Assembly: GCA_950097015.1 (NCBI GenBank)
Contig: CATNEN010000007.1
Coordinates: 10,168,001 to 10,232,000 of the forward strand
Direction: 5' to 3'
DNA length: 64,000 bases
Source of the DNA: Macrostomum hystrix
Lineage: Eukaryota > Animalia > Platyhelminthes
The position numbers and the translations under genes are program-made. Position 1 is the first letter of the stretch. Each line of letters begins with the position of its first letter. Shown here piece after piece: positions 1 through 64,000 of this stretch. The notes beneath the pieces are model-generated. The model was given only the letters and a program-made list of their open reading frames with translations, made no database searches and was not told where the DNA came from.

Positions 1-99
1 GGGGCGGACTTCAAACTTTTCCCTGTCACGGCCTCTCTAAGAAGGAAATGAAACAGGGAGAAAGGAGGAGCTAGTCTGGGCTGGGGATCTCAAGGTAAG

Positions 100-3000
100 A
101 TGAAGAATTCGGGAAAGCGTCTTCGAATCTTCGAAGCGGAAGCCGGGGAGGGAAGCGCAGTTTCCGCCGGGTGAGTAGATGGGGAGATGAGGCTGAGAAG
201 CCCTGGCCGGATAGGGGCGGCTGGAGGAGGCATGAGCAGATTTCGTGCAGTGCCACCGCTCATAAATCAGTTGCCGCTGAAGTTGAGCTCTTCTAATCCG
301 CCTTTTCCCGTTTTCAACTTATCCACCGCCTGCTCGTTGCCTTCTGCTGCAGAACAAGCATGCTGGAGGCCGAAGATACAACGCAGCGGGCTTCGCCACC
401 GGGCCCGCTAACCGAAGCCGCTGCACCTGTTGACGAAGGTGCGGAAGCGACCGCTGATCAGCTAGACGAAGCTGCGCTCGGCGACGCAGCCAAGACGGTG
501 GCTGGGGCGTCCGAGTCGCCAACCGACAGCATGGAGCCGACTTGTCAAAGTGTGTCGGCGTTACCGACGCTGCCGACGCTGCCGCTGACCGAGGCGAAGT
601 CGGCCTCGAAGTGCGGCGGCACCCGGCCAAGCTCACGGGGATCCGCAGACGACGGTGAGTGTCTGTGAATAGCTGTGAGTGTGTCTGTGAATGGCTGTGA
701 GTGTGTCTGTGAATGGCTGTGAGTGTGTCTGTGAATGGCTGTGAGTGTGTCTGTGAATGGCTGTGAGTGTGTCTGTGAATAGCTGTGAGTGTGTCTGTGA
801 ATAGCTGTGAGTGTGTCTGTGAATGGAGGCGAGTGTTTCTGTGAATGGAGGCGAGTGTGTCTGTGAATGGAGGCGAGTGTGTCTGTGAATGGAGGCGAGT
901 GTGTCTGTGAATGGAGGCGAGTGTGTCTGTGAATGGAGGCGAGTGTGTCTGTGAATGGAGGCGAGTGTGTCTGTGAATGGAGGCGAGTGTGTCTGTGAAT
1001 GGAGGCGAGTGTGTCTGTGAATGGAGGCGAGTGAGTCTGTGAATGGAGGCGAGTGTGTCTGTGAATGGAGGCGAGTGTGTCTGTGAATGGAGGCGAGTGT
1101 GTCTGTGAATGGAGGCGAGTGAGTCTGTGAATGGAGGCGAGTGTGTCTGTGAATGGAGGCGAGTGTGTCTGTGAATGGAGGCGAGTGTGTCTGTGAATGG
1201 AGGCGAGTGTGTCTGTGAATGGAGGCGAGTGAGTCTGTGAATGGAGGCGAGTGTGTCTGTGAATGGAGGCGAGTGAGTCTGTGAATGGAGGCGAGTGTGT
1301 CTGTGAATGGAGGCGAGTGTGTCTGTGAATGGAGGCGAGTGAGTCTGTGAATGGAGGCGAGTGTGTGTCTGGTGCATGGTGCCTGAAGAAATAATTGTAC
1401 ACACTGCAGTGGTATTTCAGTGTTCTATCAAGGTGACTCTCTGGCTCATGCCTTGCCTGCAGGCATTTTAATTTTGTAAAAAAATCTCACCTAGAAGTTT
1501 TAATTAGTTAGCATTTGTGTATTTCTAATTGTCTGACTAACTATTCCTTTAAATAGATAATGATGAAATAGTTATAATATCTGTTTATTTCTCTTATGCG
1601 CAGTTGACTGGCCTGAGCTCTGTTGTAGGTCCAGCCCCCACCAAAAATTAAAGAATTAAAAAACTGAGCAAAAAAGTAAAATTAATTTCACACTGATCCG
1701 AGAAAATTAGCAGACTCAGCAGCAGAAGCAGCAGCAGCAGCTATAGGGTGAAGAGAGAGACAGCAACTTAAGTAATTTACGAAGCCAGTTGACAGCAGAG
1801 ATTGTGAAAGCAGGTTCTGCTGCAGGCAGCACAAGTTGTGCAGCTCCAGTTATTTCCTGCAAATTGCGCACCTAGGCTCAGCTGCTCGGAGCTGACCGAA
1901 GGCTGGGGACAGCCGCATAGGTGGGGGGCCCCCGGAGACAGGCCAGTCTGCTGAACTATATTTTCTGAAAGCAACTTGGAAGACTCGAAACTGCGTATCC
2001 AAGAAACTCGTTAACTTTCTCTTCTTTAACTATTACGGAGAGAACTCCGAATTCCTGTCACTTGGAAGAACACAGCACGAGCAAGAGCTCAAGAGCTCCA
2101 CCGAACATTTTTGAGGCGACCTCCGCCCATAGAAATGTTTGTGCAAAATTTTTGCCGGCTGCCTCAGAAAAAAAGTGGCTCGAGGGCCGCGGGACCGCGC
2201 GATGCAACTTGAGTCGCTCTGAGCAGGCTTTTAGAAGGACAGAAACGGGATCAGCTCTGCTGAAACATTTCTCCCCTATTCTCTTTTTAGCCCTTGAGGA
2301 TGAAATGCCGCCGGTGTTTTTTTGTTTGTCTTTTATCCGAAGCGGCCACGCTTTTTGTTCCAGGGATAAAAAGCCCCGGCCGCAGATAGGGAAGCCTCCA
2401 TATCTCCGTATCCCCTTTTTCTTGTTAGCGAGGCAAAAGTTTTTGTGCCTCAGCCTGAGATCCCAGAATTGTTGCTCGCAGCGAAGGCGGCTGGCTTTCA
2501 TCCTCGGCCCGGCCATTGTTTAGTTTGGCCGGGAGCAGCTCGCACACTTTTTTCATCTCGTCGTCATTTTTTGAGTCTTCTTTCATTCTCAGTTTTCTTG
2601 TGCAAGAGTCAAAGCGCAGACTTTGGGTGGAGGTCGGGGTATCGTTGAGTGGGATAAATGGGGGGATAGAAATTGGAGCGAAAAAATTCTCCCCAGGATA
2701 TTGCTCCCGATGGCTAATTTGCTTTGTCGGAGCCCGCTGACTCTCTTCGGCCGGTGCTTCCCTGACTGCGGCTCACCGCCTGGCGATGCTGGAAGCAGCA
2801 ACTTCCCAACGCGTGAGTTGCGGCCTCGAGGATTATCGGTGGGGCGTGGCGGCCCGCATTGCCTTTTACCGCCTGGTCTGGCCGGCCGGTCAAGTTGCCG
2901 GGCTAATTGCCTGGCCGAGGGTCGGCGCTTGATTTTGTTTCAAATTTTCCCGATCTCCGCTTTTCAATGCGGCTCGAAATTCCCCGGAGACAAGCGGGGA

Positions 3001-6000
3001 GCGGGGAAAAGTGTGCGCCGGAGAGCAAGTTTGATCCCGCTGGCATTGGGATATAAAATATCAGGCACTCTCCCTGCCAAACCGAACTGGCAAGGATATC
3101 ACGTGCGGCGTCCCCACCACCGCTGTTGCAGACTCATCGCTCAGTGGAGGCGACTCAAAGTGTCCCAACCCGGCCTGCGACGGCTCCGGCCACTCTACTG
3201 GACTTTACTCACGCCATCGGAGGTGAGCTGCGGTGGATTTTTCCTGAATCCCGATTCACCACCGAATCAGGTTTATCGCGAATTTACCCCAAATTTATCC
3301 AAAAATCTAGATTTATCCCAAAATCTTGATTTATCCAAAAATCTTGATTTGTCCCAAAATCTTGATCAAATCCTAAATCCCGACTTTTAATCACTATCCC
3401 AACATATCCAGGATCGCTGTCACACCCATCCAGGAATCCAATCTCCCTCCTAAATCCCCGCATGTTGCTCGCAGACACTCGCAGAAAAATTGCGATAAAA
3501 GAATTGGGATTTGGTTTTTTGAAGAGGCCGAAATCAGTGGGCGATGAATACCTGCAATCAATTATTCCTTCGAATCGGCGCCCAGAAGCGCGTTTTTGAA
3601 GTGCCGCCTCTTGAAGCGGTCGGGGCAGTTTCTTAGAAAAATAGAGTCGCTCGCGAAGGCGCCAGCCGCCCACTTATCACCGCGGCGATGGGGCCTGGGG
3701 AAAATTTCAAATTTTGTGAGCTCAAAGATCCTTAGAATCGAGCTCAGATAGGAGGGCGGTGGGTGCGGGACAGGCTAAAGCTGCTAGTTTCTGCAGCACA
3801 GCAGCGGAGGGGGTGGCGGGAGCTGCAAGTATGGAAGAATCGCAGCCGTAAAGTGGTCGGGAAGAGAGACAAGGAGATGCGGGCCATTTGAATTGAATTA
3901 CATTTTTTGCAGCTTATCATTCTTGCACAGCCTCAGCGAGTTTGGAGGGGGCTGTGCTCAGGAATGGGATTTTTGCATTGATAAAAACTGCTTTGCATTA
4001 GTTGAATCTGAGAGGTGGCTGGGGCAACTCTGCCCGCAGAGATTCCCGGGAGAAGATTGGCCCGTTCCGTCTCTTCTGCTTCTATTATTTATGCTCATTG
4101 TTGTTCGACCGCGATTTCACTTCCCCGGAGAAGTGGGGGGGGTCGGTGAAAAATTGGCAATTCCTGTGAGAGCTCGCGGAGGCACTGACACTCGGCCCCG
4201 CGACACCGGCACGGGAAGCCTTCGAAACAAAGCGGGATATGAGTGGGGAGAAACTGGCTGCGATTGGGGATTTGGAAAAAAAGCTGGGATAAAATCCCCA
4301 ATGCTGGTATCCCAGAGATACTTGTTGCGATTGTCAACTTGCGAGAGAGCGGGAAGCGGGGAGGCTGACGGCAAGATGGGGAATGAAAGATGCTGGCCCA
4401 TTTTTAATGCAGTTTTATCAGAACTCAGATTTTCCAACTCAAGCTTTTTGTTGCTTTTTGTCTGTTGAACAGGCCGCTATAGTTTTTGCTCGCCCTGTCC
4501 CGCAGCACTGGGAGCGGGCAGACATTGTGATGGGGTGGAACTCAAGCTGACTTTTTGTTCAACACAAGCGCGGCGGCATCCCCAGCTCCCAGGTCTCAGG
4601 GGAGATTCTTCCCACAGTTGTCAGAGGGGATATCTGAAGCTGGGGGCGAACCCAGGGGGGAGATTCTTCCCACAGTTGTCAGAGGGGATGTCTGAAGCTG
4701 GGGGCGAACCCAGGGGGAGATTCTTCCCACAGTTGTCAGAGGGGATGTCTGAAGCTGGGGGCGAACCCAGGGGGGAGATTCTTCCCACAGTTGTCAGAGG
4801 GGATATCTGAAGCTGGGGGCGAACCCAGGGGGAGATTCTTCCCACAGTTGTCAGAGGGGATGTCTGAAGCTGGGGGCGAACCCAGGGGGGAGATTCTTCC
4901 CACAGTTGTCAGAGGGGATGTCTGAAGCTGGGGGCGGACCGGCGGCCGCGGTTCGATTGTTGGGAATCAGCCAAGCATTTCGGCCCACTCGAAGTCCGCT
5001 CAGTGAAAGCTGAGCCCAGTCTGTAATGGACCGAGGGAAAAGGGGGAGCCTTCTCCCAACTGCAGGGAGCTCAGGTTGAAGAATTGCTGGCTGAAAGGCC
5101 TGCGACTCGCATTCTGTGGTGGGGCAGCAGATCCAGTTGGCTGGCCACGAAGCAGCCCGGCTTGGCCTCCTTCCAAGCCGCTGCAGCTTCTCTTGCAGCT
5201 TGGCTCTTTTTTCTTTCATCTGCCTTCAAGAATTCTTCAGATTTCATACCTGCCCCTTGAGCCAGGGCGCCTCTGCTCCCTGACCTTGTCTACCCTCTGG
5301 CCTACCAGCGTACCTCTCCCTCACTCTCCCGTCTCTCTCTACTCTCACTCGACCTCTCTCACTCTACCTCTCTCGCTCTACCTCTGTTACTCTACCTCTC
5401 TAACTCTATCTCTCTAACTCTACCTCTCTCACTCTACCTCTCTCACTCTACCTCTCTAACTCTATCTCTCTAACTCTACCTCTCTCACTCTACCTCTCTC
5501 ACTCTACCTCTCTTACTCTACCTCTCTTACTCTACCTCTCTTTCTCTACCTCTTACTCTACCTCTCTTTCTCTACCTCTTACTCTACCTCTCTTACTCTA
5601 CCTCTCTCACTCTACCTCTCTTACTCTACCCCTCTTACTCTACCTCTCTCACTCTACCTCTCTTACTCTACCCCTCTTACTCTACCTCTCTCACTCTACC
5701 TCTCTTACTCTACCCCTCTTACTCTACCTCTCTTACTCTACCTCTCTTACTCTACCCCTCTTACTCTACCTCTCTTACTCTACCTCTCTTACTCTACCTC
5801 TCTTTCTCTACCCCTCTTACTCTACCTCTCATACTCTACCTCTTACTCTACCTCTCTCACTCTACCCCTCTTACTCTACCTCTCATACTCTACCTCTTAC
5901 TCTACCTCTCTCACTCTACCTCTCTTACTCTACCCCTCTTACTCTACCTCTCTTACTCTACCTCTCTTACTCTACCCCTCTTACTCTACCTCTCTTACTC

Positions 6001-8981
6001 TACCTCTCTTACTCTACCTCTCTTTCTCTACCTCTTACTCTACCTCTCTTACTCTACCTCTTACTCTACCTCTCTCACTCTACCCCTCTTACTCTACCTC
6101 TCTTACTCTACCTCTTACTCTACCTCTCTCACTCTACCTCTCTTACTCTACCCCTCTTACTCTACCTCTCTTACTCTACCCCTCTTACTCTACCTCTCTC
6201 ACTCTAGCCCTCTTACTCTACCTCTCATACTCTACCTCTTACTCTACCTCTCTCACTCTACCCCTCTTACTCTACCTCTCATACTCTACCTCTTACTCTA
6301 CCTCTCTCACTCTACCTCTCTTACTCTACCCCTCTTACTCTACCTCTCTTACTCTACCTCTCTTACTCTACCTCTCTTACTCTACCTCTCTTACTCTACC
6401 TCTCTTAATCTACCTCTCTTACTCTACCTCTTACTCTACCTCTCTCACTCTACCTCTCTTACTCTACCCCTCTTACTCTACCTCTCTTACTCTACCTCTC
6501 TTACTCTACCTCTCTTACTCTACCTCTCTTACTCTACCTCTCTTAATCTACCTCTCTTACTCTACCACTCTCACTCTACCTCCTACTCAGGTTAGGTAAT
6601 TTCGCGGAGCCAAACAGATATGGAAAAGTGGCCTATGCTTTTAGCCGCAGCCAAGAGTCTACTTAAAAAATCTTTAACAGACTAGTTTTTGTCAGATCTC
6701 AGCAACTGTAAATCAACTGGCCCTCAAAAGAAAACTTGCGCCGCAAAGTGACAAATCCCCCCCCAGCTGCTGATCTGTTCTCCCCACCCCAAAGCGTTCG
6801 CCTTCGCTTCTCAAGGCGCAGTCCAAAATCTTTGCCACTGACAGCCAATTTGTCTCTCCCACCCCCACTAGCAGCCTCCGAGACCCGCTAATGAAGTCGC
6901 CCAGCAGTCATAAACTGCTCTCACTGATGAGATATGGCGCCTGTCACCAGATCCCGGCAGGGAGAATGTTCCCCTAAAATGTGGAATCATAATAAACTGT
7001 TCTCTCACTGCCTGACTCTCCAAAGCTGGGCTTAAAAGCTTCCTGCAACAATCTCTGCCGCTAACTTGTCGATTTTCTCAGGCAGACAGAAGGGAAAATG
7101 GGCCCGCGCTGTGAACCCTCAGCTCCTCTCCCCAAGTGTTTTACGATCGCTGAGAGCCTCCCCGCCTCCCACTCGGCAGTTGGGAAGTGCTTTTCTCCCC
7201 TCGGGCGGAAGCGGCCGTTAGGATGTCACAAACTTGACCGAACCCCGCAGCCGTCACACCTTATTCTAACCAAATCTCCCACCCGCCCCCTGTTGCAGCT
7301 TATCCGGCTGTCCCAGAAAAGACAAATCAGTTCTCCAAGGTAAGTTGAGACTGCCTGCCTGCCTACCTTTGCTGAGTTTTACTGCCTGTGTGTCTATTTT
7401 TCTTTCTGTGTTCTGAGCGTGTTTGAGTGGCCTGAGTTCGCTGCTGTCAAGTCCTCCCGCTTCTTTCCCTGCTGCCGCTGAAGTTGTAAAATTCCAGGCG
7501 GAAGTCAACTTTCTGGCCAGCTGCCCCCCCTCTCAGTCAGCTGACCGCTGCCTGTCAGATTGCCCGCCTTCCTGTCCCACTTCGGGCCCTCCGGTGGCAG
7601 CCAGAGCTCCTTGCCCGCTGCCTGCCTCCTGGTTTATGTCTCTTAGATTTCTGTGTTTTGTTGTTTTGCCTTTTCTCTATTCTTTTTTTGCCGTTTGAGG
7701 GCTGCTCGGGTGCCTGCTCAAAGGCTGGCCTGAGTCCCGTGAGCCACGTACTCAATGGTTCGGAAGCGGGTTTGGTGTGAGTCTAAACTGAAGACACCTC
7801 TGGCTCTTGTTTGTCTCTAAGCTTTAAGGAATTATGGAGTTTGATCGAATGAAACTGGGCCGATGTGAATTGATGGGGTGACTTACTGATAAAGTGTGGA
7901 TGTTCGTGAAGAGTGTGAATGAATGTGAAGTGTGAATGTACGTGAACCAGTGTGAAAGCATGTGAAAGTGTGAATGGATGTGAAAAGTGTGAATGGATGT
8001 GAAAAGTGTGAATGGATGTAAAAAGTGTGAATGGATGTAAAAAGTGTAAATGGATGTAAAAAGTGTGAATGGATGTAAAAAGTGTAAATGGATGTAAAAA
8101 GTGTGAATGAATGTGAAGTGTGAATGTACGTGAACCAGTGTGAAAGCATGGGAAAGTGTGAATGGATGTGAAAGTGTGAATGGATGTAAAAAGTGTGAAT
8201 GCACGTGAAAGTGTGAATGGATGTGAAAAGTGTGAATGGATGTGAAAAGTGTGAATGGATGTAAAAAGTGTGAATGGATATAAAAAGTGTGAATGAATGT
8301 GAAGTGTGAATGTACGTGAACCAGTGTGAAAGCATGTGAAAGTGTGAATGGATGTGAAAGTGTGAATGGATGTGAAAAGTGTGAATGGATGTAAAAAGTG
8401 TGAATGGATGTGAAAAGTGTGAATGGATGTAAAAAGTGTGAATGCACGTGAAATGTATGAATGGATGTGAAAAGTGTGAATGGATGTAAAAAGTGTGAAT
8501 GGATGTGAAAGTGTGAATGCATGTGAAAGTGTGAATGGATGTGAAAAGTATGAATGCATGTAAAAAGTGTGAATGGACGTGAAAAGTGTGAATGGATGTG
8601 AAAAGTGTGAATGAATGTGAAAAGTGTGACAGGAGGTGAGTGCCGGCATGAATGACAAGCAGGTCCCACGCCGCGCCTGTCCGCAGGACTGCAGAGCCTG
8701 GCCCAGTGTCCAACCGAGGGCTGCCAGGGCAAGGGACATGTGAACGGCAGGCGCAGCCATCACAGAAGGTGAGGGGATTCGGGAGACTTTCTAGAAATTA
8801 AAATTTCACAAATTTCAAACAGCCTCGCGTCCTCAAATTGAGCAGACTCAAAATCTCTGTGGGAGAAATATGCAAATTCCTTGTTTCCACCATCAGCAGT
8901 TCCAGCATTGATGGCCAAGTTTTATGACTCGGGCAATCAGCGCAAAGCACCCCCCCTGAATCCCGGACCAGCAACAGCAAT

Positions 8982-9014
<33 letters not shown>

Positions 9015-12000
9015 TACTTTGACATTTTATGCAAATAATTGCCCCGCCCGCAACTTATCTGCGGCGTCCCCCGGCCCCACTAAGCCAGGCAGCGCCTTGT
9101 CTTTTAAAAAACACGGGCCATGGTTACAAAATTGTGGAGTGCCGCATCTGTCGAGTCCTCTTGGAAAGAGGAAAAAGAGACACAGGGGGTAGAGGGAGAA
9201 TGAGAAGGCAAGATGAAGAAGGCCCAGCGATCCACTCGCTGAGGCTGCTGGGGCCGGCAGCAATGCGCAGAAAGTTGCATTTGTTAGCAAATAAATGCCC
9301 GGCCAACATTTTGGAGCCGCTGGTCCGCCCGGACCCGCGCCGTGTTTATCCAGGGCCCACTCTAAACATCTGTCACAGGCCCTCTGCCATCGATTCCCGA
9401 CTTTCAAGTTGGCCTTGAGAAGCCCGTGACGGGCCAACCCCCGCCATCAAACTCCGAGAAGAACCCGGGCTTCTTCTGCAGCATCCCCCACCCGCTGCAT
9501 CTTCGGACTGCCGCTGCCCCCCTTCCAGCCCGTCTCCCGCGGGAGCAGCAGATGAGGGGGAGAAGACAGCAGCAAAGATGGGCCGAGTTGAGAGAGAGTG
9601 GGATAAAAAATGGGAGGCTGGATGAGGACAGAAGACGAGATGAGGAAGAGAAGGCAGGTACAGGTGGGCCGGGCAAGTTGGGGGGGAGCACCTCTGGAGT
9701 CTGCTTGTTTGCCGTGAGTTATCAGTTTTATTTAAAGAGAGTCAGTAATTTCCGCCTCTAACAAATTTTCCCATAATTATCCCCGGACAGCGCCCGCTGC
9801 CCCCAACCCCCCCAGTCACCTGGGGATGCGCCCAGCTACTCTACAGGACTCGCGATTATTAGAGCGAAGCACTCAGCCTTGCCTTCCTTCCCTTCGAGTC
9901 CGCGGCGTCTCCGCAGGCTCCTCTCCTACTCAGTGTTTCGCCCCCCCCGCCACCGCCCGATGCCTGCTGGTAAAGTTTCAGTTGTCAGCGGCACACCGGC
10001 TGTAATCTGTCAATTTCATCAGCACCTCTTAGTGTTCCAGCGGCTCATCAGCGGGGCTTGCGGCCTGTCGTGTCCGCATTCTGGGCTCCGGCCTGAGCAG
10101 CCCGGCATGTGCCGCTTACAACCCCCCCCCCAATGCTCCCTCACTCTGTGGTCTTCGCTCCGTGGGATACAAGGCTTGGGAAATGGGAACGCTGGGACGG
10201 GATGAGGAGGCCGGGAAAGCGGGCCAAGGCGCCACCCCAGATAAAAGTTAATTAAATCTCAGCCGGAGCTGACAAAGTTTTCAGCCCCCAACTGCCAGTC
10301 AGCCCGGCCGACATCAAAATTGTAGCGGAGGCGATCGGTGCCCCGCCCCCGCCCTAATCCGGGCTGTATCCGTCAGCGGCCTGTCTGCGGCAGGCTGCCG
10401 GGGTCGCTGAAAGCCCTGCCAGCAGCAGCGGGAGGTGCCAGCCGAGTCTTTGGAGTCGATTCCGCTGGGGGGGGAAGCTTCGCTACTTTGGCTGCCTCTG
10501 GGCTCATGACATGTTCAAGTGTGCGCTCGCTTTTTAGAAGAATGTTTTCCGGGACTCCGCTGCTGCTGCTGCACACTAAGCTTTTGCTACTAAGGAGATG
10601 TGCCGTACTCTGTCTTGTAAATTATATTATCGTTATTGGTGTACTAGTTGTAAAGATTTTTGCAAGTCATTTTTACGATGTCATTTATTAAGTTGAAGAA
10701 ACTGCTGTTTAGTTTAAGAGACTATTGTTGCCATGGCAACTGCCACCTGATTGTTCAGTTTAAGAGACTATTGTTGCCACGGCAACTGCCACCTAATTAT
10801 TCAGTTTAAGAGACTATTGTTGCCACGGCAACTGCCACCTAATTATTCAGTTTAAGAGACTATTGTTGCCACGGCAACTGCCACCTAATTATTCAGTTTA
10901 AGAGACTATTGTTGTCATGGCAAGTGCCAGCCGAAGAGTTTATAGGACGCTGCTTGCTCTAAGAAATGTGACATGTAAACTGAAATTCAGGCCAGACAAA
11001 AGCTCACACTGGCAGTGGCTGGGGTTGATGAATCAGGCGTCACCCTGCAGCAGGTGAGCCACTCAGCCCCAGATTCTCATCTCTGCTCGAATACCCCGTC
11101 CTGCTCGAGAGTGACGGACATATTTTATGGTTTTATTTCCCGCGCTCTCCATCGTCTCAAACCCGAATTGAGAAGCTGCGGGGCGCGGATTTCACGCATG
11201 GCCCGGGCCGGGCAGTCACTCCAGTGTGTTCCCCGAGGAACTTCATGTGAGCCAGAACTACAAGTGATTAGACGGATTGGAAAAGCAGGAAAAGTTGAGG
11301 ATGAAAAGTTAATAATCATGGGAGGCTGACCCCTGCTGCTGCTGCTGCTGCTGAGGGCAATATCACACGCCCACCCCATCGCCAGATTTTGCCCAGCTCT
11401 CCTAGTCGAAATGAAAACGAAAAAAGACCATTTCGCAGCATTTTGAGAGGCCGTGAGAGGCGAGGCGAGTAGAGGCCGAGGGAAAACTCGCCTATTTCTC
11501 TATGGGCTAAATATACGTGAAACTCGGCTAGCCTCCATAACCAGCTCACCTGTGCCCCATCGCTTGGCAGCACCGATGGGATCAGTGTTGTTAAGTCTGC
11601 TTTGATCCTCCTAACGCCACGCCCCCCTCTGTCTGTACTCCCGCAGCCTGTCCGGCTGTCCGGTGGCCGCTCTCGGCCGGCTGGTGAAGGGCCGCAGCCC
11701 CGGCAAGATCGCAGGTGAGTAAGGCCGGCTCCTTCATCAATAATAGAACTTTTGCAAAGCCGAAATCGCAATTGCCAAGGCGACTTATTCCACACGGCTG
11801 GAGATGGGCCAACTTTGAAGCGGACTTTGAGCTGGCGAAATCTGTCCCGAAAACCGGCCCTACGCAGCTTTGAGAAGCGGCGTCGAAATTGGCTTCCCAC
11901 CGAGCAACAAAGGGGGATTATAATCACAGAGACCTACTGGGAATTATTTCCTTAGATTGAGTCTCCGCCCCTGTCTTCTGTTAGGAGAAACTTTCAACAG

Positions 12001-14567
12001 GGCGGGGATAAATCCCTGATTCGATGCAGTTGCAGCCAGCGGGTTGTTGTTGTGCTGCTGTGGAACACAAGTGGCCCGCAGCTCAAGTGTTTTTGAGCGC
12101 GTGAGTTTCGTGCCGAAAAATTTTTCGCTTCTCTATTCAAGTCCAACCCTCGAAATCCCACACCTGCTCAGAGCTGCAGTCTGTGCTCAGCCGCATCAAG
12201 TCCGCTGCCGCGCCCCACCTGGCTCCTATGCAAGCTCCGCCGCTGACTTCAGACGTAGACGAAACGGCCGCCTTCAACGACGTCAGCTCAGAGGCTGACG
12301 CAGCCGCCGGTCGCGCCTTTCAACGAGACGCCGCCGGCATCGGCTGCTGCAGCGTCCTCGGCGTTGACAGCTGCATCGCTGCCGTGGCCGCCGCTTCCGC
12401 TGCCGCCGCTGCCGCAGAGGCTGCCGCCTCTGACACGCCGATCAACAACCTCGGTGAGGCTTCTCCTGCCGGTCAGGACTTTGACGACGACGATGAAGAC
12501 GATGTCGAAGTTGCCAATGAAGACGGCAACTTTGCCGCCTTGCCAGCGGTGTCGACGATGTCAGGAGTTGCCGCACTCGACGGGCCGATCGACCTCCGCG
12601 TTGGAGCCGCCACAGTCGCTTCTGTCACTTTTGAAGAAAAGGCTTGTCAGCCGGCAACGGAGCCAGACGTTTCTCTGGAAGACGTTGCAGAGGACGAGCT
12701 TCTGGAGGAAAAGCAGCAACAGCAACAGCAGCAACAGGAGGAGGAAGACGGCCTTCAGACAGACATTACTGTGCCGGAGTACACAGCTGTGAAGAGGTGA
12801 GAATTTTTTAATGCGAAGTAGCGATGAAAATAACGATGACAAAGTAACGAAAAAGTGAAAGAAGCTAAATCTGAAAAAGTAACGAGATTAGAAAAATTCA
12901 ATCCCAAATCGGTAAACCAAACCCCAGCTACTCCAGCCACCGCAGGGAGAAGGAGCTGCTGCACTGCCCCACCCCGGGCTGCGATGGCTCCGGCCACGTG
13001 CTGGGCAGCTACTCTAGCCACCGCTCACTGTCCGGCTGTCCCCGGGCCGACCGTAGCCTCGTGCTCCTTCACCACGTCGAGCAGAAGTGCCCGACGCCCG
13101 GCTGCGACGGCTCCGGCCACGCCACGGGCAACTACAGCTCGCACCGCTCCCTGTCCGGCTGTCCACGGGCCCGCGGGGCCAAGCGGAGCGCCGCTGCCGC
13201 CGCGGCCAACGCCGCCTCTGCCGCCAGCGCTGGCAACCGCAGCTCCACCGCCGCCTCGGCTGGGGCGCCTGGCGACAACGAGAGGTGAGTCTCCGTGAGG
13301 GAAAGTTTGGGATTTTTTAGTTGAAGAGAGAGAGGAAATTCTGTATGGGATTAAAAATGGGAGTGATATGGGCTGGAATGAGTCATAGGTATAATCGAAT
13401 GGCGCTTTGGGACAGATGGGGAAGTTTGAGCCAAGGTTAGAGAGACGAAAATGATTTCTTTATTCAGACTGAGCATCACTTGAGTACCTAGACGAGCTCT
13501 TAGCACCTGAGCACAGAGCTCTGTGCTCTAGATGCTCTGTGAAGCAACAAGCGATAGCCAAACACATACTACTCATACGGCAGATGAGTAGCACTTTAGG
13601 GATGGACAATAAACACAAATTTGACTCCAACCCAACCCGCAGAGCTTCCCAGTCTCCATCGGGCAGCGAGCTGAGCGTCAAGAAGGCCCGCTCCGAGCCG
13701 CACAGCCCGCCGATGCCGCTACCGCCGCCGCCGCCGCAGCAGCAGCAGCCCGAGCCTGCTTCACCGACGCCTCCGCCAATGCAGTCGCTGCCGCCAACAA
13801 CTATACAAGCTGCCAATCAACGCTTCATCAGCAGCGGCCTTCGGGTGCCGCAGATGCCACAGATGCAGCAGCAGCAGCATCCTCCACCTCCGATGCCGGC
13901 TCCGCCTGCGCCGCAGCCGCTGCCTCAGCGCCTCGCGGAGTCGCCCGAAGCGGAGCGCAGGCGATCGCTGTGTGAGCAGAACGTGGCGGTGCAGGACCAC
14001 ATCATGCGCATGCAGGCGGCCTACCTGGCCTCGGCTGCCGAGATCCAGCTGCTGGAGGAGCGCCACCAGATGATGTCTCACCATATCCACCTGCTTCGCG
14101 CGGCCATGATGGAGTACAGCGCCTTCGGCCACTCGACCGCCGCTGCCGCCGCTGCGGCCGCAGCAGCCGCTGTGTCAATGCCGCAGCAGCTCCAGCTTCC
14201 GCCGCCGCCGCAGCCCCCGCCACTGCCAACAGCCTTACCTCCACTGGCTGCCGCTGCTGCAGCTGCCGCGGCCGCCGCAGCCGCAGCGTCGGTTGCCAAC
14301 TCCGGCGAAGGTCGCAGCAACAGCGGTGGATCGAGCAGCGGGTCGAGCTCCTCTCCGCGGCCTCCAGGAGCCGTCCTCAGCCTCGACAAGATCCTCAACG
14401 GATCTGCGATGCCGCAGCCGCCACCGCAGATTCCGCTGCAGCACCTGCAGCCGCACCGACTGATTGGCAAGGACTTCGCCTCAGTGGCAACGTCATTCAC
14501 CGGCCCCTTCGTGCTGGCGCCCTTCCTGCCACCCGGACTCGGCGGTGGTGGAATCGGCGGCATCTAG
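100..14567 (+). CDS. MYT1: Myt1/NZF/ST18-family C2HC zinc-finger transcription factor, spliced, about 806 aa
   Basis: Phase-compatible GT-AG exons: 100-170, 353-654, 3132-3222, 11647-11714, 12172-12796, 12946-13284, 13643-14567 (2421 nt). Three C2HC fingers of the CPxPxCDGSGH...HRSLSGCP type and a C-terminal coiled-coil-like segment. The first two exons are less certain. Confidence 0.85.
353..654 (+). CDS. Myt1-like exon 2 (acidic, low complexity)
   Basis: ctgcAG acceptor at 351-352, open frame (ORF 360..668), GTGAGT donor at 655. Its phase 1 end matches the exon at 3132. Confidence 0.65.
655..1366. repeat. 22-bp minisatellite GAGTGTGTCTGTGAATGGAGGC
   Basis: About 32 tandem units starting at the splice donor. 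Confidence 0.95.
3132..3222 (+). CDS. Myt1-like exon 3, N-terminal part of zinc finger 1
   Basis: Encodes [30 protein letters not shown](S). ttgcAG acceptor and GTGAGC donor. Not in the ORF track. Confidence 0.85.
4597..4936. repeat. ~58-bp tandem repeat x~6
   Basis: CAGGGGGGAGATTCTTCCCACAGTTGTCAGAGGGGATRTCTGAAGCTGGGGGCGAACC units. Confidence 0.92.
5330..6588. repeat. 12-14-bp CT-rich minisatellite TCTACCTCTCTTAC
   Basis: Long pyrimidine-rich tandem array. Confidence 0.95.
7890..8630. repeat. ~19-bp minisatellite AAAGTGTGAATGGATGTGA
   Basis: Tandem units with a ~187-bp higher-order period. Confidence 0.93.
10711..10925. promoter_or_regulatory. 46-bp tandem repeat x5, each unit carrying an RFX X-box-like site
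   Basis: GTTGCCATGGCAAC (10727), GTTGCCACGGCAAC (10773, 10819, 10865), GTTGTCATGGCAAG (10911). Confidence 0.55.
11647..11714 (+). CDS. Myt1-like exon 4, end of zinc finger 1
   Basis: CTAAC branch site, pyrimidine tract and cgcAG acceptor. Encodes (S)[28 protein letters not shown] donor. Confidence 0.85.
12172..12796 (+). CDS. Myt1-like exon 5 (acidic, Ala/Gln-rich)
   Basis: ORF 12183..12800, ctcAG acceptor (phase 1), GTGAGA donor (phase 2). Confidence 0.8.
12946..13284 (+). CDS. Myt1-like exon 6, zinc fingers 2 and 3
   Basis: Encodes [26 protein letters not shown] and [26 protein letters not shown]. Confidence 0.93.
13643..14567 (+). CDS. Myt1-like terminal exon (Pro/Gln/Ala-rich plus coiled-coil)
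   Basis: cgcAG acceptor in phase 2, in frame with ORF 13539..14567, ends at TAG. Confidence 0.85.
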
Positions 14568-14916
14568 AAATCACTGTGACACCCGGACACTTAATTTCAT
14601 TCACCAGCACCGGATCTATATTGTGTGGGCGTTTCCTTGTGTTCACAATCCTGTCCTTTTGTCTGCAATAAGTTTTCCTTATTCAATTTGTTGTTTCGTG
14701 CTGTTTGTACGCTTTGCACAGACATTTACTATTTAGCAATTAACCATCGGCCCGCCTCGATTGCTCGCGCGAGTCCCGCCTATCCCTATAGTATTTGCCC
14801 ATTGTTATCTTATCCTCACTTTCCTGACATTCGATATCCACCGGCTACTGCAGAGCTTCTTGTAAAATCTCCATCAGCATTCACTGAGTCCTGTGACTGA
14901 GTCCACTATCTGCATG

Positions 14917-15371
14917 CGTGTCCACTGCCTCCATCTGCGTGCCTGCCTGTCCACTGCCTACATCTGCGTGCCTGCCTGTCCACTGCCTCCATCTGCGTGC
15001 CTGCCTGTCTACTGCCTCCATCTGCGTGCCTGCCTGTCTACTGCCTCCATCTGCGTGCCTGCCTGTCCACTGCCTCCATCTGCGTGCCTGCCTGTCCACT
15101 GCCTCCATCTGCGTGCCTGCCTGTCCACTGCCTCCATCTGCGTGCCTGCCTGTCCACTGCCTCCATCTGCGTGCCTGCCTGTCCACTGCCTCCATCTGCG
15201 TGCCTGCCTGTCCACTGCCTCCATCTGCGTGCCTGCCTGTCCACTGCCTCCATCTGCGTGCCTGCCTGTCCACTGCCTCCATCTGCGTGCCTGCCTGTCC
15301 ACTGCCTCCATCTGCGTGCCTGCCTGTCCACTGCCTCCATCTGCGTGCCTGCCTGTCCACTGCCTCCATCT
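14917..15371. repeat. 29-bp minisatellite TGTCCACTGCCTCCATCTGCGTGCCTGCC
   Basis: About 15 near-perfect units. Confidence 0.95.
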
Positions 15372-15821
15372 CGCTGCCTATTTTGTCGATAACCTTGCGT
15401 GCACCTGTCCACCGCAGTAGAGTACCTGTCCAACTGCAGTGCCCCTGTCTGTCTATCAGTCAGGCTATTCTGACTAGCCGGACAGGATCAGCGCGTCTGC
15501 CATCAGCCTGGAGTTCCGCAGCCAGACCTTCTAGGAACCGAATGTCAAAATTTGTTTTAGAGATTTTTCTGATAAACAAAGAGTTGCCCCTTTGGCCTCT
15601 GTCACAACTGAGAAGTGATTTTACCTGAGCACTATTTCTTTTTCAAAATGCAGGTCAGCGAAATACATATGAGGCTTGAGCACTGTCTTAATAATTCAAA
15701 CAATGTAAATTCAAATGAACAAACTGACTGTCATTTACTAATTTCCCCCCATGTTCCCCCATTTCCCCCCATTTTCCCCCATTTCCCCCCATTTTTTTCA
15801 ACGGCAAGCTGAAGATAAAGC

Positions 15822-16274
15822 TGGAAGGAAGGCGGGCTGCAGATTGGAAGGAAGGCGGGCTGCAGATTGGTAGAAAGGCGGGCTGCAGATTGGAAGGAAG
15901 GAAGGCGGGCTGCAGATTGGAAGGAAGGAAGGCGGGCTGCAGATTGGAAGGAAGGATGGCGGGCTGCAGATTGGAAGGATGGCGGGCTGCATATTGGAAG
16001 GAAGGGGGCTGCAGATTGGAAGAAAGGCGGGCTGCAGATTGGAAGGAAGGAAGGCTGCAGATTGGAAGGAAGGAAGGCTGCAGATTGGAAGGATGGCGGG
16101 CTGCAGATTGGAAGGATGGCGGTCTGCAGATTGGAAGGATGGCGGGCTGCAGATTGGAAGGATAGCGGGCTGCAGATTGGAAGGATGGCGGGCTGCAGAT
16201 TGGAAGGAAGGCGGGCTGCAGATTGGAAGGATGGCGGGCTGCAGATTGGAAGGAAGGAATGCGGGCTGCAGATT
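15822..16274. repeat. ~23-bp minisatellite GGCGGGCTGCAGATTGGAAGGAW
   Basis: Tandem units. Confidence 0.92.
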
Positions 16275-17417
16275 CTATCGGGCGGATTTCATTTCCAAAT
16301 CTGCAAATTCTGATCACTCTACTGAATAGCGGTGGTCAGTAGTATCAAGCGCACAGGCTAGTATGAAACTGAGCAAGCTGGCAGGCTGCCAATGCTGTCA
16401 GTGGGCTGTCTGAGTCCCACAATTATCCCCATCTTTTATCTGCCTAACTCCGCAGCCTCTGCAGAGGAAGAAGGATGTCTTTGCTATCTTCAAAGTGGCG
16501 CTCGCGGCTCCCGGGCAGTGAGTTGCCGCCCGCCACTTCTCGGCTTTCTTTCTTTGATCCCCTGCAGCTCATCCGCGACTTCCCGTTTCGTTCCCCTGTC
16601 TGCTAAGAGAACGGCGGAAAATTAGTGAAGATGTCTGGAGATGATGCCGCTGCTCTGCCTCAGAGCAGGCTGCGGTGCATTGTGCCAACTGCCGCTTTGC
16701 GGTGCAAAGTCAGGAAGGGGTGAGGAGGCGGGAGTCGTGTGCGAGGATAGGAAATGAAGCTACTGGGATAAGTTTAGCCTCTGAGGCAAGTCAGTGGGAG
16801 AACAGAGCTAATGGGATATTTCACAATTTCTAAAATTGTCTGCTTTAAAAGAGTTGCAATTTTAAAAAGACATTTTTGGGATGTGGAAAGCTGCTCCTGA
16901 GGCAAATCGGGCCTCACAATGCAGACGAGAATCCCAAGTTTTTTAAGGAAAATCTCCTAAAATCCCACATGAATGGGATTGAGCTGACAAAGAGACGTTT
17001 CAATGAAATCGGTAAAGGTCAGCGACAAAAGCAGAAACCACGTTCTCTAACACTGAATCCGGATTAAGAAATCCCGCATAAAAAGGCTTTCCACTTTTGT
17101 AGTGGGATTAAAAAAGAGGCTTGGGGATTTGGGCTTCTGCCGCCACCCGGCACTCAGTTCTCGAATATTTTCAACAGAAAAGCGAAAGAAGATCAGACAA
17201 AACGGCTTTGGCTGTCGTCCATGTGAATGATTTCTTGGCTATTTGGCTAGTGGCACAAGTCAATGACGATTGAAGCCTGTATTTGCTTGACTATGAAAAC
17301 GTGGGCACTTAAAAAAATTAAGGAATTTAAATTTATGAACGAAACAACAGCAGCTCGAAGCTAAGGCGCAAGTTAGGAACTCATTCAGCATCAAATATGC
17401 TGACCGCTTAATCAACG

Positions 17418-17870
17418 TCCGTTACAATCACTTCCGTTAAAATCACTTCCGTTACAATCACTTCCGTTACAATCACTTCCGTTAAAATCACTTCCGTTAC
17501 AATCACTTCCGTTAAAATCACTTCCGTTAAAATCACTTTGGTTACTTTGCATGCCTCTTAGTTTATAACCTCTCTTCACAATCATCTCCGTTAGAAAAAA
17601 CGTCCGTTACTTTTATATCCTCCACTGTACTTCTATTAATTCAGATGAAATCACTCCCTTCACAATCAATTTGCAAGCAATGTTCTTTTTAAACCCATCG
17701 TCTCATCCTCAATTGGAAACCACATCTGTTAGAATCAATGCCGTTACAATCACATCCGTTACAATCACTTCCGTTAAAGTTAACTCATTTAAAATAAACT
17801 CCATTACAGTCACTTCCGTTAAAATCACTTCCGTAACGACATTGCGATAGAATTACATTACAACCACTTC
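17418..17870. repeat. 15-bp repeat CGTTACAATCACTTC, tandem plus degenerate copies
   Basis: Tandem at 17418-17538 with dispersed copies to about 17870. Confidence 0.75.
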
Positions 17871-18104
17871 CTTTAAATACGGTAGCCAAATTACTGTTGT
17901 TATAGTTAACTGCACAGCTCACACCCGTTTGGAATGATTGAAAATTATTTAAGCACCTTCTTTGAAGAAAATTTGACTGCAAATAAAATTTCACAGCCTC
18001 AATTTGGAGCAGACACTAGTTAGTGCGAACTAAAAATACACAATGAGGAGACAGGACGACAGGTCATGATTCACAGCCGAAAATTTCGAGCAATGGACAA
18101 ACAA

Positions 18105-18346
18105 TGGAACCTACTCAGTGGACTGGGAACCTACTCAGTGGACTGGGAACCTACTCAGTGGACTGGGAACCTACTCAGTGGACTGGGAACCTACTCAGTG
18201 GACTGAGAACCTACTCAGTGGACTGGTTACCTAGTAGTCAGTAGACTGGTTACCTAGTGGTCAGTGGACTGTTTACCTAGTAGTCAGTAGACTGGTTACC
18301 TAGTAGTCAGTGGACTGGTTACCTAGTAGTCAGTGGACTGGGAACA
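18105..18346. repeat. 20/23-bp repeats CTACTCAGTGGACTGGGAAC
   Basis: Tandem units just past the LRRK stop codon. Confidence 0.85.
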
Positions 18347-18369
18347 ACCATTCAGTTGGTATATCGCGG

Positions 18370-18941
18370 TCAGTTCTCAAACAGCTTCTCAAAGCTCGCC
18401 CTGACTTTGTCGTCTTGAAAGCGCCATTGGCTCCAGCAGCCGAGGTCACGCTGGACCTCGTTGACAACAACAATCGAAGCCGAGCCGCCAGTGTTTGAGT
18501 CGGCCACCAGCAGCCGGCTGATGCAGCCGAGGCCAGCGGGCAACTGGCCGCAGTCAGGATTGGCCACCGTCCAGACGCGGCCGGAATGAGGCCCAGCGAC
18601 GGCGAGGCCAACTAAATCGCCAACGGAGCGGCCAATCAGCAGAAGGCCGATGTTGGATTCGAAGCCCAGCTGGCTGACCGTCGGCGGACAGTCGAGCTGT
18701 CGACGCCAAGTCGACGACAGAGACGCCGTCGCGGACGCTGACGAATACTCAAATTCGGCAGCAGCGGCGAGGTCGCAGGCGAGGCTGTCGCCGATGCTGG
18801 GCTGCCCGGCCAGGTTGAAGGCGCGGACGAAGCGCAGCTCGGCGGTGTCAAACTCGCGCACTATGGAGCCGCCGCGGAATGACAGGAACAGGTGGCGGCC
18901 GGCGGCGTCCGAGATCAGGCATTCGACCTCCCCGGACAACT
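18370..18941 (-). CDS. LRRK-like terminal exon 22 (WD40-like plus C-terminal helix)
   Basis: cgcAG acceptor in phase 1. Ends KVRASFEKLFEN*. Confidence 0.7.
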
Positions 18942-21900
18942 CTGCGGGGAGATGGCGATGGAATTGCTCAATGTTAATGCACCTGCACCTGTGCACACAC
19001 ACCTGCACCTGTGCACACACACCTGCACCTGTGCACACACACACCTGCACCTGTGCACACACACATCGGCACCTGTGCACACACACACCTGCACCTGTGC
19101 ACCCACACCTGCACCTGTGCACACACACATCGGCACCTGTGCACACACACCTGCACCTGTGCACACACACCTGCACCTGTGCACACACACACCTGCACCT
19201 GTGCACACACACATCGGCACCTGTGCACACACACACCTGCACCTGTGCACCCACACCTGCACCTGTGCACACACACATCGGCACCTGTGCACACACACAC
19301 CTGCACCTGTGCACCCACACCTGCACCTGTGCACACACACATCGGCACCTGTGCACACACACACCTGCACCTGTGCACACACACCTGCACCTGTGCACAC
19401 ACACACCTGCACCTGTGCACACACACACCTGCACCTGTGCACACACACATCGGCACCTGTGCACACACACACCTGCACCTGTGCACACACACATCGGCAC
19501 CTGTGCACACACACACCTGCACCTGTGCACACACACCTGCACCTGTGCACACACACACCTGCACCTGTGCACACACACACCTGCACCTGTGCACACACAC
19601 ACCTGCACCTGTGCACACACACACCTGCACCTGTGCACACACACACCTGCACCTGTGCACACACACACCTGCACCTGTGCACACACACACCTGCACCTGT
19701 GCACACACACACCTGCACCTGTGCACACACACACCTGCACCTGTTCACACACGTGTCCAGCTTGAGCCTCACCGTCAGGCACTGGCTGCATGCAGAGGGT
19801 CTCCTTGTCCACGGCGATGAGGTGGGAGCCGTAGCGCCTGTGGCTGGCGGCGGTCCCGCCAGAAGTCGGCGTCTCCAGCTGCCTGCGCACTGCGAACCAG
19901 TCAGCGGTCGGACAGAACGCCACGGCGCTGACCTGATGCTCCTCGGCCAGCAGGCGAATCTCGTGACGCATCTGGCAGACGGTGGAGCCGGACAGGCTGA
20001 GCAGCTGCGGGTTGGCGAAGCCGGTGAACAGCAGGAGGCTCTGGTGGGCGACCACGGTCAGGCGGTCCCGGGCCGAGTCGTAGAACAGGGCGCTCTCCAC
20101 CGGGCTGGGCTTGAAGGTCAGCGGCAGCTCTCGCAGTACATGAAAGCCGTCCGGCCGGCCGTCCAGGTAGGAGCAGATCTGCAGCTGCGGCCGGCCGCCC
20201 GCCGTGTCAAACCAGGTGAACAGGCAGTAGACTGAGCGAGCTCGCCGCATGCTCAGCACTGGCGGCCCGGCACAGAAGGTTGGCGCCTGGCGCCACCAGC
20301 CGGTGTCGAGGTCCACGATGGCGAACTGGCGACTCTGCTGACGACCGATTGTGGCTGAGGCCGCGGCCGAGGCTGACAACTGCTTCCAGAGGAATAGCAC
20401 CTGCACGGAGGACTCCAGCAGCTGCGGGTGGGTTCGAATCAGGAGTGGATGAGATTAGCTTGATGGGATTTCAGTTGGGATCTCAAAGCTGTCAGTTGGG
20501 GATCTCAAAACTGTCAATTGGGATCTCAAAGCTGTCAGTTGGGATCTCAAAGCTGTCAGTTGGGGATCTCAAAACTGTCAGTTGGGATCTTAAAGCTGTC
20601 AGTTGGGGATCTCAAAGCTGTCAGTTGGGGATCTCAAAGCTGTCAGTTGGGATCTTAAAGTTGTCAGTTGGGATCTTAAAGCTGTCAGTTGGGATCTCAA
20701 AGCTGTCAGTTGGGGATATCAGAACTGTCAGGAGTAACTAAAAGAGTCTCGCCAACTCAGAAGCCGTTTATGGATCCTCAAAAACATTCGCACACATGAA
20801 TTAGAAGCCCACCAGTGACCATGAAAAAGTAGAATTAATCAGCCTACTAGCTTGCTAACATTAATTAACATTAATATGAGCCATGTGACCTGTTCAGCGC
20901 AGACCAAGCGAGAGCAAACCAAATCGCAGGCAGCGGGAAAACAGGAATAAGCTGAAAAAAACTGAATTCGCCAAAACGGCCAGCCAGACGAAAGACCATG
21001 GAGAGCCTCGAGACCCTGCCTCGAGGCTCTTAACGGTCCGCTGGGCCCGCAGCAAAGCAGAGCCACTCGCTGTCAGCGCCAACAGAGTCAACTAAAGGTG
21101 GAAAGTTTGGTCCCTTACACTCGTGAGAGAGGACGGACAGCTCTGGGGGGGACTGGTTGGAACCGCAGCCAACTCGACCGCATGCGGCCGAGGGCGGATG
21201 TTCGCCATTGTGCTGAAGCCCTTGCAGCGGACCCGAGTATCGTATTGCCGTATTGCGCGAGTGTGTCTGCGTGGAATTTTAAATGACTCATCATTGCCCT
21301 AGGCAAAGTTCAACAAGCTCTATGGGAAAGTTGAGTTCGGTTAGCAGCTCAGTTCTCAATCTCATATCTCCAGGCCATAAGCAAATTTGCTAAATTAGCT
21401 GCTTTAAAAAGACCAACTAATTCAGCCGAAATGGGAAGGCACCGGATTTTCAGGGCCGCATCCGCTTAACCCCGGGTGAAGCTATGGACAGAATGCGTCC
21501 CACAGCCGGTCACAAAATATAAATTTTTAGCTCGAGAGCGCAAAGCATTTGGAATTGAGTTCTAGGAAATGACAAATGTTTCAAAGCTCAGTTCAATACC
21601 TATATTCGCTTTAAAGAAAGCTAACTGACATAAGGGTTCATTATTCAACTGCTCCAAACACCAAGATCACAAGACTGAAATTAACACAGCACTAGCCTGC
21701 ACAGCCACTGCAGTTGAAACCAGGCGGTGGGTGTGGCGGCTCAGCTGGCCTCTAAAAGCAGAAGCAACGGTGCTTTAAGAGTTTAAACTGAAATTTGACG
21801 GCGGGTGGGGGTAGGTGGGTGGGTAGCTATACGCACAGAGGCCAGATGCGCTCTGGTTAACAAACAGTGACGGGCGGGTGAAACACGTCACAACAGTGAG

Positions 21901-23615
21901 CACAGGAAGAGTCGTTAGAATATAAACTCAAGATAAGAGAATGAATCAAGTGGATCGTAGCACTATCTCGGATAATTGTCGATAATTGTAAATTGTCATG
22001 GGAGAGTCTCGCAATGTCTCCCCCCCCAGTGACCGTCCCGACATTTGGTGTCGAATATCAGCATGCCACAGTGGCAAGGCAGGTGCACAGGGGAAATCGA
22101 GACACAGGGCCTGGCGGAATGGACCAACCCACTGGCTTACTACTTTGACGGGACACGTATTTTACCTGTTCAGACTCCGAGAGCAGCGCGAATTGAATGC
22201 ACTCTATAGCTAAGAGGATCGATGCGAGATCGGCTTTGAGTTGGGACCAGGGATTGCTAATGCTTGCGCAGCAAACGCTTAGTTGCAGAAATACTAGCCG
22301 ACACAGGGGGAACTTGAGTGCTAGAAACTGGATAGGGAAGGGACAGAAGCATGGAGACAACGGATGCGCACGGAGACTGGAAGTTGAGGGCGAGAGAAGA
22401 GGGGAGAAATGAGGATGGGAGGAGACGGAGGAGAGGGGAGAAATGAGGATGGGAGGAGACGGAGGAGAGGGGAGAAATGAGGATGGGAGGAGACGGAGGA
22501 GAGGGGAGAAATGAGGATGGGAGGAGACGGAGGAGAGGGGAGAAATGAGGATGGGAGGAGACGGAGGAGAGGGGAGAAATGAGGATGGGAGGAGACGGAG
22601 GAGAGGGGAGAAATGAGGATGGGAGGAGACGGAGGAGAGGGGAGAAATGAGGATGGGAGGAGACGGAGGAGAGGGGAGAAATGAGGATGGGAGGAGACGG
22701 ATGAGAGGGGAGAAATGAGGATGGGAGGAGACAGAAGAGAGGGGAGAAATGAGGATGGGAGGAGACAGAAGAGAGGGGAGAAATGAGGAAGGGAGGAGAC
22801 GGAAGAGGGGGGAGAAATGAGGATGGGAGGAGACAGAAGAGGGGGGAGAAATGAGGAAGGGAGGAGACGGAAGAGAGGGGAGAAATGAGGAAGGGAGGAG
22901 ACGGAAGAGAGGGGAGAAATGAGGATGGGAGGAGACGGAGGAGAGGGGAGAAATGAGGAAGCGAAGACAAGGAGAGACAAATTTGAGACAGCAAGCAACA
23001 GAGCCCCACCAGCTGTCAAGCCGGCCCCGTCCCTATTGTCCACCAGCTTGGCGGTGAGCCAAACGGTCGGTCAGCAAGAGAAGCTGAAATTTGTGAAAAG
23101 CAATACGCAGAAAACAGAAAGACGGTTCAAGGAGCAGCTATCGTTCACATCGAATGGAAGGAGATTAGGAAGCGGGTGGGTAGGGAGCAGCGAGCACAAG
23201 CACAGGATATGAATAAATGAATATGCTTATTTGTTATTTGTTGTTGATCGCCAGTCGCAGCAGAGGCAGAATTACACAAACATCCGATGCCAGCATGCCA
23301 GACAGGCGGGGGGTTGTTCGCCAGACAGCGAGTAACATCCGCCTCCCCGCTGCCCCCAAACCTTGAATAGTAACGGACTGAAAGCGATGAGGAGCTGCTC
23401 AGACGGTGGGGAGCTGGGGAGAGAGGAAGCAAGCAGTTAATTTGCATAAACAGGATCCGGGGTCTCGGCCTGACAGGCTAGTCTAAAATGGCCTCGCCTG
23501 GATGATGGATGAGCCACTATTGGCACCAAATCGTTCACCCCCCCCGGGACTGGGGTGCCGCCTCGGACCGGTTTGGCTTAGTTGTTCTGTGAGAACAAAC
23601 AGCCAGGCGAGCCCA

Positions 23616-23671
<56 letters not shown>

Positions 23672-26600
23672 CTGAGTCATGTGTGTTAGATCGCTATCGA
23701 GGTAAATAACCCACCGAATGAGCCTGAGAGAGATGCGGGAGCCGTTCCGTCTGCCTACTACGAATATTCTGCCTCTTGACTTCTCGGCCAACTTCTCAAC
23801 AACTTCTCAACAACTTCTCAACAACTTCTCAACAACTGTTGCAGCTGTGGCTACAGAGTACAGAGTGGCCCGAGGCTAATAATGGCTACTCGACAGCATT
23901 TTTTTAAGTGAGGAGAATTGGAGAAATTGAAAACTAAGTTGAAAGACAATCTGGATCAGGATTTCGCTTTCACATTCGCTGCCAGCCCAGCAGCTGTCAC
24001 CCGGGGCGGGGCCACCGTCAGGGCCGAGGGGACAAGGAAGGAGGCAATTCTTGGACAGTCAGCGGTCTAAATAGGCGGCTCGCGTAGGCCTTCTGCTGTT
24101 TCCTGGAAAACGGTCAGAAAGAAGCGACACCTCCCTTACTGAATGACACGCTCCGCGGGGACAGCGGAGGTGTGAAGGAGGGGAAGAAAGTCACGCATGC
24201 CCCATAGCGCAGAGTTTGCCAGGGGGGATTTTACAGCGGCAATTTACTTCTTCATGAAAATTTGTCACGCCTACCAACACGTGGAGCTATGCAGTGGGAG
24301 TGAGTGGGAGCTGCAGGCGCAGCAGCAGCAGCAGCAGCTATGGGGAAGGGAGTGGAGGTGGGTAGGCATGAGAGAGCAAAAAAGTTTCTGCTCCTTCTGG
24401 ACTTGAGCCAAAACTCCGGAAAATTCTGCTCCTAGCACCCCAGAACCCGCCCCCTCTGCTGGCACACACGCGCCCACTCGCGCCATCACTACTCACTTTC
24501 TAAGTTTCTACAAATGCCAAGCTTAAGAGTGTGGAAATGGAGAGAGCATGGGGCTGAGACAGTTCACGCTGCACATGAGCCGGGCTGCGCAGGGAACAAA
24601 TGGCGCGTATTCAAACAAAGCTGCGTTGCCATGGCTACGGGGACAAGAGGCGCGCTCCTCCCCCCTCGCCTACCCCAACCTCCGCTGTAGTTGCATAGTT
24701 GCTGGGCGGGCTAGGCTCTCTGAGTGCTGGCGCACTAATAGGCGGGCAGGTTACTAAGCTATATAGTGCAGAGGGGGGCCAGAGAGACAAGTTCACACAG
24801 CTCGCCGCCCCCACCAACTAAGGAGAACCGAATTGCATATTTAGACAAGAATGCAGCGCCCATGATTGCTGACTTGAAGAATCGTAAATTCCGTGCGGTT
24901 TCATTTATTCAACCAATTTGCCCACTTTCTCTAAAACTGTGCATTTCGTTGGTGCGACTGCACCAGTTTGGCCAGTTCGGATCTCGCCATTTCCCCACAC
25001 TCCCCCCTAAGTCTAGATTTGGGACACATCGAATAGGGGAATAAGAAACTAGAATAACAATGCAGATGGCTTCTATCAAATTCGCATGAAAATAAGGGAA
25101 GGGAAAGGGAGTTGTCAGGCAAGAGTGCGGCCGAACCTTTGCACTTGAGCCTTTTTTAGCCTTCTCTCCCTTTTATTATGCCTAGATGTCTGATGAAAAC
25201 ATGTGACACCATTGCGGCGTGCCGTGGCGGCGGCGGCGGCGGCGGCGACTGTGTCTCTTACCAAAAGACGCGTGCGGCCGAGCTGATAGGAGGCAGGGGC
25301 GATGGGAGAAGTTCACATGACTGACCGATGGGGCGCCTCAGACGGGGTGGGGCAGCAGCCCAGCCTCTCGGGATGCAGGCAGAGGGTGGAGAGTACCGGT
25401 TCGGGCCGAGATGCTTCGATGGAAGGACGGGCGGGCAGTCGGCGTGCGTGTGAATCATGCATGCCAAAGGGGTGGTGGGTGGGCACTGATTGGGTAAGAC
25501 GGAATTTCCCTCGTGACCCGAGAGACGAGGACGCGACGAGACTAAGGCAACGGGGTGAGGCTGGGGGGACACAGGCAGAGGCCAAACTGGGAAGGTAGCG
25601 ATGGAGACGGAACCAGACGCATGGGTCTAAAAATAGCATTAGTAAAGGAATACTAAGGCGGGCATGGGGGAGACTCTCTGCTCCAGTAATGCTTCAAGGC
25701 GGAAGGGTGAGGGGCGTCTGCGTCACACACATTGCTACAGACCCGGCGTGACTGTGTGTGTGCGCGTGTGTGTGCCTTGGACTGGGGCTGGAGTGGGGAG
25801 TCGAGTGCGCTAGCCCCCGCGGCCCCCCGTGACCGCCAGACCATGTGACTGTCTGGGCCGGCAAGGCCGCTCGCTGCCATTGGCTGAGCCGAGGAAGAGG
25901 CAGAAGATAGAGAGGGAGAGAGAGACAGACGGAGAGATGAGGGGGCGTTGGTATAGCAAGGCAGCCGCTATATGTTGGGGAGTCCCGGCCAACGCCCTCG
26001 GGACAAGGCAGGAGAATCACGTGCCCCAGACCCGCCAACCCCTCGCCCGCCCACCGGCTTCAACAAAAGCAAGGCAGGCCGTTCCGAATCCGAGCCAAGA
26101 CGGCATTTCGGCAAAGGAGGCAGACGCTAGAAAGGCTTTTGCGCGCACGGCTCGCTCTATTTTGGAATTCGAAAGTTTCTATTTAAAGCAAGCTCAACAG
26201 TAAAAACATTCCACTTTAACAACAAAGCTACTCATCGACTCTGATAGACAGGCACTGCAACTGGCCCACATCTTAGCAGGCCATGCGAGCATGAGCGGCT
26301 GTGCTCAACTGTTACCCAACTGGCAAGGCAGCGGCCTGATTGAAACTCAACAAGCGGAGGACCAGCAGCTCTACCAGAAGCCTGTCAGCAGCGGCAGTCA
26401 GCTCAGTCGACAGCTGAAGCGCCTGATCGGGCAGCATCAGCAGCGTGCCACAGGAGGCTGCGCAAGCAACAAAAAGCCGCTGCAGAAGCAGCAGAAGCGC
26501 CGCGAACAGCAGCAGCAGCAGAAGCCCTACCTGGCAATGCAACCGCAGGTGTACGTCGTGGGCAGCCCCAGCCCAAAGTCACCTTTCCTGCGCATCGCCC

Positions 26601-29600
26601 ACGTCAGCGACACCTGCGAGGTGGCCGACCAGGGCGCCTCGGCCATCTATGAGGCGGACGTCCTGGTACATACGGGCAATCTTAGCAGCTACCAGTTCAG
26701 CAAGCACTTCTTCAAGGACAGTGAGTTCCACAGCCAGATCAAGGCCATCAATACCTTCTTCGCCAGCATGCCGCACAAGTACAAGATCTTCGTGGCCGGG
26801 CCCAACGAGATCTTCGACGGCGAGTCTCGCGAGAAGATTCAAGCCCTGCTGCCCGGCTGCATCTACCTGCAGGACTCCAGCTGCGTCATCGAGGGAGTTC
26901 GCTTCTACGGCACGCCCTGGACCGTCAGCAGACGCGGCATCGACGGTCGCGGCTTTGTGAAGTCGCACGCCGAGTTGAAGACTGTCTGGTCGAACATCCC
27001 GGATGGCGTTGACGTGTTCGTGGCGCCATCGATTCCCACCAACTCCATGTACGAGGAGCTCGTTGCGAGGATAAGGTGAGCTGTCAATCAGCCTCTAGTT
27101 GCTAATGAGCCAGACCAATGCGGATTATTCCAGAGCCGTTGGGCCAAGGAGTTGTAGAAGTTAGCGGCAGGTGTGCAAACACTGCTCAGTGCTCACATTT
27201 ATATCACACTGAAATTGAGTAGCTGCGCTGTGAAAATAATATAACTGAAACAATAGCCAGTCGGGTAGCTGAGGCACTTGCTCAAAGGATTTTGGAAGCA
27301 TTGCGGGCACCCGTGTTGACAGAGCCGCAACCCTCGCCACCCGCAGGCCGAAGCTGTTTCTCTACGGCGCCAAGCCGGACCGAACCAGCCGGTCCGAGCC
27401 GCAGCACTCCGACGAGAACTGCGTCAGGTTCAAGGACAACGTCATCTTCGCCAACGGTCACGTCGCCTGTGCTGGCAAGCGCGGCCTCTTCGACTTCTAC
27501 GCCGACGCGCAGAGCTCCCGGGAGACCCGACTGCCGAAAGTGTCACCGCAGGCGGCCAGCGAGGCCCTTCAATCACTGCCGCTGCCCAGGCGGCGCTACA
27601 GCCTCCTGAGCTGCATCCAGTCCTGATGAAGATCGGAGGCCCTCATCCTCCCAGCCTCCCATTTGTAGTCTCCCAGCCGGCCAGCATGGCAACAATCCAC
27701 AAACCTCACCTGAGTGAGATGGCAATACTGACTCAATCATTTTGTTTTTCGCACTCTTCTATACAGCAGAGTGAATATTTGTGTACATAGCAAACTTATC
27801 TGTCTGATACCTCAGAATACCTCTGATACCTATTTTATCTGGGATGCGGCACAGCCGTTGTACAAAGTAGCAATTTATTTGTCCCTGTAAAATGGGCTCT
27901 GTATAGTTATAAATCTGCATAAATTGTGATAAAATGCTTTCACCTCAATACGATATGTTTTCTGTTGGAAAATTTCCTATTTCTGCTCCTATTCTGCATA
28001 CCGCCTTGCCTGTACAAAATCACCCCAGTCTGAGTCGCCATGGAGACCGCAGATCTGCCAGATTCTTGTATAGAAATATCCCAGTTAATTAGTGAATTGA
28101 ATTGCACTTCTGTATAAAGGATATGTAAACTAACTATAGGATGCTGACCGATTTGGAATCGTTTCGCCCCCACAGCCGTGTACACCCAGCCAGACCTGCC
28201 GTCTCTCTCAAACCTCTCAGTCTCCATGGAGACAAAGGCGCGCCTACCTGCCTACCTGTATATATGTATATAATATACTCGTATATATTATAAATAAACT
28301 AGATGAGCAGAGAACAGGCCAGGAGACGACAGATCGAGGGACTCAGTTCAGCTGCCTCTCCTCTCTCCGCGCCAATTCTATGAAAATGTCAATTGAACTA
28401 AAAACTGTGTTTCAGTTACCTTAGTGTTTTGCGGATGTGACTTAAAGGGGCTGGAAACACACACACAGACGCACAGGCACACACACGCACAGGCAATGCA
28501 CCTGCACTGCGCACGCGGATGCTTTAAGGAAAATGTATTTAAAAATGTGGGCAACCCTATGCATCCTTGATGCTGAAGAAGAGAAAAGAAGATATCAGCA
28601 AACAAACTCTACTGCAACACTGACACTCTACTGCAACACTGACACTACTGCAACACTGACACTACTGCAACACTGACACTACTGCAACACTGACACTACT
28701 GCAACACTGACACTACTGCAACACTGACACTACTGCAACACTGACACTACTGCAACACTGACACTACTGCAACACTGACACTCTACTGCAACACTGACAC
28801 TCTACTGCAACACTGACACTACTGCAACACTGACACTACTGCAACACTGACACTACTGCAACACTGACACTACTGCAACACTGACACTCTACTGCAACAC
28901 TGACACTACTGCAACACTGACACTCTACTGCAACACTGACACTCTACTGCAACACTGACACTACTGCAACACTGACACTACTGCAACACTGACACTCTAC
29001 TGCAACACTGACACTCTACTGCAACACTGACACTCTACTGCAACACTGACACTACTGCAACACTGACACACTACTGCAACACTGACACTCTACTGCAACA
29101 CTGACACTCTACTGCAACACTGACACTCTACTGCAACACTGACACTCTACTGCAACACTGACACTCTACTGCAACACTGACACTCTACTGCAACACTGAC
29201 ACTCTACTGCAACACTGACACTCTACTGCAACACTGACACTCTACTGCAACACTGACACTACTGCAACACTGACACTACTGCAACACTGACACTCTACTG
29301 CAACACTGACACTCTACTGCAACACTGACACACTACTGCAACACTGACACTCTACTGCAACACTGACACTCTACTGCAACACTGACACTACTGCAACACT
29401 GACACTACTGCAACACTGACACTCTACTGCAACACTGACACTCTACTGCAACACTGACACACTACTGCAACACTGACACTCTACTGCAACACTGACACAC
29501 TACTGCAACACTGACACTCTACTGCAACACTGACACTCTACTGCAACACTGACACTCTACGTCAACTGCAGCCAAAAAACGAGGTACTCTACACGAACAA

Positions 29601-32600
29601 TATACCTAGGTCGCGAGATTACACGGAAGGTTAAAACTGAATCGATATGAAGCATACTAGCAAGCAGCTTAAGGCATCGCTGATCAAACAAGGTCGCTGC
29701 TAGCCTAATTCTCCGCATTACCGATACTGGGTGAGCAGGAGTCGAAAGTGACAAGGCTCTGTTCTGTAAAACACGAAGCACTTCAAATTTGCCTAACCCG
29801 TTACAGTAGCAAATAGATTAGAGCTGGAATGCTGAGCACACACCCGGGCGCGTGAATATCAGGCTATTGCCTATTTATTCAGATATCCCTAGGAGTCGCC
29901 CCATATTTCCCGGCCACGCGCCAGTCAACAGGCTGTTGAGAACACACCCTATAGGCCCGCCGAGCTGACTGTCCGCTCCTCCCCTTGAGAACTGCGGGGG
30001 CTTGGGTCCTGGGGCAGTTGTGGGAACAGATAGGAATGGGGACACAGGCAACCCCGCCTTGTAATCTGGTAATATTTTACAACCTGCATGCGTGCGGTAA
30101 TGGGGCCCACCGGCCTCACAAAGCACCTCCCAGAGCCCTGCATATAAAATGCGTGCTCACAAGCCTGCTCAAAGGCCGGTATGAGCAATACGGGTACATT
30201 CATCACAATAAATTGATTCCAATTTCTTTAGTCTAACAACTAACAACTGCAAAAACTAGCTGCTGAAAAACATGAATTTATTGGGATTACTTTCCCATTG
30301 TCCGATCTCTCTGACGCACAGTACTACTCCCATATAGGAGCTCCGTACTAGACACAGTGCTGCTCACCCAGCCAGCCAGCCAGTGCAGACTAGGTGCAGG
30401 TGCTGGTGTTACCCTTTGAAGTTTTGCGCAATGGGCGGGTCTCGGTCTCAAGTAGCGATTAAAGACTTATTGTGACGCGAACACAAAGCTAGCATTGTAG
30501 ACAAATGAGCAAACTGTGGCGTCAACAGGCCGATCAGTTTTCTGCTCCCCTTCCCTCGCGGGTTAAGGGAAATATTAGGATTGCAGAAAACCTGAAGACT
30601 GTTCACTTTCTGTCACGGCTCGAGGCGACACCTGGGGATAAGGGACTGACAGAGATGAGAGCGAGGGGAGAAAGGAGTACAGGAAAGGCGGTATTTTTCC
30701 TTTCGCCTTTCAGTCGGCAGGTCAGATGCGACTTTCAAAACATAAGCTGTCTGTCGCGCGATTCTCTTTCACTGATCTGTTCGCACCTCCCCTCCGACAC
30801 TTTTCCATTGCTGCCCTGTAGGGAAGAAACAGGCCCACATAAAGACTTCATAAGTTCTTCCTCCAAGATTTCGTCACGGCAGCGGCAGCAGCAGCAGAGG
30901 TGAGGAGAAGCAGGCGTGGCCAGGCCGGGGCATAATGGTCAAGGCAGGCGGGCGCACGTGACTCGTGACGAAAATAAGGCCTAAACAGCCAGGCCAGCGG
31001 CATGGAGCTGAGTGCCTCACGCGCAGCCGTCTGGCCTTCCAAATAAATGCGACCTCCCTCCAGGCCGGCACTGCCGTCACGTGACCCGGGCACTGCTTGG
31101 CCGCTGCCCTCGGGCTGTCCTCAGCCCCGCCTCCCTCCTCCTGATATCTTCACCGAGCTAAAGGGGATAAATTAGGGGATGCGGGGCAGGGTAGGTCGCT
31201 AAGAAAATGAAGAGGCAGGCGAAGATGGTGAGGCCGGGGTCTCTCCGCAGTCGCTGATGATATGAGCGAGCGAGTAGCGGCCCGCTGCCAGCAGCTCAGT
31301 GACTCAGTTCCCGGCCAGCTAGAAACCAAGCCATTTTTTCTTCCAATTTTTCTTTCTCGCTCGCTCTCTCGCCGGCTTCCGATATAACTGCCGATTTTCA
31401 CGGCCAAGATTAGCCGCGGGAACTGGAAGACTGGAAGATAGCGACTGGGATCGGGGATGCATCGGATAAAATCATTGCGGGCGAGTGAGAAGGCTGATGA
31501 GAACGGGACGTTAGAATTGTGGAATTAAAATAGGAAAATTATGAGAACCACGATCTAAATGGTGAGAAGGGGAGAATGGTGAGAAGGGGAGAATGGTGAG
31601 AAGGGGAGAACTACAATGCCCTATGAGATAAAAAAGGAATGAGAGTGAGACAAAGGAAGCGGGGGAGATAAGATTATTAAAATGGGAGGTAAATGAGTTG
31701 GCCGGCAGAGAGATGAAATGGGGATTGCGCAATCCCAAGTTCTGCTAGTTTGAGTCCCTGCAACTACTGAGATTGAGACCTATAGTAGAGGCATTTGGAG
31801 TGGCACAAAGGGGCTGCACACAGAGCCAAGTCGTGCCAAAACGCCTGATAAGTGAAGCATTAGATAAGAACCGAGGGGGCAGATGGAAGGGTCGCATCGT
31901 CTCATCCTGAGCAGTGCTCAGTGCTCACCTTTTGGCTTCCGTGGGTCGCGCAGACGGAGGCCGGGGGTGGTCGCGGTAAACAGGAACTGAACTGGGAGTC
32001 CGCCAGGCCTTCAGCTCCCACCGCCCGACCCGACATTCCGCCAACCCCCACCATTCCACTTCCGCGGAAGCCCGAGCCAAAAAAATAATAAAAAAATAGG
32101 TAGAAGCCCCAGCTGCCAAGGCACTAATCTGCGGCGGCCCACACACGTACTGCTTAACACCTCTTTATCACAGACTGGGCTGGCTAAATCATTTGAAATA
32201 ATAAAGAAAGCAGAGGAAATGAGAGAGAGCGCAGGTCATGCGGCTATACCGCTGCGACTTTGTGATAGATAAAAAATGCCCCAGAAAAATGTGTGAGACT
32301 CGGCGGTCGCTGGACACGCGCGTTCCGAGTGACCGCTACCGGCTCGAGTGGCGCCGCGGACCCTGAGAATATCGGTCAACTGTAGCGTAGCACAGTCACG
32401 TGATGCGAATTCCATCGAAATCGGCGCGCAAGCAGGATTAGTGCATCACCGGAATCTAGTACCCATTGGCCTAAGTCGCCAGGGTGGCTTGTCTGGATAA
32501 ACTGCTACAACGAAGACTATATGTAGCTACTCTAGCGGCAACACTCTGTGAAATTCCAATGGCTGTCTAGACATTCACCGAGGCTAGAATTTTCCAGCTA

Positions 32601-35600
32601 TTTTTTAGACTGAAATTTTCCGGAACAAATGGAAGATAAGGTGCAACATGTGATGTTTGACCCTTAGCTGGTCCTTCAATGAGCGCATCAACGGCCACTC
32701 CGCCTGGTCCTTCAATGAGCGCATCAACGGCCACTCCGCCTGGTCCTACAATGAACGCATCCTCGGCCACTCCGCCTGGTCCTTCAATGAGCGCATCCTC
32801 GGCCACTCCGCCTGGTCCTTCAATGAGCGCATCCTCGGCCACTCCGCCTGGTCCTTCAATGAGCGCATCAACGGCCACTCCGCCTGGTCCTTCAATGAGC
32901 GCATCAATGGCCACTCCGTCTGGTCCTTCAATGAGCGCATCCTCGGCCACTCCGCCTGGTCCTTCAATGAGCGCATCATCGGCCACTCCGTCTGGTCCTT
33001 CAATGAGCGCATCCTCGGCCACTCCGCCTGGTCCTTCAATGAGCGCATCCTCGGCCACTCCGCCTGGTCCTTCATTGAGCGCATCCTCGGCCACTCCGCC
33101 TGGTCCTTCAATGAGCGCATCCTCGGCCACTCCGCCTGGTCCTTCAATGAGCGCATCAACGGCCACTCCGCCTGGTCCTTCAATGAGCGCATCAATGGCC
33201 ACTCCGCCTGGTCCTTCAATGAGCACATCATCGGCCACTCCGTCTGGTCCTTCATTGAGCGCATCATCGGCCACTCCGTCTGGTCCTTCAATGAGCGCAT
33301 CATCGGCCACTCCGTCTGGTCCTTCAATGAGCGCATCAATGGCCACTCCGTCTGGTCCTTCAATGAGCGCATCCTCGGCCACTCCGCCTGGTCCTTCAAT
33401 GAGCGCATCCTCGGCCACTCCGCCTGGTCCTTCAATGAGCGCATCCTCGGCCACTCCGCCTGGTCCTTCAATGAGCGCATCATCGGCCACTCCACCGAAG
33501 CCCCCAGTGTACCTATCCCCAGCCACGCCCACCAAAGCCGTGTTCGGGCTTACCTCGGTAATGCATGCGCAGTCCGGACGCGCCATGGCGCCAACAAAGT
33601 CGACACTGTCGGCGCTATCAACCGGCGTCTCCGTCGGCGGGGCTGCGGCCTCCCTGGGCAGAGCGATGAACCTCTCCATAGCCCACCGGCTGCCGTTCTT
33701 CATGACTTCGCAGACGCCGGCGGCGGTGGGCCGGGCGCCGGGGCTCTGACGCCAGCAGCGCTGCGCCAGCTGTCCGAGGAAGCCGGCCTGCTCAGCCTCC
33801 TGCGCCATCAGGTCCGGCCGGCGGCCGTTAAGCACCACCCTGGTGAGGTTCTCGTTGCTGGGCAGCTTGCTGAACGGCCGGTCGCCAATGATGAGCTCGT
33901 ACAGCAGCATGCCGAAGGAGTACACATCCACCTGCGGGCACAGCGACGTGTGGTGAATTCTTATTACAGATTCCTAAATCATCCATTACAGAATCCCGAA
34001 TTTTCCATTACCGAATCCCAAATCATCCATTACAGAATACCGAATTTTCCATTACCGAATCCCAAATCATCCATTACAAAATCCCGAATCATCCATTACA
34101 GAATCCCAAATCATCCATTACAGAATCCCGAATCATCCATTACAGAATCCCAAATCATCCATTACAGAATCCCGAATCATCCATTACAGAATCCCGAATC
34201 ATCCATTACAGAATCCCGAATCATCCATTACAGAATCCCAAATCATCCATTACAGAATCCCGAATCATCCATTACAGAATCCCGAATCATCTATTACAGA
34301 ATCCCGAATCATCCATTACAGAATCCCAAATTTTCCATTACAGAATCCCGAATCATCCATTACAGAATCCCAAATTTTCCATTACAGAATCCCGAATCAT
34401 CCATTACAGAATCCCGAATCATCCATTACAGAATCCCAAATCATCCATTACAGAATCCCGAATCATCCATTACAGAATCCCGAATCATCCATTACAGAAT
34501 CCCGAATTATCCATTACAGAATCCCGAATCATCCATTACAGAATCCCGAATCATCCATTACAGAATCCCGAATCATCCATTACAGAATCCCGAATCATCC
34601 ATTACAGAATCCCGAATCATCCATTGCAGAATCCCGAATCATCCATTACAGAATCCCGAATCATCCATTACAGAATCCCGAATTCTCATCATTTAATAAA
34701 AATCACAGATTTTGCAGAATCAAATCTGTAATGCTGATATTTATCCGGTTTAAATTGATTAACTCGAGTAGTCGGAAGCACATCATCACACATCAACTAA
34801 CTAGACGTCATAAAAGTACAAGACGCTGTGATTTCAAAACAGGAAGTCCTACATCTGCCCCGCAGTGCTAGTAAACACAGAAGATTCAGGCAGGGTCAGT
34901 GGAACTGAAGTGTACACATTAAAATAATCATTCAGTCTTTCACCAAAGCTTTTCATAGCATCCAAAATACTAGAAAGCTAAGGAAAATTATATCCTAAAA
35001 ATGAAAACAATTTGGGATAAAAGGCGGTGTGGGGTTGGGCCAGTAATCAGAATAATGAAATTGGCGGCAAACAGCTCCCGTGATGGCATGCCGCGGCACG
35101 GAGCTTCACAAATAGAAACTGAACGCCCAGAGTCACTTGCACACCGCAGTTTAAAATTAGAACAACACAAGCATTTCCCGCTTCCCAGTCTTTTATTAAT
35201 TTTTATCCTCAAACCGCCCCAGCAACCGAAACCCGACGCCTAAATCCCATTTTGGGAATTTCCAATAGGGAAAAGCAAAATTCGATCCCCGTTCGCCATC
35301 TTGTTTTCATTTTTCCCGCTTTGAATTTCCCATATGAAGAAATCAGCGAGGTGAGGCTGAAGCAGTAGCAGAAGTAGCAGACTGCCACAGCCCCGTCCGG
35401 GTTGATCTTCGGATCTGGGGAATCTGAGGATGCGGCTGAAGATTCCGCCGGGGCGATAAGCGCCCCACAGCGAACAGCTGCCGCCGTTCTGTGGCGGATG
35501 ATTAAGCCGAAGGGGGCGGCTGACCCGCCTCCTGGCGCGAGCGTTCACCCCGGCGAAATAAATTTGACGTTTTGGCAACCCCAGCCACGCCAGACCCCAC

Positions 35601-38600
35601 CCCCTAGCCGCTGCAGTTGCTTCGAGTATATTTTTAGCCCTGGCCCTGCATTATTCACTCGGTTTGTGCAGGGTGGCCTTCTCTCCCTTCACGGCTAGAT
35701 GAATAATAGGCAGCAGTTTTGGTGCCAATCGAGTGCTTATGATTAACCCGCGCCCACTGCTGCTGCTGTTTCACTGCTGTTGTTTATAAACAATTGCATT
35801 TGTACTAGCCAGCTTTGTGCATCAACCCGTCACAATGTCAGCTGATCTGCTGGACCAATGAGATCGGCTGTCAGCTCTGCCTTGGAGTGACAGCGGCTTG
35901 CGGCGGTCAACTAAGGTGTCGGCAGGAGTGCCAACTGTAGGCTGTGAGGAGTGACAACTGTAGGCTGTGAGGAGTGCCAACTGTAGGCTGTTAGGAGTGA
36001 AAACTGTAGGCTGTGAGGAGTGCCAACTGTAGGCTGTGAGGAGTGCCAACTGTAGGCTGTGAGGAGTGCCAACTGTAGGCTGCGAGGAGTGACAACTGTA
36101 GGCTGTGAGGAGTGCCAACTGTAGGCTGTGAGGACTGCCAACTGTAGGCTGCGAGGAGTGACAACTGTAGGCTGTGAGGAGTGACAACTGTAGGCTGTGA
36201 GGAGTGACAACTGTAGGCTGTGAGGAGTGCCAACTGTAGGCTGTTAGGAGTGACAACTGTAGGCTGTGAGGAGTGCCAACTGTAGGCTGTGAGGACTGCC
36301 AACTGTAGGCTGTGAGGAGTGCCAACTGTAGGCTGTTAGGAGTGACAACTGTAGGCTGTGAGGAGTGCCAACTGTAGGCTGTGAGGAGTGCCAACTGTAG
36401 GCTGTGAGGACTGCCAACTGTAGGCTGCGAGGAGTGACAACTGTAGGCTGTGAGGAGTGACAACTGTAGGCTGTGAGGAGTGACAACTGTAGGCTGTGAG
36501 GACTGCCAACTGTAGGCTGTGAGGAGTGACAACTGTAGGCTGTGAGGAGTGCCAACTGTAGGCTGTTAGGAGTGACAACTGTAGGCTGTGAGGAGTGCCA
36601 ACTGTAGGCTGTGAGGAGTGCCAACTGTAGGCTGTGAGGACTGCCAACTGTAGGCTGCGAGGAGTGACAACTGTAGGCTGTGAGGAGTGACAACTGTAGG
36701 CTGTGAGGAGTGACAACTGTAGGCTGTGAGGAGTGACAACTGTAGGCTGTGAGGAGTGACAACTGTAGGCTGTGAGGAGTGACAACTGTAGGCTGTGAGG
36801 AGTGCCAACTGTAGGCTGTTAGGAGTGACAACTGTAGGCTGTTAGGAGTGACAACTGTAGGCTGTTAGGAGTGACAACTGTAGGCTGTGAGGACTGCCAA
36901 CTGTAGGCTGTGAGGAGTGCCAACTGTAGGCTGTGAGGACTGCCAACTGTAGGCTGTTAGGAGTGACAACTGTAGGCTGTGAGGAGTGCCAACTGTAGGC
37001 TGTGAGGAGTGCCAACTGTAGGCTGTGAGGAGTGCCAACTGTAGGCTGTGAGGAGTGCCAACTGTAGGCTGTGAGGACTGCCAACTGTAGGCTGTGAGGA
37101 GTGCCAACTGTAGGCTGTTAGGAGTGCCAACTGTAGGCTGTTAGGAGTGACAACTGTAGGCTGTGAGGAGTGCCAACTGTAGGCAGTGAAAAGTGCCGCA
37201 TTAGGAAATTGCCTGAGGTTAAAATTAACTGCAGAAACTCATGTCGAAAGCTGCGCGCAGGCGTCTGACATATACAAAAATATTTTTACATTTCGTTGAA
37301 AATAGAGTCAGAGAAGCGAGTGCTGAATATCAACAAACAGGCTGCTCTACCGTACACTGCCCATCAAAGTTCCGCTCACCCGCTCACATTATTTCTACTC
37401 ATTACTCATACTCATACTCACACACTGTGCACACGGCACAGATTTGTGGCAGGAGCCAGTTATTGTGGCTCGCAGTGGATGCGGTGGCTTCTACAGGTTG
37501 GGCTCAAATATTTGCGCACCAGCCTACAGAGTGAGCCCCGTGCGACACTCACCGCCACGAGTGGTTTGGGAGGGTCTGAAATAGAGATAGAGAGACATAG
37601 ATAAGGACCAGCTAACTATCATTTGAAATTAGCCGCCTCACGCCCCCGCACAAAGCGGTGGCAGCAGCAGCAGCAGCAGCAGCAGGTATTTACAACCAGC
37701 CGGAGCCTGTTTCGCTCAGCTCTGAGCTACTGCAGCAGACGCAATTGTTGCCGGGCGGGCAGTTGCACCGGCAGAACCCCTCAATCTGTTATTGTCGCTG
37801 AGCTTTTGTTGATTCGCTTCTTCGAATTAGAGAAACAGAACTGGCGGTGACAGGGCAGAGGAACACGCAAGCATCGCGTTGCTTTCAATGCCTTTTTCAG
37901 TCGGGGATTGTCTTACACCTGCTTGCCCCTGCGCGCCTACCGTCTGCGAGGAGGGGGGTGGCTGGGTGGCACAGCTTGGCTCTCAGTGACTCCGCACACC
38001 GCTATGGGACTGAATGAATAGTGCAAATAAATAGCAACACAAAAAAATAACAACTACATAAACATTCCGCGATCTTGGAGACAACAATGCTGGGGTGGGT
38101 GTCAGTGAGCTAAAAGGATTAAGATTAACCCATGTATGTGGGAGGTGCCTGGCGGCTTAGGAGAACAGCGAAGGGCGGCGGGGAAGCCATAAGTAAATAA
38201 ACATGGTTCCATAGCAGGTTTTTAAAAGCATAGTGGCTGAGAGAATGCATGAGATAGTGGCTGAGAGAATACATGAGATAGTGGCTGAGAGAATACATGA
38301 GATAGTGGCTGAGAGAATACATGAGATAGTGGCTGAGAGAATACATGAGATAGTGGCTGAGAGAATACATGAGATAGTGGCTGAGAGAATACATGAGATA
38401 GTGGCTGAGAGAATACATGAGATAGTGGCTGAGAGAATACATGAGATAGTGGCTGAGAGAATACATGAGATAGTGGCTGAGAGAATACATGAGATAGTGG
38501 CTGAGAGAATACATGAGATAGTGGCTGAGAGAATACATGAGATAGTGGCTGAGAGAATACATGAGTTAGTGGCTGAGAGAATACATGAGATAGTGGCTGA

Positions 38601-41600
38601 GAGAATACATGAGATAGTGGCTGAGAGAATACATGAGATAGTGGCTGAGAGAATACAGGACATAGAAGGCTGAAAGGTGAGAAAAATGAGAAATCGTAGG
38701 AATGATAGGAAGCGGGCTTTTAATTTCGAAACAGCCAGAGCGAGAAAGCACACGAGAGCTACGGAAGGCCAAACAAAATAGTGAGGTAGGCAGAGGCCAA
38801 ATAGACTGTTTAGCATGGCTGTTGGTGCAATAACACAGCTCGGGGTCCGTTGCGAAAGCAGAAGAATTATTTATGCAGGAGGAAGTTCACACAAGCCAAT
38901 GCGCTAATTACGAATTGATATTGTACAGTGAGCGAGAAGACAGAGCGGACACGCAACAGGTGAGTGGACCGTCTCCAAGCCCATGACACCGCGGGTCAGG
39001 TAAACAACAGCTGCTAATATGCTAATATAGCCGTTTATGCAGAACACCTCTGCTGAGATTTCATTTTGGTTGCCATGTGACAGTTGTCTGTGCGTGTCTC
39101 CATGTGGACATTGCACACGGGAGCTGCGGCACTGATTGATCAGCAACAGGAGGGAGGCGGGGCGACGTCCTAGAAGGAATGCAAACTTTGCGTAAGCGGC
39201 GCATTGGGGTGGGGGTCGGTGGGGTCGTAAAAACTTGCGCAGGCCGATAGCGCCGCTCGACCTACCGCAAAGGGCGGGCTGTTTCTTGGAAAATAACCTC
39301 CGTCCGAGCGGCTCGATTTCCCCAACAAACAACAAACGGCAAGTACTAAGAAGTTCCATTGCCCGAATCGGACCCAAGTCCTCTCGGCTGCATTCACAAT
39401 AACAAAACATTGCAGTCGTGTTATGCTACTTATAGTAGAGATGTGAAAATTTCTGATGGATAAACATTCGATTGCACTGTGTGGGAAGCTGCCAAAAAGT
39501 GCTCGCCAAAATATGGTATGAAAAAATGATGAAATCCCTAACTTCAATGAGGATTAGAATTCCTATCTAAAATGAGGATCTGAATCCCAAACTAAAATGA
39601 GGATCTAAATCCCAAACTAAAACGAGGATCTAAATCCCAAACTAAAATGAGAATCTGAATCCCAAACTAAAATGAGGATCTAAATCCCAAACTAAAATGA
39701 GGATCTAAATCCCAAACTAAAATGAGGATCTAAATCCAAAACTAAAATGAGGATCTAAATCCCAAACTAAAATGAGGATCTGAATCCCAAACTAAAATGA
39801 GGATCTAAATCCCAAACTAAAATGAGGATCTAAATCCCAAACTAAAATGAGGATCTGAATCCCAAACTAAAATGAGGATCTAAATCCCAAACTAAAATGA
39901 GGATCTAAATCCCAAACTAAAATGAGGATCTAAATCCCAAACTAAAATGAGGATCTGAATCCCAAACTAAAATGAGAATCTAAATCCCAAACTAAAATGA
40001 GAATCTGAATCCCAAACTAAAATGAGGATCTAAATCCCAAACTAAAATGAGGATCTAAATCCCAAACTAAAACGAGGATCTGAATCCCAAACTAAAATGA
40101 GAATCTGAATCCCAAACTAAAACGAGGATCTGAATCCCAAACTAAAATGAGAATCTGAATCCCAAACTAAAATGAGGATCTAAATCCCAAACTAAAATGA
40201 GGATCTAAATCCCAAACTAAAACGAGGATCTGAATCCCAAACTAAAATGAGAATCTGAATCCCAAACTAAAACGAGGATCTGAATCCCAAACTAAAATGA
40301 GAATCTGAATCCCAAACTAAAACGAGGATCTAAATCCCAAACTAAAATGAGAATCTGAATCCCAAACTAAAATGAGGATCTAAATCCCAAACTAAAATGA
40401 GGATCTGAATCCCAGACTAAAATGAGAATCTGAATCCCAAAATAAAATGAGGATCTGAATCCCAAACTAAAGTGAGGATCTGAATCCCAAACTAAAATGA
40501 GGATCTAAATCCCAAATTAAAATGAGGATCTGAATCCCAAACTAAAATGAGGATCTAAATCCCAAATTGAAAGGAGGATCTGAATCACAAACTAAAATGA
40601 GGATCTAAATCCTAAACTAAAATGAGGTTCTAAATCCCAAACTAAAATGAGGATCTGAATCCCAAAATCGAAATGAGGATAACATCCCATACACAGGTGA
40701 GGATTATAGAGACGTACCTTCTCATCGTAGGTGCAGTCCTGCAGCACCTCAGGCGCGATGTAGCCGGGGGTCCCCTGCTTGCCCGTGACGCCCTGCAGGC
40801 CGGTGTTCAGCGAGGTGCCGTAGTCGCCCAGCTTGACGTGCCGCTCGGCCAGGGGGTCGACGGAGAACACCAGCACGTTGTCGGTCTTGAGGTCGCGGTA
40901 CAGCACACTCTGCGAGTGCATGTAGGCTATGGCGGAGATCACCTGCGGAAGCATGAGACCTGTGCTCAATTTCTTAAGGGGAAATCCGATAATAGTGAAA
41001 TCCCGTCAGCTCACCTGGTAGGCAATCTTAAAGGTGAGCTGGCGGCCCAGCGGCAGGATGATCCCCGGCCGCTGCCTGTGGGCCTCCTGGCGCACATTGG
41101 CCAGCGAGCCCAGCGGCGCCAGCTCGGTCAGGAAGCAGAGCGGCTCCAGGCAGATGCCGCGGAACTCAACCAGGAACGGGTGGCGAAGCGACTGCAGCAC
41201 GTTGGCCTCGCGCCGCATTTGCTTGAGGCCGTCAATGGCCTGGTCGAGTAGCCGGGCCAGCTGCAGCTGCACCAGCGAGTCGGCGGGCGACTGGGCGGGC
41301 AGCCCGGTGGGCGAAGATTCGCTGGCGCTGTTGGTGCTTCGGGCCAAGGCTGATGAGCGACGCCCGGACGCAGGACGAAGTCGGACTGGTTCGTCATTTA
41401 GATTCTGCGATGGCAACTGCTGCTGGCGCTGCTGCTGCTGCTGCTGCTGCTGAAAGTCCATAAAGCTTTCAAGAAATTTGATAATCTTTGCAGCCACCGG
41501 TACGTTGTCAAGCCTGGATGAGGTTTGAGTGAGAATCCTTGGGTTTATCCAATAGCCTTTAAATACTGGAAAGTGACTTAAGACAGTCACTCCAACAGCA

Positions 41601-44600
41601 CAGGACAGTCACTCCAACAGCACAGGACAGTCACTCCAACAGCACAGGACAGTCACTCCAACAGCACAGGACAGTCACTCCAACAGCACAGGACAGTCAC
41701 TCCAACAGCACAGGACAGTCACTCCAACAGCACAGGATAGTCACACCAACAGCACAGGACAGTCACTCCAACAGCACAGGATAGTCACACCAACAGCACA
41801 GGACAGTCACTCCAACAGCACAGGACAGTCACACCAACAGCACAGGACAGTCACTCCAACAGCACAGGACAGTCACTCCAACAGCACAGGATAGTCACAC
41901 CAACAGCACAGGACAGTCACTCCAACAGCACAGGACAGTCACTCCAACAGCACAGGACAGTCACTCCAACAGCACAGGACAGTCACTCCAACAGCACAGG
42001 ACAGTCACTCCAACAGCACAGGACAGTCACTCCAACAGCACAAGAGTGCACCCTATCGACCTACCAGGCCTTGTAGACGCTGCCGAAGGATCCCTCGCCC
42101 AGTAGGCAGTCAGGCTCTCGCCGAAGCCGCAGTCGGCTAGCCTCGACGATGATTGATTTGTCGACGTCCGCGAACAGCAGCTCCGGCACGAGGTCGCTTG
42201 GCTGCAGGGCGGCCCGGCAGCGGGGGCAGCGCAAGGGGCGGCGGGTCAGGGCGCGCTCGGCGCAGTGCCGGTAGCTGAACCAGTGCACCTTGGCGCGCCA
42301 GTCCGGGACCCGTTCGGACAGCGAGCTCAGCGTCATGTAACCGCCGTCCATCAAGCTGGCCAGGCACTCCGGGCAGGGCACCTGCGGTTCCGTTTCGGTT
42401 CCATCGATTATCCACCTGCTAACAGCAGCTAATTATCCGAGGTTATCCCCCTGCAAATCTCACAGATGATCCCCTGCAAATCTCACAGATGATCCCCTGC
42501 AAATCTCACAGATTATCCCCCTGCAAATCTCACAGATTATCCCCCTGCAAATCTCACAGATTATCCCCCTGAAAATCTCACAGATTATCCCCCTGCAAAT
42601 CTCACAGATGATCCCCTGCAAATCTCACAGATTATCCCCCTGCAAATCTCACAGATTATCCCCCTGCAAATCTCACAGATTATCCCCCTGCAAATCTCAC
42701 AGATTATCCCCCTGAAAATCTCACAGATTATCCCCCTGCAAATCTCACAGATGATCCCCTGCAAATCTCACAGATTATCCCCCTGCAAATCTCACAGATT
42801 ATCCCCCTGCAAATCTCACAGATTATCCCCCTGCAAATCTCACAGATTATCCCCCTGAAAATCTCACAGATTATCCCCCTGAAAATCTCACAGATTATCC
42901 CCCTGCAAATCTCACAGATTATCCCCCTGCAAATCTCACAGATTATCCCCTGAAAATCTCAAAGATTATCCCCCAGATAATCCAACAAGATTATCACAGA
43001 TTACCCACCAGCTAATCCCACAAGATTATCCCACAGATTACCAACCAGCTAATCCCACAAGATTATCCCACAAATTACCAACCAGCTAATCCTAGCAGAT
43101 TATCCCATAGAAAATCCTTCTATTAATCCTAATAGATTATCGCATAAACGGAAATACAGAAAGCACAAAAATCCCACCATTCGCTGCATCAGGCCGCCTT
43201 GCCCATTCCCCCGAGCGTCGCCCAGGTTCCTGTCATCCACACAGTCATCGTCCTCGCCCACGTCAGTGTAGTCGTCGTTCTCGCCGCCGGCCAGTCCGGG
43301 GAACCAGGTCTCCAGGAGCAGGTCCACCTCGTCAACCAGGAGGCCGATTGGAGCAAAGTTTTTCTGGCGACTGAGCACGCACAGCTCAAGCTCCACGCCA
43401 CCATTGGACAGCTGAATGCCGAACCGACCATCGTCGCATTCGCCCGCGTGCTTCACCATGAAGCCGCTGCGCCAGCAGCAGACGCTGCTCCGGCTACGGC
43501 CCAGCAGCTCCCGCTCCCAGCCGCCGAGGGACCGGCTGCTCCGGCTAAGGAGTTGAGCAGCGTCTGCGGCGCCGATGGAGGATGAGTACAGCAGCCGGGA
43601 GGCCATGCTCGGCTGCTTGGCAACCAGCGCCCGCCTGCCGCGCTGGCCGGCGGCCAGGTGGACGCGGGCGCGCTCCTTCAGGTCGGCCACCGCCGTGTGC
43701 AGCCGGGCGGCCAGGCGGGGCCACAGACCGGGCGGGCAATAGGGGAAGCGGTACACGCGCAGCAGGGCACGGCACGGCTGCAGCGACTCGCGCGGCACCG
43801 TCTCGGGGTCCAGCGGCTCCGTAGGGTGCTCGGACAGGTCGTTCGGGAACAGAAGCCTGCGGACGGGTGGGGTGTCAAGGGACTGTCAAGGACCGATGTA
43901 AGGGAATTGCGGCTGGTGTGTGGGACAGTGTCTGTAGGAGATGGGGTGTGTGGGACAGTGTCTGTAGGAGATGGGGTGTGTGGGACAGTGTCTGTAGGAG
44001 ATGGGGTGTGTGGGACAGTGTCTGTAGGAGATGGGGTGTGTGGGACAGTGTCTGTAGGAGATGGGGTGTGTGGGACAGTGTCTGTAGGAGATGGGGTGTG
44101 TGGGAGAGTGTCTGTAGGAGATGAGGTGTGTGTGACAGTGTCTGTAGGTGATGGGGTGTGTGTGACAGTGTCTGTAGGAGATGGGGAGTGTGGGATAGTG
44201 TCTGTAGGAGATGGGGAGTGTGAGAGAGTGTCTGTAGGAGATGGGGAGTGTGGGATAGTGTCTGTAGGAGATGGGGAGTGTGGGATAGTGTCTGTAGGAG
44301 ATGGGGAGTGTGGGATAGTGTCTGTAGGAGATGGGGTGTGTGGGAGAGTGTCTGTAGGAGATGGAATTGTGGGACAGTGTCTGTAGGAGATGGGGTGTGT
44401 GGGAGAGTGTCTGTAGGAGATGGAATTGTGGGAGAGTGTCTGTAGATGAGGAGTGTGGGAGAGTGTCTGTAGGAGATGAGGTGTGTGGGATAGTGTCTGT
44501 AGGAGATGAGGTGTGTGGGAGAGTGTCTGTAGGAGATGGGGAGTGTGGGAGAGTGTCTGTAGGAGATGAGGTGTGTGGGAGAGTGTCTGTAGGAGATGAG

Positions 44601-47600
44601 GTGTGTGGGAGAGTGTCTGTAGGAGATGAGGTGTGTGGGAGAGTGTCTGTAGGAGATGGGGAGTGTGGGATAGTGTCTGTAGGAGATGGGGAGTGTGGGA
44701 GAGTGTCTGTAGGAGATGAGGTGTGTGGGAGAGTGTCTGTAGGAGATGGGGAGTGTGGGATAGTGTCTGTAGGAGATGGGGAGTGTGGGAGAGTGTCTGT
44801 AGGAGATTAGGTGTGTGGGAGCGTGTCTGTATGAGATGAGTGAGGGGGGATGTGTAGATTTCGTGTGCTGTTAGAAGTACTGGTAAGGTTGGCAACTTAC
44901 GTTTTGTCATTAAGCTTATGGCAGATGTTAAGCTCATGAAGCAGGTGTATGAAGGTGTCTGTGTGATCCTCAGGAATCATCAGGGCCGAGGTGAGAAAGC
45001 TCTTGAGCTGGCTGATCTGCAGCTCACCGCGCTGAGGAACTGCGGACTGAGAAGAGCCAATATTTTGCTTTGCCTACTGTAAGTAGCGAGATAGCGCATT
45101 TTTTATTTAAATCTGATAAAGGGCACATAAGGTTCCGAGTTAAACTGTTAACTGTTAAACGACTACCAAAACTGTTAGATACTGTCCAAAACTGTTAGAT
45201 GACTACCAAAACTGTTAGATGACTACCAAAACTGTTAGATGACTACCAAAACTGTTAGATGACTACCAAAACTGTTAGATGACTACCAAAACTGTTAGAT
45301 ACTGTCCAAAACTGTTAGATGACTACCAAAACTGTTAGATGACTACCAAAACTGTTAGATGACTACCAAAACTGTTAGATACTGTCCAAAACTGTTAGAT
45401 GACTACCAAAACTGTTAGATGACTACCAAAACTGTTAGATGACTACCAAAACTGTTAGATGACTACCAAAACTGTTAGATAACTACCAAAACTGTTAGAT
45501 ACTGTCCAAACCTATTAGATGACTACCAAAACTGTTAGATTCTGTCCAAAACTGTTAGATACTGTCCAAAACTGTTAGATACTGTCCAAAACTGTTAGAT
45601 GACTACCAAAACTGTTAGATACTGTCCAAAACTGTTAGATGACTACCAAAACTGTTAGATACTGTCCAAAACTGTTAGATGACTACCAAAACTGTTAGAT
45701 ACTGTCCAAAACTGTTAGATGACTACCAAAACTGTTAGATACTGTCCAAAACTGTTAGATGACTACCAAAACTGTTAGATCACTACCAAAACTGTTAGAT
45801 GACTACCAAAACTGTTAGATACTGTCCAAAACTGTTAGATACTGTCCAAAACTGTTAGATACTGTCCAAAACTGTTAGATGACTACCAAAACTGTTAGAT
45901 CACTACCAAAACTGTTAGATGACTACCAAAACTGTTAGATGACTACCAAAACTGTTAGATGACTACCAAAACTGTTAGATAACTACCAAAACTGTTAGAT
46001 AACTACCAAAACTGTTAGATACTGTCCAAAACTTTTGGATAACCACCAAAACAGTTAGATGACTACCAAAACAGTTTTCTCTCCAAAATTGTTGGATAAC
46101 TACCAAAACTGTTAGATAACTACCAAAACTGTTAGATAACTACCAAAACTGTTAGATAACTACCAAAACTGTTAGATACTGTCCAAAACTGTTAGATACT
46201 GTCCAAAACTGTTAGATAACTACCAAAACTGTTAGATACTGTCCAAAACTTTTGGATAACTACCAAAACTGTTAGATACTGTCCAAAACTGTTAGATGAC
46301 TACCAAAACTGTTAGATAACTACCAAAACTGTTAGATAACTACCAAAACTGTTAGATACTGTCCAAAACTTTTGGATAACCACCAAAACAGTTAGATGAC
46401 TACCAAAACTGTTAGATGACTACCAAAACTGTTAGATACTGTCCAAAACTGTTAGATAACTACCAAAACTGTTAGATACTGTCCAAAACTTTTGGATAAC
46501 CACCAAAACAGTTAGATGACTACCAAAACAGTTTTCTCTCCAAAACTGTTAGATAACTACCAAAACTGTTAGATACTGTCCAAAACTTTTGGATAACCAC
46601 CAAAACAGTTTTCTCTCCAAAATTGTTGGATAACTACCAAAACAGTTAGATAGCTACCAAAAGGTTAGATAACTGCCAAAACTGTTAGATAACTACCAAA
46701 ACTGTTAGACAAAGTCAGGGTCCAGTTGAGCTCACCACGCTTTTGAACAAAACAACCGCCTGCAGCACGAACAGGAACCAGGGTGGGTTCGGGCAGAACA
46801 GCGAAGGGTTGAAGTCGCCGCGAATGTGCAGCAGAATACCCAGCTCGTGCATGAAGTCGATGGCTGCGGGAGAGAGGACAGAACCTCAGCTGGTCACTCC
46901 CAACTGGTCACTCTACTGGATTATTGGTCACTCCACTGGATTAATGGTCACTCCACTGCATTATTGGTCACTCCACTGGATTAATAGTCACTCAACTGCA
47001 CTATTGGTCACTTCACTGACTATTGAGGTGTCCCTAATGCACACACTGCTGTCTGGTCACTCTAATGCACACACTGCTGTCTGGTCACTCTAATGCACAC
47101 ACTGCTGTCTGGTCACTCTAATGCACACACTGCTGTCTGGTCACTCTAATGCACACACTGCTGTCTGGTCACTCTAATGCACACACTGCTGTCTGGTCAC
47201 TCTAATACACACACTGCTGTCTGGTCACTCTAATGCACACACTGCTGTCTGGTCACTCTAATGCACACACTGCTGTCTGGTCACTCTAATGCACACACTG
47301 CTGTCTGGTCACTCTAATGCACACGCTGCTGTCTGGTCACTCTAATGCACACACTGCTGTCTGGTCACTCTTCCACCTTCCGCACCTTTCTCAAAGGCCT
47401 GGCTCGGCACCTTGCAGTTTCTCGCAGCATTTTTTAGCAGCTCCAGCATTTCATCCTCCGTGATGAGCGGCACGTATCTGAGGCAAATTTTAATTTCTTT
47501 CGAATTAGCAACCAGTGAGATGAAGCCAAATCAACTCAATCCTAATCAGAACCAGCTTCCCATTAACTCTCATCCGAATCCCAGCATCCCAACAGCTCAT

Positions 47601-48645
47601 AAATCCCAAATCCCAATCTAGAACCAACTTCCCAATAGCTCATAGATTCCAAATCCCAATCTAGAACCAACTTCCCAATAGCTCATAAATCCCAAATCCC
47701 AATCTAGAACCAACTTCCCAATAGCTCATAAATCCCAAATCCCAATCTAGAACCAGCTTCCCAATAGCTCATAGATCCCAAATCCCAATCTAGAACCGGC
47801 TTCCCAATAGCTCATAAATGCCGAATCCCAATTCACAAGTAGCCTTCCCGCCTCATCATGAAGTGCCTGGCTCCTCAACCCACCTCCGCGCATTGTTGCT
47901 GTGCTGAATGCTCTCCAAGCGTTGCACCACGAGCTCCATGGCGTTGGTGAAGAAGAGCGGCAGCTCGCGGCCGATCACGCGGCCCCGCTGGGCATCCTCC
48001 GGGCAGGGCAGCAGCAGGGACCACCGCAGCACCGACCAGCGAAGACTGGCGACCGACTGCTCATCCGGCTGGTCCGGAAGGGTCAGGAATTCGACCACGG
48101 GCGGGTAGCCGGGAGAGTTCGCCAGCTCCTGCTGCCAGCTGCAGATAAGAGAGTTCAAAGCGAACTCGTCACCCTGCACCAGGTTCTGCCCGACGGCAAT
48201 CACGAAGCTCTTCGGGGCGCGGGCCTGTGGCGGAGGGCCGGGGTTCAATCACACCGATTCACCGAGCTGATCTGGCACTCCTTGTCACTTGTCACTCCTT
48301 GTCACTCCTGCAACCTACGTCACTCCTGCAACCTAAGTCAGTGCTGGTCAACTAGTAAACAAGCCCGCAAGCCCACCTGTATTGTGAGCAGGCTCTGCTT
48401 AATCTTATCGAACGCCTGCTTGCCGTCCAGGCAGTCCCACAGCAGCAGGTAGAGCGTGTGTTTGGTGAGCACAATCTCGTGTATACTGTCTATGGCCGGG
48501 GAGCCGCCGATCCCGCCACCGACACCGGACTTCAGAACCCAGGCGTGCAGGTGCACACTCTGCACGTGCACCGGCAGGAAGTCGTCCTGTAGTGGAAATT
48601 TTACGCTGATACAACAACTACTACAACTATTACTACTACTACAAC

Positions 48646-48688
<43 letters not shown>

Positions 48689-51600
48689 TGACACTAGACC
48701 CAAGGGCCAGTGCATGTGTTGTGTCAAGCACACTAGCAGGTGGGGACTGCACACCTATTACTACTACTATTACTACTACTACTGCTACTACTGCTACTAC
48801 TACTATTGCTACTGCTGCTACTACTGCTACTACTGCTACTACTGCTACTACTGCTACTACTGCTACTACTGCTACTACTGCTACTACTGCTACTACTGCT
48901 ACTACTGCTACTACTACTATTGCTACTGCTGCTACTACTACTACTGTCTCTTACCGGAGCCTGCCTGCCACCAAGCCGGTTATCCTGGGTGCCGCGCCGC
49001 TGTCCGCCGCCGCGCCGGCTCACCTCCAACATCTCGCGCCGCGTCAGCTGCAGGTGAAAAGTCTGGATTGGCGGTTTCACCAGGGCGTCCCGCAGGCTAC
49101 GCCGCAGCGGTGCCTCAGTGTTCTGAATGTAGTCGCGCACCGCCCGGTCAAGGGACTGCCATTCGCCGCCGCCACTAGCCGAGTCGCTGACGGCCGCCGG
49201 CTGGTGAAGGTAGAGCGAGCGGCTTGTATCCAAAGAGCGCTGAACGAAACCCAGGTGTTGCATCAGCGACCTTCGATCGTTATCCTGCGCAGAGGCAATT
49301 CCAGATTAGAAAATAGCATTTTTCTAAATAAAAATTCGATCTTGTCTACTTGTGCAGGCCAGTCAGTAGTAACAATAGTTGTGGCTCACCCCATTGCCGG
49401 CCACAACCAGCTTCAGATGATAATACGGGCTGGTTCTGTACAGCTGCAGCCGCAGGTGATTTAGCAGTGGAATTGTGCTCACAAAGTCTGCAATCGTGGA
49501 TTGCGATAAATTAACATTATGTGTACTCAATTGAGGGGGAATAAATGTGAGCATTTTCCTTGAGGATCAAACCTGAAGATCAAACTCAATGAACATCCCC
49601 AAATGAGAGATGAACTATTAATAACTGTTGACCATAGAAGTGGCGCGCACTTCTATATAAATTCCCGAGTAACAAATTTCTAGTTGGGTTCTATGGTAAC
49701 ATATTTCAACTGCTGTTTCAGGATCTGCGCCGCAATAGAAGATGCGAATTTGGATTTAAACCGCAGCTAAGGGTCGGATAATTTACTGAATGCATCGGCA
49801 AACAATAGACGAGCCACCAAAGCAGCCGCCATGCGCTCCTGCCCCCGCTAAGCTGCCACGGAAGCGGAGCCACGCCGAGGCAAACGCCGAGGCCACAACC
49901 AGCGCCAGCAGCAGCAGCGGCAGCCACGCCGGCTCGTCAACATCTCGGCGTCGCAGCGATTGCGGCCTGGGCGATGACCAAGAAGTTCTTGGCAATAACT
50001 TGGCAACGACCCTTCTCAGCTGCGTTGGCTGCGAAAGCGCCATCAGAGCAGGCGAGGAGATGATGCAATGCTCGGAGTGCCTGCTGGCCTGCCATGCGGC
50101 TCCGCTGTGTGTCACCGGCGCCTTCACCAACAACAGCTCATCGGCCGGTTTAGTCTGCCGGCTGTGCCTGCGGGCGACCATTGTCTCCGACGCTCCCGCC
50201 TCAGCGGATGGCGACGAGGCCTCGGTGTCGGCGGCTGACATCGCGCAAGGCATCGGGCTAGTGACCAACGAGTGCTCAGTGTGCCTGGAGCCGCTGCCGC
50301 ATGACAGGGTGGCTGCGCCCGACTGCTGCCCGCAGCACCGCTTCTGCCCGCCCTGCCTGCGCGACTGGGCCAGCCGCCACCGCATCTGCCCGCTGGACAG
50401 AAGGCCCTTCAACCAAATCCTCATCTGCTCCGGCCAGCTTCCAGGCGCCGTGCTGTGCAAGGAGGGCCCGAGAGTGCCAAAGAGGCGGGCAAGTCGCGAC
50501 GAGCACCACTGAGTAGGGGACTCAAGCATCAAACTTTGAGTACCTATTCGTTACAGATGCCTGGACGAGATTTCTAAGAATTGTTTCACAAAAGCACACG
50601 CCCGCGCCAGGACAAAGAGTAACAAAATTTAAATTCAATAATTCGTACTTTTTAATTGGAATTAAATCTGGCCACTTGGCGATTTGAAAATTGAAATCCG
50701 AAAATAAAAAAGTGCCGACTGGCCAGGAGACGAACCTTTCTGCGCAAACTGGCGCAGCGGCTCCTGCAGCTGGGCCGGGTCGCACACGAGGCGCATCAGT
50801 TGGCTGCACTGAGCCAGCTCCACCGGGATCTGCCGGATGCCCCGGTTGCTAGGGGCCGGGCGCAGGGAGGGAAGGTGACGGGCGGTTATTCGCTACGTCA
50901 GCATGCAGGAAAGAAATACAATAAAATTTCTAGCTAGCTTTTTCTCATTAGTTACCGAACTAACAAACCTTTTTTGCCGTGACTACAAATCGACTTTTCC
51001 GATTTTTTCCTTTTACAACTCGATAGGTGAAAATATGAAACCGATGACTCATTATCCCCCTCAGATCCCTGATGACTCATCATCCACCTCAGATCCCCTG
51101 ATGACTCATTATCCACCTCAGATCCCCCGATGACTCATCATCCACCTCAGATCACTGATGACTCATCATCCACCTCAGATCCCTGATGACTCATCATCCA
51201 CCTCAGATCCCCTGATGACTCATCATCCACCTCAGATCCCTGATGACTCATCATCCACCTCAGATCTCTGATGACTCATCATCCACCTCAGATCTCTGAT
51301 GACTCATCATCCACCTCAAATCCCTGATGACTCATCATCCACCTCAGATCCCCTGATGACTCATTATCCACCTCAGATCTCTGATGACTTATCATCCACC
51401 TCAGATCTCTGATGACTCATCATCCACCTCAGATCTCTGATGACTCATCATCCACCTCAGATCCCCTGATGACTCATTATCCACCTCAGATCCCCTGATG
51501 ACTCATCATCCACCTCAAATCCCTGATGACTCATCATCCACCTCAGATCCCTGATGACTCATCATCCACCTCAGATCACTGATGACTCATCATCCACCTC

Positions 51601-54600
51601 AAATCCCTGATGACTCATCATCCACCTCAAATCCCTGATGACTCATCATCCACCTCAGATCCCCTGATGACTCATTATCCACCTCAGATCTCTGATGACT
51701 CATCATCCACCTAAGATCTCTGATGACTCATCATCCACCTCAGATCTCTGATGACTCATCATCCACCTCAGATCCCTGATGACTCATCATCCACCTCAGA
51801 TCACTGATGACTCATTATCCACCTCAGATCTCTGATGACTCATTATCCAACTCAGATCCCGATGATCGCACGCCTGTCAAATGCGGGAGTTGCGAGGCAA
51901 TCATTCTACGCAGGAATGCCTCACCCTGAAATGTCCAGGGTCTCCAGCATGGCCAGCTGGCAGACGCTTGGCGGCACTCGATCCAGCCGGTTATCGCTGA
52001 GGAACAGCCGATGCAGGCTGGTCAGCTGCTTCGGGATCTCCAGCTGATGAATTAGAGTCATTTTGTGAAAAAAACGTGATAAATTTCCCAAACATGCTAT
52101 CATTTCTACTGAAGTTAGTAGCATGATCCAGACAACAAAATGATTGGCGAAAATAAGAGACTCACCTCGTACTCGTAGACCGGAGGCTGGACTGGGCGCA
52201 AGAACCAGGGAATCGGCAGGCGGCCGCTGCTCGATTCGCGCTTTAACCGCTCCTTCAGCTGGTTGCCGGCCAGGTCCAGCTCAAACAGCTTTTCGCAGTG
52301 CCACAGGTGGGCGGAAGGCAGCGTTGTGAGCTTGTTGCGGGCCAGGCACAGGCGGGACAGGGTCTCTGAGCCAGGCGGTGGGGTTGGCGTTTAGATAAAT
52401 CCGCATTGACAAGTTGTCGAAGGATTTAGGGTAGGCTGCTTGTCACTGAAGGATCTGAGGTGGATGATAAGTCATCAGGGATATCAGGTGGATGATGAGT
52501 CATCGGGGATCTGAGGTGGATGATGAGTCATAAGGGATCTGAGGTGGATGATGAGTCATCAGGGATTTGAGGTGGATGATGAGTCATAAAGGATCTGAGG
52601 TGGATGATGAGTCATCAGGGATATCAGGTGGATGATGAGTCATCGGGGATCTGAGGTGGATGATGAGTCATCAGGGATATCAGGTGGATGATGAGTCGTC
52701 GGGGATCTGAGGTGGATGATGAGTCATCAGTTATCTGAGGTGGATGATGAGTCATCAGTGATCTGAGGTGGATGATGAGTCATCGGGGATCTGAGGTGGA
52801 TGATGAGTCATCAGTGATCTGAGGTGGATGATGAGTCATAGTGAGATCTGGGGCAATTGAGTCGCCTTGAGTTCGTTTGAAGGACTCACTGATGGCCACC
52901 ATGAGCACGACAGACTTCTCAGCGGACAGTCTGTTGTCGGACAGTCGCAGCTCTCTGAGGCTGTTCTGCCACAGGGTGGCCATGTTGCCAGGGACGTCCG
53001 TGATGCTGTTTTTGCTAAGCTCCAGAACCTCCTGAATGAATGCATTTTTTTGTTCAGTAGACCAGTTTAGTCCCTGAACTAAAGTAAACCATCCAGGGTT
53101 TACTCGTAGATTCAGAGTCAAAATTTGTCCTTTCCAGAACAAAAAATTGTTCATGTATTTTTTATCCAGGTGAATATACTAGTTCTTTTCTGAATGAAGA
53201 CTAAAAATTGATTAGGCCTATGGGCAGGCATGCAGGAAGGCAGGCAGGCAGGCAGGCAGGCTCACCATCGGGCAGGCCCAGCTCTGAAAGCTGGTTAGTT
53301 GGTTTCCGTTGGCAAGGAGGCGGAGCAGCCGGCCGCAGACCTGGCTGAGCTGCGGCGGCATGGAGACGATGCCGTTGTCAGACAAGTCGAGGATCTGCAG
53401 CTGCCGGCAGGCCCAAGGGGCCGAGTTCCAGGCGGTCCGTCCCAGCAGATTTTTTGCAACGATCAGCTCCTGCAACGACTCAACTGCGAAGACATGCGGC
53501 GGCAGCTCCTTCAGGCAGTTCTGGGATAAATTCAGCTGAAGTAACGTCCTGCGGGTCGGTTGAGTAGCTTGGAGAGGAGAGCAGAAAAGAAGAGAGGAGA
53601 GGAGAGGAGAGGAGAGGAGAGAAGAGAGGAGAGTTGCGGAGAGGAGAGGAGAGGAGAGGAGAGGAGAGGAGAAGAGAGGAGAGGAGAGAAGAGAGGAGAG
53701 GAGAGGAGAGGAGAGGAGAAGAGAGGAGAGGAGAGAAGAGAGGAGAGGTGCGGAGAGGAGAGGAGAGGAGAGGAGAGGAGAGGAGAGGAGAGGAGAGGAG
53801 AAGAGAGGAGAGGAGAGGAGAGGAGAGAAGAGAGGAGAGGAGAGGAGAGGAGAGGAGAGGAGAGGAGAGGAGAGGAGAGGAGAGGAGAGGAGAGGAGAGG
53901 AGAGGAGAGGCGCACCTGGAAGGCTGGGTGCACTGGGGAGCCTCCTCCAGGCTGGCGATGTTATTCCGCGAGACGTCCAGCAGCCGCAGCCGCGGCAGGC
54001 CGTGCAGAAGGGCGGCAGGCAGACAGGTGAGGCCGCAGTCGACCAGCGTCAGCTCACTGATGGACTCAGCATCGGGCAGGTGGACGGGGCTGAGCCAGGC
54101 CAGGCGGACACCAGAGAGCTGGGCAGCGATGCTTGGCTTCCCAGCTCCGTCCAGGGCGCCGGTGTCCGGACGCACAGAGCGGCGGTGCATGAGCTGCGCC
54201 AGGGCGTCACGCAGGGTGCGGTCCCGCGACTGTGCGTGGACGGCCTCGCGTGGGTCGCAGGGAGCGCCTTTAGCCAGTAGGGCGGTCAGGAGTTCCACAT
54301 TGCCGGCGCGCAGTCCGACTGTCGTCGGCTCGGAGGTGGCCGCTGTGGCGCCGAGTTCCTGCAGCGTCCTGACGATGGCCAGTCCGTCGCTGGATTCGCT
54401 GTCGGTCTCGACGGAGGCGGCGGCCGCCTCAAGCAGGAGATTCAGCGACGCTGGCGGCAGTGGTGAAAAGTCTTGGCGGGCCGCCAGCAGCAGGTGGAAC
54501 ACCGCCGAGCTACCAGAGGCGCAGCACTCGAACCACGGGTTGCCCTGGCAGTCCGCCGGCGTCTGCGGCAGATCCGGCAGTCTGGCGCCAGCCTTTAGTA

Positions 54601-57600
54601 GAAGGTCCACCGCTTCCACTTTGCCATGCCTGCAGCGAATTTGTTGGGACTGTGTCTAACAGGTGTTAGATTCCACTGTCTAACAGGGTTTAGATTCCAC
54701 TGTCTAACATGGGTCAGATTCCACTGTCTAACAGGTGTTAGATTCCACTGTCTAACAGGTTTAGATTCCACTGTCTAACAGGGTTTAGATTCCACTGTCT
54801 TACAGGGTTTAGATTCTACTGTCTAACAGGGTTTAGATTCCACTGTCTAACAGGTGTTAGATTCCGCTGTCTAACAGGTTTAGATTCCACTGTCTAACAG
54901 GGTTTAGATTCCACTGTCTTACAGGGTTTAGATTCTACTGTCTAACAGGGTTTAGATTCCACTGTCTAACAGGTGTTAGATTCCGCTGTCTAACAGGGTT
55001 TAGATTCCACGGTCTAATAAGTGTTAGATTCCACTGTCTAACAAGGGTTAGATTCCACTGTCTAACAGGTGTTAGATTCCACTGTCTAAAAGGTTTAGAT
55101 TCCACTGTCTTACAGGGTTTAGATTCTACTGTCTAACAGGGTTTAGATTCCACTGTCTAACAGGTGTTAGATTCCGCTGTCTAACAGGGTTTAGATTCCA
55201 CTGTCTAACAGGTGTTAGATTCCGCTGTCTAACAGGGTTTAGATTCCACGGTCTAATAAGTGTTAGATTCCACTGTCTAACAAGGGTTAGATTCCACTGT
55301 CTAACAGGTGTTAGATTCCACTGTCTAACAGGTTTAGATTCCACTGTCTTACAGGGTTTAGATTCTACTGTCTAACAGGGTTTAGATTCCACTGTCTAAC
55401 AGGTGTTAGATTCCGCTGTCTAACAGGGTTTAGATTCCACTGTCTAACAGGTGTTAGATTCCACTGTCTAACAGGGTTTAGATTCCACGGTCTAATAAGT
55501 GTTAGATTCCACTGTCTAACAGGGGTTAGATTCCACTGTCTAACAGGTGTTAGATTCCACTGTCTAACAGATGTTAGATTCCACTGTCTAACAAGGGTTA
55601 GATTCCACTGTCTAACAGGTGTTAGATTCCACTGTCTAACAGGTTTAGATTCCACTGTCTAACAGGGTTTAGATTCCACTGTCTTACAGGGTTTAGATTC
55701 CACTGTCTAACAGATGTTAGATTCCACTGTCTAACAGGTGTTAGATTCCGCTGTCTAACAGGGTTTAGATTCCACTGTCTAACAGGTGTTAGATTCCACT
55801 GTCTAACAGGTGTTAGATTCCACTGTCTAACAGATGTTAGATTCCACTGTCTAACAAGGGTTAGATTCTACTGTCTAACAGGTGTTAGATTCCACTGTCT
55901 AACAGGGTTTAGATTCCACTGTCTTACAGGGTTCAGATTCCACTGTCTAACAGGGTTTAGATTCCACTGTCTTACAGGGTTTAGATTCCACTGTCTTACA
56001 GGGTTCAGATTCCACTGTCTAACAGGTGTTAGATTCCACTGTCTAACAGATGTTAGATTCCACTGTCTAACAAGGGTTAGATTCCACTGTCAAACAGGTG
56101 TTAGATTCCACTGTCTAACAGGTTTAGATTCCACTGTCTAACAGGGTTTAGATTCCACTGTCTTACAGGGTTTAGATTCTACTGTCTAACAGGGTTTAGA
56201 TTCCACTGTCTAACAGGTGTTAGATTCCGCTGTCTAACAGGGTTTAGATTCCACTGTCTAACAGGTGTTAGATTCCACTGTCTAACAGGGTTTAGATTCC
56301 ACGGTCTAATAAGTGTTAGATTCCACTGTCTAACAGGTGTTAGATTCCACTGTCTAACAGATGTTAGATTCCACTGTCTAACAAGGGTTAGATTCCACTG
56401 TCTAACAGGTGTTAGATTCCACTGTCTAACAGGTGTTAGATTCCACTGTCTAACAGGGTTTAGATTCCACTGTCTTACAGGGTTCAGATTCCACTGTCTA
56501 ACAGGGTTTAGATTCCACTATCTAACAGGGTTCAGATTCCACTGTCTAACAGGGTTTAGATTCCACTGTCTAACAGGGTTTAGATTCCACTGTCTAACAG
56601 GGTTTAGATTCCACTGTCTAACAGGGTTTAGATTCCACTGTCTAACAGGGTTCAGATTCCACTGTCTAACAGGGTTTAGATTCCACTGTCTAACAGGGTT
56701 TAGATTCCACTGTCTTACAGGGTTTAGATTCCACTGTCTAACAGGGTTTAGATTCCACTATCTAACAGGGTTCAGATTCCACTGTCTAACAGGTGTTAGA
56801 TTCCACTGTCTAACAGGGTTTAGATTCCACTATCTAACAGGTGTCAGATTCCACTGTCTAACAGGTTCAGATTCCACTATCTAACAGGGTTCAGATTCCA
56901 CTGTCTAACAGGTGTTAGATTCCACTGTCTAACAGGGTTCAGATTCCACTGTCTAACAGGTGTTAGATTCCACTGTCTAACAGGGTTTAGATTCCACTGT
57001 CTTACAGGGTTTAGATTCCACTGTCTAACAGGGTTTAGATTCCACTATCTAACAGGGTTCAGATTCCACTGTCTAACAGGTGTTAGATTCCACTGTCTAA
57101 CAGGGTTCAGATTCCACTGTCTAACAGGGTTTAGATTCCACTGTCTAACAGGTGTTAGATTCCACTGTCTAACAGGTGTTAGATTCCACTATCTAACAGG
57201 GTTCAGATTCCACTGTCTAATAGGTGTTAGATTCCACTGTCTAACAGGGTTTAGATTCCACTATCTAACAGGGTTCAGATTCCACTGTCTGACGTAAGAA
57301 AGTTGACCCAATGTCGCCTGCAGCTGATCTGGTCCAATACACGGATAAGGTTTCTGCTTTGCTGACCTCAGGTTAGTAACCTAGAGAGACAGAGATTTGC
57401 AATCAGGTTGAGCGCACAGAAAGCACAAAGACAGCGGTTTTCACCGTCCAGATAAAGCTCCGCTGGATACAATCTTGAGTGTGCCAGCGTGTCATTTAGA
57501 TCAGAACAAACTACGAGTACGAGCTCGTATTGTGTTCAGCCAAAGCTTTTTTGGCGAATCAAGACGTAATACTCAGATAACGACACGCAGGCACCCTACT

Positions 57601-59040
57601 CACAGGTGGTGAATAATTCAGTTTTCGACCTTCCTTTTTTAGATTTCTGGTCTGCGATGCAGAGGCGACGCAAGAAATATAATGGACTTCTATAATGACT
57701 TCTAGACTTCACGGGGGTATTAAAAATAACCACATTTTTTCTTTTTCCTATATCTACTAAAATACCCAACCAATCGCATGAAGGCCCAGAAGATGGACTA
57801 AATTTTCCGATCTATCCGATGAAACAAGTTCTAGAACTGTTCTGTTCTGTTCTGTACTGTACTGTTCTGTACTGTTCTGTACTGTTCTGTACTGTTCTGT
57901 ACTGTTCTGTACTGTTCTGTACTGTACTGTACTGTTCACATTGTTACGACTAATAATAGTATTGAACCAATATGAATACCAGGGGGTCAGTAGGAGAGTG
58001 GTTAATGCATTTGCCTCTCGCACCAAGGTCCCTGAGCTCGATTCCGCAGCGAGGCCACATTGTTTTAAAGAAGGCTTGGCGGCTAGTCGTGCAATTTACG
58101 CCCTTGAGGGCCAACCTCCAGTGAAAGTGTACACTGCCTGATGATGAGAAAGTCAGGGCAGATGTACACACCTGTGTGAGCGTGTGCCTGCGTACGGTGT
58201 CTGTGCGCATGTGTGCTCAGGAGTCAGCGAAATAGGCAGAATTGCCTCCTCACAAAATGATGTGCCATTGCCCGCAGCCCTTCTGCAAATAACATAAATT
58301 ATAATATGAATTCGCCAAATAGGTTTATACAGAACAATGTTAGTTGTTCTTGTCACCAGGGTCATCGACAAGAATCGCTGAATATCTTGACGATGCTGAA
58401 GTCGGACAGTTTTGAAAGTTATTTCATCATAAAGAGCGGAAATGTTTTGGAAGCTATCGAGAAGTTGGCAGTGGGCATTTAAGTTCCCCCCGGTCTTTCT
58501 ACTGTTAACAATCAGCGATACAAGCAGACGCACGCAAGCCCACCTGGCCGCGATGCACAGCGGGGTGCCATCCGGGCTGTCCAGTTCCAGGTTGACGCCA
58601 CGCATGCCCAGCAGGTCGGCCAGGCGGCCAGCATCGCCCCGGCTGCACCAGTGGTGCACCAGCCGTTGGGCGTTGATGTTGACGGCGATGAGGTCCTGAA
58701 CGTCGCGCCCTCCGGCCATGCGCCAGCTCTCGGTGTAGAACTGCTCCCGGGAGATTCGCCTGTCGGGCTCCTCGGCCTTGAAGTAGGACAGGACCAGGTC
58801 CAGCAGCCGGTTCAGGTCTAGCAGGCGGAGCAGGAATCGGAGGCACAGGGTTGCTGATAACTGCTTAATTAAACAGAGCTAATTTTGCATGCATTAGCGA
58901 GGGTGCAGATATGAAGTTGAAGCGCAGGAGGGGAGGCCTGCCCAGATATATATCCGAGGACTTGTACGCCACGGGCAGGGGGAGAGGGGCCAGACTGGCC
59001 GGCTGTTCACCGGAGACTCACCCAGAGAAATTGCGGCCAT
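18370..59040 (-). CDS. LRRK1: LRRK1-like Roco kinase (ANK-LRR-ROC-COR-kinase-WD40-like), 22 exons, about 2145 aa
   Basis: Exons 59040-59022, 58817-58544, 54629-53916, 53548-53266, 53031-52890, 52365-52166, 52043-51925, 50848-50736, 49487-49390, 49284-49024, 48586-48377, 48224-47884, 47477-47386, 46863-46736, 45046-44901, 43856-43178, 42381-42065, 41513-41015, 40942-40718, 33931-33554, 20400-19773, 18941-18370. All are GT-AG and phase-compatible (6438 nt). Kinase motifs GEGSFG, VAAK, YRDLK, DYG, GTPGYIAPE. Linkage of the last two exons is inferred. Confidence 0.85.
18979..19752. repeat. 20-24-bp minisatellite ACCTGCACCTGTGCAC(AC)n filling LRRK intron 21
   Basis: Tandem units between exons 21 and 22. 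Confidence 0.95.
19773..20400 (-). CDS. LRRK-like exon 21 (beta-propeller/WD40-like)
   Basis: gtgcAG acceptor in phase 0, matching exon 20. Beta-strand-rich sequence. GTGAGG donor. Confidence 0.7.
20470..20731. repeat. 21-22-bp minisatellite GGGATCTCAAAGCTGTCAGTT
   Basis: About 12 units. Confidence 0.92.
22397..22960. repeat. 34-bp purine-rich minisatellite
   Basis: GAGGGGAGAAATGAGGATGGGAGGAGACGGAGGA units. Confidence 0.93.
23617..23671. repeat. (CAG)n microsatellite
   Basis: About 17 triplets, intronic. Confidence 0.9.
26291..27626 (+). CDS. MPPED1/2 (239FB)-like metallophosphoesterase-fold protein, probably catalytically inactive; nested in LRRK intron 20
   Basis: Exons 26291-27075 and 27347-27626 (phase 2). 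MPPED-like motifs RIAHVSDT, DVLVHTG, PHKYKIFVAG, IYLQDS, GVRFYGTPW, WSNIPDGVD, RPKL. AATAAA at 28293. Confidence 0.85.
28607..29560. repeat. 17/19-bp minisatellite ACTGCAACACTGACACT(CT)
   Basis: About 50 units. Confidence 0.95.
32668..33493. repeat. 36-bp minisatellite CTGGTCCTTCAATGAGCGCATCCTCGGCCACTCCGC
   Basis: About 23 units with no spacers. Confidence 0.95.
33554..33931 (-). CDS. LRRK-like exon 20 (kinase C-lobe)
   Basis: VDVYSFGMLLYELIIGDRPF...CWRQSPGARPTA. GTAAGC donor at 33553. Confidence 0.9.
33975..34683. repeat. 22-bp minisatellite CAGAATCCCGAATCATCCATTA
   Basis: About 32 units next to the exon 20 acceptor. Confidence 0.95.
35925..37185. repeat. 23-bp minisatellite ACTGTAGGCTGTGAGGAGTGCCA
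   Basis: About 55 units. Confidence 0.95.
38231..38657. repeat. 24-bp minisatellite TAGTGGCTGAGAGAATACATGAGA
   Basis: About 18 near-perfect units. Confidence 0.95.
39567..40680. repeat. 25-bp minisatellite ACTAAAATGAGGATCTAAATCCCAA
   Basis: About 44 units next to the exon 19 donor. Confidence 0.95.
40718..41513 (-). CDS. LRRK-like exons 18-19 (kinase core)
   Basis: VAAK, REANVLQSLRHP, ELAPLGSL, YRDLKTDNVL, KLGDYGT, GTPGYIAPE. Confidence 0.93.
41582..42042. repeat. 22-bp minisatellite ACAGTCACTCCAACAGCACAGG
   Basis: About 21 units filling intron 17. Confidence 0.95.
42065..47477 (-). CDS. LRRK-like exons 13-17 (COR domain to kinase glycine loop)
   Basis: AIDFMHELGILLH, RVYRFPYCPPGLWPRL, VDEVDLLLETWFPGL, VPCPEC, DLVPELLFAD, LLGEGSFGSVYKA. 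Confidence 0.88.
42443..43110. repeat. 23-24-bp minisatellite CAGATTATCCCCCTGCAAATCTCA
   Basis: Fills intron 16. Confidence 0.93.
43915..44840. repeat. 30-bp minisatellite TGGGASAGTGTCTGTAGGAGATGGGGTGTG
   Basis: Fills intron 15. Confidence 0.95.
45161..46710. repeat. 20-bp minisatellite (GACTA/ACTGT)CCAAAACTGTTAGAT
   Basis: About 75 units filling intron 14. Confidence 0.95.
47034..47371. repeat. 28-bp minisatellite CTAATGCACACACTGCTGTCTGGTCACT
   Basis: About 12 units in intron 13. Confidence 0.93.
47545..47832. repeat. 43-bp tandem repeat
   Basis: AAATCCCAATCTAGAACCAACTTCCCAATAGCTCATAAATCCC units in intron 12. Confidence 0.88.
47884..49487 (-). CDS. LRRK-like exons 9-12 (degenerate ROC domain)
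   Basis: LKLVVAGNGDNDRRSL, LTKHTLYLLLWD and LLTIQARAPKSFVIAVG match the ROC scaffold by position and sequence. Confidence 0.8.
48610..48946. repeat. (ATA)n and (CTA/CTG)n microsatellites
   Basis: Located in intron 10. Confidence 0.92.
49790..50512 (+). CDS. Intronless PHD-finger plus RING-finger protein (PHRF1/SCAF11-type RING), nested in LRRK intron 8
   Basis: PHD: CVGC...CSEC...H...C...CRLC. RING: CSVC...C..HRFCPPCLRDW...CPLDR. TATATAAA near 49654 and AATAAA at 50703. Confidence 0.82.
   Translation: MHRQTIDEPPKQPPCAPAPAKLPRKRSHAEANAEATTSASSSSGSHAGSSTSRRRSDCGLGDDQEVLGNNLATTLLSCVGCESAIRAGEEMMQCSECLLACHAAPLCVTGAFTNNSSSAGLVCRLCLRATIVSDAPASADGDEASVSAADIAQGIGLVTNECSVCLEPLPHDRVAAPDCCPQHRFCPPCLRDWASRHRICPLDRRPFNQILICSGQLPGAVLCKEGPRVPKRRASRDEHH
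50736..53548 (-). CDS. LRRK-like exons 4-8 (LRR domain)
   Basis: Repeated LxxLxLxxN motifs: LQLNLSQN, LQILDLSDN, LELSKN, LRELRLSDN, LFELDLAGN, LHRLFLSDN, LETLDISGN. Confidence 0.88.
51043..51865. repeat. 28-bp minisatellite GATGACTCATCATCCACCTCAGATCCCT
   Basis: About 29 units in intron 7. Confidence 0.95.
52452..52850. repeat. Same 28-bp minisatellite in inverted orientation
   Basis: GATCTGAGGTGGATGATGAGTCATCAGG units in intron 5, the reverse complement of the 51043 array. Confidence 0.93.
53572..53910. repeat. (GAGAG)n pentanucleotide tract
   Basis: Fills intron 3. Confidence 0.95.
53916..54629 (-). CDS. LRRK-like exon 3 (ANK to first LRRs)
   Basis: Ankyrin-like helices followed by LRLLDVSRNNIASL. 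Confidence 0.85.
54650..57291. repeat. 24-bp minisatellite GTTAGATTCCACTGTCTAACAGG(T)
   Basis: About 110 units with an internal inverted repeat TGTTAGA/TCTAACA. Confidence 0.95.
57836..57937. repeat. 10-bp repeat CTGTACTGTT
   Basis: Tandem units. Confidence 0.88.
57978..58302 (+). mobile_element. tRNA-derived SINE-like insertion
   Basis: A-box-like TAGGAGAGTGG (57991) and B-box-like GAGCTCGATTCC (58034), an A-rich tail, and the direct repeat AATATGAAT at 57969-57977 and 58303-58311. Confidence 0.6.
58544..58817 (-). CDS. LRRK-like exon 2 (ankyrin region)
   Basis: Ends DGTPLCIAAR, which joins HGKVEAVDLLLKAGA in exon 3 to form a canonical ankyrin repeat. Confidence 0.8.
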
Positions 59041-61253
59041 CCTGCCGGCTTCCTGTGGCTATTGGCCCGGCCTGAGAGATTCGGGTCAGATTAGCGGCCA
59101 GTCAGGCAGAGGCGCTGCGCAGGGAACCGAAGGCAGCCACAGTTTGCTATTTAGCCTTTGAACAGCAGCGTGCAGCCAGTGAGGTAGGGTATACACGTGC
59201 GCACAGCTTGCAAATTGTTGGGGGCGTGGCATAACTCATAGAATTTAGTTCACCTAGTTCCGCTCACACAACGTATAGTTTCATTACAGTTGAAAGGCCT
59301 TTAAATAGTTTTTTAAACTGAACCTTTGTCGCCATACTCAAAAATAGACATAATAAATGACAGTTGACATCGAGATGTTAATAATTAAAACCTTTTAAAC
59401 AAGATCATGTCATGCAAATAATTCTGTTTTAATAATACAGTACATAAATTCAATTTTTTATTAGCTGCCTAGTTAAGTAAGAAAGTGATGTTTTTCTTTG
59501 GAAAAAATGAGAATAAAAGCAAATAGAAATAATAGATATAAATATAATGCAAAAGTGTATTTTTCCTTGCATCATTCCTTCAACAATTACCAGCTTCTTG
59601 GTTTACATGCTAAATGGTTGTAATTTCGAGTTTTCATCCACGTACTACAGAAACGTAAAAAAGCAGCTCATCCCTTTTGTTTAATTACTTTCAAATGATG
59701 TAATGAACACTTACGGAAATTACGAGTTCATAGGCATAATAAATAAATGAGTTTGCCTAAGCAATTATTTTATATAAAGTAAGGAATAATTTAAAGAAAA
59801 TAAATTAAAACAATCCACATTAACTACTCTTTAGTAATTTGTATAATGAAATGTTGTATGATGTTTACAAAAACTATACTGCAAAGTCTTTTTTGGCCTT
59901 TTCCCAAGAGACAACATTTTTCTTACAACAAATATAAAAATACAAAGATTTTTTGTCTGGTAGTTAGCGCCGGATGATTATTGACGAAATATAATAATAT
60001 TTATAACAGAAAGCAGTGTCTCTAACTAAAAAAATAACGCCTTTCATTTAAATGCCACGTAAAATAAAAAAAATCCAGGATGATAGTGTTCATCTGTTAC
60101 TTTTCTTGTAAAATTCTGTGAATACTGATAATTTGAATCTCGTCGGTTTAAAATAGATTAACAAACTTTTTGGTTAATATTTAGATTTTCTTGCATAAAC
60201 TGGTCAAGAAAATAAAAAAGCACTATTGTAAATGGTTTATAGAAGTGTAAACGAAAATTCAATATTAAGTCTGAAAGTCGAAAAGTCATTCATTAGGTTA
60301 AACAAACTCTGCATGGCTTCAGCTCACCCAGCTGCTAATATTACCTGAACTGTATCACTTTACCTGAAGTAAATCTAGAGCATAGTAGCTTAAGTGTGCT
60401 TTAGGACCAAGGACCACGAAAGTGTAACTATAGAACAGTGCATGGTCTTACACATTAGCGCTGTCAATCTTTAAAAAAAATCTAAAAAGACGTAGAAAAT
60501 AGAATCAACATAATATATTTTAATTTACAACAATTTTCTAAAACGCGCAGCATTTTTATCATAATTATCATGATCATGATCATGATGTCATTAAAAAATC
60601 ATGATAGTGACAGCTGATCACCAAGATCGTTACGTTATATATATGTGCATGTACCATGCATGCATGATAACCGATAATTATTTCCGCTCTGCTCACGCGT
60701 TCCGCATGCGCTTTGCCAAGATCACACGCAGAGAGGGAAGTATACTGCTGCGCATGCAGATTGTGCTATTTTTCTCAGAGGTCAAGCTGGTCATGAACAT
60801 AAAACATTTAATTGACCTTGAATTATTTAAACTTCCTTCCTTCCATTGAACTAAGCATATTTTCTATATTTGCGAGCATTCAGGGTGACACCTCTCATCA
60901 GCTGGTTACAGCCAGCACTGTGTCGATTTTGCGCAGGTGCGTGCGAACGAGCTCCAATCAAGTAGCTATTGCATGGAGATAAGCAGCTATAAAATACAAA
61001 TTAATTTTCAACTCTCACATGCAAAATGCTCAATGCAAACAGAAACGAACTGATAAAGACTGATAAAAAATACTTTTATGATACGAACGCAGATAATATG
61101 TGCGATGCCAACTGATCGACGGAGTCAAAAGTGCTGTACATGTGTTGCTTTAAAACGTCGCTTCGGATTTTTTTAATAAACAGTAACAGTCATATTCTGC
61201 CCAACAAAAATTTAAATTATTACGAAAAGAAGCACTGCTGTGAGAGTCTGGTC

Positions 61254-62259
61254 ATGTCCAGTCATGAGAATCAGGTGGCCATTGTCACCGGAGCGAACTC
61301 CGGCATCGGCCTGGAGGTGACGAAGCTGCTGGCCAGCAGCGGCTTCATCGTGGTGATGGCCTGCCGCAGCCTGGACAGAGCCAATCAGGCGGTGGCCGCG
61401 ATGCAGAACGAGACCACCGCGCTGAGGAGCAGCGGCTCCTTCGTGCCCATGAGGGTGAGTGGTCGGCTAAGTCATATTTGTCATCCGAGCTCACATGGTG
61501 GACGTCAACCTGTAACCAGGCACCTTTTGAAGCCTTAAAATGTGGTGAGATTTTGCAAGCGCAATTTTCCCAACTGATTTACAGCTGGACCTGAGCGACT
61601 ACGAATCTGTGCGGGAATTCGCGAGAAAGTTTCTGGCCAAGTTCCCCCGCCTGGATGTGCTCATCAACAACGCGGGATACGCTGAGGAATTCACAAAGAA
61701 GCAGCGCAACTTGAACGACAAGGGCCACGAAATGACCATCGCCACCAACCACCTGGGCCACTTCCTGCTCACCAACCTGCTGCTGCAGCGCCTGAAGGAC
61801 ACCGCCAGCAGTCACGGAGCTGCCCGCATCCTCATCGTGAGCTCGGACATCCACCTGAGCAGATTCGGCATGAAGCCGCTGGACTTTGACGACCTGCTCA
61901 TGGAGAAGCCGGGCGCTTACAACGGCGGCCAGGCCTACAAGAGCTCCAAGACCATGAATGTGCTGCACTGCCGCAAGCTGGCCCGGCTGCTCCACGGCTC
62001 CAACGTGTTCGTGAACTCCCTGCACCCCGGCTTCATCCCGAGCACCGGCTTCTTCTCCGGCTGCATGCGCTGCTGCTTCATCTGCTGCTTCAGCGGCCTT
62101 TGCTGCTGCTGCCGCATCACCCGCAGTCCGCAGGAGGCCGCCGGCCACATGTTCAACATCGCCACCGGCGTGCCGCCCTACGACGACACGACCGGCCTGT
62201 ACTTTTACGACGGCAGGTCCAAGCAGACGTCCGAGGAGGCGTCCCTGCCGGCCAACTAG
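61254..62259 (+). CDS. Retinol dehydrogenase-like SDR, copy 1; TAG 13 codons before the paralogous stop
   Basis: Exons 61254-61454 and 61585-62259. Motifs TGANSGIG, NNAG, NHLGHFLL, YKSSK. The homologous frame continues to TGA at 62298. AATAAA at 62366. Confidence 0.85.
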
Positions 62260-62818
62260 GACCGGCTGTGGGAGTGGAGCGAGGCCGTCACTGCTTGAAG
62301 CCGATGGCCTAAATAACATCCAGACTTCTTCAAGTTTGCGTGTAAAATTTACATTCTTCTAATTGAATAAAGTGGAAAGCATGCGAGACACTCGCTTAGC
62401 TGTTTAATTCGCAAGCTTGATCAAATCATTCTTGGCCAGTAAAATAAATTGGAAACGCATCGAAGAAGCAATGGACAATGGCTTGTCATTCTGGAGCAGG
62501 CCAGTCTCAGCAAAATCGAGGCATAGCTTGGGTTCATTATTGAGTGTATGTGCAAAAAAATGTTCGAATTTGAACAAGGCAAGTGAGGCAGGTAATTGTA
62601 CAGCAATGACACTTTTAAATGGCTGCATTCAAAGTCAAGGCAGATGAGTATTCAAACGGATAGTAAAAGGACAAGCTGCCAGAATTGTTAAGGCAATTTC
62701 AAGCCTGCAAAAGCAGAGGGATAAACAATGCCAAGATTTGTAAATTTGCGAGGAAATATTTAAAATGACATGCCAAGCAAATTAGGACTGAAAAGCTGAG
62801 GCCGACTAAAACGGAGCT

Positions 62819-63825
62819 TCAGGCAGTGACGGCCTCGCTCCACTCCCACAGCCGGTCCTCGTTGGCCGGCAGGGACGCCTCCTCCGAGATCTGGCTAGAC
62901 AGGCCGTCGTAAAAGTACAGGCCGGTCTTGTCGTCGTAGGGCGGCACGCCGGTGGCGATGTTGAACATGTGGCCGGCGGCCTCCTGCGGACTGCGGGTGA
63001 TGCGGCAGCAGCAGCAAAGGCCGCTGAAGCAGCAGATGAAGCAGCAGCGCATGCAGCCGGAGAAGAAGCCGGTGCTCGGGATGAAGCCGGGGTGCAGGGA
63101 GTTCACGAACACGTTGGAGCCGTGGAGCAGCCGGGCCAGCTTGCGGCAGTGCAGCACATTCATGGTCTTGGAGCTCTTGTAGGCCTGGCCGCCGTTGTAA
63201 GCGCCCGGCTTCTCCATGAGCAGGTCGTCAAAGTCCAGCGGCTTCATGCCGAATCTGCTCAGGTGGATGTCCGAGCTCACGATGAGGATGCGGGCAGCTC
63301 CGTGACTGCTGGCGGTGTCCTTCAGGCGCTGCAGCAGCAGGTTGGTGAGCAGGAAGTGGCCCAGGTGGTTGGTGGCGATGGTCATTTCGTGGCCCTTGTC
63401 GTTCAAGTTGCGCTGCTTCTTTGTGAAGGCCTCAGCGTATCCCGCGTTGTTTATGAGCACATCCAGGCGGGGGAACTTGGCCAGAAACTCGCTGGCAAAT
63501 GTTCGCACGGATCCGTAGTCGCTCAGGTCCAGCTGAAAGTTTAGAAACGCGGCGCAGGGAGAGCAGCTGAGTCACTCAGAGCTGAGCGAGCGAACAAGAA
63601 CAGGACATTGGGGCTGGCGCATACCTTCATGGGCACGAAGGAGCCGAAGGTCCGCAGCGAAGCGGTCTCGCTCTCAATGCTGGCGATGGCCTGGCCGGCT
63701 CTCTCGAGACTCCGGCAGGCCATCACCACGGTGTAGCCGCTGGCTCCCAGCAGCTTCGTCACCTCCAGGCCGATGCCGGAGTTCGCTCCAGTGACAATGG
63801 CCACCCGACCTTCGTGACTGGCCAT
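62819..63825 (-). CDS. Retinol dehydrogenase-like SDR (RDH11/12/13-type), copy 2, 304 aa
   Basis: Exons 63825-63625 and 63532-62819. Same motifs as copy 1, with the intact C-terminus EDRLWEWSEAVTA. Confidence 0.92.
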
Positions 63826-64000
63826 GCTGCTGGAAAATGACGTCAACGTCCAAATCAGGTGCTGTTCGAACTTCGAGGTACACACTTAAATTGTCCTTTA
63901 GTAAAAAATAAAAACAATTCTCTATGCTTGTCAATCTTTCTAGAATCACGAAAAATGTCCTAAATCACCGAGTCTATTTTCAATTGTACTCGTACATCGG

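What the first reader, a model, noticed from the sequence alone, without database searches (positions are those of the whole stretch)
47884..49487. LRRK-family kinase with a pseudo-GTPase ROC domain
Seen: the spliced P-loop reads LKLVVAGNG|DNDRRSLMQHL, the G3 region reads LHAWVLKSG, and the G4 region reads VIAVGQNLV. Known: LRRK2 has KLMIVGNTGSGKTTLLQQL, LNVWDFAG and VILVGTHLD. So the GKT triad, the G3 Asp and the G4 Asp are all replaced, and the G1-G3 stretch looks lengthened. Scaffold residues persist: IQARA (the R1441-equivalent) and PYCP (the Y1699-equivalent). The kinase catalytic motifs are intact and the frame stays open across 22 exons. Inference: a full-length Roco kinase uncoupled from GTP binding. 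This is notable because P-loop mutants of human LRRK1/2 lose kinase activity.
Basis: partly seen in the sequence, partly recalled or inferred. Interest (0 to 1): 0.88.

Follow-up and report, generated by a model that had tools for sequence, protein, structure and literature searches.

The report
Flatworm LRRK kinase with dead GTPase
A flatworm carries, beside two ordinary LRRK genes, an expressed third relative of the Parkinson's-disease kinase LRRK2. Its built-in GTP switch has lost every nucleotide-binding motif while its kinase looks intact, so it is a natural test of whether such kinases need the switch.

Summary
On the minus strand, four exons (49487-49390, 49284-48955, 48586-48377, 48224-47884) encode a ROC domain.

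- **Motifs.** G1 reads GNG|DNDRR, G3 reads AWVLKSG and G4 reads GQNLV. G2 and G5 are not recognisable.
- **Insert.** The G1-G3 distance is 128 residues, against 32-89 in 231 LRRK homologues.
- **Splicing.** Transcript contigs from four samples are 100% identical to the window and use exactly the 49390|49284 junction. No alternative junction can supply GK[ST].
- **Conservation.** The Macrostomum lignano orthologue shows the same losses (GNGPKDRE, AWVLHSG, GQNLP). Its ROC exons are 50-72% identical to these.
- **Homology.** An LRRK-specific ROC profile places exons 1, 3 and 4 collinearly on the domain. Exon 2 matches nothing.
- **Kinase.** The motifs are intact: GEGSFGS, VAAK, YRDLKTDN, DYG, APE.
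- **Paralogues.** The same genome holds two canonical LRRK genes, one LRRK2-like and one LRRK1-like, each with GxxxxGKT, WDFxG and THxD.

Best reading: a fast-evolving, expressed LRRK paralogue whose ROC has become a structural pseudo-GTPase, so GTP cannot regulate the kinase.

Not done: GTP binding, kinase activity, dN/dS and a structural model. I found no published pseudo-GTPase LRRK. I rate it a new variant of a known kind, of moderate to high interest.

The parts
58558..58788 (-). N-terminal ankyrin-region exon (approximate bounds)
   Evidence: tblastn with M. lignano P0016 residues 17-93, 65% identity
53915..54628 (-). Ankyrin / start of LRR exon (approximate bounds)
   Evidence: P0016 residues 94-329, 65% identity; open frame
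51924..53550 (-). Four LRR exons (about 53550-53266, 53031-52849, 52366-52157, 52073-51924) separated by minisatellite introns
   Evidence: tblastn with P0016, P0008 and P0009
50736..50849 (-). Last pre-ROC exon (...LRQFAQK)
   Evidence: Transcript contigs join 50736 to 49487 in 4 samples
49390..49487 (-). ROC exon R1: beta1 and first half of the degenerate P-loop (..YYHLKLVVAGNG)
   Evidence: 14.4 bits on positions 4-28 of the LRRK ROC profile, shuffles at most 1.8
48955..49284 (-). ROC exon R2: second half of the P-loop (DNDRR), alpha1 start (SLMQHL) and a 110-residue stretch that replaces switch I and the interswitch; no detectable homology
   Evidence: long form used; -4.1 bits on the ROC profile; no Pfam hit; Atlas gave nothing usable
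48377..48586 (-). ROC exon R3: beta3 with G3 remnant (LHAWVLKSG), Gly-rich switch II insert, beta4, alpha3 (..LLTIQ)
   Evidence: 26.7 bits on profile positions 83-126
47884..48224 (-). ROC exon R4: ARA (R1441-equivalent Arg), beta5 with G4 remnant (VGQNLV), alpha4-beta6-alpha5, start of COR-A
   Evidence: Gapless alignment to LRRK2 1440-1516; 19.6 bits on profile positions 127-236
47386..47477 (-). COR-A exon
   Evidence: RNA junctions; 90% identical to M. lignano
46736..46863 (-). COR-A exon
   Evidence: RNA junctions; 82% identical to M. lignano
44900..45052 (-). COR-A exon
   Evidence: tblastn with P0017, 73% identity; weak PF16095 hit
43175..43861 (-). COR-B exon with PYCP (Y1699-equivalent) and a long COR-B loop before WRSGFMV
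   Evidence: PF25497 at 26.9 bits; P0017 72% identical
42064..42381 (-). COR-B-to-kinase linker with CPEC...CPRC and the kinase Gly-loop GEGSFGSV
   Evidence: Aligned to LRRK2 1847-1896, E = 1e-6, and to LRRK1
40703..41590 (-). Kinase N-lobe and catalytic exons (VAAK, poly-Q insert, alphaC Glu, YRDLKTDN, DYG, APE), split by a short intron near 41000
   Evidence: Pkinase 66.5 bits and PK_Tyr_Ser-Thr
33554..33934 (-). Kinase C-lobe exon
   Evidence: PK_Tyr_Ser-Thr 39.3 bits; P0017 66% identical
18373..20340 (-). Candidate WD40-like C-terminal exons (about 20340-19800 and 18890-18373, stop after 18373), split by an in-frame minisatellite; unverified
   Evidence: Open frame; blastx hit to Nematostella LRRK1 residues 1688-1811 at E = 0.04 only; no Pfam or PDB hit

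Best explanation
This is a transcribed, correctly spliced gene for a divergent LRRK-family kinase (ANK-LRR-ROC-COR-kinase) of a Macrostomum-type flatworm.

Its ROC domain keeps the core strands and helices of a Ras-like G domain. It also keeps the residues that face COR: the Arg of ARA (LRRK2 R1441) and the Tyr of PYxP (LRRK2 Y1699).

All five nucleotide-binding motifs are gone. About 70 extra residues sit where switch I and the interswitch should be.

The ROC therefore most likely no longer binds GTP or GDP. It probably serves as a fixed structural block within the ROC-COR-kinase core, a pseudo-GTPase.

The kinase retains every catalytic motif and is probably active. Any regulation must come from something other than a nucleotide switch.

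**Shown:** sequence, splicing, expression, conservation in a second species, and canonical paralogues in the same genome.

**Inferred:** loss of nucleotide binding, retention of the fold, and kinase activity.
For: - **Motifs and frames:**
- **Splice junctions:** 100%-identical spliced transcript contigs from 4 samples.
- **Alignment:** gapless to the LRRK2 ROC and to 34 LRRKs, all with GxxxxGK[ST], W[DE]xxG and [TN]xxD. Of 125 homologues of at least 1200 aa, 124 carry a P-loop; the only one without is N-terminally truncated. 120 of them also have W[DE]xxG 30-120 residues downstream.
- **Homology of exons:** the ROC profile places R1, R3 and R4 collinearly, far above shuffles.
- **Second species:** M. 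lignano orthologue P0016 reads GNGPKDRE / AWVLHSG / GQNLP. The Asp-Arg at the Gly-Lys positions is shared. Its ROC exons are 50-72% identical, against 51-90% for other exons. No Roc or Ras Pfam hit is recorded for P0016, although every canonical LRRK has one.
- **Kinase:** motifs and Pfam hits.
- **Paralogues:** two canonical LRRK genes at G000:C38 and G000:C30.
- **Human precedent:** P-loop mutants K1347A and T1348N fail to bind GTP and lose kinase activity (PMC3976973).
Against: - There is no biochemical or structural evidence.
- dN/dS could not be computed, so constraint on the ROC rests on protein identity and an intact frame alone.
- The whole protein sits on a very long branch (1.6-2.2 substitutions per site against a median of 0.3). 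That could also mean general relaxation of function.
- Conservation is shown for only one other species, from error-prone gene models.
- Depth of Logan contigs says nothing about expression level or tissue.
Confidence: 0.72

Rival explanations
1. The ROC still binds a nucleotide (or another ligand) through a non-canonical pocket, as some atypical G domains do, and remains a switch of a different kind.
For: The Asp-Arg pair at the Gly-Lys positions, and much of the R2 insert, are conserved between the two Macrostomum species. This hints at a selected function for the remodelled site.
Against: G1, G2, G3, G4 and G5 are all lost together. An Asp replaces the second P-loop Gly. The Mg-binding Ser/Thr is Arg in one species and Glu in the other. 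The guanine-specifying Asp is Val or Pro.
Confidence: 0.1
2. The gene is decaying: a transcribed pseudogene or a paralogue under relaxed selection, with neither ROC nor kinase doing anything.
For: The branch is very long and the amino-acid composition unusual. There are low-complexity inserts (poly-Q in the kinase N-lobe, Gly-rich switch II). Pfam scores are weak for COR-B and ROC.
Against: The frame is open across all confirmed junctions, with precise GT-AG splicing in 4 samples. The orthologue is retained in M. lignano at 50-90% identity per exon, with colinear exons. All kinase catalytic residues are kept. COR-A exons are 82-90% identical.
Confidence: 0.1
3. The pseudo-GTPase is a gene-model artefact: another junction or an unseen exon restores a normal P-loop.
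For: Nothing found.
Against: Four independent transcript assemblies use 49390|49284. The intron has stops in every frame and no GK[ST]. The P-loop aligns without a length change. G3 and G4 lie inside exons and are degenerate regardless of splicing. M. lignano shows the same state.
Confidence: 0.02

Closest known systems
Metazoan LRRK kinases (LRRK1 / LRRK2 / 'LRRK3' clades of Marin 2008 and Reimer et al., 10.1101/2022.11.22.517582)
   Same: ANK-LRR-ROC-COR-A-COR-B-kinase order. YRD and DYG kinase signatures. The ARA Arg and the PYxP Tyr at the ROC:COR interface. A WxxGfxf motif in COR-B. A long alphaC-region insert, as in LRRK1 and LRRK3. Best database hits are 'LRRK1-like' proteins.
   Different: No GxxxxGK[ST], DxxG or [NT]KxD, and about 70 extra residues between G1 and G3. 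Neither the ROC exons (scanned singly) nor the M. lignano orthologue's contiguous ROC (precomputed Pfam) show a Roc or Ras match. The branch is extremely long and no sister clade is supported.
Human LRRK2 P-loop mutants K1347A and T1348N
   Same: Loss of the Lys and Thr that hold the phosphates and Mg2+.
   Different: The engineered mutants lose GTP binding, dimerisation, stability and kinase activity (PMC3976973). Here the loss is natural, is accompanied by wider remodelling, and is kept in a gene that stays intact and expressed. This implies compensation.
PseudoGTPases (such as CENP-M and the p190RhoGAP pG domains; own knowledge of Stiegler and Boggon 2020, not checked here)
   Same: A G-domain scaffold with degenerate G motifs, used as a structural or interaction module.
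   Different: This one is embedded in a Roco kinase. No paper in the searched library links pseudoGTPases with Roco or LRRK proteins in this sense.
Canonical LRRK paralogues of the same genome (G000:C38 LRRK2-like; G000:C30 LRRK1-like)
   Same: LRR-ROC-COR-kinase genes in the same animal.
   Different: They read GFGGRGKT / WDFAG / THVD and GNANIGKT / WDFGG / THLD. Their ROC exons score 39-132 bits on the ROC profile, against 14-27 bits here.

Membership tests
LRRK-type Roco kinase | LRR repeats N-terminal to ROC | tested here: met
   tblastn of the LRR regions of P0008 and P0009 onto 53550-51927. Orthologue P0016 carries PF13855, PF12799 and PF00560. Pfam on the raw window frame found nothing.
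LRRK-type Roco kinase | ROC domain homologous to Ras-like G domains | tested here: met
   An LRRK ROC profile maps R1, R3 and R4 collinearly (14.4, 26.7 and 19.6 bits; shuffles at most 3.7). R4 aligns without gaps to LRRK2 1440-1516. The general Pfam Roc model does not detect it.
LRRK-type Roco kinase | COR-A and COR-B following ROC | tested here: met
   PF25497 scores 26.9 bits (cut-off 27) on the window exon. PF16095 and PF25497 are recorded for orthologues P0001 and P0017. COR-A exons are 73-90% identical to M. lignano.
LRRK-type Roco kinase | Ser/Thr kinase domain with catalytic motifs after COR | tested here: met
   Pkinase 66.5 bits and PK_Tyr_Ser-Thr 39.3 bits. GEGSFGS, VAAK, alphaC Glu, YRDLKTDN, DYG and APE were read in frame.
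LRRK-type Roco kinase | C-terminal WD40 domain | tested here: inconclusive
   Only a blastx hit at E = 0.04 to the WD40 region of Nematostella LRRK1 at 20340-19951. No Pfam or PDB hit. No reads were laid there.
Active Ras-like / Roc GTPase | G1 P-loop GxxxxGK[ST] | tested here: not met
   GNGDNDRR here; GNGPKDRE in M. lignano.
Active Ras-like / Roc GTPase | G2 switch I Thr | tested here: not met
   The region is replaced by R2, which has no similarity to ROC and no TxG[IV]-type motif.
Active Ras-like / Roc GTPase | G3 DxxG | tested here: not met
   WVLKSG: the Asp is Val, and the Gly is shifted by one residue. M. lignano reads WVLHSG.
Active Ras-like / Roc GTPase | G4 [NT]KxD | tested here: not met
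   QNLV aligned on LRRK2 THLD. M. lignano reads QNLP.
PseudoGTPase | G-domain fold retained and no nucleotide binding | not testable with these tools
   The fold is inferred from collinear profile matches. No structure of the spliced domain could be predicted, and binding needs an assay.
LRRK2 orthologue | Placement inside the LRRK2 clade | tested here: not met
   Orthologue P0017 falls outside the strongly supported LRRK2 clade in both trees. The LRRK2-like gene of this genome is at C38.

The most novel reading that the evidence does not exclude
A naturally GTP-independent LRRK. The remodelled ROC, with its conserved 110-residue insert, would lock the ROC-COR-kinase core in one conformation or dock a new partner. 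The kinase would then be constitutively competent, or the protein would act as a regulatory heterodimer partner of the canonical LRRK1-like and LRRK2-like paralogues. That would show that the nucleotide requirement of LRRK kinases is structural and can be bypassed by evolution.
Probability: 0.3. Interest if true: 0.8.

Novelty: new variant of a known kind. Interest (0 to 1): 0.62.

Why it matters
In human LRRK2 and LRRK1, loss of GTP binding abolishes kinase activity. It is still argued whether that reflects signalling or merely folding and dimer stability (PMC3976973).

A natural LRRK keeps an intact, expressed kinase after losing every G motif, in an animal that also keeps canonical LRRKs. 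It therefore offers a comparative handle on that question. The substitutions and the insert that accompany the loss point to what compensates for a missing nucleotide. Macrostomum is also a laboratory model with RNAi and transgenesis (own knowledge).

The limits are real. It has been seen in one fast-evolving genus only, and nothing about its biochemistry is known.

Tried and rejected
- **Pfam on single ROC exons:** no hit. The general Roc model is too distant, so I built an LRRK-specific profile instead.
- **PDB search with R3 alone:** only chance hits to integrase.
- **Own-genome search with R3 and R4:** no close paralogue.
- **Representative search with the COR-B exon:** only M. lignano plus three distant LRRK1-like proteins. 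No other flatworm orthologue appeared.
- **Homologue search with P0003, region 120-420:** M. lignano only. The length window excludes full-length proteins.
- **Two trees to assign the gene to LRRK1 or LRRK3:** unresolved. The branch is long, and no arthropod or nematode anchors were among the returned hits. A first tree attempt timed out.
- **ESM Atlas on the R2 insert:** recognition below threshold, only generic helical look-alikes.
- **WD40 exons:** no Pfam or PDB support.
- **The look-up of encoding contigs:** No M. lignano DNA was obtained, so no dN/dS.
- Pfam on a spliced ROC and structure prediction of the spliced ROC-COR-kinase were left out.
- **Species identity:** a literature search did not settle it.
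- **Rejected readings:** mis-splicing and pseudogene (see the rival explanations).
Full report
**What is there.** The finding lies in a long minus-strand gene whose introns are packed with mini- and microsatellite arrays.

R1 (49487-49390) encodes ...YYHLKLVVAGNG. R2 starts at 49284 with DNDRRSLMQHL. R3 (48586-48377) holds ...VHLHAWVLKSG... and ends ...LLTIQ. R4 (48224-47884) starts ARAPKSFVIAVGQNLV.

All four have GT-AG borders and compatible phases. The 105-nt intron between R1 and R2 has stops in all three frames and nowhere encodes GK[ST].

**Expression and splicing.** A search for sequencing runs found four runs of one study and organism that hold 52-57% of the words of the 1.6-kb stretch. 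That share roughly matches the exon fraction, which I estimate at about 0.6.

Laying their contigs on window 46700-51050 gave 100%-identical spliced contigs in all four samples. The joints are 50736|49487, 49390|49284, 48955|48586, 48377|48224, 47884|47477 and 47386|46863, all CT..AC on the plus strand, which is GT..AG on the minus strand.

So the disputed junction is real. Exon 2 uses the distal donor (48955) and encodes 110 residues. The runs' library type is not on record; I infer an RNA origin from the intron-less contigs. Contig depth cannot rank expression.

**Is it ROC, and is it degenerate?** Pfam detects no Roc in any single exon. R4, however, aligns without gaps to LRRK2 residues 1440-1516, and every hit is an LRRK2 ROC. 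This puts ARA on the R1441 motif and QNLV on THLD.

I aligned the ROC regions of 34 LRRK homologues (LRRK1-like, LRRK2-like, echinoderm and gastropod 'LRRK1-like', and unnamed ones). All read GxxxxGK[ST], W[DE]xxG and [TNS]xxD. The window reads GNGDNDRR at G1 with no length change, WVLKSG at G3, and GQNLV at G4.

A profile built from that alignment places the exons collinearly:

| Exon | Profile positions | Bits | Best of 200 shuffles |
|---|---|---|---|
| R1 | 4-28 | 14.4 | 1.8 |
| R3 | 83-126 | 26.7 | 3.7 |
| R4 | 127-236 | 19.6 | 0.2 |
| R2 | none | -4.1 | 1.3 |

R2 scores like its shuffles. The stretch that should carry alpha1's end, switch I (G2) and beta2 has therefore been replaced or remodelled beyond recognition.

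The G1-to-G3 distance is 128 residues, against 32-89 (median 53) in 231 homologues. G3-to-G4 is 66 against a median of 58, because of a Gly-rich insert in switch II.

Among 125 retrieved homologues of at least 1200 aa, the only one without a P-loop is N-terminally truncated.

**Whose gene, and is the state conserved?** An exhaustive phmmer search of 1.84 billion representatives with the COR-B exon returned only ten proteins. Seven are frameshift-ridden UniProt models of Macrostomum lignano. The rest are 'LRRK1-like' proteins of a nemertean and of sea urchins.

This fits an earlier scan note that the genome is a Macrostomum flatworm. The species was not determined. The assembly is 220 Mb.

M. 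lignano P0016 and P0017 together cover the protein colinearly with the window's exons:

| Region | Identity to M. lignano |
|---|---|
| ANK | 65% |
| LRR | 51-68% |
| ROC | 50-72% |
| COR-A | 73-90% |
| COR-B | 72% |
| Linker | 75% |
| Kinase | 62-66% |

P0016 reads HLKLVVAGNG-PKDREWLMARL, LHLHAWVLHSG and IVIAIGQNLP, with a G1-G3 distance of 123. The pseudo-GTPase state and the insert therefore predate the split of the two species.

The Asp-Arg at the Gly-Lys positions is shared, while the next residue differs (Arg here, Glu in M. lignano). The database records no Roc or Ras Pfam domain for P0016, unlike every canonical LRRK returned.

**The rest of the protein.** The kinase exons carry GEGSFGSV, VAAK, the alphaC Glu, YRDLKTDN, DYG and APE, with Pkinase and PK_Tyr_Ser-Thr hits. 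COR-B holds PYCP (the Y1699 equivalent) and WRSGFMV.

A WD40-like C-terminus is only a weak candidate at 20340-18373.

**Paralogues.** The same genome has two more LRR-ROC-COR-kinase genes. One lies at C38:~28.151-28.166 Mb and reads GFGGRGKT, WDFAGQ and VGTHVD; its best matches are LRRK2-clade proteins. The other lies at C30:~0.982-1.001 Mb and reads GNANIGKT, WDFGGQ and VGTHLD; its best matches are LRRK1-clade proteins.

Reimer et al. report that spiralians keep LRRK1, LRRK2 and LRRK3. By elimination, the window's gene may be the LRRK3 representative.

The trees do not settle this. The M. lignano orthologue sits on a branch of 1.6-2.2 substitutions per site (median 0.3). It lies outside the well-supported LRRK2 clade and has no supported sister. 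No arthropod or nematode anchors were obtained.

**Mechanism.** In LRRK2, K1347A and T1348N abolish nucleotide binding and markedly impair kinase activity, dimerisation and stability (PMC3976973).

Here the Lys is Arg, the Thr is Arg, and the second P-loop Gly is Asp. The G3 Asp is Val and the G4 Asp is Val. Canonical nucleotide and Mg2+ binding is therefore very unlikely (inference).

The hydrophobic strands, alpha3 and the COR-facing residues persist, and the domain evolves no faster than the LRR or ANK regions. The most economical reading is a structural pseudo-GTPase that holds the ROC-COR-kinase core together, while the kinase is regulated otherwise.

Rival readings are a non-canonical ligand, a decaying gene and a model artefact. 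They are weighed in their own sections; the artefact reading is essentially excluded.

**Novelty.** Full-text searches found no paper that links pseudoGTPases with Roco proteins, and none that describes an LRRK as one. A Roco review mentions no such case.

Earlier notes of this scan report pseudo-ROC modules in kinase-less Roco proteins of the same genome. I did not check them. I rate this a new variant of a known kind.

Noticed in passing
window 49705-50765 (+), ORF 49790-50512: An intron-less RING-finger gene (zf-RING_2 at 25.7 bits, plus a Cys-rich PHD/C1-like stretch) is nested on the opposite strand, in the 1.25-kb intron between the last pre-ROC exon and R1. Its contig shows high depth in samples X19 and X21 and is absent in X20 and X22. 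It shares 30 bases with the LRRK exon at 50736-50765.
   Followed up: partly
window 44000-44838, 45150-46709, 46905-47371, 47587-47832, 48646-48945, 51043-51865, 52451-52839: Nearly every intron of the gene is filled by a mini- or microsatellite array (periods 3, 9, 20, 28, 30 and 43; up to 78 copies). Several arrays keep long open frames that mimic exons.
   Followed up: partly
window 61131-62319 (+) and 62819-63885 (-): Two near-identical copies of a short-chain dehydrogenase/reductase-like gene (..VTGANSGIGLE.., ..LINNAGY..) lie in inverted, tail-to-tail orientation.
   Followed up: no
window 41590-41284 (-): About 75 residues of low complexity, including a poly-Q run, sit between the kinase beta3 Lys (VAAK) and the alphaC Glu. 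This is longer than the long alphaC-region insert described for LRRK1 and LRRK3. M. lignano has a shorter version.
   Followed up: no
window 42381-42200 (-): The COR-B-to-kinase linker carries CPEC...CPRC, which looks like a zinc ribbon. The first CPxC is shared with nemertean and sea-urchin LRRK1-like proteins (PCPICIS, PCPVCLS).
   Followed up: no
window 18373-20454 (-): A 694-codon open frame holds two unique coding-like parts separated by an in-frame Cys/Val-rich minisatellite.
   Followed up: partly
G000:C9:662158-664096, C33:1132123-1141023, C25:3549565-3553093: Three further ROC-COR loci showed no kinase match within the stretches examined. The genome is rich in Roco genes.
   Followed up: no
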